Shown: positions 1 through 64,000 of the stretch, piece by piece
How the letters are laid out: each line of letters opens with the position of its first letter
Position numbering within the stretch: position 1 is the stretch's first letter
Source: Raja brachyura
Lineage: Eukaryota
Direction of reading: 5' to 3'
Length of the DNA stretch: 64,000 nt
Assembly: GCA_963514005.1 (NCBI GenBank)
Contig: OY740790.1
Span: 4,960,001-5,024,000, forward strand
Notes under the pieces: generated by a model
Told to the model about the DNA's origin: nothing
Databases searched by the model: none
The model's input: the letters and a program-made list of their open reading frames with translations, nothing else
Translations under genes and position numbers: made by a program

Positions 1-1167
1 TGAAAAACCCAAAAGGGAGGGAAAAGGCCTAAAGACAAATTCCCGCATTCTGCCTAATAGTCCGTTGGGGCGAATGCTGAACCACTGGGGGGCAGGAAAT
101 ACCCAGGGGTTGGAGAAGACAACAATGATAAGGTATTGTTATTTTGAATGGGCAAAACACCCGATAAAAGGAGCTTAGGTCTGGTGACGAGAGGATGGGT
201 CAGATGAGGATTGGGTACAACAGGCATTGAATGAATATGTGAAAAATAAACCCAATCCAATAATAGAAGAGATCAAGTATGCCACAGTATGGGAACAGGG
301 ATGTAATCTGTTGAAATTAAAATAGGAGTCTGGAGAGTTAAATTCCTTATCACCCTCATGGAATTTACAGGAGAACCTAGCTCCTCCCTATGGACATCCA
401 TCACCCAACGTAGCGCCGCCAATTCGACCCCCGCCTCCACTCGTGGCGACGGGAGTGGAAGAAGTGACACCTGGATCCGTTTTGATGGTAAAAAGAAAGG
501 TCAGGGTGAAACAAGAATTTAATGATGATGTTACTGACGGTGATGACACCGACAGTGACCTACCGGACCCCAGGAGTGAGAAAGAAAAGGGAATAAAGAG
601 ACAGGAGGCTGTCGTGGGAGATGAATTAAAACCCCCGTCACCAGGAGAGGGTGTCAGGAGGTCAGACAGAGTAAGAAGAAGATCGGTAAAAATTAGACCT
701 CTAAGAGAGGTACCCATGGGAGGACCCAAGGGGGAATGAGGCCAGTTCATTGGCTATATTTAAGAGGGAGTTAGATGTAGCCCTTCTGGCTGAGGGGAGA
801 GAAGGAGAGAAGGCAGGTACGGGATACTGAGTTGGATGATCAGCCATGATCATATTGAATGGCGGTGCAGGCTCGAAGGGCCGAATGGCCTACTCCTGCA
901 CCTAATTTCTATGTTTCTATGTTTCTATGTTAATGTCCCCTTAACTAGTACTGAAGTGAGGAATTTCAAAAAGGAAATGAGAAGCCCCCTAGGGGATCCT
1001 TTATGTCTGGCAGAACAGTTAGATCAGTTACTTGGGGCAAACACTTACACATGGGAGGAGTTAATGGCCATTATGGGGAATCTCTTCACATCCGAGGAGA
1101 GGCAAATGATTAGGGTAGCAGCAATGAGAAAGTGGGAACAGGAGAACCCACCAGGGCAGCAAAATAT
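1..1167 (+). pseudogene. gag: ERV gag remnant (MA to N-terminal CA), interrupted by a CR1 3' end and fused by deletion to pol
   Basis: PNSPLGRML...YCYFEW (MA-like) and NVPLTSTEVRNFKKEM...LFTSEERQMI (CA-like); at ~1167 it jumps to LDPVSRGWPGCIQAVAA (RT connection). Confidence 0.85.
737..930 (+). mobile_element. CR1 LINE 3'-end insertion within gag
   Basis: Matches the CR1 3' end at 62449-62638 and ends in (TTTCTATG)n; the same insertion is at 8310-8503. Confidence 0.9.
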
Positions 1168-3222
1168 TAGATCCAGTCTCCAGGGGATGGCCTGGATGCA
1201 TACAAGCGGTAGCAGCTACCGCAATATTGGTAGAAGAGAGTAGAAAATTAACCTTTGGAGGAGCTCTGGTTGTTTCTACGCCACACACGGTGAGAACCAT
1301 ACTCACTCAAAAATCCAACAGATGGTTAACAGACTCTAGACTTTTAAAGTATGAGGCCATCCTGATGGAAAAAGACGATTTGACTATAATTACAGATAAG
1401 AACCTTAACCCATCCCAATTCCTGTATCCAGCAGAGAAACAGGGTGACGAGGAAGAGGACCCAGTACACTGCTGTAGTACAATAATAGATTTACAGACAA
1501 AGAGTAGAGAAGACTTAGAAGAGCAACCTCTGGCTGAGGGCAGCCGGTGGTTTATAGATGGATCCTCCAGGTGCATAGATGGAAAAAGACATAGTGGGTA
1601 CGGTATAGTGAACGGGGAAACTATGGAGGAAATTGAAAATGGCAGGCTACCTGGTAGTTGGTCAGGTCAATCTTGTGAATTATATGCATTAATGAGAGCT
1701 TTGGAACTATTGGAGGGGAAGGAAGGAACAGTGTATACCGATTCAAAATACGCTTTTGGAGTAGTACACACCTTTGGGAAAATCTGGAAAGAGCGAGGAA
1801 TGATAACCACTCGAGGGAAAGAATTAGCACATGAGCAATTGGTAGGCCAGACACTGGAAGCCTTGCAAAAACCAGAACGAATAGCCATAGCACATGTGGC
1901 AGGGCATCAGAAGGGTAACACCCTAGAGGCCAGAGGAAATAGGGCAGTGGATGAGGTTGCAAAAAGAGCAGCCACAGAACAGATGGTAGAAATGAAGTCA
2001 CTAATACCTTTAAGGGGACAAGAGGAAAAGATACCTATCTTTGGTGAGAAAGAGCAGGAACACATGCGAGAAATGGGGGCTCAGCGTATTTCAAATGGGA
2101 AATGGTGGACACCGGATGGAAAGCAGCTATTGAACAAAGAAATAATGAGAGAATTATTAGGGAGGTTGCATGGACAAAGCCATTGGGGAACACAAGCCCT
2201 CTGTGACACCCTCCTCAGAACCTACGCTTGCCGTGGAATGTATACCATGGCCGGACAAGTCATAGGGGGCTGTGTAATATGTCAGCAAATTAACAAAAAA
2301 AAATCATGAGAGCTGTCCCAGGAGGAGGACAACCATTAGCAGTTAGACCCTTCCAGAGAATACAGATAGATTTCACCAAGCTGCCCCGGGTACAAACCTG
2401 AAAGTACCTGTTAGTGATAGTGGACCATTTCACCAGGTGGGTAGAGGCATTCCCCATGACAACTGCCACCTCACAGGTGGTAGCCAAGATATTACTAGAA
2501 CAAATTATACCCAGATATGGGATTGTGGAAACAATGGACTCAGATAGAGGGACCCATTTTGCCTCCAAAACACATAAAATGATATGTGAAGCATTGGGAA
2601 TATTGGGAAGCATTGGGTATGGAAATTGCATGCATCATGGCATCCCCAGAGCTCAGGAAAGATGGAAAGAATGAATAGCACCTTGAAGACCCAAATCACC
2701 AAGTTGATAGAGGAAACAAGACTCCCCTGGACTAAGTGCCTCCCGATAGCCCTGTTAAGAATCCGAACGGCACCTCGAAAAGACATAGGGATATCACCAT
2801 ATAAGATGTTATTTGGGCTCCCATACTTAGGGAAGATAGAAGGAGTTCCAACAATGCGAGGGAACGATGTGTTCCTGAGGAACTATTTACTGGCAGTGTC
2901 CCAATCTCTTGCAGAACTCAAAATTAAAGGATTGGTGGCCCAGAGCCCACCACTGGACTTCCCAATTCACTCAGTCAAGGCTGGAGACTGGGTATTAATA
3001 AAAACGTGGAAAGAAGAAAAGCTGCAACCTAAGTGGACTGGACCCTACCTGGTGTTACTAATCACCGAGACAGCAGTACGAACAAGGGAGAAAGGGTGGA
3101 CACACGCAAGTCGAGTTAAGGGTCCTGTGGAGGCCCCACCAGACAATATCAGCCCGTGGACTGTGTGCAAAGGAAAGGAACCATTGACTTTTATATTTAC
3201 CAGGAACCCACCGGAAAAATGA
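1168..3222 (+). pseudogene. pol: ERV pol remnant: RT connection, RNase H, integrase
   Basis: WFIDGSS, YTDSKYAF (RNase H); HHCC zinc finger (HGQSHWG...CVICQQ); IQIDF, DSDRGTHF, HPQSSGKMERMN (DDE); WTGPY motif; frameshifts near 2305 and 2600. Confidence 0.95.
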
Positions 3223-5130
3223 AGATTTTGTGTTGGTGGGTCGTGTGTTGGGAAATCACCCAACTTGTAAGTAATGTAACATGCATAAAAATCACAATAC
3301 CACAGAATAGAAGGTCCACCACCATCCCATTTGATGTATGTAAAGGAAAATGATGGTGCGGCTATAGAATGTATGTATGCACCCATCCCTGTAAAGATTG
3401 GCATGCGGTGTTCACTTCATCAAAATATGGGTGGCATCGGACCACCTATCAAACTGATAGGTGGAAAGTGTATCAAAACCCGAACGAGAAATTACCAGGA
3501 TGCGTATATGTGAGCATACAGAGTGTTCAAATGCAGGAAAGTGGGAGGTATTGGACATGTGCAGATACAACAGGGAAGGATGCATGTCTGAAGTTTGAGA
3601 TAGAAGTGAAGCGGGATGGAGAGATGGTAAGATATGAGGAGAAGGGAGAGGTGTTCAAGATAGATGACAGTCAGAATAGGGATCCCGGGGCAACACCAGC
3701 ACCACCAGCAGTTAGCAATGTAAATAGGGAAAATGAGCCGAAGGATCTGAAGATAATGATAGTAGCAGGAGAAACAGGATTAAGGCAGTTATATGAGAAG
3801 GGAACACCAACAGGGGGAAAAGGAGCCAACACCTGGCTAGCCTGGATGATGTACACAGCCAGAAGTATACAACGAACCAATTGTTACACCTGCGCCGGAG
3901 CCAGACCTCAGCTGGTCCCAGTACCATTTCCCCAGAATTGGGATAGAACACCTGGGGTTATGTCATGTATACTACAGCTATTTACGAATCCCCTCTTACC
4001 AAAGAATGCGATATGCCAGAGTTATCATTACCTATTTCCGACCAGCAACAACAATACGAAGGGCCGAAAGGAAGACCCTAGACCTCCTCCATTTACCATT
4101 CCTCTTGGGGAGGAGGGATTTGAGTGCTATACAAGAGATAACCCAGAGGGACAGGACATGGGGAAGGTGCTCAACTGCAATCAGACGTATAACATAACAG
4201 CTGAGGAACTGGGGCCACTGTTCAATAGCTCCTGGCTGAGAAAGCAGATAGTCAGTAGAGCTGATGTCTGGTGGTGGTGCGGGGAGAATACCCTGTGGCC
4301 CCGGTCACCAGGGTCATGGACGGTAACCTGTACCCTCATACAACTGATGATGCCCTTTACCATAGCAGTAGAACATGCTGTAGAACTCAAGGAAGGAAAC
4401 CGACGACAAAAGAGAAAGGTGAAAGGATCATTCGACACACACATCTATATAGATGCGATAGGAGTGCCAAGAGGGGTACCCTATGAATTCAAAGTCAGAA
4501 ACCAGATAGCTGCGGGCTTTGAGTCCATGTTCTTCTGGTGATCCACAATTAATAAACATGTGGACTGGATCAACTACTTATACTACAATCAACAAGGCTT
4601 TATAAATTACACTCGAGATGCAGTTGAAGGATTAGCGGAACAACTGACAGCTACCAGCCAAATGACCTGGCAAAATCGCATGGCCTTGGACATGCTACTG
4701 GCTGAGAAGGGAGGGGTGTGTGTAATGTTTGGTGAACAATGTTGCACATTCATCCCCAACAACACTGCTCCGGATGGGTCAGTGTCAAGAGCCCTAGCAG
4801 GTCTCACCTCTCTGTCTTGGCCTCGAATTGGCTGAGAACTCTGGAGTAGACACCTCCTGGACTGGGTTTCTAGAATCCTGGTTTGGGAAATGGAAGCACA
4901 TCTTTACATCAACCCTAACATCAGTGGTAGTCATGGTGGGGTTACTGTGTTTGTTTGGATGCTGTATCATTCCCTGCGTACGGGGGTTGGCCCAGCGATT
5001 GATAGAAACAGCCCTGACAAAGAACAGTGCTGCCACCATAATGGCTTTCAGAACACAGTATGACCAACGAGAGGTGGACATGGAGGTGAAGAATCTGTTG
5101 ATAGCATTAGAAAAGGAGGATGTAGTGTAA
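3219..5130 (+). pseudogene. env: ERV env (gamma-type), disrupted
   Basis: Signal peptide MKILCWW, CYTC CXXC, furin site RQKR, immunosuppressive domain QNRMALDMLLAEKGGVC, CX6CC, TM helix; stops at 3351 and 4539, frameshift near 4815. Confidence 0.95.
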
Positions 5131-5166
5131 ATCAAAAAGTGGTGTGGCAAAAAGAAAATGATGGAT

Positions 5167-5613
5167 TGTGAGAAAAGGGGTTAACAGACATGGTTGATTT
5201 AAACTAGGAATAGAAAAATATAGCTGAGAAAGAAATAAGGTTTCAACAAAGCCAGACTGTTAGTGGGATAGAAAGTAACGACAGATAGAACAGAGAGAAC
5301 TTTGAGATAAAAAGTAGCAAATAGATAGAACCTTCAGTATAAGCCTTTGACGTCAGGAGACGTTCTGAGGCGTTCCTGGACTTTCTCGTGGGAATGTGGG
5401 CTTTATGTTATAATTAAAAAGAGGCAAAATGGTGAGAAAAGAGGGTGTGGCTATAATGTAATGAAATGAATAAAGATAGAATACATCCCGACCCTCGGGG
5501 TGCCTCTAGGGGGCAGCAAAGGAGAGGCACCTATTCTGCAGAATATTATCTTAATAAAAGCTTCTTTGCTGACTTTGTCTCAAACAGCGTTTGTGATTTG
5601 TTTATATCTCACA
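5167..5613 (+). repeat. 3' LTR of provirus A
   Basis: TGTGAGA...TCTCACA inverted termini, preceded by a purine tract, AATAAA at ~5553; related copies at 9592-10033 and 15600-16069. Confidence 0.92.
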
Positions 5614-5845
5614 ATTACAATAGACAATAGACAATAGACATTAGGTGCAGGAGCAGGTCATTCGGCCCTTCGAGCCAGCACCACTATTCAATGTGATCAT
5701 GGCTGATCATCCCCAATCAGTACCCCATTCCTGCCTTCTCCCCATATCCCCTGACTCCGCTATTTTTAAGAGCCCGATCTAGCTCTCTCTTGAAAGCATC
5801 CGGAGAACCTGCCTCCACCGCCCTCTGAGGCAGACAATTCCACAG

Positions 5846-6688
5846 ACCAATTCAAGACGGTGATAACTGGAGAGCACTTTTCAAAAATCTACATAAAGAC
5901 ATCCCAATAAATAAAATAAACAAATTATTCTCATATCAAATAAAAACTCCAAACATTAGAAACAATCTTTAAAGATTATCAAAATCCTGTTGATTTCCAA
6001 ATTACTTTGGAAGAATTGACCATAAAAATAAAATCTCTCCATTCAAAGAAAGCCTGTGGACCGGACAGCAATGAAATGAAAAGCTCAAGTACAGCACTCC
6101 GGTGATGTACGACATAGTGCATAGGCTGTTCAACATCTCACTACGTTCAGGTTATTTCCCTGATATTTTGTGTCAAGGGTTTATTTCGCCCATTTATAAG
6201 AGTGGAAACAAATTAGACCCAAATAATTATCGTGGGAGCTGTGTCAATAGCTGCCTAGGGAAGTTGTTCTGTAGTATCATAAATAACAGAATGCAGGATT
6301 TCCTTAACATATACAACATTCTCAGTAAAAATCAAATTGTCTTCCTCCCAAAACACCGTACCATTGACTAAATCTATGCGCTCCACACTCTCATTGAATA
6401 ACATATACTCCAAGCAAAAAATGGTAAAATATTTACCTGGTTTATTGACTTTGAGAAAGCATTTGACTCTATTTGGCACGAAGGGCTCTATTACAAACTT
6501 TTCTGTTGTGGTATAGGAGGAAAGGTATATGACCTTATCAAATCAATGTATGTGAATAATAAATATGACGTTAAAATTGTGGAAAATGCACTGATCTCTT
6601 CGCCCAGAGACGAGGCGTCCGGCAAGGCTGCAATCCGAGCCTGACACTGTTTAATGTATATATAAACGATTTCGCAGTAAAGTTGGAC
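5846..6688 (+). mobile_element. Non-LTR retrotransposon RT fragment (L2/Crack-like, clade uncertain)
   Basis: PIYKSGNKLDPNNYRG, NQI.F, F.DFEKAFD motifs; duplicated at 16304-17066. Confidence 0.75.
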
Positions 6689-7164
6689 NNNNNNNNNNNN
6701 NNNNNNNNNNNNNNNNNNNNNNNNNNNNNNNNNNNNNNNNNNNNNNNNNNNNNNNNNNNNNNNNNNNNNNNNNNNNNNNNNNNNNNNNNNNNNNNNNNNN
6801 NNNNNNNNNNNNNNNNNNNNNNNNNNNNNNNNNNNNNNNNNNNNNNNNNNNNNNNNNNNNNNNNNNNNNNNNNNNNNNNNNNNNNNNNNNNNNNNNNNNN
6901 NNNNNNCAGAATAGCAAGTTTAGCAATTCAATATTAATTTCTTAGTGTCAGTTAATGTCAATTAGTGTATGTGTGCATGTTGGTCATTCACGTTATGTAT
7001 GACATGCTGTTACGTGTAGTGCACCAAGATGTGCCGTATTTCCTTCACCAAGGATGTTTATATATATAAACAGGCCTTTCCGAGTGACTGACAAAAACAG
7101 CATATGATTGCATTGAATTAGTACTTTTGATATTGTTGACATGATTGCACTGAATTAGTACTTG

Positions 7165-9591
7165 GGAGAGGCACCTATTTTGCAGAATATTATCTTAATA
7201 AAAGCTTCTTTGCTGACTTTGTCTCAAACAGCGTTTGTGATCTTTTAATATCTCACAATTTGGGGGCTCAGTTCCGGTATTTAATTACTCTGGGCACCTG
7301 ACGGAGGTACACGGACGAAGAGAAGGTGCACCCCGCTGAGTTCAGCGGTCTCAGACTCCTTGCTTACCGTCAGAAGGTTTGAGCGAGTGATGGCCGGACC
7401 AAACAGAGAACTCAGCAAAGAAGTGAAGATGGTTGGAGATTGGTTGGAAATCGCGAAAACCGAGTAATTCTGTGCACAGATCCCGGTTAGAAACTTTGAC
7501 TATTATAGTATAACCTGGGCGATTTGATAAAAGATCGGAGAGGAATTCCGATCAAGATAATGGGAAATGTAAGTGAAAAACCCAAAAGGGAGGGAAAAGG
7601 CCTAAAGACAAATTCCCGCATTCTGCCTAATAGTCCGTTGGGGCGAATGCTGAACCACTGGGGGGCAGGAAATACCCAGGGGTTGGAGAAGACAACAATG
7701 ATAAGGTATTGTTATTTTGAATGGGCAAAACACCCGATAAAAGGAGCTTAGGTCTGGTGACGAGAGGATGGGTCAGATGAGGATTGGGTACAACAGGCAT
7801 TGAATGAATATGTGAAAAATAAACCCAATCCAATAATAGAAGAGATCAAGTATGCCACAGTATGGGAACAGGGATGTAATCTGTTGAAATTAAAATAGGA
7901 GTCTGGAGAGTTAAATTCCTTATCACCCTCATGGAATTTACAGGAGAACCTAGCTCCTCCCTATGGACATCCATCACCCAACGTAGCGCCGCCAATTCGA
8001 CCCCCGCCTCCACTCGTGGCGACGGGAGTGGAAGAAGTGACACCTGGATCCGTTTTGATGGTAAAAAGAAAGGTCAGGGTGAAACAAGAATTTAATGATG
8101 ATGTTACTGACGGTGATGACACCGACAGTGACCTACCGGACCCCAGGAGTGAGAAAGAAAAGGGAATAAAGAGACAGGAGGCTGTCGTGGGAGATGAATT
8201 AAAACCCCCGTCACCAGGAGAGGGTGTCAGGAGGTCAGACAGAGTAAGAAGAAGATCGGTAAAAATTAGACCTCTAAGAGAGGTACCCATGGGAGGACCC
8301 AAGGGGGAATGAGGCCAGTTCATTGGCTATATTTAAGAGGGAGTTAGATGTAGCCCTTCTGGCTGAGGGGAGAGAAGGAGAGAAGGCAGGTACGGGATAC
8401 TGAGTTGGATGATCAGCCATGATCATATTGAATGGCGGTGCAGGCTCGAAGGGCCGAATGGCCTACTCCTGCACCTAATTTCTATGTTTCTATGTTTCTA
8501 TGTTAATGTCCCCTTAACTAGTACTGAAGTGAGGAATTTCAAAAAGGAAATGAGAAGCCTCCTAGGGGATCCTTTATATCTGGCAGAACAATTAGATCAG
8601 TTCCTTGGGCCAAACACTTACACATGGGAGGAGTTAATGGCCATTATGGGGAATCTCTTCACATCCGAGGAGAGGCAAATGATTAGGGTAGCAGCAATGA
8701 GAAAGTGGGAACAGGAGAACCCACCAGGGCAGCAAAATATTAGATCCAGTCTCCAGGGGATGGCCTGGATGCATACAAGCGGTAGCAGCTACCGCAATAT
8801 TGGTAGAAGAGAGTGGAAAATTAACCTTTGGAGGAGCTCTGGTTGTTTCTACGCCACACACGGTGAGAACCATACTCACTCAAAAATCCAACAGATGGTT
8901 AACAGACTCTAGACTTTTAAAGTATGAGGCCATCCTGATGGAAAAAGACGATTTGACTATAATTACAGATAAGAACCTTAACCCATCCCAATTCCTGTAT
9001 CCAGCAGAGAAACAGGGTGACGAGGAAGAGGACCCAGTACACTGCTGTAGTACAATAATAGATTTACAGACAAAGAGTAGAGAAGACTAAGAAGAGCAAC
9101 CTCTGGCTGAGGGCAGCCGGTGGTTTATAGATGGATCCTCCAGGTGCACAGATGGAAAAAGACATAGTGGGTACGGTATAGTGAACGGGGAAACTATGGA
9201 GGAAATTGAAAATGGCAGGCTACCTGGTAGTTGGTCAGCTCAATCTTGTGAATTATATGCATTAATGAGAGCTTTGGAACTATTGGAGGGGAAGGAAGGA
9301 ACAGTGTATACCGATTCAAAATACGCTTTTGGAGCAGTACACACCTTTGGGAAAATCTGGAAAGAGCGAGGAATGATAACCACTCGAGGGAAAGAATTAG
9401 CACATGAGCAAATAGTAGGCCAGACACTGGAAGCCTTGCAAAAACCAGAACGAATAGCCATAGCACATGTGGCAAGGCATCAGAAGGGTAACACCCTAGA
9501 GGCCAGAGAAAATAGGGCAGTGGATGAGGTTGCAAAAAGAGCAGCCACAGAACAGATGGTAGAAATGAAGTCACTAATACCTTTAAGGGGA
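7165..9591 (+). mobile_element. Provirus A' 5' part (R-U5, PBS, leader, gag, pol to RNase H); duplicate of provirus A
   Basis: 7574-9591 aligns with 1-2018 (offset 7573) and shares the CR1 insertion and the gag/pol deletion. Confidence 0.93.
7261..7280 (+). promoter_or_regulatory. Primer binding site, tRNA-Pro type
   Basis: TGGGGGCTCAGTTCCGGTAT just after the LTR end (CA at 7257); resembles the MLV-type Pro PBS TGGGGGCTCGTCCGGGAT. Confidence 0.85.
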
Positions 9592-10033
9592 TGTGAGATA
9601 TAAAAAAATCACAAATGCTGTTTGAGACAAAGTCAGCAAAGAAGCTTTTATTAAGATAATATTCTGCAGAATAGGTGCCTCTCCTTTGCTGTCCCCTAGA
9701 GGCACACCGAGGGTCAGGATGTATTCTATCTTTATACATTTCATTACATTATAGCCACACCCTCTTTTCTCACCATTTTGCCTGTTTTTAATTATAACAT
9801 AAAGCCCACATTCCCACGAGAAAGTCCAGGAACGCCTCGGAACATCTCCTGACGTCAAAGGCTTATACTGAAGGTTCTATCTATTTGCTACTTTCTATCT
9901 CAAAGTTCTCTCTATCTGTCGTGACTTTCTATCCCACTAACAGTCTGGCTTTGTTGAAACCTTATTTATTTCTAAGCTATATTTTTCTATTCCTAGTTTA
10001 ATTCAACCATGTCTGTTAACCCCTTTTCTCACA
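9592..10033 (-). repeat. 3' LTR of provirus B
   Basis: Reverse complement of the 5167-5613 LTR with intact TG...CA ends. Confidence 0.92.
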
Positions 10034-10069
10034 ATCCATCATTTTCTTTTTGCCACACAACTTTTTGAT

Positions 10070-11942
10070 TTACACTACATCCTCCTTTTCTAATGCTATC
10101 AACAGATTCTTCGCCTCCATATCCCCCTCTCGTTGGTCATAATGTGTTCTGAAAGCCATTATGGTGGCAGCGCTGTTCTTTGTCAGGGCTGTTTCTATCA
10201 TTCGCTGGGCCAACCCCCGTACGCAGGGAATGATACAGCATCCAAACAAACACAGTAACCCCACCATGACTACCACTGATGTTAGGGTTGATGTAAAGAT
10301 GTGCTTCCATTTCCCAAACCAGGATTCTAGAAACCCAGTCCAGGAGGTGTCTACTCCAGAGTTCTCAGCCAATTCGATAGACAGAGAGGTGAGACCTGCT
10401 AGGGCTCTTGACACTGACCCATCCGGAGCAGTGTTGTTGGGGATGAATGTGCAACATTGTTCGCCAAACATTACATACACCCCTCCCTTCTCAGCCAGTA
10501 GCATGTCCAAGGCCATGCGATTTTGCCAGGTCGTTTGGCTGGTAGCTGTCAGTTGTTCCGCTAATCCTTCAACTGCATCTCGAGTGTAATTTATAAAGCA
10601 TTGTTGATTGTCGTAGAAGTAGTTGATCCAGTCCACATTTTTATTAATTGTGGGCCACCATAAGAGCATGGACTCAAAGCCTGCAGCTATCTGCTTTCTG
10701 GCTTTGAATTCATCGGGTACCCCTCTTGGCACTCCTATCGCATCTATATAGATGTGTGTGTCAAATGATCCTTTCACCTTTCTCTTTTGTCGTCGGTTTC
10801 CTTCCTTGAGTTCTACAGCATGTTCTACTGCTATGGTAAAGGGCATCATCAGTTGTATGAGGGTACAGGTTCCCGTCCATGACCCTGGTAACCGGGGCCA
10901 CAGGGTATTCTCCCCGCACCACCACCAGACATCAGCTCTACTGACTATCTGCTTTCTCAGCCAGGAGCTATTGAACAGTGGCCCCTGTTGAGCACCTTCC
11001 CCATGTCCTGTCCCTCTGGGTTATCTCTTGTATAGCACTCAAATCCCTCCTCCCCAAGAGGAATGGTAAATGGAGGAGGTCTAGGGTCTTCCCTTCGGCC
11101 CTTCGTATTATTGTTGCTGGTCGGAAATAGGTAATGATAACTCTGGCATATTGCATTCTTTGGTAAGGGGATTCATGAATAGCTGTAGTATACATGACAT
11201 AGCCCCAGGTGTTCTATCCCAATTCAGAAAAAAATGGTACAGGGACCAGCTGAGGCCTGGCTCTGGCGCAGGCGTAACAATTGGTTTGTTGTATACTTCT
11301 AGCTGTGTACATCATCCAGGCTATCCAGGTGTTGGCTCCTGTTCCCCCTGTTGGTATTCCCTTCTCATATAACTGCCTTAATCACGTTTCTCCTGCTACT
11401 ATCATTATCTTCAGATCCTTAGGCTCATTTTCCCTATTTACATTGCTGACTGCTGGTGGTGCTGGTGTTGCCCCGGGATCCCTATTCTGACTGTCATCTA
11501 TCTTGACCACCTCTCCCTTCTCCTCATATCTTACCATCTCTCCATCCCACTTCACTTCTATCTCAAACTTCAGACATGCATCCTTCCTTGTTCTATCTGC
11601 ACATATCCAATATCGACCACTTTCCTGCATTTAAACACTCTGTGTGCTCACATATACGAGTCCTGGTAATTTCTCGTTTGGGTTTTGATACACTTTCCAC
11701 CTATCAGTTTGATAGGTGGTCCGATGCCACCCATATTTTGATGAAGTGAACACCGCGTGCCAATCTTTACAGGGATGGGTGCATACATACATTCTATAGC
11801 CGCACCACCATTTCCCTTTACATACATCAAATGGGATGGTGGTGGACCTTCTATTCTGTGGTATTGTGATTTTTATGCATGTTACATTACTTACAAGCTG
11901 GGTGATTTCCCAACACACGACCCACCAACATAAAATCTTCAT
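10070..11942 (-). pseudogene. env: env of provirus B; SU disrupted, TM subunit ORF open (10070-10849)
   Basis: RQKR, QNRMALDMLLAEKGG, TM helix; stop at 11631 plus a frameshift and deletion in SU. Confidence 0.92.
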
Positions 11943-13163
11943 TTTTCCTGCGTGTTCCTGGTAAATATAAAAGTCAATGATTCCTCTCCTTTGCGCACAG
12001 TCCACGGGCTGATATTGTCTGGTGGGGCCTCCACAGGACCCTTGCGTGTGTCCATCTTTTCTCGTACTGCTCTCGTACTGTTCGTACTGCTGTCTCGGTG
12101 ATTAGTAACACCAGGTTGCAGCTTTTCTTCTTTCCACGTTTTTTATTTATACGCAGTCTCCAGCCTTGACTGAGTGAATCGGGAAGTCCAGTGGTGGGCT
12201 CTGTGCCAGCAATCCTTTAATTTTTAGTTCTGCAAGAGATTGGGACACTGCCAGTAAATAGTTCCTTAAGAATACATCACTGCCCTCGCATTGTTGGAAC
12301 TCCTTCTATCTTCCCTAAGTATGGGAGCCCAAATAACATCTCATATGGTGATATCCCTATGTCTTTTCGAGGTGCCGTTCGGATTCTTAACAAGGCTATC
12401 GGGAGGCACTTAGTCCAGAGGAGTCTTGTTTCCTCTATCAACTTGGTGATTTGGGTCTTCAAGGTGCTATTCATTCTTTCCACCTTTCCTGAGGTCTGGG
12501 GATGCCATTGTGTATGCAATTTCCATTCTATTCCCAGTGCTTCACATGTCATTTTATGTGTTTTGGAGGCAAAATGGGTCCCTCTATCTGAGTCGATTGT
12601 TTCCATAATCCCATATCTAGGTATAATTTGTTCTAGTAATATCTTGGCTACCGCCTGTGAGGTGGCAGTTGTCGTGGGGAATGCCTCTACCCACCTGGTG
12701 AAATGGTCCACTATCACTAACAGGTACTTCCATGTTTTTACCTGGGGCAGCTCGGTGAAATCTATCTGTATTCTCTGGAAGGGCCTAACTGATAATGGTT
12801 GTCCTCCTCCTGGGACTGCTCTCATGATTTTTTTGTTAATTCGCTGACCTATTACACAGCCCCCTATGACTTGTCCGGCCATGGTATACATTCCACGGCA
12901 AGAGTAGGTTCTGAGGAGGGTGTCACAGAGGGCTTGTGTTCCCCAATGGCTTTGTCCATGCAACCTCCCTAATAATTCTCTCATTATTTCTTTGTTCAAT
13001 AGCTGCTTTCCATCCAGTGTCCACCATTTCCCATTTGAAGTATGCTGAGCCCCCATTTCTCGCATGTGTTCCTGCTCTTTCTCACTAAAGATAGGTATCT
13101 TTTCCTATTGTCCCCTTAAAGGTATTAGTGACTTCATTTCTACCATCTGTTCTGTGGCTGCTC
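11939..13163 (-). pseudogene. pol: Integrase region of provirus B
   Basis: ORF 12277-13065 with HGQSHWG, IQIDFTEL, DSDRGTHF, ERMN. Confidence 0.9.
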
Positions 13164-14162
13164 TTATCTTTTTAAAGCAGTCTCATCAATTTATCCCTTT
13201 GTTCCCCACTTTAATCCTTTCTGATATGCCTTCTTTCTCATTCTAAACTCAATTTCTTACTTCTCAGATAGTTTACCCTCCTTTGCAAATGTATTCACCT
13301 TTCTTTTAAAATCTTCCACTGACTCCTCCTGATTTATTACATTCACACCTGTCGTTTCCTCCTTCTGTTACCTCCTCACTGCCTCTCTCTCCTTTCCTCT
13401 CTAAACTGCTTAAGTATATCTAATTGCTTTCCTCTCCCCTTTTCCCACCTTTCCAATTTATCTGTGACATATAATTTGTAATTTTCCAAATTAACTTTAC
13501 TGAAAATAAATCTATAGAAACATAAGCAAAACCAAGCAACCTTCATTTTCCAACTTTCCCCTTTTAAGTTGCAATGCGTTGTTCGTTACCTTACAGCTGT
13601 TCGTAACTTTCCTAATTGCTTACAATTTCTTAAAGGAACACACGCACACACCCTTACAGCATGTGGCCGACAACAAACAAAAGATCACATATATGAACTT
13701 TCTCATTCATTCAAAACCGGTTTTTACACACAAATCACATTCGTTCCATTCTTACTTCAAAGAAATTATGCAATTTTCTACACAGATTCAAGTTTCAAAA
13801 TTAACATTTATATAATTCTTATCTCCCCTTTTAAGTTAAAGTAGGATGGTCTAATCCCCCATCAATCAGGTTCCTGAGCGTTGTGATTGGATAGTGATTC
13901 ACATCGTGATTAGTCAGACTCACCGTCACTCAAATTCTAACCACACCCCACTAAGATCACAACCATTCAAAATCCTAGTCACTCAACATCTGACCACACC
14001 CCACTCCCATTAATCTCCAAACAAAGAAGCTCATTTTGTCTCGATCTCTCAGCAGAGAGAATGCAGCAATTTTATCTCCACAGTCAAGAAACGCAGTCCT
14101 TACACCTCCTCTGTCCTCGTAGTCACTATATTACATTATTCTTATTGCAATTCTACTTTCTG

Positions 14163-14530
14163 CTATTCTACAATATTTTGCATCAACTCCTCATGTACCT
14201 GACCAATCTGTATATGAGTTCCTTCTATAGATTTAATGAAACAACTCACAACAACAATATTTCTTTCAAGTGCTTAAGATGAGCTTCTTCAATTTCCTGA
14301 AATTTCTTTGAGGTTTCTGTCAATTTTTGTTCAAAATCTGTTTTTCCACATATAATTTATAGTTTTCTGTAGCTTTTTTTTAGATGTGACAGTTCCCTTT
14401 TCTATTTATTTCTGTGTTGCTCCTTCCTTTTTAACTTTTCGTACTCAAAACATTTGGCACTGTGATTTTCCTTAGATTTTTGCAATGTTTGAGTGATACT
14501 CTGAATATTCTGTACAGCATCCAAAGTGCC
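14163..14530 (-). pseudogene. FCHO2: Captured intronless FCHO1/2 F-BAR domain fragment inside provirus B
   Basis: Manual translation across frameshifts gives [117 protein letters not shown], matching my recollection of vertebrate FCHO2 F-BAR helices. Confidence 0.85.
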
Positions 14531-14731
14531 CAATCCGCATTATTGGTTCCTTTGGTTAATCAAAATAACAGAACTTAATCATAGTCTCTTTATCTTTACC
14601 CCCGGGGCTTCCTTCTCCCCAAGATTGCCACATTCGCCCCAATGGACTATCAGGCAGAATGTGCGGCTCTTCACCTTTGAGCCTTTTTCTTTCCCCCCCG
14701 GACTCTTACTTTTCCCGTTCCGGTTATCCAT
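14531..14731 (-). pseudogene. Second, diverged gag matrix-like segment in provirus B
   Basis: ATG at 14731, then (after one frameshift) PHILPDSPLGRMWQSWGEGSPGGKDKETMIKFCYFD*PKEPI, versus gag RILPNSPLGRMLNHWGAGNTQGLEKTTMIRYCYFEWAKHPI. Confidence 0.85.
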
Positions 14732-14883
14732 TGTCTTATCGGACTATTCCCGTCCGACAGAACCCTGACCTCTCAGGGTGGTATCCACAAGGAGTTAAAC
14801 TGCCTCCATTGTCTTATCGGACTATTCCCGTCCAACAGACCCCTGACCTCTCAGGGTGGTATCCACGAGGAGTTAAACTGCCT
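14727..14883. repeat. 78-bp direct tandem repeat (2 copies)
   Basis: TCCATTGTCTTATCGGACTATTCCCG... starts at 14727 and again at 14805. Confidence 0.9.
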
Positions 14884-14911
14884 CTCTCTCCTTTAATAAT
14901 TATTTCCCGCT

Positions 14912-15191
14912 TCCCATACTGCGGCATACTTGATCTCTTCTATTATTGGATTGGGTTTATTCTTCACATTTTCATTCAATGCCTGTTGTACCCAATCCTC
15001 ATCTGACTCATCCTCTGGCCACCAGACCGAAGCTCCTTTATCGGGTGTTTTGGCCATTCAAAATAACAATACCTTATCATTGTTGTCTTCTCCGACCCCT
15101 GGGTATTTCCTGCCCCCCAGTGGTTCAGCATTCGCCCCCAACGGACTATTAGGCAGAATGCTGGGATGGGTTTTTCACTTACATTTCCCAT
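14912..15191 (-). pseudogene. gag: gag MA remnant of provirus B
   Basis: MGNVSEKP...KTTMIRYCYFEWPKHPIK, homologous to A' 7560-7870. Confidence 0.88.
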
Positions 15192-15599
15192 TATCTTGAT
15201 CGGAATTCCTCTCCGATCTTTTATCAAATCGCCCAGGTAATACTATAATAGTCAAAGTTTCTTACCGGGGTCTGTGCACAGAATTACTCGATTTTCGCGA
15301 TTTCCAACCAATCTCCAACCACCTTCACTTCTTTGCTGAGTCTCTGTTTGGTCCGGCCATCACTCGCTCAAACCTTCTGACGGTAAGCAAGGAGTCTGAG
15401 ACCGCTGAACTCAGCGGGGTGCACCTTCTCTTCGTCCGTGTACCCCCGTCAGCTGGCCTGGAGTAATTAAATCCCGGAACCGAGCCCCCAAATTGTGAGA
15501 TATAAAAAAATCACAAATGCTGTTTGAGACAAAGTCAGCAAAGAAGCTTTTATTAAGATAATATTCTGCAGAATAGTTGCCTCTCCTTTGCTGTCCCCT

Positions 15600-16069
15600 A
15601 GACATGGTTGATTTAAACTAGGAATAGAAAAAATGTAGCTTAGAAAGAAATAAGGTTTCAACAAAGCCAGACTGTTAGTGGGATAGAAAGTCACGACAGA
15701 TAGAGAGAACTTTGAGATAGAAAGTAACGACAGATAGAACAGAGCACAGAGAGAAATTTGAGATAAAAAGTAGCAAATAGATAGAACCTTCAGTATAAGC
15801 CTTTGACGTCAGGAGATGTTCCGAGGCGTTCCTGGACTTTCTCGTGGGAATGTGGGCTTTATGTTATAATTAAAAAGAGGCAAAATGGTGAGAAAAGAGG
15901 GTGTGGCTATAATGTAATGAAATGTATAAAGATAGAATACATCCCGACCCTCGGTGTGCCTCTAGGGGGCAGCAAAGGAGAGGCACCTATTCTGCAGAAT
16001 ATTATCTTAATAAAAGCTTCTTTGCTGACTTTGTCTCAAACAGCGTTTGTGATTTTTTTATATCTCACA
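15600..16069 (+). repeat. 3' LTR of provirus A' (5'-truncated)
   Basis: LTR sequence ending TCTCACA, followed by the same flank (ATTACAATAGAC...) as LTR 5167-5613. Confidence 0.9.
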
Positions 16070-18495
16070 ATTACAATAGACGATAGACAATAGACATTAG
16101 GTACAGGAGCAGGCCATTCGGCCCTTCGAGCCAGCACCGCTATTCAATGTGATCATGGCTGATCATCCCCAATCACTACCCCATTCCTGCCTTCTCCCCT
16201 TTTCCCCTGACTCCGCTATTTTTAAGAGCCCGATCTAGCTCTCTCTTGAAAGCATCCGGAGAACCTGCCTCCACCGCCCTCTGAGGCAGACAATTCCACA
16301 GACCAATTCAAGACAGTGATAACTGGAGAGCACTTTTCAAAAATCTACATAAAGACATCCTAATAAATAATATAAATTTAAATTATTCTCATATCAAATA
16401 AAAACTCCAAACATTAGAAACAATAATTAAAGATTATCAAAATCCTCTTGATTTCCAAATTACTTTGGAAGAATTGACCATAAAAATAAAATCTCTCCAT
16501 TCAAAGAAAGCCAGCAATGAAATGAAAAGCTCAAATACAGCATTCCGGTGATGTACAGCATAGGCTGTTCAACATCTCACTACGTTCAGGTTATTTCCCT
16601 GATATTTTGTGTCAAGGGTTTATTTCGCCCATTTATAAGAGTGGAAACAAATTAGACCCAAATAATTATTGTGGGAGCTGTGTCAATAGCTGCCTAGGGA
16701 AGTTGTTCTGTAGTATCATAAATAACAGAATGCAGGATTTCCTTAACATATACAACATTCTCAGTAAAAATCAAATTGGCTTCCTCCCAAAACACCGTAC
16801 CACTGACTAAATCTATGCGCTCCACACTCTCATTGAATAACATATACTCCAAGCAAAAAAATGGAAAAATATTTGCCTGGTTTATTGACTTTGAGAAAGC
16901 ATTTGGCACGAAGGGCTCTATTACAAACTTCTCTGTTGTGGTATAGGAGGAAAGGTATATGACCTTATCAAATCAATGTATCTGAATAATAAATATGACA
17001 TTAAAATTGTGGAAAATGCACTGATCTCTTCGCCCAGAGAAGAGGTCCGGCAAGGCTGCAATCCGANNNNNNNNNNNNNNNNNNNNNNNNNNNNNNNNNN
17101 NNNNNNNNNNNNNNNNNNNNNNNNNNNNNNNNNNNNNNNNNNNNNNNNNNNNNNNNNNNNNNNNNNNNNNNNNNNNNNNNNNNNNNNNNNNNNNNNNNNN
17201 NNNGTCCTGCACTGACCTCAGGGTCAGGGGTCAGATGAGTGCGGTTAGAGGGCGGGTGGTCAGAGTGAATGACTTCCCCGAGATCACGACCACACTGGTA
17301 TTCTGACCTAGGCCAGGGTCAGAGGTAAAGTGGTGGGGGTCAGGGTTAAAGGGCTGGGATGCCCTGACTTGCCTCGGACGAGGGGTGAGGTCAGGTTTCA
17401 GTCAGAATGTGTAAGGTCAGGGGTCAGCAGGTGCTGCAGTGAGTTTGGGGGGGTGGTTTCGTGGTTGAGGGTCGCTGTCAGGGTGAGAGGTCAGTGCGGG
17501 GGAGGGGCAGTTGTAACTGGTTCCACTGAGGAATAAAGGTCATTCACCCATCAGCCGTCTCCTGTCTCCTTCACACTCGCTCCGCCAAGCCGACCTTACT
17601 CTTTAATGCTGAGCAACCATTTCTTAACAAGAAACACCAACTGCAAAGTCCATGCAGATTCAGATTCAATGGAAAGGTCGCAAGTGATAGGAGTAGAATT
17701 AGGCCATTCGGCCCATCAAGTCTACTCCGTAATTTAATCACGGCTGATCTATCTTTCCCTTTCTCCATTTTCCTGCCTACTCACCATAACCCCTGACATC
17801 CGTTGTAATCAAAAATGTATTTATCTCTGACTTAAAAAGGCCGTTGACCTGGCCGTCCATGGCCGTCTGTGACAATGGGTCCCACAGATTCACCACCCTC
17901 TGACTAAATAAATTCCTCCTCATCTCCCTCCTAAAGGAACGTCCTTTCACTATCTCCCACTAATGGAAACATTGTGAAAGTGGCCTTTCACAAAGTAATG
18001 ACCATTTATTAAAGATGTGGCAAACAAAGTTAGACACAAAAAGCTGGAGTAACTCAGCGGGACAGGCAGTATCTCTGGAGAGAAGGAACGGGTGATGTTT
18101 CGGCTTGAGACCCTTCCTCAGACAGTCGAGAGAGGGTCTCGACATGAAACATCACCCAATCCTTCTCTTCAGGGATGCTGCCTGCCCTGCTGGGTTACTC
18201 CAGCATTTTGTGTCAATCTTCAGTGTAAACCAGCATCTACAACTCACAGTGCCCAGAGCAAAACATAATAGATGGTGCCCTCCCCTAATTCCCCATTTTT
18301 TGGTGCCCTCCCCTAATTCTCCACTGTAGAGAAACAGACCCTTCTGCCCTCCAAGTGCACGCTGACCATAGTTTTTTATAAATTACACTGTTGTGCAGGG
18401 AATAGATAAGAAAGTGGGATAACCTAGTTAGCTTGAGTTAACGTACAAACACGTATGTCTTTGAGAAGTGGGAGGAAACCAGAGCACCTGGACAA

Positions 18496-18836
18496 ATCAT
18501 CATCATCATTGGCCGTCACTCGAAACGAGTATGACTGCCCTCTCCTCCCCATAGGGACGTCCACTTATGGGTCTGCAGATGTCTGTAGAGGCCGATCCGC
18601 GATCCACACACTGTGGTGTAATGTGGGCAGTGGAGACTGGCGGTAGTTGGTAGTCGTCGTGCTACCTTCTCTCTCTCCTCTACGATGCTGTCGCTTTGTC
18701 TCTGCGACACGCCGTAGTTTCATTTTGTGACGAGCAGCTCCTTCCTGCACGGATTTCCTCCAGGAGTGCCTGTCCAGTGCAATGAGCTCCCAGTTGCTTG
18801 ATGTGGTGTGGAATTTCTTCAGGCTGTTCCTGGACA
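18496..18836 (-). mobile_element. RTE-clade LINE 3' fragment
   Basis: WELIALDRHSWRKSV...C..CGSRIGLYRHLQTH and a (TGA)n tail. Confidence 0.75.
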
Positions 18837-21800
18837 AAATTCACGCGGTCACAGGGAGAACATACAAACTTCACACACAGCATCTGAGGTCAGGATCATA
18901 CCCGAGTCTATGAGGCAGCAGCTCTACCTGCTGCATCACTGTGTAACCCTATTAAAGGGAAGTACATATGGACACTGACTTGATTTGAACCTGTGATCTT
19001 TGTTTACAAGATGTTAAAGTTGGCAGTTGCCTTACCAAATTGTAAGATGGGAGATGGGAGACCAGTGTCAGTGCAGACATTCGTGGAGCGAGCAGAGGCC
19101 GGTGGCATTGTAAGGCCCTCGTTTGTTCCAACGTCCTGTCTTGAAAGACGGTTGAAATGTGAGGGTGGAAGAGAGTCTGGCTGGTGAGCAACAGATGCTG
19201 TGTGTTGGCTGCTGTCATGCTGTTGTGGAACATGGAAGATGTTGTCTTGAGAGACAGAAAGGGAGAGGCAAAAACGGAGAGAGACAGACAGAGGGACAGA
19301 GAGAGACAGAAACAGACAGAGGTAGAGACAGACAGACAGAGACAGTGAGCGACACCGAGACAGAGAGAGAAAGCTTGACAGGTACTGAGATAGAGAGAGA
19401 GAGATGTATAATCGAGCGAAAAAGGCAGACTGTTGCAGTATATTATACAGAGGAAGGCAGAGGAATCATTGTGAGCGCCAGTGCATGGAGCAGGAAGAGA
19501 GAAAGAGAGAGGACAAGGAGGTAGATGGAATGAAGGTGTGCAAAGGCAGTGTGAGTGGGCTGGGTGTGGTATGTAGTATTAACACTGGTCTGTATTGTTT
19601 TTGGCCTCTCTGTATTGTGGTTCAGTAGGGATACACTGGCACAATGTTCCAGTGAATTATGTAATTCATAAGTTGGGTCTGTGATCTGGAGACCGTGTCC
19701 CCACCACACCACAGCGGTGAGGAGTTTAAAGTCAGTTCATTAAATCTGTGCTATTAAAGGCCCTTATTCTGTTGTTGTGACATTGGGAAAGAGATCATTT
19801 AAGAAGGAACTGCAGATGCTGGAAAAATCGAAGGTAGACAAAAATGCAGGAGAAACTCAGCGGGTGAGGCAGCATCTGTGGAGCGAAGGAATAGGTGACC
19901 TTTCGGGTCGAGATCCTTCTTCAGACTGATGTGGGGGTGGGGGGGGGGCGGGAAGAAGAAGAAAGGAAGAGGTGGAGACAATGGGCTGTGGGAGAGTTGG
20001 GAAGGGGAGGGGAAAGAGGGGGAAAGCATGGAGTACCTGAAATTGGAGAAGTCAATGTTCATACTGCTATTTCAGGTAGTCCTTGCTTTCTCCCTCTTTC
20101 TGACATCTTCCCAATAACATTGTGCCCAAAACTGAACACAATACTCTAAATGTGGTCCCATCAATTACTTAGAAAATAGACAATAGACAATAGGTGCAGG
20201 AGTAGGCCATTCGGCCCTTTGAGCCAGCCCGGCCATTCAATGTGATCATGGTTGATCATCCACAATCAGTAGCCCATTCCTGCCTCCTCCGCATATCCCC
20301 TAACTCCGCTATTTTTAAGAGCCCTGTCCAGCTCTCTCTGGAAAATATCCAGAGAACCTGCCTTCACCGCCCTCTGAGGCAGAGATTTCGAACATGACCT
20401 CTCAACCTCTATACTCAATACTCTGACTGATGAAACCCAATGTATCAAAAGTCTTTTTGACCACCCTATCTACCTGCGACTCCACCTTCAAGGATCCATG
20501 CGCCTGTACTCCTAGATCCCTCTGCTCTATAACACTCCCCGGAGGCCTACCATTGTCTGGTCATGTCCCCAATGTCTTTTCCCCGAGGTGTGTTCCTCCA
20601 ATACCCGGCCCCGTGGGGTTTCCTGCAATGTCTGGCCCTCGGACCTACGCCATTTGGATCAGGTGCTGGTGTTGACTCTTCAGTATCTGTGTATCCTATT
20701 CTAAACCTGTCCATGTACTCCTCTCCTGATGCGTTTCAGCCAAGTATCTGGTGTATTTGGTGCACGCATAGAGTCATAGATTAATACAGTGTGGAAACAG
20801 GCCCTCCCACCTAACACGCCCACACCGGCCAACAATGTCCCAGCTACCCTAGTCCCACTTGCCTGCACTTGGTCCATATCCCTCCAAACCTGTCCTATCC
20901 ATGTACGTGTCCAACTGTTTCTTAAACAATGGTCTACCTCCTCTGGCAGCTTGTTCCATACACCCACCACCCTCTGTGTGGAATAGTTACCCCTCAGATT
21001 CCTTTTAAATCTTTTCCACTTCACCTTGAACCCATGTCCACTGGTCCTCGATTCCGCTACTCTGGGTAAAAGACTTTGTGCATCTACCCGATCTATTCCT
21101 CTCATGAGTTTGTACATCTCTACAGGATCACCCCTTATCCTCCTACGCTCCATAGAATAGAGACCCAGCCTGCTCAACCTCTCCCTATAGCTCACACCCT
21201 CTAGTCCTGGCAACATCCTTGTAAATTCCTGGCAACATCCTCGTAAAAATCCTGGCAACATCCTCAGCTGAAATCCTTAAAGTGACGAGTAAAGTGATGA
21301 ACTCCAAACATTTCATGTTCTTGTTATTTTCTTTTATTTATGTATCTAATTTCAAATGAAAAGATTTATTTGGCATTTATAAATGAATACATTTTTACAA
21401 GAATTTATTTATCTCTGCCTTCAAAAGGCTATTGACTTGGCCTCCATGGCCATCTGTGGCAATGAGTCCCACAGATTCACCACCCTCTTACTTAATAAAT
21501 TCTTCCTCATCTCCTTCCTAAAGGAGCGTCCTTTCACTATCTCCCACTAGCGGAAACATTGCGAAAGTGGCCTTTCATAAAGTAATGACCATTTATTAAA
21601 GACGGGGCAAACAAAGTTAGACACAAAAAGCTGGAGTAACTCAGCGGGACAGGCAGTATCTCTGGAGGGAAGGAACGGGTGATGTTTCGGGTCGAGACCC
21701 TTTTCAGACAGTGTGAAGAGGGTCTCGACCTGAAACATCACCCATTCCTTCTCTCCAGAGATGCTGCCTGCCCTGCTGGGTTACTCCAGCATTTTGTGTG

Positions 21801-22872
21801 TATCTTTGGTGTAAACCAGCATCTACAGCTCACAGTTCCCAGAGCAAACAAACATAATAGATGGTGCCCTCCCCTAATTCCCCATTTGGTGGTGCCCTCC
21901 CCTAATTCTCCATTGTAGGAAAACAGGCCCTTCGGCCCTCCAAGTGCACGATGACCATAGTTAGTGTAAATTACACTGTTGTGCAGGGAATAGATAAGAA
22001 AGTGGGATAACCTAGATAGCTTGATTTAACAAACAAACCCGTATGTCTTTGAGAAGTGTGAGGAAACCAGAGCACCTGGCGGGATTTGAACCTGTGATCT
22101 TTGTTTACAAGATGTTAAAGTTGGCACAGTTGCCTTACCAAATTGCCACAGTTATAATCTGAATCAGCACAAAATATACCCAGTAGTTGTTTTAAAATTT
22201 GAAAAACATCCTCCCACTCCCACTCTCTGTCTGAATCATATAAAATAGGTACAGGAGTAGGCCATTCGGCCCTTCGAGCCAGCACAGCCATTGAATATGA
22301 TCATGGTTGATCATCTAAAATCAGTACCCTGTTCCTGCATTTCCCCTTATCCCTTGATTCCCTTAGCCCTAAGAGCTAAATCTCTTGAGAAGAAGGGTCT
22401 CGACCCAAAACGTCACCCACTCCTTCTATCCAGAGCTGCAGCCTGTCCCGCCGAGTTACTCCAGCATTTTGTGTCTATCTTCGGAGTAAACCAGATAGAC
22501 TGCAGTTCTGCAGTCTGCACTTCCTTCCTGCACATTTTTGACTGAGGGGAAAGAAGCAGAGACATAAAGCAGAAGTCAAGGCTGTTATTTTCAAGCAGTG
22601 AAGTGTGGGAAATATACTGGAGGAGTGGCAGCACTTCTGGAGGAAAAATCAGAGGAGATGGGAGACCAGTGTCAGTGCAGACATTCCTGGAGTGAGCAGC
22701 GGCCAGTGGCATTATAAGGCCCTCGTCTGTTCCAACGTCCTGTCTTTAAAGACGGTTGAAATGTGAGGGTGGAAGAGAGTCTGGCTGCTGAGCAACAGAT
22801 GCTGTGTGTTGGCTGCTGTCATGCTGTTGTGGAACATAGAAGATGTCGTCTTGAGAGACAGAAAGGGAGAGG

Positions 22873-23500
22873 CTTTCGGACTTCCGGACTTAAATTTGAT
22901 TCTTACAGTAAATCAAAGAAATTTCTTTGATTACTGTTTGATAATTGGGAAAAAAATTATATTGACATTTTGGAAGAGAACATTATCCCCCACAATCAAA
23001 ATGTGGGCAGCAGAGATGTTGGAGACGTTACATTTGGAAAGAATTAGATTTGTCCTATTGGACAAATATAATTCCTTCGAACAGATATGGTCTCCATACA
23101 TACAGTATTTAGAGGAGTAGCTGTTCTTGGCAACACAGCTCGGCGGGCACCCTACGGGATTTGATGAGAATAATTCATTTTCATATTGGGATTAGTATAC
23201 TCTTATTGATATTATATTTGTAATAGTTTTATTAATAATACATACTGTTGTTTTTCATTATATATATATAATATTTTTTCACTTTTTTGTTAACCTTTTT
23301 CTTTTCTTTTTTCTCTTTTCCTTCTTATATATAATCAAATTATTATTTAATCACACTCTTAATGATTTATAATTGCTCTATTCTTTCTCTATCTTTATTT
23401 CTAAAAAAAATAGAAGATAAGTATTATTAATGTTTTAGTTATATAAAAATTGAATTAAGTTGATGTTTGTAAAGTGGTTTAAAACATTGTAATTGATTAA
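22873..23500 (+). mobile_element. L1-clade LINE 3' end (ORF2 C-terminus and AT-rich 3' UTR)
   Basis: GKKIILTFWK...PTIKMW...LHLERIRF...FEQIWSPYI, typical of fish L1 ORF2 C-termini. Confidence 0.75.
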
Positions 23501-24831
23501 NNNNNNNNNNNNNNNNNNNNNNNNNNNNNNNNNNNNNNNNNNNNNNNNNNNNNNNNNNNNNNNNNNNNNNNNNNNNNNNNNNNNNNNNNNNNNNNNNNNN
23601 NNNNNNNNNNNNNNNNNNNNNNNNNNNNNNNNNNNNNNNNNNNNNNNNNNNNATAATCGAGCGAAAAAGGCAGACTGTTGCAATGTGTTATAAAGTGGAA
23701 GGCAGAGAAATCATTGTGAATGCCAGTGTATGGAGCAGGAGAGAGAAAGAGAGAGGACAAGAAGGGAGATGGAATGAAGGAGTGCAAAGGCAGTGTGAGT
23801 GGGCTGGGTGTGGTATGCAGTATTAACACTGGTCTGTATTGTTGTTGGCCTCTCTGTATTGTGGTTCAGTAGGGATACACTGGCACAATGTTCCAGTGAA
23901 TGATGTCATTCAGAAGCTGGGTCTGTGATCTGGAGACCGTGTCCCCACCACACCACAGCGGTGAGGAGTTAAAAGTCAGTTCATTAAATCTGTGCTATTA
24001 AAGGCCTGTGTCTGTAGTTGTGACATTGGGAAAGAGGTTGTTTAAGAAGGAACTGCAGATGCTGGAAAAACCGAAGGTAGACAATAATGCTGGAGAAAAT
24101 CAGTGAGTGAGGCAGCATCTGTGGAGCGAAGGAATAGGTGACCTTTCGGGTCGAGATCCTTCTTCAGACTGATGTGGGGGTGATCAGATTACCTTTATTG
24201 TCATACAGACCTTTCGGTCTGAACAAAATTTTGTGCCTGCAGTCATACATATATTAAAATTAACAAAAACACACAATAAACACAAATTTAACATCCACCA
24301 CAGTGAGTTCACCAAACACCTTCTCACTGTGATGGAAGGCAAAAGTCTTAGTATTTGTCTCTTCCCTCCTTGATTTCCCTCTGCGCTGAGGCGATCCAGG
24401 CCTCGGATGTTGTGAGCCGCTGGGTGTTGGTAAGTGAGTCAGTCCCGCGGCTGAGGGGGGGCGGGAAGAAAAAGAAAGGAAGAGGCGGAGACAATGGGCT
24501 GTGGGAGAGTTGGAAAGGGGAGGGGAAAGAGGGAGAAAGCATGGACTACCTGAAATTGGAGAAGTCGATGTTCATACCGCTATTTCAGGTAGTCCTTGCT
24601 TTCTCCCTCTTTCTGACATCTTCCCAATAAAATTGTGCCCAAAACTGAACACAACACTCTAAATGTGGTCCCATCAATGACTTTGAAAATAGACAATAGA
24701 CAATAGGTGCAGGAATAGGCCATTTGGCCCTTTGAGCCAGTCAGGTCCTGGCAACATCCACAGCTGAAGTCCCTAAAGTGATGAGTAAAGTGATGATCAA
24801 CTCCAAACATTTCATGTTCTTGTTATTTTCT

Positions 24832-24837
24832 TTTATT
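24832..24837 (-). terminator. Candidate polyadenylation signal for the membrane IgW transcript
   Basis: AATAAA on the minus strand ~500 nt after the TM2 stop. Confidence 0.45.
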
Positions 24838-25344
24838 TATGTATCTAATTTCAAATGAAAACATGCAGTTCAGCAGAAAAATTAAAAATAAGCTGCAGAC
24901 AATGAGTTAAACAACATCTGCTTTACAAAATCCGATTGAGCAAGTCCCCAAGCATCGCACCCCCCCCTCCACCACATTGCTTCCCCTCCCCATGCCCCCT
25001 TGCTCCACAATATCAGTGCATCCCTCCCCCTCCCACATTCCCCTCTTCTCTTTCACTCATCACATTCCCATCCCCTGCTCCCCATTACCAAATATTAATC
25101 CTGCCTTCCCCGCCCCTTCCCCCCCCCCACCCCCCCCCCCCACCCCACCCAACCTCGCTCAGTTCCAACCAGTTTCTTCCCCAGCATCCCAGTGCATTTC
25201 CAAGTTTATCTCCTGAAATGAGCGTTTGCAGAGCAGTAGCCTCGGATTGCCGAGTGAGTGAGTGAAGGACAGGGAGACTCCATTTGCTAACGTCAGCAGC
25301 TGCATGGCGATCTCTTGAGTGAATGTGGCATGTGTGTCGGCTGG

Positions 25345-25356
25345 TCATTGCTGCAC
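25345..25356 (-). CDS. IgW TM2 exon (cytoplasmic tail VQQ*)
   Basis: ctgac...tttcctgtgtatattacag|GTG CAG CAA TGA; phase 0 matches the TM1 donor and gives a KVQQ tail. Confidence 0.6.
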   Translation of the reverse strand: MQQ

Positions 25357-25675
25357 CTGTAATATACACAGGAAAGTCAGACATTGTGTGTGGCAAGGTG
25401 CAGCACAGAAGGTGATCTGTAGGGACAGGCTAACTAAATAATAGACAGTCTGTCCTTAACCTCAGAGATGGACCCTCATGGACAGGGGGTCTGCACCTTT
25501 TCTAGGACCCTCGAGGATTGGTGGTCTGTGCATATTTGTAGGAGATGGACCCTCATGGACAGGTGGTCTTTCATTAGTGGCCCAGGTCAACTCTAAGGGA
25601 TACACAGTCTGAATACCAGTTGTGGGCTGAAGAGAGGTTCCGTACTTGGGCTCAGCTTTCAGATACGGAGTACCC

Positions 25676-25987
25676 TGTTAGTTGTAGTTTAGTGATACAG
25701 CATGGAAACAAGCCCTGCAGCCCACCGAGACTGCGCCGACCAGCGATCCCTGCATATTAGCACTACACTACACACACTAGGGAGAATCTTTTACATTTAC
25801 ACCAAGCCAATTAACCTACAAACCTGTACATCTTTGGAGTTTGGGAGGAAACCGAAGATGTCAGAGAAATCCCACGCAAGTCACGGGGAAAACGTACAAA
25901 CTCCGTACAGACAGCACCTGTAGTCAGGATGGAACCGGATCTCTGGCGCTGTAATGCAGCAACTCTATCGCTGCGCCACCGTGCGCC
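25676..25987 (-). mobile_element. tRNA-derived V-SINE/HE1-like SINE
   Basis: GGCGCACGGTGGCGCAGCG head and GGAGTTTGTACGTTTTCCCCGTGAC core; another copy at 44138-44880 (+) is split by a CR1. Confidence 0.75.
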
Positions 25988-26169
25988 CAACATTTGACAT
26001 GAATACAATGTTTGTTTGATTTTCTTGTTTGAGCCCAGGGTCATTGCCCCAAATACCCAACGTTCTATGAATGTTTGCTGTATCGAGGCCCAAAAGACAG
26101 GAGTAGAGGACAGGAGTAGAGGAGTAGACAAGAAGAAAGGTTCAAAGACCAGGGGGATGTGAAGGGTCC

Positions 26170-29100
26170 CATAGAAACATAGAAACATAGAAAATACGTG
26201 CAGGAGTAGGCCATTCGGACCTTCGAGCCAATACCGCCATTCATTCATGGCTGATCATCCCCAATCAATAACACGTGCCTGCCTCATATCCCTTGATTCC
26301 ACCAGCCCCTAGAGCTCTATCTAACTCTCTCTTAAATCCATCCAATGATTTGGTCTCCACTGCCCTCTGTGGCAGGGAAATCCACAAATTCACAACTCTC
26401 TGGGTGAAAAAGTTTTTTCTCACCTCAGTCTTAAATGGCCTCCCCTTTATTCTAAGACTATGGTCCCTGGTTCTGGACTCGCCCAACATTGGGAACATTT
26501 TTTCCTGCATCTAGCTTGTCCAGTCCTTTTATAATTTTATATGTTTCCATAAGACCCCTCCCCCTCATCCTTCTAAGCCTCAGTGAATAGAAGCCTAGTC
26601 TTTTCAATCTTTCCTCATATGACAGTCCCACCATCCCAGGGATCAATCTCGTGAACCTATCCTGCACTGCCTCAATCACAACAATGTCTTTCCTCAAATT
26701 AGGAGACCAAAACTGTACGCAATACTCCAGATGTGGTCTTACCAGAGCCCTATACAACTGCAGACGAACCTCTTTACTCCTATACTGAAATCCTCTAGTT
26801 ATGAAGGCCAACATTCCATTCGCTTTCTTCACTGCCTGCTGTACCTGCACGCCAACTTCCAGTGACTGGTGTACAAGGGCACCCAGGTCTCGCTGTATCT
26901 TCATCTTACCTAACCTAACCTCATTGAGATAATAATCTGCCCCCTTGTTTTTGCCGCTAAAGTGGATAACCTCACATTTATCTATATTATACTGCATCTG
27001 CCAAGCATCTGCCCACTCACTCAAACTGTCCAGGTCACCCTGCAACCTCCAAACATCCTCTTCACAGTTCACACTTCCGCCCAGCTTTGTGTCATCCGCA
27101 AACTTGCTAGTGTTGCTCCTAATTCCCTCTTCCAAATCATTAATATATATGGTAAACAGTTGCGGCCCCAACAGAAAGCCTTGCGGCACTTCACTCGCCA
27201 CTGCCTGCCATTCGGAAAAGGACCTGTTCACTCTTACTCTTTGCTTCCTGTCTTCCAACCAATTTTCTATTCATGTCAACACCCTACCCCCAATACCATG
27301 TGCTCTAATTTTAGTCACCAGTCTCCCGTGCGGGACCTTATCAAATGCTTTCTGAAAGTCTAGATACATTACATCCACTGGCTCCATTACATTACATTAT
27401 ACAGATACATTACATCCATCCTTCATCCATTTTACTTGTCGCATCCTCAAAAAATTCTAGATTAGTCAAGCATGATTTTCCTCTCATAAATCCATGCTGA
27501 CTTGGACTAATCCTTTTACTGCTATCCAAATGCCCCATTATTACCTCTTTAATAATTAACCAGCATCTTTCCCACCACCGAAGTCAGGCTAACTGGTCTG
27601 TAATTCCCCGTTTTCTCTCTCGCTCCTTTTTTGAAAAGTGGGATAACATTAGATATCCTCCAATCCACAAGAACTCATCCTGAATTTATTGAGCATTGAA
27701 AAATGATCACCAATGCATCCACTATTTCTAGAGCCACCTCCCTGAGGACCCTGGGATGCAGACCATCAGGCCCCGGCGATTTATCATCCTTCAGTCCCAT
27801 TAGCCTACCCTATACTATTTCTCGCCTAATGAAAATGTATTTCAGTTCCTTTACTCCCTTAGATCCTCTGTCCTCCAATACGTCTGGGCGATTGTGTGTG
27901 TCTTCCTTAGTGAAGACAGATCCGAAGTACCCGATCAACTCTTCTGCCATTTCCTTGTTCCCCATAATATTTTCACCCGTGTCTGCTTCAAGGAACCCAC
28001 ATTTGACTTAGCTATAATTTTTCTCTTAACATATCTAAATAAGCTTTTACTGTCCTTCCTTATATTGCTGGCCAGCTTCCCCTCGTACTTCATCTTTTCA
28101 GCCCGTATTGCGCGTATTGTTTCCTTCTGTTGTCTGATGAACGTTTCCCAATCCTCTGGCTTCCGGCTACTCTTTGCTGTGTAATACATCTTTTCTTTTA
28201 GTTTTATTCTATCCCTAACTTCTCTTGTCAGCCACGGTTGCCTCCTACTCCCCTTAGAATATTATTTTCCTTTTTGGAATGAAATGATCCTGCATCTTCC
28301 GGATTATGCCCAGAAATTCTTGCCAATGGTGTTCCACCATCATTCCTGCTCGGATCCCTTTCCAGTCTACCTTGGCCAGCTCCTCTCTCATGGCTTCATA
28401 GTCCCCTTTGTTCAACTACATCACTGAAACTTCCAATTTAACGTTCTCCTTCTCAAATTGCAGATTAAAACTAATCATATTATGATCACTACCTCCAAGT
28501 GGTTCCTTTACCTCGAGTTCTCTTATCAAATCTGGTTCATTGGACAACACTAAATCCCAAATTGCCTTTTCTCTGGTCGGCTCCATTACAAGCTGCTCTA
28601 AGAATCCATCTCGGAGGCACTCTACAAACGCCCTTTCTTGGGGCCCTGAACCAACCTGATTTTCCCAGTCTACCTGAATATTGAAATCCCCCATCACCAC
28701 AGTGGCATTACCTTTGTTACATGTCAGTTTTGACTCCTGCTGCAACTTACACCCTACATCCGGGCTACTATTTGGGGGTCTGTAGATAACACCAATTAGT
28801 GTCTTCTTGCCTTTGCAATTCCTCAACTCAATCCACAGTGACTCTACCTCTTCAGTCCCTATGTCTTCCCTCGCAAGGGACTGAATTCCATCCCTCACCA
28901 GCAGAGCGACCCCCCCCCCCCCTCCTCTGCCCACCTGCCTGTCCTTTCTATAGGATGTATAACCCTGAATATTAAGTTCACAGGCCCGATCCTCCTGCAG
29001 CCACGTCTCAGTATTTCCCACAATGTCATATCTACCAACTTCTAACTGAGCCTCAAGCTCATCTACTTTACTTCTTATACTTCGTGCATTCATATACAAT

Positions 29101-29280
29101 ACTTTTAATTCCTCACGCATCTCACCTTTCACATCGATCCCTATTACACTTGGCCATACTCTTCTATCCCTTTGTGAGCTTTCTTTCCCGTTAATTCTGG
29201 GGTCATTAACTATCCCTTTCCTCCCTTTCCCTTTAACTCCGTCCGTGACTATCCCATTTGACACCCCGCCCCTTATTGTC
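26170..29280 (-). mobile_element. CR1 LINE with near-complete but degenerate ORF2 (endonuclease + RT)
   Basis: MNARS, ETWL, GDFN, SDH (APE endonuclease); PQG, FADD (RT); RPHLEYC; (TTTCTATG)n tail. Confidence 0.93.
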
Positions 29281-29403
29281 CCAGACTGCATCATCTGTTG
29301 GCCGTAGTGTGGTGAGGATTGGAGAGTCAGAGAACAGTGTAGTCAGGAATGGACGGTCACAGTGTGGGTGTCACAAAGTATCTCTGTCGTTGGTCATCGT
29401 TAC

Positions 29404-29543
29404 CTTGACAACGGTGACGAAGGTACTGTAGAGGAAACTGATAATGAACAGGATGGCGAAGGCAGCAACTGTGAGCACATTGTCATCACCATCCAAGTCC
29501 CCCGGCTCCTCCTTCCCTTCCTCTCCTGTCAAGTCTGTGCCGG
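29404..29543 (-). CDS. IgW TM1 exon
   Basis: (A)GTDLTGEEGKEEPGDLDGDDNVLTVAAFAILFIISFLYSTFVTVVK: acidic spacer and CART motif FLYST; AAG|gtaacg donor; alternative in-frame acceptor at 29534. Confidence 0.92.
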
Positions 29544-30470
29544 CTTCAGGACAAATGAGAAGGTGAGACAGTTAGTTTGCCGCAGATGTTTTGAGAAGAT
29601 CAACAACGTGTGAATAAAATGAAGACAACAGGAGGACAGGAAGACAGGAGGCTCAGGTCAGTTCCACCGTTCAATCATATGTGGAGATCTATCACCAGCT
29701 CCACTGAGCTGACTTTCCCCCACATCCATTAACATCTCGTATAGTCAAACTCTGCAATCTCAGATTTAAAATCACCTTCAGACCTGGAACCAAATGCTAA
29801 CTGTGGAAGGCTATTCCAAACTTCCATGAACCTCTGATAGATGCAAAAAGCTGGAGTAACTCAGTGGGACAGGCAGTATCTCTGGAGAGAAGGAATGGAT
29901 GAGGTTTCGCGTCGAGACCCTTCTTCAGACGCCATGACCCACTTCCATGCAGCATGGCTGCCTCTAACTTTTAGATACTGTACTTTGTATAAAGTTGGAT
30001 TTCCATCAATCAGGGAGATCATTTGTAACCCAGGGAGCACTGTACACAACTAAAAAATAATTCCTCCTCATCTAGTTAGTTTAGTTTATTGTCACGTGTA
30101 CCGAGGTACAGTGAAAAGCTTTTGTTGCGTGCTAACCAGTCAGCGGAAAGACAAAATATGATTACAAATGAGTCATTCACAGTGTATACATACATGATAA
30201 GGGATTAACCTTTAGTGCAAGGTAAAGCCAGTAAAGTCCGATCAAAGATAGTCCGAGGGTCTCCAGTGAGGGAGATAGTAGTTCAGGACCGCTCTCTGGT
30301 TGTGGTAGGGTGATTCAGTTGCCTGATAACAGCTGGGAAGAAACTGTCCCTGAATGTGGAGGTGTGTAAATAGTTCTTCCCAGGAAAATCTATTCCGTTA
30401 GCTCCCATTAACTTTGTGAAAACACCAAATAAATCTTCCTTTAGCCTTCTAAATGACAACTTATTCAGCA

Positions 30471-31170
30471 TCATGAAAGTAAGCATGCAGGTAGGTACAG
30501 CAGGCAGTGAAGAAAGTGAATGGCATGTTGGCCTTCATAACAAGAGGAGTTGAGTCTTGGAGCAAAGAGGTCCTTCTGCAGTTCTACCGGGCCCTAGTGA
30601 GACCACACCTGGAGTATTGTGTGCAGTTTTGGTCCCTTAATTTGAGGAACGGCATTCTTGCTATTGAGGGAGTGCCGCGTAGGTTTACAAGGTTAAATCC
30701 CAGGATGGTGGGATTATCATATGCTGAGAGAATGGAGCGGTTGGGCTTGTATAGTCTAGAGTTTAGAAGGATGAGAGGTGATCTTATTGAAACATATAAG
30801 ATTATTAAGGGTTTGGACATGCTAGATGCAGGAAACACGTTACCGATGTTGGGCGAGTCCAGAACCAGGGGCCACAGTTTAAGAATAAGGGGTACGCCAT
30901 TTAGAATGGAGACGAGGAAACGCTTTTTCACACAGAGAGTTGTGAGTCTGTGGAATTTTCTGCCTCCGAGGGCGGTGGAGGCTGGTTCTCTGGATACTTT
31001 CAAGAGAGAGATAGACAGGGCTCTTAAAGATAGACAAGATAGTCAGGGGATATGGGGAGAAGGCAGGAACGGGGTACTGATTGTGGATGATCAGCCATGA
31101 TCACATTGAATGGCTGTGCTGGTTTGAAGGGCCGAATGACCTACTCCCGCACCTATTGTCTATTGTCTAT
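30471..31170 (+). mobile_element. CR1 3' fragment
   Basis: ORF 30507-31100 with RPHLEYC...RRMRGDLIE. Confidence 0.88.
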
Positions 31171-34100
31171 TTGGGTGTGGTCCACACACATTTAAAGAGC
31201 TGGTTCTTGCCACAGATTTGCCCATTCACTTCATGTATCCTTATCTCAGCAAGGACACCATCCAGATGCTCTGTTGACACTTCTGCTTGCCTTGTGTGAG
31301 CGGCAAACGTGATCGTGTGGCTTTCTATCCGACATCTCAACTATCAATAAATATAGTGAATACCTTCAGCCCTGAACACATTTCCACAGGCAAAGCTCAT
31401 CACTGGCCCTTCCTTCTGTAACTTTCCACTTTCTGAATGCGTTTATGAAATGCATTCACGAAGATGATCAAAACACCTTTCCCTATTCTTTAGCTTTGAA
31501 TATTTTAAAGACCAGAAAGGTTCATCAGGAATGTGTGGGAAGGAACTGCACATGCTGGTTTACACCGAAGATAGACACAAAATGCTGGAGTAACTCTGTA
31601 GGACACGCAGCATCTCTGGGTAGAAGGAATGGGTGATGGTTCGGGGTCGAGACCCTCCTTCAGAATGCTGTATTCTTTGGACGGAGACTAATACATGTAT
31701 ATTTACATAATCTGTAGAAATATATAGAGTGAAAGACAATGTGCAATCTTAGATCCAGGTCACCTGTTCCCCACCAACTTGGCAACACCTCCCAAAACGC
31801 ACCAACAGGGAACACCAACTCCAACACTACATGTCTATTCTTTATTGAACATTGATAGGTTACATTGACACAAACACACATGCAGCCTCTCGTGGGGTCT
31901 CTGCAGGTTTCAAGCTGGATCAGCCTGACACAAAGACGTTTTCATACAAACTGCAAGTTCTCTGAAACTTTGGTAATTAATGTTTCAAGGGCCAAGAGAG
32001 TTTTATTGTCATGTGTCCCAGATAGGACAATGAAATTCTTGCTTTATGCAGCACAACAGAATATGTAAACATAATACAGAACAAGAGATAAAAGTTCAGT
32101 GTGTCTATAGACCATATATATATACACAATAAATAAACAGATAAAAGTGCAATAGGCTGTTATTGTTCAGAGTTTGTTTGATGACCTGATGGCTGTGGGG
32201 AACTGCCTATTCCTGAACCTAGATGTTCCAGATTTCAAGCCCCTGTATCTTCTTCCCGATGGCAACGGAGAGATGAGTGTGGCCAGAATGGTGGGGGTCT
32301 TTGATGATGTTGGCAGCCTTTTTGAGGCAGCGACTGTGATAGATCCCTTCGATGGTGGGGAGGTCAGAGCCGATGATGGACTGGGCAGTGGTCACAACGT
32401 TCTGCATTCTTTTCCGTTCCTGGATGTTCAAATTGCCGAACCAAGCCATGATGCAACCAGTTATGTTTAACCAAAAAGTTATGTTTGATATGGATTTGGT
32501 CTGGAATCCATTTTCATTCTCAGTTGCCGTTCTCTCCCTGGCTGAGTAATGTACACCGATGTGAACCCTGGAACACCAGTCTGCACGAGGCACTGCATAG
32601 CAGTGACTTTCTGGAGAGACATTCCTTTTGCTCAAGAGTAGCAACTGCTCAACTAACCACAACATGGTCTTGTTACTGTCGGCACAATATCACAGAGGAG
32701 ATAACCACATTTGACAGAGTGCAGGAGATGATTAGACACACAGATGTACAACCAGGCTCCTTTACCCAGAGTAGGGCAATCAAGAGCCAGAGGACATGGG
32801 TTTAAGGTGAGGGGGACAGATTTAATGGGAATCCGAGGGGCAACTTTTCCACACAGAGGGCACTGGGTCCATGGAATGTGCTGCGGGAGGAGGTAGTTGA
32901 TGCAGAGACTATAACAATGTTTAAAAGTTATTTGGACAGCTACATGGATAGGACGAATAGTGAAAGGCCTGGATAAAGCGGATGTAAAGAGGATGATTCC
33001 ACTGGTGGGAGAGTCGAGGACCATAGCCTCAGAATTAAAGGATGTTCCTCTAGGAAGATGAGGAGGAATTTGTTTAGTCACAGGGTAGAGAATCTGAGGG
33101 ATTCATTGCCACAGAAGGCTGTGGAGTCCCACTCAATGGGTATTTTTAAAGCAGATATAGATCGATTCTTGATTAGTATTGGTGTCAAGGGGAGAAGGCA
33201 GGAGAATGGGGTTAGGAAGGAGAGATAAATCAGCCAGGATTGAATGGCAGACTATACTTGATGGGCTGAATGGCCTAATTCTGCTCCTATCAATTATGGA
33301 CTTGAGATGTTCAGTGATTTGGGCCAAACACGGGGAGACAGGACTAGTGTAGATCAGGCACCTTGGTTGGCAAAGGCAAGCTGAGCCGAAGGGCCTGTTA
33401 CCGTCCTGTAGAAATCTATGGCTCCATGATCACTCCAATGCCAACATGGTTGTACCCAGCTCCATCCACACAATGGACTTTCTGATGGACCTCTTTTCCA
33501 GTGTCGACAAACAATTGTACAAGTACAAATACTCGACCCCACTCTTCAAATTAGCAGCAAGACAACTAGTCTGAGATGCCACACACAGAGGGCCGACAAC
33601 AATAAGTGGACTGACCCTGTGACACTAATTTTGAAGAACAGCAGGCTTGGTCTTCTCAGTGTCCTGGCTACTGAGGAGTTTTGGAATAAACTCAAGTTGT
33701 GAAAGCACAGAAATATTTAGCATTGTGTCCTAGTTCTGGTTGCATTGTGGCCTGATTCGGCAACTTGAACGTCCAGGAGCAAAAAAGACTACAAAAAGTT
33801 GTAACCACTGCCCAGTTCATCGCCGGCTTTGACCTCCGCACCGTCAAAGGGATCTTTCATAGTCGCTGCCTCAAAAAGGCAGCCAAAATCATCAAGGACC
33901 CACACCATCCTGGCCACACACTCATCTCACCATTGCCATCAGGAAGAAGTTACAGGAGCCTGAAAACTGTAACGTTCAGGTACAGGAACAGCTTCTTCCC
34001 TGCAGCCATCAGGCTATTAAACACAATGAATAAGCTCTGAGCTCTGAACTGCAAAATACTATATTATTGTTTGTTATTTGCACTATTTGTTATTTATTGA

Positions 34101-34375
34101 ACTTTTTCTTTTTTTCTCTTCCCCCATTATGCACTATGTTTACATATTCACATATTCTGTTGTGCTGCAGCAAGTAAGAAATTCATTGTCCCGTCCGCAT
34201 ATGACAATAAAACACTCTTGACTCTTCTTGACTCTAGTCCAGGCCTCTTGATTATCACTCACTCACTCACTCACTCACACACTGCAACATCTGTCCTTCA
34301 GTGCTAAACTTGCCTGGCCCCTATTTTGTGATGGGGTAAAAGATGTGATCATTAGAGTGAATCCCAGCACGCTAC

Positions 34376-34693
34376 CTTGAAAGCTTTTCACTTCCCCGCT
34401 GATACTGGTGTTCGAGGGGGGATGAGACACTGTACAGCTGAAGACTGAGCCTTTCTTCCAATCCTCTGAACTCACAGTCAGGAAATGACTCGCACTGAAA
34501 GTCCCCCCCTGCTCCAGAGCAGTCGGTGTAGCGCTGGTGGTGGAGGAGATCGGGGCTCCGTCTTTCTCCCAAGTGATGTTTATGAGGTCCGGGTAGAAAC
34601 CAGAGAGCACACACTCGAGGGTGGCTGTGTGGCTACGCTTGGTCTCTTCATGAGCTGGAGGCAGCAGTCTGACCTTGGGTTTTTTTGTTTCAA
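34376..34693 (-). CDS. IgW CH4-like exon, cassette 6 (B6)
   Basis: 318 nt, cag|...|gtagc, C1-set LECVLSGFYP..W..FSCTVSH. Confidence 0.92.
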
Positions 34694-34735
34694 CTGGAAC
34701 AGAGGAGCAAAGTAAATGTGAGACCCTCTTCCTCA

Positions 34736-35041
34736 AGGGCCTGTCCCAATTACGCGATTTTTTTCGTCGAAAGTTTTCAGCATGTTGAATATCCAGCGGC
34801 CACCAGAAAAAGGTACGAATCTTTGGGCAACTACTCACGACCATACAGGCTTCACTCCGCAACATGACGCCAGGGTGTCGCCTGTATGTTCATGAGTAGT
34901 CTCCTCAGTCACCCAAAGAGTCGGACTGTCTTTCTGGAATTTTCCAGAACTTTCAACATGTTGAATATTTTCGCCGACCTGCAATGACCTATGACGGGTA
35001 CCGGCAGTCGCCAAAAAAGTCGTGTAAGTGGGACAGGCCCA
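34736..35041. mobile_element. Palindromic Harbinger-like MITE; further copies at 36742-37038, 38758-39093, 40794-41132, 48296-48626, 50349-50689
   Basis: Terminal inverted repeats GGGCCTGTCCCA...TGGGACAGGCCC, 3-bp TCA target duplication, internal palindrome. Confidence 0.85.
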
Positions 35042-35087
35042 TCATGGTAACTAATGTTGGCCATATCATTGCCGATCTCTCGCCCAC

Positions 35088-35390
35088 CTTTGGCACTTTC
35101 TGTCCGTGCTGACACTGGTGAGGATGATGGAGATCGTTGGGCAGAGCACACAACCTCCACCCCGCTGGTCCATTCCTCCACACTGCTCCGGAGTTTACTG
35201 CTCACTCTGTCTTGGGTCCTTTCTCCTCTCGGTTGGCGGGTCACAGCCCCTATAGTTCTCTCCCTTCCGCTCACTTGCCAGTAAATTTGGACATGGCTCA
35301 GATCAGCACCCATTACCACGCACACCACAGTAGCGGTCTTGTTGATCCAAATCTCTTCAGTGGAGGGGTTTTGGATAAAGACAGACAATT
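35088..35390 (-). CDS. IgW CH3-like exon, cassette 6 (A6)
   Basis: 303 nt, ctgcag|...AAAG|gtgggc, EEIWINKTATVVC..W..WTSGVEVVC. Confidence 0.92.
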
Positions 35391-35431
35391 CTGCAGATGA
35401 GAAATAGGAAGCTTACAAACCGAACAAGGTC

Positions 35432-36255
35432 TGGTGTTGTCGTCACCAATCAACTGGACTCTGATGACTTGCATTCATTTTCCAGACTCACTTTATTGAC
35501 GTGTGCACAAGGAACAACCTCTCTCTCAATGTCAGCAAAACTAAAGAGATGATTATGGACTACAGGAGATAGCAGGTGAGTGGACACCTCCCATCCACAT
35601 CGGTGATGCTGAGGTTGAAAGGGTCAGCAGCTTCAAGTTCCTCAGTGTGCACATCACTGAGGACCTCTCCTGGACACTGCACACAGACACAATAACAAAG
35701 AAAGCCCGCCAGCGGCTCTTTTTCCTGAGAAGACTGAGCAAGTTTTGCATGAACGCCAGCATCCTCACAAACTTCCACAGATGCACCATCGAGAGCCTGC
35801 TGACGGGCTGCATCACAGTCTGGTACGGGAACTGTTCTGCTCACAGCCGCAAATCACTACAGAGAGTGGTGAAGGCGGCACAGCTCATCACTGGCAACTG
35901 TCTCCTGGCCATTCAGGATATTTTCCACTGGCGGTGCCTGCGGAAGGCACACAGCATCATCAAGAACCACAGCCACCAAGCACGCAGACTGTTCTCCTTG
36001 TTACCGTCAGGCAGACGATACAGGAGCATGGCAGCAAGTACCACCAGACTTAAGAACAGTTTTTACCATCAGGCTACTAGGCTAAATACTCTATCATTAT
36101 TTGTTATTTGCACTATATTTGTTATTTAGTTAACATTCTTTCACTTCCCCCGTTATGCACTATGTTTACATATTCACATATTCTGTTGTGCTGCAGCAAG
36201 TAAGAATTTCCTTGTCCCGTCCGCGACATATAACAATAAAACACTCTTTACTCTA
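35432..36255 (+). mobile_element. Rex1/Babar-like LINE 3' fragment between cassettes; also 37435-38265, 39485-40305, 47372-47805, 49020-49860
   Basis: KKARQRLFFLRRL...CTIES.LTGCITVWYGNC...LQRVVKAAQ; CAATAAAACACTCTT tail. Confidence 0.85.
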
Positions 36256-36381
36256 GTCTATGCCCCTTGATTATCATTCACTCACACACTGCAACACCAG
36301 TCCTTCAGTGCTAAACGTGCCTGGCTCTATTTTGTGATGGGGTAAAAGATGTGATCATTAGAGTGAATCCCAGCACCGTAC

Positions 36382-36699
36382 CTTGAAAGCTTTTCACTTC
36401 CCGGCTGATACTGGTGTTCGAGGGCGGATGAGACACTGTACAGCTGAAGACTGAGCCTTTCTTCCAATCCTCTGAACTCACAGTCAGGAAGTGGCTGGCA
36501 CTGAAAGTCCCCCCCTGCTCCAGAGCAGTCGGTGCAGCGCTGGTGGTGGAGGAGATCGGGGCTCCGTCTTTCTCCCAAGTGACGTTTATGAGGTCCGGGT
36601 AGAAACCAGAGAGCACACACTCGAGGGTGGCTGTGTGGCTATGCTTGGTCTCTTCATGAGCTGGAGGCAGCAGTCTGACCTTGGGACTTTTTGTTTCAA
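36382..36699 (-). CDS. IgW CH4-like exon, cassette 5 (B5)
   Basis: 318 nt open, AG/GT, phase 1/1. Confidence 0.92.
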
Positions 36700-37084
36700 C
36701 TGGAACAGAGGAGCAAAGAAGATGTAAGACCCTCTTCCTCAAGGACCTGTCCCACTTATGTGACTTTTTCGGCGACTGCCGGCACCCGTCATAGGTCGTT
36801 ACAGGTCGCCAAAAATTTTCAACGTGTTGAAAATCAGGCGGCAACCACAACAAGGTGCGACATGTCGCCAGGGTGACGCCTGTATGATCGTGAGTTGTCT
36901 CCTCAGTCGCCCAAAGAGTCATAACATCTTTCTGGTCACCACTGGATTTTCAACATGTTGTATTTTTTTGCCGACCTGCAACTACCTATGACGGGTCCCG
37001 GCAGTCGCCGAAAAAGTCGCGTAAGTGGGACAGGCCCATCATGGTAACTAATGTTGGCCATATCATTGCCGATCTCTCGCCCAC

Positions 37085-37387
37085 CTTTGGCACTTTCTGT
37101 CCGTGCTGACACTGGTGAGGATGATGGAGATCGTTGGGCAGAGCACACAACCTCCACCCCGCTGGTCCATTCCTCCACACTGCTCCGGAGTTTACTGCTC
37201 ACTCTGTCTTGGGTCCTCTCTCCTCTCGGTTGGCGGGTCACAGCCCCTGTAGTTCTCTCCCTGCCGCTCACTTGCCAGTAGATTTGGACCTGGCTCAGAT
37301 CAGCACCCATTACCACGCACACCACAGTAGCGGTCTTGTTGATCCAAATCTCTTCAGTGGAGGGGTTTTGGATAAAGACAGACAATT
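37085..37387 (-). CDS. IgW CH3-like exon, cassette 5 (A5)
   Basis: 303 nt open, AG/GT, phase 1/1. Confidence 0.92.
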
Positions 37388-38397
37388 CTGCAGATGAGAA
37401 ATAGGAAGCTTACAAACCAGACAAGGTCTGGTGTTGTTGTCACCGATTAACTGGACTCTGACGACTTGCATTCATTTTCCAGACTCACTTTACTAACGTG
37501 TGCACAAGGAACAACCTCTCTCTCAATGTCAGCAAAACTAAAGATGATCATGGACTACAGGAGACAGCAGGTGAGTGGACACCTCCCATCCACATCGGTG
37601 ATGCTGAGGTTGAAAGTGTCAGCAGCTTCAAGTTCCTCAGTGTGCACATCACTGAGGACCTCTCCTGGATACTGGACACATGCACATTAACAAAGAAAGC
37701 CCGCCAGCGGCTCTTTTTCCTGAGAAGACTGAGCAAGTTTGGCATGAACGCCAGCATCCTCACAAACTTCTACAGATGCACCATCAAGAGCCTGCTGACG
37801 GGCTGCATCACAGTCTGGTACGGGAACTGTTCTGCTCACAGCCGCAAATCACTACAGAGAGTGGTGAAGGCGGCACAGCTCATCACTGGCAACTGTCTCC
37901 TGGCCATTCAGGACATTTTCCACTGGCGGTGCCTGCGGAAGGCACACAGCATCATCAAGGACCACAGCCACCCAGCACACAGACTGTTCTCCTTGTTATC
38001 GTCAAGCAGACGATACAGGAGCATTGCTGCAAGTACCACCAGACTTAAGAACGGTTTTTACCATCAGGCCATCAGGCTAAATACACTATCATTATTTGTT
38101 ATTTGCACTACATTTGTTATTTATTGAACTTTTTCTTTTTTTCTCTTACCCCGTTATGCACTATGTTAACATATTCACATATTCTGTTGTGCTGCAGCAA
38201 GTAAGAATTTCCTTGTCCCGTCCGGGACATATAACAATAAAACACTCTTGACTCTTCTGGACTCTAGTCCAGGCCTCTTGCTTATCACTCACTGACTCAC
38301 ACACAGCAACACCTGTCCTTCAGTGCTAAACGTGCCTGGCCCCTATTTTGTGATGGGGTAAAAGATGTGATCATTAGAGTGAATCGCAGCACCGTAC

Positions 38398-38715
38398 CTT
38401 GAAAGCTTTTCACTTCCCGGCTGATACTGGTGTTCGAAGGGGGATGAGACACTGTACAGCCGAAGACTGAGCCTTTCTTCCAATCCTCTGAACTCACAGT
38501 CAGGAAGTGGCTGGCACTGAAAGTCCCCCCCTGCTCCAGAGCAGTCGGTGTAGCGCTGGTGGTGGAGGAGATCGGGCCTCCGTCTTTCTCCCAAGTGACG
38601 TTTATGAGGTCCGGGTAGAAACCAGAGAGCACACACTCGAGGGTGGCTGTGTTGCTCTGCTTGGTCTCTTCATGAGCTGGAGGCAGCAGTCTGACCTTGG
38701 GACTTTTTGTTTCAA
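38398..38715 (-). CDS. IgW CH4-like exon, cassette 4 (B4)
   Basis: 318 nt open, tag acceptor, gtacgg donor. Confidence 0.92.
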
Positions 38716-39139
38716 CTAGAACAGAGGAGCAAAGTAGATGTGAGACCCTCTTCCTCAAGGGCCTGTCCCACTTACGTGACTTTTTCGGCGACTGCCGGCA
38801 CCCGTTATAGGTCGTTACAGGTCGACACAAATTTTCAACATGTTGAAAATCCAGCGGCGACCAGAACAAGGTACGACTCTTTGGGCGACTACTCACGACC
38901 ATGCAGGCTTCACCCCATGACATGTCGCCAGGTCGCCTGTATGGTCGTGAGCAGTCTCCTCAGTCGCCCAAAGAGGCGTAGCGTCTTCCGAGTCACCGCT
39001 GGATTTTCAACGTTGAAATTTTTCAGCCACCTGCAACGACATTTGACGGGTCCCAGCAGTCGCCAAAAAAGTTGCGTAAGTGGGACAGGCCCAACATGGT
39101 AACTAATGTTGGCCATATCATTGCCAATCTCTCGCCCAC

Positions 39140-39442
39140 CTTTGGCACTTTCTGTCCGTACTGACACTGGTGAGGATGATGGAGATCGTTGGACAGAGCA
39201 CACAACCTCCACCCCGCTGGTCCATTCCTCCACACTGCTCCGGAGTTTACTGCTCACTTTGTCTTGGGTCCTTTCCCCTCTCGGTTGGCGGGTCACAGCC
39301 CCTGGAGTTCTCTCTCTTCCGCTCACTTGCCAGTAGATTTGGACCTGGCTCAGATCAGCACCCATTACCACGCACACCACAGTAGCGGTCTTGTTGATCC
39401 AAATCTCTTCAGTGGAGGGGTTTTGGATAAAGACAGACAATT
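39140..39442 (-). CDS. IgW CH3-like exon, cassette 4 (A4)
   Basis: 303 nt open, AG/GT. Confidence 0.92.
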
Positions 39443-40433
39443 CTGCAGATGAGAAATAGGAAGCTTACAAACCGGACAAGGTCTGGTGTTGTCGTCACCG
39501 TTCAACTGGACTCTGACGACTTGCATTCATTTTCCAGACTCACTTTACTAACATGTGCACAAAGAACAACCTCTCTTTCAATGTCAGCAATACTAAAGAG
39601 ATGATTGTGGACTATAGGAGCCAGCAGGGGAGTGGACACCTCCCATCCACATCGGTGATGCTGAGGTTGAAAGTGTCAGCAGCTTCAAGCTCCTCAGTGC
39701 GCACATCACTGAGGACCTCACCTGGACACTGCACACGGACACAATAACAAAGAAAGCCCGCCAGCGGCTCTTTTTCCTGAGAAGACTGAGCAAGTTTGGC
39801 ATGAACGCCAGCATCCTCACAAACTTCTACAAATGCACCATCGAGAGCCTGCTGACGGGCTGCATCACAGTCTGGTACGGGAACTGTTCTGCTCACAGCC
39901 GCAAATCACTACAGAGAGTGGTGAAGGCGGCACAGCTCATCACTGGCAACTGTCTCCTGGCCATTCAGGACATTTTCCACTGGCGGTGCCTGCGGAAGGC
40001 ACACAGCATCATCAAGGACCACAGCCACCCAGCACAAGACTGTTCTCCTTGTTACCGTCAAGCAGACGATACAGGAGCATGGCTGCAAGTTCCACCAGAC
40101 TTCAGAACGGTTTTTACCATCAGGCCATCAGGCTAAATACTATATTATTTGTTATTTGCACTACATTTGTTATGTATTGAACTTTGTTTCTCTTCCCCCG
40201 TTATGCACTATGTTTACATATTCACACATTCTGTTGTGCTGCAGCAAGTAAGAATTTCCTTGCCGCGTCCAGGACATATGACAATGAAACACTCTTGACT
40301 CTAGTCTAGGCCTCTTGGTCATCACTCACTCACTCACACACTGCAACACCTGTCCTTCAGTGCTAAACTTGCCTGGCTCTAATTTGTGACGGGGTAAAAG
40401 ATGTGATCATTAGAGCGAATCCCAGCACCGTAC

Positions 40434-40751
40434 CTTGAAAGCTTTTCACTTCCCGGCTGATACTGGTGTTCGAGGGGGGATGAGACACTGTACAGCCGAA
40501 GACTGAGCCTTTCTTCCAATCCTCTGAGCTCACAGTCAGGAAGTGGCTCGCTCTGAGAGTCCCCCCCTGCTCCAGAGCTGTCGGTGTAGCGCTGGTGGTG
40601 GAGGAGATCGGGGCTCCGTCTTTCTCCCAAGTGACGTTTATGAGGTCCGGGTAGAAACCAGAGAGCACACACTCGAGGGTGGCTGTGTTGCTATGCTTGG
40701 TCTCTTCATGAGCTGGAGGCAGCAGTCTGACCTTGGGACTTTTTGTTTCAA
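40434..40751 (-). CDS. IgW CH4-like exon, cassette 3 (B3)
   Basis: 318 nt open, AG/GT. Confidence 0.92.
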
Positions 40752-41178
40752 CTAGAACAGAGGAGTAAAGTAGATGTGAGACCCTCTTCCTCAAGGGCCT
40801 GTCCCACTTACGTGACTTTTTCGGTGACTGCCGGCACCCGTCATAAGTCGTTACAGGTCGTCCAAAATGTTCAACATGTTGAAAATCCAGCGGCGACCAG
40901 AACAAGGTACAACTCTTTGGGCAACTGCTCACGACCATACAGGCTTCACCCCATGACATGTCACCAGGGTGTCGCCTGTATGGTCGTGAGTAGTCTCCTC
41001 AATCGCCCAAAGAGTCGTAGCGTCTTCCTGGTCACTGCTGGATTTTCAACGTTGAAAATTCTCAGCCACCTGCAACGACCTATGACGGGTCCCAGCAGTC
41101 GCCAAAAAAGTCGCGCAAGTGGGACAGGCCCATCATGGTAACTAATGGTGGCCATATCATTGCCAATCTCTCGCCCAC

Positions 41179-41481
41179 CTTTGGCACTTTCTGTCCGTGC
41201 TGACACTGGTGAGGATGATGGAGATCGTTGGGCAGAGCACACAACCTCCACCCCGCTGGTCCATTCCTCCACACTGCTCCGGAGTTTACTGCTCACTCTG
41301 TCTTGGGTCCTTTCACCTCTCGGTTGGTGGGTCACAGCCCCTGTAGTTCTCTCCTTTCCGCTCACTTGCCAGTAGATTTGGACCTGGCTCAGATCAGCAC
41401 CCATTACCACGCACACCACAGTAGCGGTCTTGTTGATCCAAATCTCTTCAGTGGAGGGGTGTTGGATAAAGACAGACAATT
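41179..41481 (-). CDS. IgW CH3-like exon, cassette 3 (A3)
   Basis: 303 nt open, AG/GT. Confidence 0.92.
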
Positions 41482-43258
41482 CTGCAGATGAGAAATAGGA
41501 AGCTTACAAACCGGACAAGGTCTGGTGTTGTCGTCACCGATCAACTGGACTCTGACGACTTGCATTCATTTTTCAGACTCACTTTATTGACGTGTGCACA
41601 AGGAGAGCAGCACAGTCCCAGTTACCTGCTGCCCTGAAATTCCACTCAGCATTTATACAGAGTTTGACCCTTGAAATTATGCACACTCTAATTTCTTATA
41701 ATCAAACACAATACATTCTCCTCAACACTTATACAAATACATTAACACTAACACAAATAAAACTACATGCTGTTCAATTCTTTATTGGTATTTAATTTCA
41801 GTGCACCATGGAAAGCATTTTATCGGGATGCATCACAGCATGGTTTGGGAACAGCTCCATCCAAGAAATAGCAGCGAATTGCGGTTGCAGACCAGATCAT
41901 CGCGCAAACTAACCTCCCTTCCACTGACTCCATTTACATCTCACGCTGCCTCGGCAGGGCCAGCAGCATAATCAAGGACCAGTCACACCCTGGCCACTCT
42001 CTCTTCTCCCCTCTCCCATCAGACAAAAAGTATAGAAGTGTGAAAACGCACACCTCCAGATTCAGGGACAGTTTCTTCCCAGCTGTTATCAAGCAACTGA
42101 ACCACCCCCTCACCAACCAGAGCGCAGTCCTGAGCAATCACTGGAGACCCTCGGACTACGTTTAATCGGACATTACCTTGCACAAAATATTATTCCCTTC
42201 TTCATGTATCTGTATACTGTGGAGGGCTTGATTGTAATTATATAGTCTTTCTGGTGACTGGTTAGCACGCAACAAAAAACATTTTCACTGTACCTCGGTC
42301 TACGTGACAATAAACCAAACCAAACAACCCTCGGCCCACACAATGGGCATTGCATCCCCCACCCTACACCATTACTCCTTCCACCATCGACACTTCACGC
42401 TGCCTCAGGAAAGCAGCCAACATCATCAAGGAACCCACATCCCAGTCATTGTCTCTACTCCCCTCTCCAGATGATACAAGAAGCTTGAAATCACGTAGCA
42501 GCAGGTTCAAGAACAGATTTACTTTAAGCACCAACTGGCAGATGTTTAATTGTAACATTGGAATAGAAGAGTTACCAATGATGAGTTGTCTCTTGTATTC
42601 AACATCATCCATGCACACCCACTGAGGACAGAGACTCCTCAAACAACTATCCCCCTTGTTAGACACAGATGTCATGTGTGGCTCAGTGGTGAGCAATGTC
42701 TCCTCATGAAAGCTGCTGTCTTTGGGATGAGGCTTTAAGGAGGTGCTTCTCAGGTAGATGTCAGCAAAGCCACGACATGACCACGACTGTTCTGCTCAGA
42801 GTCCTGAGCTAATATTTATCCTGAAACCAAACAGCTAAACACAGGTGGGCTGTGGGAAGTGAGGGGAAAGAGGGAGAAAGCAAGGACTACCTGACGCAGG
42901 AGATGTGGCCAGATTTGGTTTGCCGTGTGGGAGCTTGCACCAGGTACATTGTCACAGCTGGGCTAAGAAAGACCATGGTCCAATCAGTTCACCTTGTGTC
43001 ACCCTGACGGTCGCATGGCAGAGTGATAATGGAGTTAATGACCAACAACCACAATCAATCTCTGTCTTCAACTGGTCCAGGCGTGGGTGTCAGAACACCC
43101 AATTGTGGAAGGTTTTGGACACATTGATCCAACAAAACCTCTTTCTCCCAGAATGTGCTTCTCCTAGAACGTGCACACCTCACATCCCAGCTACCCATGT
43201 ACTGCCACCCAAAACACACCAGTCACAGACACGCACACAAAACATTTTTCACATCATA

Positions 43259-43264
43259 TTTATT
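43259..43264 (-). terminator. Poly(A) signal of the long secreted IgW form
   Basis: AATAAA ~300 nt after the stop at 43557. Confidence 0.6.
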
Positions 43265-43556
43265 GAACTTGTATTGGTACATTGACACATACATAGATTT
43301 AATACCTCGTGTGATCCCATACAGGGTTAATATCTGTTCAAGCATGACAAAAAAAGTTCTGTAAATGTATCCAGAAGCTCAGACATTTGTGGTGAATCAT
43401 GGCTGTCACTTAAGTTGTAGCTCGTGTGGAATTATGTTTTTAATGATTTACAAAGGTTCACATTTCGACGATGTATTAGGGAACTGACCCATCATCCTCT
43501 GGGTCAGTTAATAAATCCAGAAATGAACAAAACAAGTGTTTGAGAAATGAATCATG

Positions 43557-43942
43557 TTACACACAAGATTTAAAGCTATCAGCCAGAACAAGTGAGACAT
43601 TGACCAGGGTGGGTTTGCTGTGAGATTTATTGATGCTTCTGAATAGGCTGGTTGTGATGGACCCGTGTCCCACAACACAGGAGAAGGTGGTGCCACTGTT
43701 CCACTCCTCTGGAGAAACCTTCAACTGACTGGTCATGGTGTTCCACCCATTCCTGGTGTCCTTGGTCACGGGCTGGTTCATGATCCCTGTCTTCAGAAGG
43801 GTGTCGTTGGCCATCCAGGCCACATAGATGTCTGCAGGAGAGAATCTGGTGACCAGGCACGTCAAGGTGGCCGTCTCATCCGTCTCCACCTCATCCAATG
43901 AAGGGGGGAGGAGGTAGACTTGAGGACGACTCTCAACTCCAT
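43557..43942 (-). CDS. IgW CH6 with long-form secretory tailpiece
   Basis: RPQVYLLPPS..TLTCLVTRFSPADIYVAW..FSCVVGH, then KPTLVNVSLVLADSFKSCV* (NVS glycan site, penultimate Cys). Confidence 0.95.
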
Positions 43943-45136
43943 CTGGGAACAGAGAGAACCTGAGTTAGACTGAATCTGTCCGTAATTCTGTACTTACCCA
44001 ATACATTCCAATCTTATACTGACATTAACATTGTTTACATCCTGGGGGACCTCAGTTCACCTGAAACTAAAGGCTTTTCCTTTCTGCTCATTGTAGGGAT
44101 GTATGGAATAGAAATCATGCTTCTGGTGCATTTTACAGGGCGACATGGTGGCGCAGCGGTAGAATTGCTGCCTACAATGCTAGAGACATGGGTTTGATCC
44201 CGACTATGGGTAGTGCCTGTATGGAGTTTGTACGTGACCGCGTGGGTTTTCTCCGGGTGCTCAGGTTTCCTCCCACACTCCAAAAACATACATGTTCTCT
44301 GTATGGCGGGACTGTCATATGCTGAGAGCGACTGGGCTTGTATACTCTTGAATATAGAAGGATGAGAGGGAATCTGATCGAAACATAAGATCATTAAGGG
44401 TTTGGACACGTTAGAGGCAGGAAACATGTTCCAGATGTTCAGGGAGTCCAGAACCAGGGGCCACAGTTTAAGAATAAGGGGTTAGCCATGTTGAACAGAG
44501 ATAAGGAAACACTTTTTCACACAGAGAGTTGTGAGTCTGTGGAATTCTCTGCCTCAGAGGGCGGCGGAGACTGATTCTCTGGACACTTTCAACAGAGAGC
44601 TAGATAGGGCTCTTAAAGATAGCAAAGTCAGGGGATATGGGGAGAAGCAGGATCGGGGTACTGATTGGGGATGATCAGCCACAATCACATTGAATGGCAG
44701 TGCTGGCTTGAAAGGCCGAATGGCCTACTGCACCTATTGCCTATTGTTTGTAGGCTAATTGTCTTGGTTTAATTGTAAATTGTTCTTGGTATGTGCTGGG
44801 TAGTGTTAGTGTGCGGGGATTGCTAGTCGGCCCGGACTTGATGGGCCGAAGGGCGCTGTATCTCTAAACTAAACTGAACTATAGCTTCCAGTGAGTTTAA
44901 ATTGGGTAGTTAATCAACAGGAACCACTGAATGCTGAGACTCTACAAAAAGTGGAACTCAGTCCTTGTCGTGGTGACTTGGGATTTTAATGATGTGGTTA
45001 ATCAGCTGAGTTTAATCCTCTTTTGCTCCCTCACACTCTCTGACCATCTGTAAGTCCACCCAATATCCATTAGATATCCACTGGAATTCAGAAAATTCAA
45101 AGGAATCTGAGAGAAACTATTACATTCTTAACCGGA

Positions 45137-46355
45137 TTGATGAAGGGGAGGCAGTGGATGTATTGTGTCTAGACTTTCAGAAAGCCTTTGATAAGGTCCT
45201 GCACGGGAGACTGGTGACTAAAATTAGAGCACATGGTATTGGGTAGGATAGATGTTGACGTGGATAGAAAATTGGTTGGCAGACAGGAAGCAAAGAGCAG
45301 GAGTGAACAGGTACTTTTCAGCATGGCAGGCAGTGGCAAGTGGAGTGCCGTAAGGCTCAGTGTTGGGGCCGCAACTGTTTATCATATAGATTAATTATTT
45401 GGAAGAGGGAATTAAGAGCAACACTAGCAAGTTTGTGGATGATAAAGCTGGGTGGCAGTGTGAACAGTGAAGAGGATGCTAGGAGGTTGCAAGGTGTCCT
45501 GGACAGGTTGTGTGAGTGGGCAGATGCGTGGCAGATGCAGTATAATATAGATAAATCTGAGGTTATCCACTTTGGTGGCAAAAACAAGGGGGCAGATTAT
45601 TATCTCCATGGGGTTAGGTTAGGTAAGGGGATGGTATAGCGAGACCTGGGTGCCCTTGTACACCGGTTATTGCAAGCTAGCGTGCAGATACAGCAGGCAG
45701 TGAAGAAAGCTAACGGAATGTTGGCCTTCATAACAAGAGGATTTCAGTACAGGAGTAGAGAGGTTCTTTTACAGTTGTATAGGGCTCTGGTAAGACCACA
45801 TCTGGAGTATTGCGCACAGTTTTGGTCTCCTAATTTGTGGAAGGACATCCTTGTGATTGAGGCAGTGCAGCATAGGTTCACGAGATTGATCCCTGGGATG
45901 GCAGGACTGCCATTTGAGGTAAGATTGAAAATACTAGGCTTCTATTCACTGAGGCTTAGAAGGATAAGGGGGGGATCTTATAGAAAGGTATAAAATTATA
46001 AAAGGACTGGACAAGCTAGATGCAGGTAAAATGCTCCCAATGTTGGGCGAGTCGAGAACCAGGGGTCAGTCTTAGAATAAAGGGGAGGCCATTTAAGACT
46101 GAGATGAGAAAAACTCTTTCACCCAGAGAGTTGTGCATTTGTGGAATTCCCGGCCACAGAGGACAGTGGATGCTAAGTCACTGGATGGATTTAAGAGAGA
46201 GTTAGATAGAGCTCTATAAGCTAGTGGAATCAAGTGATATGGGGAGAAGGCACATACAGGTTATTGATTGGGGACGATCAGCCTTGATTACATTGAATGG
46301 TGGTGCTGGCTCAGAGGGCCGAATGGCCTCCTGTACCTATTTTCTATGTTTCTAT
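45137..46355 (+). mobile_element. CR1 RT/3' fragment
   Basis: LDFQKAFDKV, RPHLEYC, TTTCTATG tail. Confidence 0.88.
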
Positions 46356-46748
46356 GAACAGGTGAGGCAGAGGAAGAATGTTTCAGATATTGGGGAATCC
46401 AGGCCAGGAGATGACAGTCTGGGGTAATGGTGTGTAGGTGTGTGAGGGGGAGAAATGTCTTCACCCAGACAGTGGTGAACCTGGGCATTCTCTGCCACAG
46501 ACAGCACTGACGCCCATTTATTAGATATATGCAAGAATGAGTTGGATCCAGTTCTTAGGGTAAAGGGATCAAGGGATATGGGGAGAATGCAGGAAGTACT
46601 GAATATGGATGATCAGCCGTGCTCATATTGAATGTCTGTGCAGGATTGAAGGGCCGAATGGCCTGCGCCTGCAATTATTTTCTATGCTGGATGTGATGTC
46701 TGTCCATTTGCTCAGATCAGACTCGCACCGACCTCTGTCAACACGTAC

Positions 46749-47069
46749 CTGTCGGCTTCTCCAAGGATCTGCTCTCCGGTGTTGGCAAACTCTTGTCCTC
46801 CACAACACAGGTGTACAGAGCCCCACTGTCCCACTCTGCAGCGGGGACCGTCAGTCCGCTGGTGATGGTGTCTGTACCTCCGATCCTCTCTGCACCACGT
46901 GTTGTCACCCCGTCTTCTCTCTTCATTCCATTCACTTGCCAGGTTACCCTGAATCCCTCTAAATCACCGTGAACCACCTTACACAGAATGGTGGCTGTCT
47001 TGTTGATCCAGATCTCTTCGAAGGAAGGTTTGCTTAAAGTGACCGAGGGGCGGGTAACTGAACATTCAT
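46749..47069 (-). CDS. IgW CH5 exon
   Basis: 321 nt; DECSVTRPSVTLSKPSFEEIWINKTATILCKV..W..WDSGALYTCVVED; cccag/gtacgt. Confidence 0.93.
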
Positions 47070-47935
47070 CTGGGAGAAATCACAATTATTATGTCATCGT
47101 TCCCTGATGGAGCAGCTTGCCACTGAAGTATTTTGTGCTCATCTCCACCGAATGATATGCCAGTCCCATCAACATCAGGGAGATTTATCTACATTGGTGT
47201 AGGAATGAAGCTTCCTATTGATCCCACAAGGAAACCTTGCTAAACAATGTGAATTAACACGTTGACTTTTACATTAATTGACAGTTTTGTGATCACTGAA
47301 CCTGTTACCAGCTATTTACTGAATCAAATGTATAAAATTTCCATTGAGAGGCAAATCAAGCTAATATTTGAGGTACGGGAACTGTTCTGCTCACAGCCGC
47401 AAATCACTACAGAGAGTGGTGAAGGCGGCACAGCACATCACTGGCAACTGTCTCCTGGCCATTCAGGACATTTTCCAGTGGCGGTGCCTGCGGAAGGCAC
47501 ACAGCATCATCAAGGACCACAGCCACCCAGCACACAGACTGTTCTCCTTGTTACCGTCAGGCAGACGATACAGGAGCATGGCTGCGAGTTCCACCAGACT
47601 TAAGAACGGTTTTTACCATCAGGCCATCAGGCTAAATACTATATTATTATTTGTTATTTGCACTACATTTGTTATGTATTGAACTTTTTTTCATTTCCCC
47701 CGTTATGCACTATGTTTACATATTCACATATTCTGTTGTGCTGCAGCAAGTAAGAATTTCCTTGTCCCGTCCAGGACATATGACAATGAAACACTCTTGA
47801 CTCTAGTCTAGGCCTCTTGGTCATCACTCACTCACTCACACACTGCAACACCTGTCCTTCAGTGCTAAACTTGCCTGGCTCTAATTTGTGACGGGGTAAA
47901 AGATGTGATCATTAGAGTGAATCGCAGCACCGTAC

Positions 47936-48253
47936 CTTGAAAGCTTTTCACTTCCCGGCTGATACTGGTGTTCGAGGGGGGATGAGACACTGTACAGACG
48001 AAGACTGAGCCTTTCTTCCAATCCTCTGAACTCACAGTCAGGAAGTGACTCGCACTGAAAGTCCCCCCCTGCTCCAGAGAAGTTGGTGTAGCGCTGATGG
48101 TGGAGGAGATCGGGGCTCCGTCTTTCTCCCAAGTGACGTTTATGAGGTCCGGGTAGAAACCAGAGAGCACACACTCGAGGGTGGTTGTGTTGCTCTGCTT
48201 GGTCTCTTCATGAGCTGGAGGCAGCAGTCTGACCTTGGGTCTTTTTGTTTCAA
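47936..48253 (-). CDS. IgW CH4-like exon, cassette 2 (B2)
   Basis: 318 nt open, AG/GT. Confidence 0.92.
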
Positions 48254-48672
48254 CTGGAACAGAGGAGCAAAGTAGATGTGAGACCCTCTTCCTCAAGGGC
48301 CTGTCCCACTTATGCGAACTTTTCGTCGACTGCTGGCACCCGTCATAGGTCGCCGAAAATGTTAAACATGTTGAAATACCAGCGGCGACCAGAACAAGGT
48401 GCGACTCTTTGGGCGACTATTCACGACCATATAGGCTTCACCCCGCGACATGTCGCCAGGGTGTCGCCTGTATGTTCGTGAGTAGTCTCCTCAGTCGCCC
48501 AAAGAGTAGTAGCGTCTTCCTGGTCACCGCTGGATTTTCAATATGTTGACAATTTTCAGCCACCTGTAACGACCTATGACAGGTCCCAGCAGTTGCCAAA
48601 AAAGTCACGTAAGTGCGATAGGCCCATCATGGCAACTAATGTTGGCCATATCATTACCAATCTCTCGCCCAC

Positions 48673-48975
48673 CTTTGGCACTTTCTGTCCGTGCTGACAC
48701 TGGTGAGGATGATGGAGATCGTTGGGCAGAGCACACAACCTCCACCCCGCTGGTCCATTCCTCCACACTGCTCCGGAGTTTACTGCTCACTCTGTCTTGG
48801 GTCCTTTCTCCTCTCGGTTGGTGGGTCACAGCCCCTGTAGTTCTCTCCCTTCCGCTCACTTGCCAGTAGATTTGGACCTGGCTCAGATCAGCACCCATTA
48901 CCACGCACACTACAGTAGCGGTCTTGTTGATCCAAATCTCTTCAGTGGTGGGGTTTTGGATAAAGACAGACAATT
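48673..48975 (-). CDS. IgW CH3-like exon, cassette 2 (A2)
   Basis: 303 nt open, AG/GT. Confidence 0.92.
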
Positions 48976-49988
48976 CTGCAGATGAGAAATAGGAAGCTTA
49001 CAAACCGGACCAGGTCTGGTGTTGTCGTCACCGTTCAACTGGACTCTGACGACTTGTATTTATTTTCCAGACTCACTTTACTAACGTGTGCACAAAGAAC
49101 AACCTCTCTCTCTCAATGTCAGCAAAACTAAAGAGATGATCGTGGACTACAGGAGACAGCAGAGGAGTGGACACCTCCCATCCACATCGGTGATGCTGAG
49201 GTTGAAAGGGTCAGCAGCTTCAAGTTCCTCAGTGTGCACATCACTGAGGACCTCACCTGGGCACTGCACACGGACACAATAACAAAGAAAGCCCGCCAGC
49301 GGCTCTTTTTCCTGAGAAGACTGAGCAAGTTTGGCATGAACGCCAGCATCCTCACAAACTTCTACAAATGCACCATCGAGAGCCTGCTGACGGGCTGCAT
49401 CACAGTCTGGTACGGGAACTGTTATGCTCACAGCCGCAAATCACTACAGAGAGTGGTGAAGGCGGCACAGCACATCATTGGCAACTGTCTCCTGGCCATT
49501 CAGGACATTTTCCACTGGCGGTGCCTGCGGAAGGCACACAGCATCATCAAGGACCACAGCCACCCAGCACACAGACTGTTCTCCTTGTTACCATCAAGCA
49601 GACTATACAGGAGCATGGCTGCAAGTACCACCAGACTTAAGAACAGTTTTTAGCATCAGGCCATTAAGCTAAATACTATATTATTATTTGTTATTTGCCC
49701 TACATTTGTTATTTATTGAACTTTTTCATTTTATCCCTTCCCCCGTTATGCACTATGTTTACATATTCACATATTATGTTGTGTTGCAGCAAGTAACAAT
49801 TTCTTTGTCCCGTCCGGGACATATGACAATAAAACACTCTTGACTGTTCTTGACTCTAGTCTGGACCGCTTGGTCATCACTCACTCACTCACACACTGTA
49901 ACACCTGTCCTTCACTGCTAAACGTGCCTGGCCCTATTTTGTGACGGGGTAAAAGATGTGATCATTAGAGTGAATCCCAGCACCGTAC

Positions 49989-50306
49989 CTTGAAAGCTTT
50001 TCACTTCCCGGCTGATACTGGTGTTCGAGGGGGGATGAGACACTGTACAGCCAAAGACTGAGCCTTTCTTCCAATCCTCTGAGCTCACAGTCAGGAAGTG
50101 GCTGGCACTGAAAGTCCCCCCCTGCTCCAGAGCAGTCGGTGTAGCGCTGGTGGTGGAGGAGATCGGGGCTCCATCTTTCTCCCAAGTGACGTTTATGAGG
50201 TCCGGGTAGAAACCAGAGAGCACACACTCGAGGGTGGCTGTGTTGCTATGCTTGGTCTCTTCATGAGCTGGAGGCAGCAGTCTGACCTTGGGACTTTTTG
50301 TTTCAA
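49989..50306 (-). CDS. IgW CH4-like exon, cassette 1 (B1)
   Basis: 318 nt open, AG/GT. Confidence 0.92.
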
Positions 50307-50735
50307 CTAGAACAGAGGAGTAAAGTAGATGTGAGACCCTCTTCCTCAAGGGTCTGTCCCACTTACGTGACTTTTTCGGTGACTGCCGGCACCCGTCATA
50401 AGTCGTTACAGGTCGTCCAAAATGTTCAACATGTTGAAAATCCAGCGGCGACCAGAACAAGGTACGACTCTTTGGGCGACTACTCACGACCATGCAGGCT
50501 TCACTCCATGACATGTCGACAGGGTGTCGCCTGTATGTTCGTGAGTAGTCTCCTCAGTCGCCCAAAGAGTCGTAGCATCTTCCAGGTCACCGCTGGATTT
50601 TCAACATGTTGACAATTTTCAGCCACCTGTAACTACCTATGACGGCTCCTAGCAGTCGCCAAAAAAGTTGCGTAAGTGGGACAGGCCCATCATGGTAACT
50701 AATGTTGGCCATATCATTGCCGATCTCTCGCCCAC

Positions 50736-51038
50736 CTTTGGCACTTTCTGTCCGTGCTGACACTGGTGAGGATGATGGAGATCGTTGGGCAGAGCACACA
50801 ACCTCCACCCCGCTGGTCCATTCCTCCACACTGCTCCGGAGTTTACTGCTCACTCTGTCTTGGGTCCTTTCTCCTCTCGGTTGGTGGGTCACAGCCCCTG
50901 TAGTTCTCTCCCTTCCGCTCATTTGCCAGTAGATTTGGACCTGGCTCAGATCAGCACCCATTACCACGCACACCACAGTAGCGGTCTTGTTGATCCAAAT
51001 CTCTTCAGTGGAGGGGTTTTGGATAAAGACAGACAATT
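50736..51038 (-). CDS. IgW CH3-like exon, cassette 1 (A1)
   Basis: 303 nt open, AG/GT. Confidence 0.92.
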
Positions 51039-51271
51039 CTGCAGATGAGAAATAGGAAGCTTACAAACCAGACAAGGTCTGGTGTTGTCGTCACCGATCA
51101 ACTGAACTCTGACGACTTGCATTCATTTTTCAGACTCCCTTTATTGACGTGTGCACAAGGAGAGCAGCACAGTCCCAGTTACCTGCTGCTCTGAAATGCC
51201 ACTCAGCATTGATACAGAATTTGACCCTTGAAATTATGCATACTCTACTTTCTTATAATCGAACACAATAC

Positions 51272-51822
51272 ATAGATAAATGTGAGGTTATCCACTTTGG
51301 TGGCAAAAACAAGGGGGCAGATTATTTTCTCCATGGCGTTAGGTTAGGTAAGGGGGAGGTACAGCGGGACCTGGGTGTCCTTGTACACCGATCACTGAAA
51401 GCTAGCATGCAGATACAGCAGGCAGTGAAGAAAGCTAACGGAATGTTGGCCTTCATAACAAAAGGATTTCAGTACAGGACTAGAGAGGTTCTTCTGCAGT
51501 TGTATAGGGCTCCGGTAAGACCACATCTGGAGTATTGCGTACAGTTTTGGTCTCCTAATTTGTGGAAGGACATCCTTGTGATTGAGGCAGTGCAGCATAG
51601 GTTCACGAGATTGATCCCTGGGATGGCGGGACTGCCATTTGAGGAAAGATTGAAAAGACTAGGCTTGTATTCACTGGAGTTTAGAAGGATGAGGGGGGAT
51701 CTTATAGAAACATATAAAATTATACAAGGACTGGACAAGCTAGATGCAGGAAAAATGTTCCCAATGTTGGGCGAGTCCAGAACCAGGGGTCAGTCTTAGA
51801 ATAAAGGAGAGGCCATTTAAGA
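51272..51822 (+). mobile_element. CR1 fragment, paralogous copy of 45547-46097
   Basis: Shares private variants with it (CTCCATGG, GCTAGC, AATTTGTGGAAGG, ACTGCCATTT, CCAGGGGTCAGTCTT). Confidence 0.8.
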
Positions 51823-52699
51823 GAAGGATATTGGTGTAGGAATGAAGCTTCCTATTGATCCCACAAGGAAACCTTGCTAAACAATGTGAATTAACACGTT
51901 GACTTTTACATTAATTGACAGTTTTGTGATCACTGCACCTGTTACCAGCTATTTACTGAATCAAATGTACAAAACTCCCTCTGAGATGCAAATCAAGCTA
52001 ATGTTTGAGGTAAAAATGTTCAGTTCAGTTTAGTTTATTGTCACGTGTACCGAGGTACAGTGAAAAACTTTCGTTGCGTGCTAACCAGTCAGTGGAAAGT
52101 TCTTCACTTTATATTATAAAATAGCAGCAGTATTGTTTTATTTAGTCGCGGTGAGTGGTCCGGAGTACGATGAAGAAAGGTCTCGACCCGAAACCTCACT
52201 TCCCCATGTCCTCCAGAGATGCTGCCTGACCTGCTGAGTTACTCCAGCACTTTGTGTCCCTTCATTTAGTCACAACTGTTTAAAAGCAGATTGTATCCAT
52301 GAGGTGTAATTAAACTCTCCTGCTGCTTTGTCACAATGTCGTGTGTTGCAGCCGGCCTGTTCCAGAGGCTGCTACACATTGCCCAGACTGACTGTTGCCA
52401 CGCTGGGGCAGGGAGAGAGCTGCTCTGCTGGACACTCTGTCACAGCTGAGGCACCCGCTGGCATTAAGTACAAAGGCAGAGGGAAAGACCGTTTTGAAGA
52501 AGAGTATCGTGGATCTCCACCGTTTGGCCTGTCGACTGGCTTGGATTGCCCTCAAGTTACTAAAGCAATGTCAAAGATACAATTATGTCTGTGGCCAGAC
52601 TCACTTACAAGCCCACAACAGGACTGCACCGTGTTACAGTGCTGCCCATGTGTGGCACAGTTTACAATGTGGAGAATGGAATGAATCCCAGGAGCCTAC

Positions 52700-53017
52700 C
52701 TTGGATGTTCTTCGCATCCTTCGTGATGATGGTGTTGGAGGCACGATGATGCACTGTACAATTGAAGCGTGAGCCAGACTTCCAATCCTCGGTACTCATG
52801 GTCAGGAAGTGGCTGGCACTGAAAGTGCCCCCCTGCTCCAGAGCAGTTGGTGCAGCGCTGGTGTTGTTGAAGATCAGGGCACCGTCTCTACTCCAAGTGA
52901 CGTTGATGAGGTCTGGGTAGAATCCAGAGACCACACACTCCAGGGTGACCTTGTGGCTACGCTTGGTCTCTTCGTGTGCTGGAAGCAGCAGTCTGACTTC
53001 AGGTTTTTTTGGCTCAA
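52700..53017 (-). CDS. IgW CH4 exon
   Basis: 318 nt; VEPKKPEVRLLLP..LECVVSGFYP..W..FNCTVHH; ccag/gtaggc. Confidence 0.93.
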
Positions 53018-53560
53018 CTGGAACAGAGGAAAATAAATGTTAAACTCTCTCAAAGAGTCATAGAGTGATACAGTGTGGAAACTGGCCCTTCAGCCCAACT
53101 TGTCCACCCCGGCCAACATGTCCCAGCTACATTAGTCTCACCTGCCGTGTCTGGTCCACATCCCTCCAAACCTGTCCCTCTCTGTTTTTTTAATGTTAAG
53201 ATCGTCCCTGCCTCAACTACCTCCTCTGGCAACTTGTTTCATACATCCACCACCCTTTGCGTGAAAAAGTTACCCCTCAGATTCCTATTAAATCTTTCTC
53301 CCTTCACCTTAAACCTATGTCCTCTGGTACTCAATTCACTTACTCTGGGCAAGAGACTCAGTTCATCTATCCAATCTATTTCTCTCATGATCTTATACAC
53401 CTCAATAAGATATTCCCTCATCCTCCTACATTCCAAGGAATAAAGTCCCAGCCACTCAACCTCTCCCTACAGCTCTCTAGCCCTGGCAACATTCTTGTAA
53501 ATCCTCTCTGTATCCTCTCTCTCTCTGTCACGGCCATTTAATCACTGATCTGTTGCCCAC

Positions 53561-53863
53561 CTTTTTTATAGTTGGTCCGCGCTGACATTGGTGAGGATGA
53601 TGAAGATCGTTGGGCGAAGCACACAAACTCCACCCCGCTGGTCCACTCCTCCACGCTGGTCCGCAGTTCACTGGTCACTGGGTTTCGGGTGCCTTCATGG
53701 CTCGGTCTACGTGTCACAACTCCTTTACTTCTCTCCTTCCCTCCCACCTTCCAGGTGAAATGTACCTGGCTCGGATCACTACAGAACACTGAACACACCA
53801 GCGTAGCGGTCTTGTTGATCCAAATCTCTTCCATGCCAGGATTTTGAATGAAGATGGACAATA
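53561..53863 (-). CDS. IgW CH3 exon
   Basis: 303 nt; SIFIQNPGMEEIWINKTATLVC..W..WTSGVEFVC; cacag/gtgggc. Confidence 0.93.
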
Positions 53864-53919
53864 CTGTGGATCAGAAATGGAAAAGTTCAGAATTTTAGTT
53901 GAGACTCATCTGTTACTAA

Positions 53920-54260
53920 AGGGCCTGTCACACTTAGGTGACTTTTTCGGCGACTGCCAGCACCCGTCATAGGTCGTTGCAGGTCGCCGAAAATATTAAA
54001 CATGTTGAAAATCCAGCGGTGACCAGAACAAGGTTCGACTCTTTGGGCGACTACTCACGACCATATAGGCTTCACTCCGCAATATGTTGTCAGGGTGTCA
54101 CCTGTATGGTCGTGAGTAGTCTCCTCAGTCACCCATAGAGTCGTAGCATCTTTCTGGTCACCGCTGAATTTTCAACATGTTGAACATTTTCAGCGACCTG
54201 CTGCGACTATGACAGGTGCTGGCAGTCGCCGTAAAAGATCGCGCAAGTGGCTCAGGCTCT
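53920..54260. mobile_element. Independent copy of the palindromic Harbinger-like MITE upstream of CH3
   Basis: AGGGCCTGTCACACTT...AAGTGGCTCAGGCTCT flanked by TAA/TTA. Confidence 0.8.
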
Positions 54261-56224
54261 TTATGGAAAGCCAGGGCAGAAATCCAAAAAGGTGTCTTAT
54301 AAAAGAACTTTAAGATGTTTATGTCATCACATAAAAGACTGGTCAATGCCAGATCAAACTATACACTGACTAGATTTATTGCAAACAGAATATTAGAAAA
54401 ACTCGTGTTCAATAGCAGGTTGGGTGTTTTGACTGAAAAAACAGAACAAAGGAGCCGTCAACTGGGATTTGACTCTCTTTCCCATCACCATGATCAGCTG
54501 GTACATTACAGGGGCACAATTCGATATGTGTTTTGCTTGGAACCCCTGCAGCATCGATTAGTAATACTGAGCAACATGAATGAGAAAAGCAACGTTTCTC
54601 CCTGTAGGCCAAGCCTGGGATTCCCTCAGGTTAAGAATGTCACATACTGATATCACAGCCTTACTCTGACCATGTGCCTCACTATCTCTGAAACCATCAC
54701 CACAAACACAACCTTCAGTAAAGGTGTAATTCTTCCAACTCTGGGCACTCATAAGCCTGCACTCCTTTCACCTTTGTACCACTTGCTGTGTCACGTTGCA
54801 GTGTTGTTCACAAGCACCTAAACTCACTGCCACAGACTAGTGTCAGTTTAGTGTGACTGTGCCCTAGTGAAGATGTTGAGGCATTTCAGTAATTGATAGA
54901 AACTATCTGAAATAAATTAGGGGCTGACTCTCCAGCGACAGCAGAGCAAATCATAAATGGTTAGAAGTATCAAGGTCCCCCTCCTGCTGCAGATTAGGAT
55001 GAAATTCTACATTAGATGTATTTTCCCGTTTCACTTCAGAATCATTGGGCGAGGAAGAGAATGATTTATTCATTCATTGCCCCTGGCTGACCTGCACTTG
55101 TCTTCTGAAGCAGCATCATGAGTCGAGTTGCACTCAGCTCACTCTCGTGTGTGCATTGTTTACACACTCAGTCACTTGGACCACATGAGCTGATTTTGGT
55201 CTCAAACACTTATTGTGGAGGGTGATTACGTTTGTGTCAGAATTGAAACTTTCAGCGAGCCTGGAGATCAAAGCCTTCAGCTGCGTAGAACGCAGAGGTC
55301 ATACACTGTGTCTGTCTGACAGGAGACATAACACTTGTCAATGTAAGATGTTGTCTATTTCACAACCCCTCCTTCTTTAAGCAAAATGGCGAGCAAATTA
55401 CTTTCAAAAATAGTTATGTGCGTGGTATTAGTGTCGATGACAGATGTTGCAGTGTCATCAGAAATATGTCAGCCTAGTCTAACAGTGTACAATGTTTCTG
55501 CTTTGTGAATCTTGTTTTAATCAGCAACGTGATATCGTTAAACATGTGTGTTTGCAAGATGCTCAATCCCGTCCCATATCAGTGACAGTCGTGTAGTTCC
55601 ACCATCGCGGTGTCAGGGGGGAAATCGCCTCATATGAAACCTGGCAGAGTGTGGATACTCTCCATGCTGTAACATACTGGTATCTTCCACAAGAGACATT
55701 TTGTCCTGCTCATCCTTGGATGATTATAACCAAACACATCCATTCCTTGCAACATTCCTTGCATTCCCTGAGTTTCTCCTTTGGGCTGAGGTGGCATTAT
55801 TAAATCTGTGGCAATTTGTGCTAACCATGGTTTTCACCCAAAGCCGGTATAGGACAGGAGACCGGTTAGAGCCCTGGGTCTTGCCTCACCAGGTTGTCTT
55901 TATTATAGGGTCACCCAATTTGTTACTGAGCCACTTTGACATTTTACACCGTTTACCTTAAACATCTCCTGCCTTGCGATCTCTGGGTGGTCATTGCTGA
56001 CTAGAGTCTGAGCAAGGATAAATCTGGCCAGTGGCACTTGGATGTGAAGCAGCAATGTCTGCAAATGAATGAATATACAGGCAACGAGTGGAGGGGAGAG
56101 GGAGGCAGCTTTTGGCTATTTTCCTCCACTCTGGTACACTTTGATCCCAATGGATACCAGGGATTGGATTTGAATCTTATAAATGGTTTGTAATAATAGA
56201 ATGACAAATTCCATACGCAGCCAA

Positions 56225-56352
56225 TTACTTTATTTCACACTTTCCTGCCCAACAATGATACTGCTGGGTAGAACCATCTGAGAATGTCACATTGAGATTA
56301 TTCTGGTAGAAGAACTTCGGCAGACACTTCGAACAGCCGGGACATTCTCCAT
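56225..56352 (-). CDS. IgW/IgX short-form Cys-rich secretory tail exon
   Basis: ttccag|(G)AT GGA GAA TGT gives DGECPGCSKCLPKFFYQNNLNVTFSDGSTQQYHCWAGKCEIK*, in phase with CH2; fits the known Cys-rich tail of 2-C-domain IgX. Confidence 0.9.
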
Positions 56353-56584
56353 CTGGAAATGGAAGATTCATTGATTTAAATGTTAAGAGATTTTCACCTC
56401 CTGTGTTGAGGAAACAGGAGATCCACATATTCCCAGTCTGTGTCCTCAGTATTTATCAGCATGAGATTATGCCGACCACGATAAACTGCTTCACTTTGTC
56501 CAGGATCAGATAACACTTTAAAGAGGGTAGAGATGAGTTCAAAAATTATCCAGGGAACCGACATTTCAATGAAAGGGCAATCTA

Positions 56585-57430
56585 CAGGTGACTTGGACAG
56601 GTTGGGTGAGTGGGCAGATGCATGGCAGATGCAGTTTAATGTGGATAAATGTGAGGTTTTCCACTTTGGTAGCAAAAATAGGAAGGCAGATTACTATCTA
56701 AATTGGGTGAAGTTAGGAAATGAGGAAGTACAATGGGATCTGGGGGTCCTTGTTCATCAGTCAATGAAAGTAAGCATGCAGGTACAGCAGGGAGTGAAGA
56801 AAGCAAATGGCATGTTTGCCTTTATAACAAGAGGAGTTGAGTATAGAGCAAATAGGTCCTTCTGCAGTTGTACAGGGCCCCAGTGGAGATCGCACCTGGA
56901 GTATTGTGTGCAGTTTTAGTCCCCTAATTCGAGGAAGGACATTCTTGCTATTGAGGGAGTGCAGCGTAGGTTCATCAGGTTAATTTCCGGAATGGCGGGA
57001 CTGACATATGCTGAGAGAATGGAGCGGCTGGGCTTGTATACCCTGGAGTTTAGAAGGATGAGAGGCGATTTCATTGAAACATATAAGAATATTAAGGGTT
57101 TGGACACGCGAGAGGCAAGAAACATGTTCCTGATGCTGGGGGAGTCCAGAACCAGGGGCCACCGTTTAAGAATAAGGGGCATGTCATTTAGAACAGAGGT
57201 GAGGAAACACCTTTTTCTAACAGTTGTGAGTCTGTGGAATTCTCTGCCTCAGAGGGTGGTGGAGGCCGGTTCTCTGGATACTTTCAAGAGAGAGTTGGAG
57301 CTCTTAAAGATAGCTGAGTCAGGGGATATAGGGAGAAGGCAGGAACGAGGTACTGATTGGGGATGATCAACCATGATCATATTGAATGGCGGTGTTGGCT
57401 TGAAGGCCTTCTTCTGCACCTATTGTCCAT
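56585..57430 (+). mobile_element. CR1 3' fragment
   Basis: WQMQFNVDKC, HLEYC, RRMRGD motifs. Confidence 0.88.
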
Positions 57431-57798
57431 ACAGAACATTCAGGACACAGTGGAAAAAGATAGATTTGGAGAAACTAACACAAAGAAGACAGTGAGAAGG
57501 GAAGAGAGATCTTCTCCAGATATCGAATGGGACCTGTGGTTTATTCACTGTCCCATTTTTCTTACCACTGCACACAAAGGCAACTAGAGGAGTGAGAGTA
57601 AACACACTGGTGAGCTTCCTCTCTACATGTCCTGTAGAATGAGTTAGAATTACTGATGGAAAGCATTGGCTTAAATTGCAAAAAGCCAAATCTGAACATA
57701 ATACATCGCTCCACAGGACTGATCTCAGGGACAGGAATTTGGTGGAAATGTCAGTAAGATTGTTTAATGGTGTAAATAAATTAACAGACATGACTCAC

Positions 57799-58101
57799 CC
57801 TCTTGATATCTCATGTTGATCCTGTCGCTGAAGCCGGAAGGCGCGTGGGTCACTTCACAAGTATATTCCTGTTTGTTGATCCATTCCTCCACACGCAACG
57901 GCAGGTAAGCAACTGTGTCAAATCCACCTTTAGTTCTCGGAGTGGACGGGAGAACGACGACGCCCGCTTGATTAACTCCAGCTTTTTTCCAGGAAACTGT
58001 AATATTGTCAGGAGAGAATCCGGATATCATGCAGCCCAGGACAGCAGTTGTTTGATTGTGGAGAACCTCCGGAGATGGAACAAGGGGGATGAGCTGTGGA
58101 G
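57799..58101 (-). CDS. IgW CH2 exon
   Basis: 303 nt; APQLIPLVPSPE..VLGCMISGFSPDNITVSW..YTCEVTH; ttacag/gtgagt. Confidence 0.95.
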
Positions 58102-58459
58102 CTGTAACATATTTAATATCTGTTATTACATGATTCCTTCAGCCACAGTGTAGGATTCCACTCTCCCAGCACCTGGGACAAGTGCCCCAGTACCAGCCCT
58201 CCCCACAATGCTGGTGATATGCCAGTGATGTGTTTATACGGTGGGTCCCACAGTGAGGGGCTGGTCAGAGCTGTGATTGGGAGGCTGGGTTAGACCACAG
58301 GCCTCCCCAGCAGTGTGGGCCACTCTGCAGTGGTAAGAGTGGAGGTGGGTAAGTGGCGTACAGACCATCCGTGATCTCAGTGTGAGCTGGAGCAGACACA
58401 GGAACAGATGACACAACTGTTTCTACTGGCAGGAGGTTTGGGAATCACAACTTTAAGTT

Positions 58460-58722
58460 GGCTTCACCTCTACTGTTGTAACTCGTTTTCATCTAGCTCA
58501 CAGCTCACAATGGCCTGTCTCCTTTATCACCATTACTTTTTTTCATATCTTTCAACTCTATATAACTGTCTATATCTCTCTTTTCCCTTTCCCGACTCAG
58601 TCTGAAGAAGGGTCTCATCCCAAAACGTCACCAACTCCTTTTCTCCAGCGATGCTGTCTGACCCGCTGATTTACTCCAGCAGTCTATCTTCGCTTTAAAC
58701 CAACATCTGCAGTTCCTATCGA
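58460..58722. mobile_element. Penelope-like short element with a 14-bp target duplication
   Basis: CTGAAGAAGGGTCTC...TTACTCCAGC repeat family (many copies in the window) flanked by CACAACTTTAAGTT at 58446 and 58723. Confidence 0.65.
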
Positions 58723-59275
58723 CACAACTTTAAGTTTAATGGGAAAGGAGGTCAAATGGTTGAGAAACTTAGTTTGTTATGACAGCAATTATTTGATCAG
58801 AACTGGAAGGCAGTGGTTAAAAGTGAGAATGGAAGCAGATTCATGTAATTTCCACAAGGAGATTGGATTTCACTTGGTGAGGGGTCGGCTGCAGGGTTGA
58901 GGTGAAAGTGCAGAAAGAGTGAGGAAGGTTTATATCTCCACACTGTGCACAGGCACAATAGGTGTGGCTCTGTGCACAGCAGCTGATCTGCAGGGAGGTG
59001 TTTGGAGTGGTAGAGAGCTGCAGGGATTAAACAAAGCAGTGGATAGAATGGAGGCAGATCAAGACGAGATGCTTCCTCCCTGAACCCCACCCCCCACCAT
59101 TATCTCCTTCCACATAAACTCTCACTGTTTTTTTCCTTGAGCAGCAGCACTCTGGCTCATAGGAGGAGAATGAATGAGCAAAATAAGTAATTCACTTCCT
59201 CCTACATTGTCCGACAAAGGCTTCCACTTCAGATCTATCATTAGCTTTAAATGGACAACAAAATCTCACACTAAC

Positions 59276-59584
59276 CTTGAGGCTTGTGGAACGTCGTTAA
59301 CACCATGTTGTCCGGCTTGTATCCTGCCTTGCAGTAGTAGACGTTATTCCTGTTCCAATCTGCCACAGGGACTCGCAGCAAGCTGCTCATTGTGTACTTG
59401 TTGTTTTGTCCCAACACTGGTGGGTACTTTGTGATTCCAGTGGTGATGTCCCCACTGCTGGTGGACCATGTCTGACTGATGATCTGAGGCTGGTAGTCCT
59501 TGACCAGACAGAGGATGCTGATCTCTTGGCCAGATTCTGTGTTGCAGGAAGAGGTGATGTGGACTGAAGGCAAGGCCTCAACCT
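59276..59584 (-). CDS. IgW CH1 exon
   Basis: 309 nt; PSVHITSSC..ILCLVKDYQP..W..KYTMSSLL..YYCKAG; N-proximal Cys suited to light-chain bonding; tttcag/gttagt. Confidence 0.95.
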
Positions 59585-60047
59585 CTGAAATGTAAATAAA
59601 GTAACAGTTGGTTCTGTAGTAAATCGATTATTACCAGCGCATGCAACAGGTTCATGCTGATTGCTGAGTAAATGCAGGTGATTCAGGCTGAGAGAAGGCC
59701 AGGCAAGGCAGAGAAATGGTTCCTTTCCCAATGCCTTTCACACCCTGCATGACCAAGCAGTGAAATGCTGATCTCACACTGGTGAAGCAACTTCTGCCAA
59801 CCAGAGGGACAAACCGGCCTGTGCTGTGGGTGATGAAGCACACGGTACAGTGCCAGATGGACCATATCCACAACCACCGGGCCAAATGGTGCTGGATCTG
59901 GCCTGTTGTGGATCTTCCTCAACGCTGGGCCCCGGGGAGTGTTGTACAACTAAGGGATCTTGGAGTACAAGTACACAGATCCCAGGAAGCATTGTCAGGT
60001 AAATAGGTTGGAAATAAAAGCTCTTCATGAGTCAGGGAATTGATATA

Positions 60048-62876
60048 CAGTAACCCCTCGTTTTAACGGACCCCTTTATAACAGATTTAGGATATAGCGG
60101 ACGGACCTGCCGATACCATCCTGCCATGCATGGCTCTTGACCGCTTAGAGCCCCGGCTTCCAACTCCACCCCTGAGAGCCCTTCTCCACCCACCACCATA
60201 TGGTCCGTGATGCTGCTGTTGTTGCGGTTCACGGCGCCCCCGAGATGAACGCTTTCTTCAAGCTGCCGTCCTCGACAGGACGTGCTTGGTCACCATGAGG
60301 CTTCCTCCCCTCCCACCTGCTGCTGCTCCAACCTGCCTGCTCTTCACTTTGTCCACTTCCTGCTTGACCACCATCTCCCCCTCGTCCTCCCCTCGCTGTG
60401 TCCACTCGGCCTCTTCCCCCTCCCCCCCGGCATCTCCTCCTCCCTGGAGTCACCAACATATTGCACCTAGGAAGCAGCAGCTGGTGAGAAGAGAGGGTGC
60501 CCCATGGTGACCGTGCACCCTGTCAGTGGCAGCAGCCTGAGGAAAGCACTGCCAGCCAGAGGCTACAATGTGAGCCACAACCAAAGCCCTGTCACCGGAC
60601 CGTGCGGTGGATGAAGAAGGACGCGCTGGTGCAGAGCACAGGCATTGACGCCTGGTTTTAAGGTGAAATGACACAAATTAGCCAGAATAAGCAACCTACC
60701 AGAGGACTGGGAGAAATTCAGAGTCCAGCAGAGGAGGACAAAGGGCATAATTAGGAAAGGGAAAATAGATTATGAAAGAAAACTGGCAGGGAACATAAAA
60801 ACTGACTGCAAAGGTTTTTATAGATATGTGAAGAGAAAAATAATAATTAAAACAAATGTAGGTCGCTTGCAGTCAGAATCAGGTGAATTGACCATGGGGA
60901 ACATGGACATGGCAGACCAGTTGAATAACAACTTTGGTTCTGTCTTCACTAAGGAAGACATAAATAATCTGCCGGAAATAGCAGGGGACCGGGGGTCAAA
61001 TAAGATGGAGGAACTGAGTGAAATCCAGGTTAGCCGGGAAGTGGTATTGGGTAAATTGAAAGGATTAAAGGCCGATAAATCCCCAGGGACAGATAGGCTG
61101 CATCCCAGAGTACTCAAGGAAGTAGCTACAGAAATAGTGGATGCATTAGTGATAAATTTTTCTAAACTGTTTAGATTCTGGAGTAGTTCCTGAGGATTGG
61201 AGGGTAGCTAAAAAATGGAGGGAGAGAGAAAACAGGGAATTACAGACCAGTTAGTCTAACATCGGTCGTGGGGAAAATGCTAGTCAGTTATTAAAGATGG
61301 GGTATCAGCACCTTTGGAAAGTGGTGAAATCGTTGGACAAAGTCAGCATGGATTTACGAAAGGTAAATCATGTCTGATGAATCTTATAGAATTTTTCGAG
61401 GATGTAACTAGTAGAGTAGATAAGGGAGAACCAGTGGATGTGTTATATCTGGACTTTCGGAAGACTTTCGACGAGGTCCCGCATAAGAGATTAGTATACA
61501 AACTTAAAGCACATGGTATTAGGGGCTCAGTATTGATGTGGATCGAGAACTGGCTGGCAGACAGGAAGCAAAGGGTAGGAGTAAATGGGTCCTTTTCAGA
61601 ATGACAGGCAGTGACTAGTGGTGTACTGCAAGGCCCAGTGCTGGGACCCCAGCTATTTACAATATATATTAACGATGGTGGACAAGGGAATTAAATGCAA
61701 CATCTGCAAGTTTGCGGATGACACGAAGCTGGGGGGCAGTGTTAGGTGTGAGGAGGATGCTAGGAGGCTGCAAGGTGACTTCGATAGGCTGGGTGAGTGG
61801 GCAAATGCATGGCAGATGCAGTATAATGTGGATAAATGTGAGGTTATCCACTTTGGTGGCAAAAACAGGAGGGTATACTATTATCTGAATGGTGGCCGAT
61901 TAGGAAAAGGGGAGATGCAATGAGACCTGGGTGTCATGGTACACCAGTCATTGAAAGTAGGCATGCAGGTGCAGCAGGCAGTGAAGAAAGCGAATGGTAT
62001 GTTAGCATTCATAGCAAAAGGATTTGAATATAGGAGCAGGGAGGTTCTACTGAAGTTGTACAGGGGTTTGGTGAGACCACACCTGGAGTATTGCGTACAG
62101 TTTTGGTCTCCAAATCTGAGGAAAGACATTCTTGCCATGGAGGGGGTACAGAGAAATTTCACCAGACTGATTCCTGGGATGTCAGGACTTTCATATGAGG
62201 AAAGACTGGATATACTCGGCTTGTACTCGGTAGAATTTAGAAGATTGAGGGGGGATCTTATAGAAACGTACAACATTCTTAGGGGGTTGAACAGGCTAGA
62301 TGCACGAAGATTGTTCCTGATGTTGGGGAAGTCCAGAACAAGGGGTCACAGTTTAAGGATAAGGGGGAAGTCTTTTAGGACCGAGATGAGAAAAACATTT
62401 TTCACACAGAGAGCGGTGAGTCTCTGGAATTCTCTGCCAGAAGGTAGTTGAGGCCAGTTCATTGGCTATATTTAAGAGGGAGCTAGATGTGGCCCTTGTG
62501 GCTAAAGGGATCAGGGGGTATGGAGAGAAGGCATGTACAGGATACTGAGTTGAATGATCAGCCATGATTATATTGAATGGCGGTGCACGCTCGAAGGGCC
62601 GAATGGCCTACTCCTGCACCTATTTTCTATGTTTCTAAGTGTTTGAGTAATCCAGCAGACTGAATCAGTCTGAAGAAGAGTTCCCACCTCACCTACCAAT
62701 ATTCTCCAGAGACGCTCCATGACCAGTTGAGTTACTCCAGCACTTTGTGTCTTTGTGTATTAACCAGCATCTGCATTCTTTGTTTCAACTACATACATGG
62801 GTAATACCTTACTCGTTTAAAGCAGACATTGGGCAATAACGGATACTATCCCCCCCACACCATGGTCCGTTAAAAC
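60048..62876. mobile_element. Probable Tc1/pogo(Tigger)-like non-autonomous DNA transposon, interrupted by a CR1
   Basis: TA-CAGTAACCCCTCGTTTTAACGGACC at the left end; partial inverted copy GGTCCGTTAAAAC at 62864-62876. Confidence 0.5.
60644..62638 (+). mobile_element. CR1 LINE, 5'-truncated
   Basis: KSPG.D.LHPRVLKE, QHGF, FADD, RPHLEYC, TTTCTATG tail. Confidence 0.93.
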
Positions 62877-63820
62877 TTGAGTTCAGAAGTTGGATGTTAA
62901 ACTAGAGAGTTACAAGAAATCGGTGAGGCTGAATTGGGAATACAATGTTGAGTTTTCATCAAGCTACTCTAGGAAAGATATCATTAGGCTAGAAGAGTGG
63001 TGAGAAGATTTACAAGAATGTTGCCAGGACTCGAGGGCCTGAGCTGGAGGGAAAAGTAGGGCAGGCTCAGACTTTACTCCTTTATACCTCTAGAAGGCAG
63101 AAGAGTGATCCTATAAAGGTGTATAAAACCATGAGGGGAATAGATAGGGTGAATGCAGTCTTTTACACAGGATAGTGGAATCACGATATAGGTGTAAGAT
63201 GAGAGGAACAAGATTTAACAGGAATGTGTGGGGAACATTCTCATACACAGGGTGGTGGGTATATGGAACAGGCTGCCAGAGGAAACAGTTGAGGCAGGTA
63301 CAATAACAGCATTTAAAAGACACATGGTCAGATACATGGATAGGAAAGGATTAGAGGACATGAGGTAAACATGGGTAAGTGGGACTAGCATACATGGGGC
63401 ATCAGGCTGCCTTGCACGAGCTGAGCTGAGGGGCCTGTTTTTGTGCTGTATGACTCTATGTCTCTGAGTTATTAATGGGCTGGGAAATGCTTTGAGATGT
63501 CCTGGGGTTGTGGAAACCTTCAACAAAATAAAAAACCATCAAATAAAAGTGGAAATAGTGTGGTTGTCATAAACTGTACTGAAAGAGTTTGATGAAACAG
63601 CACTGTAGTAAAAGGGTGATTCTGCTTCTCTCCCCACAGATGCTGCCCGAGCTGCCGAGTGTTTCGTGCAGGAGGCTCAATAATGTCAGGGGGCGAGATT
63701 TGTAGCTCACAGTGTTTTCCATCCTGGGATCAGCAGGTGGTGAGTGCAGTTTAGTTTGGATCAATGTTCCTAATGTGATCAGGAGGTGGGTCAGAGACTG
63801 GAAAACACATCATACTGGCA

Positions 63821-64000
63821 GCTGGGTGCTGGGGCGGGGAGCTGGGTGCTGGGGCGGGGAGCTGGGTGCTGGGGCGGGGAGCTGGGTGCTGGGGCGGGGA
63901 GCTGGGTGCTGGGGCGGGGAGCTGGGTGCTGGGGCGGGGAGCTGGGTGCTGGGGCGGGGAGCTGGGTGCTGGGGCGGGGAGCTGGGTGCTGGGGCGGAGG
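63821..64000. repeat. G-rich minisatellite, 20-bp unit GCTGGGTGCTGGGGCGGGGA, 9 copies, reaching the window end
   Basis: Near-perfect tandem repeats read directly. Confidence 0.97.

Follow-up and report, generated by a model that had tools for sequence, protein, structure and literature searches.

The window, by which is meant the whole 64,000-nt stretch of skate DNA analyzed here, contains a defective endogenous retrovirus (ERV) whose gag region carries a piece of the host gene FCHO2. This segment can be described with considerable confidence as shortened host FCHO2 exons, likely copied by an ERV from a back-spliced circular RNA (circRNA) of exons 2-8 and likely carried as non-coding cargo. 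On balance, the evidence favors a specific course of events, wherein a retrovirus reverse-transcribed one full turn of circFCHO2, entering and exiting at the same place, and the product was then amplified and passed between ERV families.

The carrier, provirus B, lies on the minus strand at 15602-9592. It opens with a 5' LTR remnant of ~110 nt (15494..15602, 99% identical to 9592-9700), followed by a primer-binding site (15471..15490), which intact siblings have at the same position and which we take to be of the tRNA-Pro type. A first matrix segment (14899..15191), the gag 5' end of the window's own LTR family, retains an unbroken DEDW...QALN motif. An 80-nt tandem duplication (14727..14884, 96%) marks its seam with a second matrix segment (14530..14691), which, judging from the junction strings, arrived with the cargo from an older family; the stretch 14691-14161 is 82% identical to older-family loci, gaps included. 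This second segment runs up to the DEDW-motif junction and does not share a frame with the FCHO2 cargo that follows (14164..14529), itself cut short to positions 329-700 of a 763-nt circle. Between cargo and pol lies an AT-rich, non-FCHO2 segment of 1 kb (13166..14161) common to window-type copies, for which no match was found in Pfam, the older-family loci or the three host loci. Part of it also occurs in an FCHO2-free deleted provirus (L138), and a first-look search with it returned 784 candidates. The 3' end of pol comprises the last RNase H codons and a broken integrase (12100..13165, rve E 2e-20) and is followed by env with a broken 5' part (10070..11942, TLV_coat E 1e-13) and, from sequence comparison, the 3' LTR (9592..10033). 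Domain searches of the element or its relatives reveal Gag_p30, an MLV-type integrase C-terminus and a TLV_coat env, which make it a candidate class I (gamma/epsilon-like) ERV. A sibling whose two LTRs are 98.8% identical, and which has a target duplication of 5 bp, matches provirus B at 96.7% over 6060 columns. Homology to the neighboring provirus ends at 14899 and picks up again at 13165. As the sequence-only reading of this element had it, CA, PR and RT are missing; of RNase H, nearly all is gone. The ATG at 14731, which it took as the start of the matrix-like segment, instead opens a 50-codon frame other than the matrix-like one.

The surroundings of provirus B are rearranged. Window positions 1-17066 hold nested proviral duplications and an inversion: 1-2018 recurs at 7574-9591, provirus B is inverted relative to provirus A, and an LTR with 1 kb of flank is duplicated. 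A same-family LTR in the opposite orientation (15600..16069, plus strand) forms, together with its flank to 17066, a duplicate of 5186-6638 through local rearrangement. Elsewhere in the genome, near-identical tandem copies of provirus B with a 5954-5955-nt period and shared LTRs occur at G000:C10:5.277-5.291 Mb and G000:C283:52-59 kb, and an array with a 45-kb period lies at G000:C29:21.63-21.83 Mb; in all of these, the host region was probably duplicated segmentally or in tandem. Further along the window, at 33000-60000, ~2-kb tandem repeats of immunoglobulin constant-domain exon pairs, presumably IgW/NAR-like, number at least 6-7 units with 94-98% identity. Each unit holds a retroelement fragment, and the constant-region array is unusually long.

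The identity of the cargo is secure. The peptide on which an FCHO1/2 F-BAR match had been proposed was stitched from three minus-strand frames, every piece of which is found in the sequence, and a single frame, its stops replaced by X, aligns to the F-BAR domain of human FCHO2 (2v0o_A) at E 1.4e-21. The minus strand at 14529-14164 codes for FCHO2 residues ~119-242, spread over three frames. Against the FCHO2 exons of this genome it is 87.2% identical (E 1e-137); the 355 aligned bases include 21 mismatches, and none of the five indels is a multiple of three. A Pfam search of nine window frames returned no FCH or F-BAR match because these frameshifts hide the domain. Alignment to host FCHO2 resolves the segment into the 3' part of exon 5 (14529-14397), exon 6 (14396-14306), exon 7 (14305-14199) and the first part of exon 8 (14198-14164), all on the minus strand. 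The 5|6, 6|7 and 7|8 junctions are crossed at 14396, 14305 and 14198, respectively, without an intron, so the source was a spliced RNA. In a sibling, a natural open frame of 73 aa is 91-94% identical to skate FCHO2 proteins, and the named matches among the best 120 listed are all FCHO2 or carry the FCHO2 domain set. Together with the human structure match, these protein matches rule out FCHO1 as the donor. A single L1-type processed pseudogene inserted after integration is likewise ruled out, by 63 cargo-bearing loci that share the left junction. These 63 loci were chosen as best matches and are not a random sample, and some may be segmental duplicates; the DNA search behind them gave 519 first-look candidates, of which 40 were scored, and neither figure is a copy number.

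The exon order in an older family of siblings is what sets this capture apart. A search with skate FCHO2 gave the first sign, as residues 119-267 are followed in siblings by residues 9-31 and 52-120. The cargo of the older family reads exon 5 (3' part)-6-7-8-2-3-4-5 (5' part), with both ends in exon 5. When the host circle of exons 2-8 is doubled, it aligns without a break from 329 to 1095 in L041 and from 329 to 1091 in L042, at 94% in each, the latter ending at next-turn position 328 versus 332 in L041. These two are the only ones of 29 older-family loci with a full, unbroken 763-nt turn; many others share a common internal deletion (circle ~66-142). After de-duplication, 25 of the 29 cross the joint between exons 8 and 2, and in 25 of the 29 the cargo ends at position 332, so that a start at 329 and an end at 332 define the geometry of the product. 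In all 18 aligned rows, the 8|2 joint coincides with the splice donor of exon 8 and the acceptor of exon 2, mostly with no base gained or lost; it is also spanned by a contig of sequencing run X16. A tblastn search with the full 885-aa FCHO2 of 20 sibling loci found no exons outside 2-8, with matches confined to residues ~9-270. All 34 window-type loci stop near circle position 700, short of the joint. In L047 and L048 (G000:C3:33.94 Mb and C31:12.49 Mb), a deletion joins circle position 438 to 55 and removes the joint; this sub-lineage is left with a long FCH-domain frame that takes the top score in a Pfam FCH search. The earlier proposal of capture from host mRNA therefore survives in part: a spliced FCHO2 RNA does reside in the provirus, but its circularly permuted exon order makes a linear mRNA an unlikely source.

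The host locus offers a plausible origin for such an RNA. Host FCHO2, on contig C3, was located by a muHD profile and tblastn; its exons were not among the matches of a PF00611 profile search of the genome. Exons 2-8, set by their AG/GT borders, measure 92, 75, 142, 153, 105, 99 and 97 nt, 763 nt in total. Each is present once in 210 kb of the locus, which rules out, in this genome, a host tandem duplication as the source of the rotated order. The introns flanking exons 2-8 span 38.8 and 18.1 kb. They hold the two arms of a 154-nt inverted repeat (76%), one 241 nt ahead of exon 2 and the other 114 nt past exon 8. Among the 36 acceptor/donor pairs of exons 2-9, the 2/8 pair is the only one where an inverted match lies no more than 600 nt from either splice site; a direct match near both sites occurs at one other pair. 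Over 6-kb windows at the host exons, inverted and direct matches are about equally frequent (three versus two), so the signal of the 2/8 repeat lies in its proximity. Long flanking introns and inverted repeats are classic features of back-splicing and could also promote trans-splicing. In oligo-dT RNA reads from a related species (~5% of the run read), seven reads cross the exon 1-2 joint and eight the 8-9 joint, these normal linear joints being the only ones seen at the loose ends, and 16 pass straight through the exon 5 opening point. Both the rotated joint and the exon 5 opening are thus foreign to the normal mRNA. The exon 2-8 circle itself did not appear among these reads.

A linear RNA could in principle carry the same joint. 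If trans-splicing or exon repetition had produced a non-colinear transcript (...8-2...), template switches at the same homology one repeat apart would leave the same 8|2 joint and the same ends, and both viral junctions do fall at one short homologous site. Such a template is nevertheless improbable, as the host exons are single-copy, the long flanking introns and the unique 2/8 inverted repeat are features of back-splicing, and circles are the commoner source of non-colinear exon joints.

A circular template would account for the product as follows. Host FCHO2 would form an exon 2-8 circle, aided by the inverted repeat at both splice sites, and this circFCHO2 would be co-packaged. Reverse transcriptase may then have switched to it at a short homology within the gag matrix, gone around the 763-nt circle once and returned to the viral template. 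Because RNase H degrades the template in the wake of the polymerase, synthesis on a circle would have to exit at its entry point. Independent end points would come to lie within four bases of each other about 1% of the time, an argument for one turn that is weakened because both switches share one short homology. At the insertion site, the cargo splits the matrix motif DEDW...QALN, which remains whole in the first matrix segment of the window and in several relatives, as well as in a contig of run X16. The exact pattern of the uninterrupted older-family site gave no match in this genome, so the direct parent is not seen here. Homology at the left junction amounts to 1-2 bases. At the right junction, matrix resumes in a short host-like stretch that agrees with today's host at six of eight bases; a match at all eight requires the assumption of two ancestral host bases. 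No poly(A) was found at the right junction of the aligned older-family loci, and circular RNAs lack a poly(A) tail.

The position of the cargo in gag, behind most of the matrix, naturally invites comparison with gag-onc viruses such as v-fes/v-fps, whose defective genomes carry host sequence in gag and need a helper. The skate element is likewise defective, with host sequence in gag and a presumed need for a helper. On this analogy, an ancestral matrix-F-BAR fusion protein that would have promoted budding or interfered with endocytosis had been proposed, and a few loci do have a stop-free FCHO2 frame over residues 119-267. The junctions argue otherwise. The left junction has the same phase in 52 of 55 cases, with FCHO2 one base off matrix, and in 53 of 55 a stop lies at most five codons upstream in the FCHO2 frame; in the older family the viral motif itself supplies this stop. 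The 1-nt offset reported earlier is thus real, but it is original to the junction rather than decay of the window copy. Neither end of the insert is in frame with matrix, and the back-splice shifts the frame again: since 763 leaves a remainder of 1 on division by 3, the two halves of the cargo do not share a frame. With the stop just upstream, gag is disrupted and no fusion would be read. Capture also begins at about residue 119 and thus omits the F-BAR domain's first 118 residues. Unlike v-fes/v-fps, then, the skate cargo has no in-frame fusion, kinase, complete F-BAR or protein selection. An in-frame fusion to CA beside the cargo was rejected as well: in L125, which has a partial CA ahead of the cargo, the long gag frame stops before reaching it, and neither L126 nor L127 has a plus-strand frame of 280 aa. 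The matrix-FCHO2 junction of L125 (4040-4137) also appears as an inverted duplication within that one copy.

Patterns of substitution in the cargo bear on the same question. Differences from host FCHO2 in 28 older-family and 26 window-type loci (two cargo-free loci were skipped) were classed by their sharing among loci, with expectations drawn from the observed substitution types. Private changes in the older family comprise 45 silent, 184 missense and 15 stop, against 56.7 silent expected, for an omega-like ratio of 1.34. Minority-shared changes include 13 silent of 48 (10.6 expected, p 0.25), and the window-type loci give p>0.2 in all sharing classes. The purifying selection that a dN/dS check was meant to reveal is therefore not borne out, as neither private nor minority-shared changes carry a silent excess; from the sequences at hand, both classes look neutral. 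The majority class of the older family differs, with eight silent and seven missense changes where 3.7 silent were expected (p 0.016). This excess counts against strict neutrality and is the one selection result in favor of a fusion protein. At least part of the class is host-lineage change since capture, and three of the seven missense sites carry the Amblyraja/Leucoraja residue. Overall, junction phase largely refutes the fusion protein, which we regard as extremely unlikely.

The FCHO2 circle is not the only host sequence in the older family. Downstream of it and of the remaining matrix lie RRBP1 and then CCHCR1, after which pol resumes close to the end of RNase H. The RRBP1 cargo consists of ten host exon pieces with one exon skipped and one internal deletion, and a shared stretch is visible at its left junction. 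The CCHCR1 cargo, from host contig C1351, comprises the last exons, the stop and the 3' UTR (Pfam HCR). Both are in linear exon order, and a circular order is ruled out for them. In L041 (G000:C10:54.45 Mb) they occupy 5510-6334 and 6491-7115, and they recur in many siblings; some copies have long open frames across them. These spliced pieces occupy the place of CA-PR-RT in the older family and are absent from the window type.

The window type is a chimera. Its LTR differs from that of the older family (49 bases alignable), its integrase is only about 70% alike, and its own matrix is followed by the second matrix piece and shortened FCHO2 of the older family. All 34 shortened copies fall in one group with support 100/98 in a midpoint-rooted tree whose bootstrap was not fully settled. 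The shortened piece also occurs in other LTR/env contexts (L091, L125, L126, L143), at least three of them different. LTR pairs of the window type diverge by 0.4-2.2% (six pairs) versus 3.4-8.3% in the older family (11 pairs). Target duplications of 4-5 bp, all distinct, flank 13 of 15 LTR pairs and attest to separate integrations. Those of the window type measure 5 bp (7 of 7 found) and those of the older family 4 bp (four) or 5 bp (two), hinting at different integrases; the duplication at L088 is 5 bp. Of 20 loci fetched around gag or cargo matches, seven have an RT active-site motif in a long frame, so potential helpers existed. The defective elements may have spread in trans through relatives that kept gag and pol. 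The window type would then descend from a copy from which the 3' half of the circle was deleted and which entered younger LTR/env backbones by recombination. The same shortened piece in at least three LTR/env contexts and in the youngest copies might instead suggest that the captured RNA was selected as an RNA element, for packaging, export or silencing evasion, and that its 5' half was kept across backbones for this reason. This is very unlikely: hitch-hiking with the matrix segment and the 1-kb neighbor explains the spread, the cargo has many indels, and older-family copies bear independent internal deletions.

The capture can be placed on the skate tree from residue states. The copies side with Amblyraja, Leucoraja and the host at all five residues that set these apart from Rhinoraja, and keep the Amblyraja/Leucoraja state at all three host-specific residues. 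On these protein characters, the capture would postdate the Rhinoraja split and predate the host-specific changes. Viral flanks and window-type ends occur in runs X15 and X16, from two differently labelled organisms, one of which may be the source of the window. A search of sequencing runs listed no RNA run carrying these sequences, a result with no bearing on expression.

Several known systems resemble parts of this family. The mouse circRFWD2 pseudogenes, with 33 high-confidence copies, LTR-rich flanks and a mechanism called mysterious (Dong et al. 2016, PMC4897178), are among the closest. They share a diagnostic non-colinear exon joint, dozens of copies, the lack of poly(A) and LTR flanks, and the link between LTRs and circRNA pseudogenes is repeated as a suggestion in a later review (PMC5408686). 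Of the traits used there to recognize circRNA retrocopies, the skate family has a joint at splice sites in 25 of 29 older loci, no outside exons in 20 loci and no host tandem duplication in 210 kb. The window copy alone, cut before the 8|2 joint, would belong to the low-confidence class of that study. Unlike circRFWD2, for which the available text maps no viral junctions, the skate copy sits inside gag with both junctions resolved, in a provirus with a primer-binding site, integrase, env, paired LTRs and target duplications; it represents a full turn and comes from a cartilaginous fish.

LTR-mediated retroposition through template switching at microsimilarities provides the second parallel (Tan et al. 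2016, PMC5131818). That paper describes mRNA donors and cites maize Bs1, HERV-K/FAM8A1 and a mouse four-gene retrocopy. As in those cases, a partial spliced host RNA between LTRs replaces internal ORFs, several parental genes contribute to one element, short homology may mark the switch points, and secondary rounds proceed as a non-autonomous element. Of the features of an LTR retrocopy given there, the skate family has intronless host RNA inside one LTR element, both LTRs, a target duplication and non-autonomous secondary amplification, with 63 cargo loci and distinct target duplications. The difference is that one skate donor is in back-spliced order; the words circular and circRNA do not occur in the main text of that paper. 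Crocodilian ERVs have also captured host RNA in multiple copies in a non-mammalian vertebrate, KIT-ligand in CrocERV29 and nectin3 in CrocERV31 (PMC4299795). Those ORFs are under purifying selection, in contrast to the skate cargo, which is out of frame and drifting. In recKoRV (PMC6112702), an older degraded element has likewise recombined into a younger retrovirus backbone and been remobilized; the available text mentions no host-gene cargo, unlike the skate element. FCHO2 itself is known to produce circles in human and mouse, from exons 19-20 (PMC10838848) and 17-21 (PMC12583663), exons that differ from those of the putative 2-8 circle. A literature search of incomplete coverage, which leaves out the supplements of PMC4897178 where the LTR context of circRFWD2 may be shown, found no skate ERV paper, no circRNA capture with mapped proviral junctions and no ERV capture of FCHO2, including the capture in other vertebrate ERVs that the sequence-only reading had mentioned.

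Taken together, this family likely shows the route by which circRNAs are copied back into genomes, left open in the available text on circRFWD2 (PMC4897178). A provirus-borne product with both junctions and a length of one turn is the expected trace of template switching onto a co-packaged circle. If this is true, circRNAs are packaged in germ-line retroviral particles, and the missing mechanism for LTR-associated circRNA pseudogenes is supplied. A specific circRNA would also be dated in skates, the first with resolved viral junctions in the literature searched. An exon 2-8 circFCHO2 is predicted in skate gonad, and any genome can be screened for LTR elements with rotated exons whose start equals their end. 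The protein-coding novelty of the captured FCHO2 is unimportant. With three host cargoes in one element and one of them passed between ERV families, skate ERVs shuffle host sequence.

Follow-up and report, generated by a model that had tools for sequence, protein, structure and literature searches.

The constant region of one skate IgW (IgD-orthologous) heavy-chain cluster, contained in a window of 64,000 nucleotides of Raja brachyura DNA (the whole stretch analysed), carries a two-exon cassette repeated four times in tandem between the secretory end and the membrane exon TM1. Taking history and splicing together as the best explanation of this arrangement, we consider that the four cassettes probably serve membrane IgW. 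On the minus strand, where all features described below lie, the order is CH1, CH2, CH3, CH4, A1-B1, A2-B2, CH5, CH6 with its secretory tail and poly(A) signal, A3-B3 to A6-B6, and TM1, the A exons being CH3-like and the B exons CH4-like. The V, D and J segments expected ahead of CH1 would sit at the high end of the window or past it. The membrane and secreted chains of one gene normally share all constant domains, and in sharks the membrane form is the shorter. If our reading is right, the skate receptor would be the longer form, standing on a glycosylated stalk of repeat domains that splicing could lengthen or shorten.

Anatomy and constraint of the downstream cassettes

The downstream exons were re-derived as A3 (41179-41481), B3 (40434-40751), A4 (39140-39442), B4 (38398-38715), A5 (37085-37387), B5 (36382-36699), A6 (35088-35390) and B6 (34376-34693), the last exon before TM1. 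Every A exon is 303 nt and every B exon 318 nt, and the cassettes recur with a period of ~2.0 kb. The first-pass annotation had described eight intact constant exons between CH6 with its poly(A) signal and TM1, and the re-derivation confirmed this and the repeat period, with 8/8 exons open, flanked by AG/GT in phase 1, and retaining two Cys and the Trp; the three N-glycosylation sequons that it assigned to each A/B pair are also present. Exons were searched singly. Pfam placed the A exons, the B exons, CH5 (46749-47069) and CH6 in the C1-set, A3 being of A type and B3 of B type, with one domain per exon and phase-1 introns. The original CH3 (53561-53863) and CH4 (52700-53017) share 78-80% nucleotide identity with the A and B exons. 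Individual cassettes carry their own variants, such as Arg to Gly in the ISGEVKSFQ stretch of B6 and Asn to His in the FIQHP stretch of A3. Between B6 and TM1, tblastn detected no other Ig exons or CH5/CH6-like pieces.

An assembly artefact that wrongly put copied sequence from the upstream array or another IgW cluster behind CH6 could draw on the 2-kb repeats, on the many IgW clusters of this genome and on the collapse of the exons in short-read contigs (~150x, compared with ~48x in unique flanks). However, each unit is set apart by substitutions and indels private to it, the introns have diverged by 6-11%, and the region between 29 and 60 kb contains no N runs. The array leader and the segments X and Y described below give a coherent duplication history, and the gene model from an independent sawfish assembly shows the same exon order. 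Such an artefact is therefore very unlikely.

The eight downstream exons are intact and conserved beyond chance. Across units 3-6, 33/621 exon columns (5.3%) are variable compared with 126/760 intron columns (16.6%, p=1.8e-11), and the exon contrast is also found with the outer flanks alone (53/416 columns variable, p=3e-5). The exons have no indels and the introns 13 (P=2.4e-5), and all eight frames stay open in 0.8% of simulations at the intron substitution rate. A comparison of substitutions among the copies, proposed as a check in the first-pass annotation, was favorable in part: with the in-frame A and B parts concatenated for the synonymous and nonsynonymous counts, the copies differ by 1.7-3.1% nonsynonymously versus 6.8-10.6% intron divergence, with pN/pS of 0.35-0.72, but gene conversion also contributes to this pattern. 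The four-gamete test was failed by 14/28 informative exon site pairs, indicating that conversion from the used upstream copies adds to the similarity, and the unit tree is a star from which the order of duplication inside the array is not readable.

Both the four-gamete failures and the star-shaped tree would fit a different reading, in which A3-B6 are real but normally skipped, the membrane mRNA is spliced from CH2, CH4 or B2 to TM1, and gene conversion from the upstream exons keeps the copies intact. Conversion would homogenise the introns too, yet the exons vary 3-fold less and have none of the 13 indels, and all 16 splice sites are kept. We regard habitual skipping as unlikely, and use in the membrane chain as the better account of these data.

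The secretory end and the proposed route to TM1

The CH6 exon, which includes the secretory tailpiece and stop, spans 43557-43942 and has 83-95% identity with its counterpart in RefSeq IgW models of rays and skates. Its tail, KPTLVNVSLVLADSFKSCV, is an IgM-like tailpiece ending in Cys that shares 79-95% identity with those of the RefSeq IgW models, and the stop codon after it occupies 43557-43559. The usual internal donor of CH6, GGTAAA, is replaced by AGCAAA, and the poly(A) signal of the secreted form, AATAAA, lies at 43259-43264, ~295 nt past the stop. ATTAAA additionally occurs at 43444 and 43303. Downstream of the array, TM1 (29404-29543) has a phase-1 acceptor and a phase-0 donor, and encodes an acidic spacer and a membrane span ending in LYSTFVTVVK. 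It is 84% identical to the Tm form of horn shark (Heterodontus) IgW and 89-91% identical to models of sawfish, stingray and manta. In a set of 5.8 billion proteins, TM1 matched nothing but the horn shark Tm entry, and the sole match of the B6 exon was a read-through ORF in genomic sequence from a ray. The top match in the representative search with TM1, P0003, was rejected as an unrelated low-complexity protein. Simple acceptor and short-ORF patterns did not reveal TM2, which may be located past the LINE at 28.4-29.3 kb.

The first-pass annotation had noted the absence of a secretory tail after the array, and we likewise found no conserved secretory end 3' of A3-B6. Since CH6 ends in a stop, lacks the internal donor and is followed by no later secretory end, A3-B6 can be coding only if CH5-CH6 are skipped and TM1 is reached. 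In the proposed scheme, splicing of the B2 donor to the CH5 acceptor would yield CH5-CH6, the stop and cleavage at the AATAAA at 43264, forming a secreted chain with 10 C domains. A transcript that passed over CH5 and CH6, in the manner of the CH4-to-TM splice known from sharks, would next meet the acceptor of A3, which is identical to the A1 and A2 acceptors over 30 nt. It would then run from A3-B3 through A6-B6, followed by joining of a B donor to TM1, so that the membrane chain would have as many as 16 C domains. The splice phases make the cassettes compatible with the upstream donors and with TM1, and because phase 1 is common to all cassettes, chains of different length could arise when pairs are left out. 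The B6 donor is GTAGCG, while the other five B exons have GTACGG; as it lacks the +5 G, the last pair may be used poorly.

Reads from three RNA-like runs over 29395-35394, the interval containing TM1, B6 and A6, yielded no RNA contig for TM1, which is a point in favor of skipping; two of the three runs taken as RNA are probably DNA. The intron on the TM1 side is packed with LINE pieces, and most read joints and loose ends there are repeat noise. In one RNA contig, a B donor and an A acceptor are precisely spliced together. This contig fits the upstream and downstream cassettes equally, with B1>A2, B2>A3, B3>A4 and B4>A5 each costing 3 mismatches. Thus, of the membrane-only use put forward in the first-pass annotation, the logic stands (CH6 stop, missing donor, fitting phases) and is strengthened by constraint and by the ray models, while its 16 domains become an upper bound for want of a TM transcript of this species. 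We infer both that A3-B6 are spliced into the TM mRNA here and how many pairs would be included. Real use is supported by selection on the downstream exons, by the manta isoforms that join a pair to TM, and by the sawfish order of CH6 tail, two pairs and TM.

The downstream pairs could instead end a further secreted isoform, through read-through of a B donor into a short Cys-containing tail and a nearby poly(A) signal. In units 4 and 6 the read-through ends in KDRCC(C/S)V and a stop, with AATAAA ~170 nt on, at 38125 and 34098, respectively, and truncated secreted IgW with 2 and with 4 C domains has been reported (PMC4279169, PMC5192425). In the other four units, however, a one-base difference breaks the frame, and the tail, which sits in the fast-evolving flank, does not resemble the read-through sequence of the ray and electric-ray models. 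A secreted product ending in this way is very unlikely, and we retain the membrane assignment.

Related gene models and a proposed cassette history

Automatic gene models of other rays, which are named uncharacterized or titin-like, contain similar arrangements. In the manta ray Mobula birostris, isoform X1 (XP_072126131) has five pairs, one A/B-type pair and TM, and isoform X2 (XP_072126119) has the five pairs of X1, then CH5, CH6 and the tail. Only X1, the TM isoform, has the A/B-type pair that leads into TM; this pair takes the place of CH5-CH6, and its inclusion before TM argues against habitual skipping. The exon order in the sawfish Pristis pectinata LOC127576491 is CH5, CH6 tail, A-B, A-B, TM, the model bridging the stop with an invented exon. 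On the side of skipping, a stingray model reads CH1-CH2-TM, with CH2 joined straight to TM, and published membrane forms of shark IgW comprise 2 or 4 C domains; together these indicate that long-range skipping to TM1 occurs. Ray and skate IgW genes thus filed in RefSeq as titin-like or uncharacterized need re-annotation.

Phylogenetic analysis placed 16 A-type domains from skate, sawfish, manta and electric ray, representing four batoid orders, on one side of a branch with support of 99/96.7, whereas the B-domain tree gave no clean separation of a B type. We place the A/B cassette in an old batoid lineage, and its post-secretory position recurs in the models of other rays.

The upstream array in the secreted path (47372-51273) consists of a leader, A1 (50736-51038), B1 (49989-50306), A2 (48673-48975) and B2 (47936-48253), and is 94% identical to 37817-41716. 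The 112-nt array leader was found only upstream of A3 (41605-41716) and A1 (51162-51273). Segment X (51830-52012) is a copy of the stretch directly upstream of CH5 (47193-47375), and segment Y (51272-51822) is a copy of the LINE piece between CH5 and CH6 (45547-46098). X, Y and the leader have the same order in both copies, with 94-96% identity, and copy 1 ends at the start of X'. We read X and Y as likely marks of a tandem duplication by which pairs from beyond the secretory end entered the secreted path, and the homology blocks suggest the post-secretory array as the source of A1-B2. No CH5 or CH6 coding remnants were detected by tblastn near either array, the marks being non-coding only. 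In the proposed history, the array would have been amplified to four pairs in this cluster, and a tandem duplication, after which the surplus CH5 and CH6 were lost, would have left two pairs in the secreted path. The downstream array would then have been intact before its upstream donor copies arose, which counts against upkeep by conversion of skipped exons. Such a sequence of events would provide a route by which a secreted antibody gains domains.

More tentatively, the A/B pair may be an old batoid IgW module placed after the secretory end, pre-dating the split of skate, sawfish, electric ray and stingray-manta lineages. It would give the receptor domains, or domain numbers, absent from the secreted antibody, and in this cluster would have been amplified fourfold and seeded the extra secreted domains. 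We regard this wider history as quite possible, with somewhat less confidence than the membrane use itself.

Comparison with known IgW and IgD systems

The skate locus is of the same isotype as the IgW of nurse shark, horn shark and dogfish, shares its TM1 sequence and likewise has the secretory tailpiece on the last C exon; its membrane form would also arise by a skip of CH5-CH6 from a CH4-type donor. Zhang et al. in 2013 are said to have placed the tailpiece exon as the 3'-most C exon. The first-pass annotation stated that described membrane IgW forms of cartilaginous fish are mostly shorter than the long secreted form, and this agrees with reviews, which for sharks give 2 or 4 C domains in the membrane form versus up to 8 in the secreted form (PMC4279169, PMC5192425); the skate membrane form would be longer. 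Long membrane IgW is already in RefSeq for rays and a bamboo shark. The bamboo shark TM isoform reuses the four pairs of the secreted form and has no membrane-only pair, while the ray models resemble the skate in having A/B-type pairs between the secretory end and TM (one in manta, two in sawfish, compared with four in the skate), with A domains in the same clade as those of the skate.

In bony fish, sturgeon membrane IgD has up to 19 CH domains, and the Cdelta blocks of teleosts and sturgeon are repeated, with length variable by splicing (PMC5192425, PMC6795676). The skate array is similar in its orthologous lineage and in having same-phase C-exon cassettes amplified in tandem. In teleosts and sturgeon, by contrast, the repeats are Cdelta2-3(-4) cassettes that belong to the common path and precede the last C exons, in a heavy chain that is a Cmu1 chimera. 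Repeats upstream of the terminal C exons and common to both forms are found in the skate at A1-B2, but not at A3-B6, which follow CH6.

The design is not unprecedented, the closest published precedent being IgW1 of the coelacanth, where C-exon cassettes separate the secretory end from TM (Saha et al. 2014, in the summary given by PMC5192425). In the skate, likewise, one strand carries the tailpiece exon with its poly(A) signal, then the cassettes and then TM1, and the cassettes are intact and phase-compatible. For this layout in cartilaginous fish, we found no description in the accessible literature. Membrane use of the array would give cartilaginous fish a counterpart both of bony-fish IgD in its long membrane form and of the coelacanth IgW1 layout, pointing to a recurring, perhaps ancestral, trait of the IgW/IgD lineage. 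Going by that summary, coelacanth IgW1 and the skate array are alike in cassette position and isotype lineage, but the coelacanth cassette comprises three exons (Cw3-4-5) in a translocon-like locus of a lobe-finned fish, whereas the skate cassette comprises two, CH3-like and CH4-like, in a cartilaginous-fish cluster.

Organisation of the IgW constant region

The exon order of the constant region was derived from open frames, self-BLAST and splice-site inspection. All Ig exons in the window lie on the minus strand, in the order CH1 (about 59271-59573), CH2 (about 57764-58108), CH3 (53561-53863), CH4 (52700-53017), two pairs of CH3-like (A) and CH4-like (B) exons, namely A1 (50736-51038), B1 (49989-50306), A2 (48673-48975) and B2 (47936-48253), CH5 (46749-47069), CH6 (43557-43942), the four further pairs A3-B3, A4-B4, A5-B5 and A6-B6 (41481 down to 34376), and the transmembrane exon TM1 (29404-29543). 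The layout is confirmed, and the first-pass annotation had correctly placed and described eight Ig constant exons between CH6 and TM1. A tblastn search with every exon translation revealed no additional Ig exon in the window, including between B6 and TM1, and there are no N runs in 29-60 kb. N runs occur at 6689-6906 and 17067-17203.

The CH6 reading frame closes with the tailpiece KPTLVNVSLVLADSFKSCV, followed by a stop codon and, about 295 nt beyond, an AATAAA; the exon carries AGCAAA where IgM-type genes carry an internal GGTAAA donor. Since CH6 has no usable in-phase donor, a transcript that includes CH5 would have to proceed to CH6 and end there as the secreted form. The predicted secreted chain comprises CH1-4, A1-B2, CH5 and CH6, giving 10 C domains. 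To contribute coding sequence, A3-B6 would require a transcript that omits CH5 and CH6 and extends past the secretory poly(A) site. In described shark IgW, the membrane form arises by skipping of CH5-CH6 from a CH4-type donor (reviews PMC4279169, PMC5192425). The B exons are paralogous to CH4 and match it in donor context, A1, A2 and A3 have the same acceptor sequence over 30 nt, and B donors share phase 1 with the good TM1 acceptor. TM1 specifies an acidic spacer and a span with LYSTFVTVVK at its end; its identity to a horn shark IgW transmembrane entry is 84%. At most, the membrane chain would contain 16 C domains. A LINE endonuclease ORF (28416-29294) directly follows TM1.

In units 6 and 4, read-through of the B donor yields a tail of 33 residues with KDRCC(C/S)V at its C-terminus (34275-34375 and 38297-38397), with an AATAAA about 170 nt past the stop (34098 and 38125). 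In the remaining four units a one-base difference leads to an early stop, and the tail is not conserved in relatives.

The search for sequencing runs returned five small runs guessed to be RNA and several DNA runs, and three RNA-like runs and one DNA run were compared with 29395-35394. A 234-nt contig (record 5) of one RNA-like run, labelled X1 and derived from another individual or a close relative, consists of the final 68 nt of a B exon and the initial 166 nt of an A exon with an exact junction between them, demonstrating that RNA contains consecutive cassettes spliced to each other. The variants in this contig fit four B-to-A junctions equally well, in the upstream and downstream arrays alike. 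Within 29395-35394, no contig from the three RNA-like runs covered TM1.

Intactness and constraint of the cassette exons

All six A exons are 303 nt and all six B exons 318 nt long, with the same or nearly the same acceptors and donors, and every one scores in Pfam as a C1-set domain. The copies share 96-99% identity among themselves but only 78-80% with CH3 and CH4. The cores of the six units, 1.46 kb each, were aligned, and the following statistics were taken from the four downstream units alone. Variable columns number 33/621 in exons versus 126/760 in introns (odds ratio 0.28, p=1.8e-11); in the outer flanks, leaving aside the very variable A-B intron, 53/416 columns vary (p=3e-5 versus exons). 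Introns contain 13 indel events and exons none, against an expectation of about 10.6 for exons (P=2.4e-5). The copies differ by 1.7-3.1% at nonsynonymous sites, versus 6.8-10.6% in introns, and pN/pS is 0.35-0.72. When substitutions were simulated at each copy's intron rate, all eight frames stayed open in 0.8% of trials.

Gene conversion occurs among the units: the unit tree is star-shaped, and the four-gamete test fails for 14 of the 28 informative exon-site pairs. Since conversion would remove differences from introns as well as from exons, the exon-intron contrast within the downstream array most plausibly reflects selection acting on the downstream exons themselves. The B6 donor (34370-34376) reads GTAGCG, with loss of the +5 G, versus GTACGG in the five other B exons, so that the last pair, A6-B6, may be used less. 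B6 is the expected splice partner of TM1.

Proposed duplication history and repeats

Self-BLAST revealed three pieces present twice in the same order and orientation, all 94-96% alike. The first set consists of X (52012-51830), Y (51822-51272) and a 112-nt leader with A1-B1-A2-B2 (51273-47372), and the second of X' (47375-47193), Y' (46098-45547) and the leader with A3-B3-A4-B4 (41716-37817). Within this second set, X' and Y' are separated by CH5, and Y' and the leader by CH6 and its poly(A) region; Y' forms an inner segment of a longer LINE (about 44.3-46.4 kb). The endpoint of the first copy, 47372, falls inside the inter-unit repeat, three bases from the start of X'. These matches suggest that A1-B2 arose by a single tandem duplication of the block X'-CH5-Y'-CH6-leader-A-B-A-B, followed by deletions of 1.1 kb (the extra CH5) and 3.8 kb (the extra CH6); tblastn found no CH5 or CH6 coding remnants at the putative deletion sites. 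If so, the secreted-path pairs would have been copied from the post-secretory array, and the cluster would earlier have consisted of CH1-CH6, then A/B pairs and TM.

All A-B introns, as well as the intron between CH3 and CH4, contain an imperfect palindrome some 340 nt long with 70-78% self-complementarity (38759-39092, 40795-41131, 36743-37037, 48297-48625, 50350-50688, 53917-54263). It may be a MITE-like element and is the fastest-evolving part of the unit. Every unit also carries a transposon-derived ORF fragment antisense to the gene, with ALKBH8_N as its sole Pfam match (35513-36081, 37510-38076, 39565-40132, 49098-49668, 47372-47631); a diverged ORF of this kind lies just past the array (33765-34040). 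Retrovirus-like pol and env ORFs occur three times in 1-16100, in two plus-strand copies and one minus-strand copy.

Relatives and known systems

The TM1 exon was searched against 1.84 billion representative proteins, and cluster look-ups led to RefSeq gene models, which are automatic and whose domain order was annotated against the exons of the window. In the manta ray Mobula birostris, isoform X2 contains CH1-CH2, five CH3/CH4-type pairs, CH5, CH6 and the tail, while isoform X1 shares the five pairs, followed by one extra pair and TM. This extra pair is restricted to TM isoforms, and its A domain clusters with the A-type exons of the window; isoforms X3-X5 each miss one pair. A full-length M. 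hypostoma model comprises V, CH1-2, six pairs and TM. The sawfish model (Pristis pectinata LOC127576491) runs CH5, CH6, tailpiece, an invented 32-residue bridge over the stop, A-B, A-B and TM; as gene models are collinear with the genome, this independent assembly has the same genomic order. One stingray (Hemitrygon) model is CH1-CH2-TM, the known short form. The bamboo shark (Chiloscyllium) TM isoform reuses the four pairs of the secreted isoform and has no membrane-only pair.

The model nearest to the window, from the skate Rhinoraja longicauda (81-95% per exon), has the order V, CH1, CH2, A, B, CH3, CH4, CH5, CH6. By this similarity the DNA of the window comes from a skate. The position of A-type pairs in the secreted path differs between clusters. 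RefSeq ray models reach 20 C domains, as in Hypanus sabinus LOC132381361 (eight pairs plus CH1, CH2, CH5 and CH6), versus 10 predicted for the secreted path here (43557-59573). In a tree of A-like domains, a branch supported at 99/96.7 separates the 16 A-type domains (window, Rhinoraja, sawfish, manta membrane pair and electric ray Narcine) from CH3-type domains and shark pairs. This topology places the A-type lineage before the split of these four batoid orders. The picture from the B-domain tree is less clear, with skate CH4 clustering with skate B, suggesting homogenisation.

The proposal that A3-B6 appear only in membrane transcripts is partly supported: anatomy, selection and relatives argue well for it, Raja brachyura transcripts do not. 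Reviews describe two membrane forms of cartilaginous-fish IgW, with 2 and 4 C domains, secreted forms with 2, 4, 6 or 8, and nurse shark clusters with six to eight C exons (PMC4279169, PMC5192425), in agreement with the statement of the first-pass annotation that described membrane forms are mostly shorter than the long secreted form. Among the papers available to us, none was found to describe, for sharks, skates or rays, C exons located 3' of the exon bearing the tailpiece. Although overlooked, the layout can already be seen in RefSeq models that carry the names titin-like or uncharacterized. Membrane IgD forms lengthened by repeated blocks are well known from teleosts and sturgeon (PMC5192425, PMC6795676). 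Coelacanth IgW1 has seven unique exons for the secreted form, four tandem (Cw3-4-5) cassettes and TM (PMC5192425), and so shares the design of cassettes placed after the secreted-form exons and before TM. Relative to the literature covered, the post-secretory arrangement of C exons is new for cartilaginous fish, and its design is already known from coelacanth IgW1.
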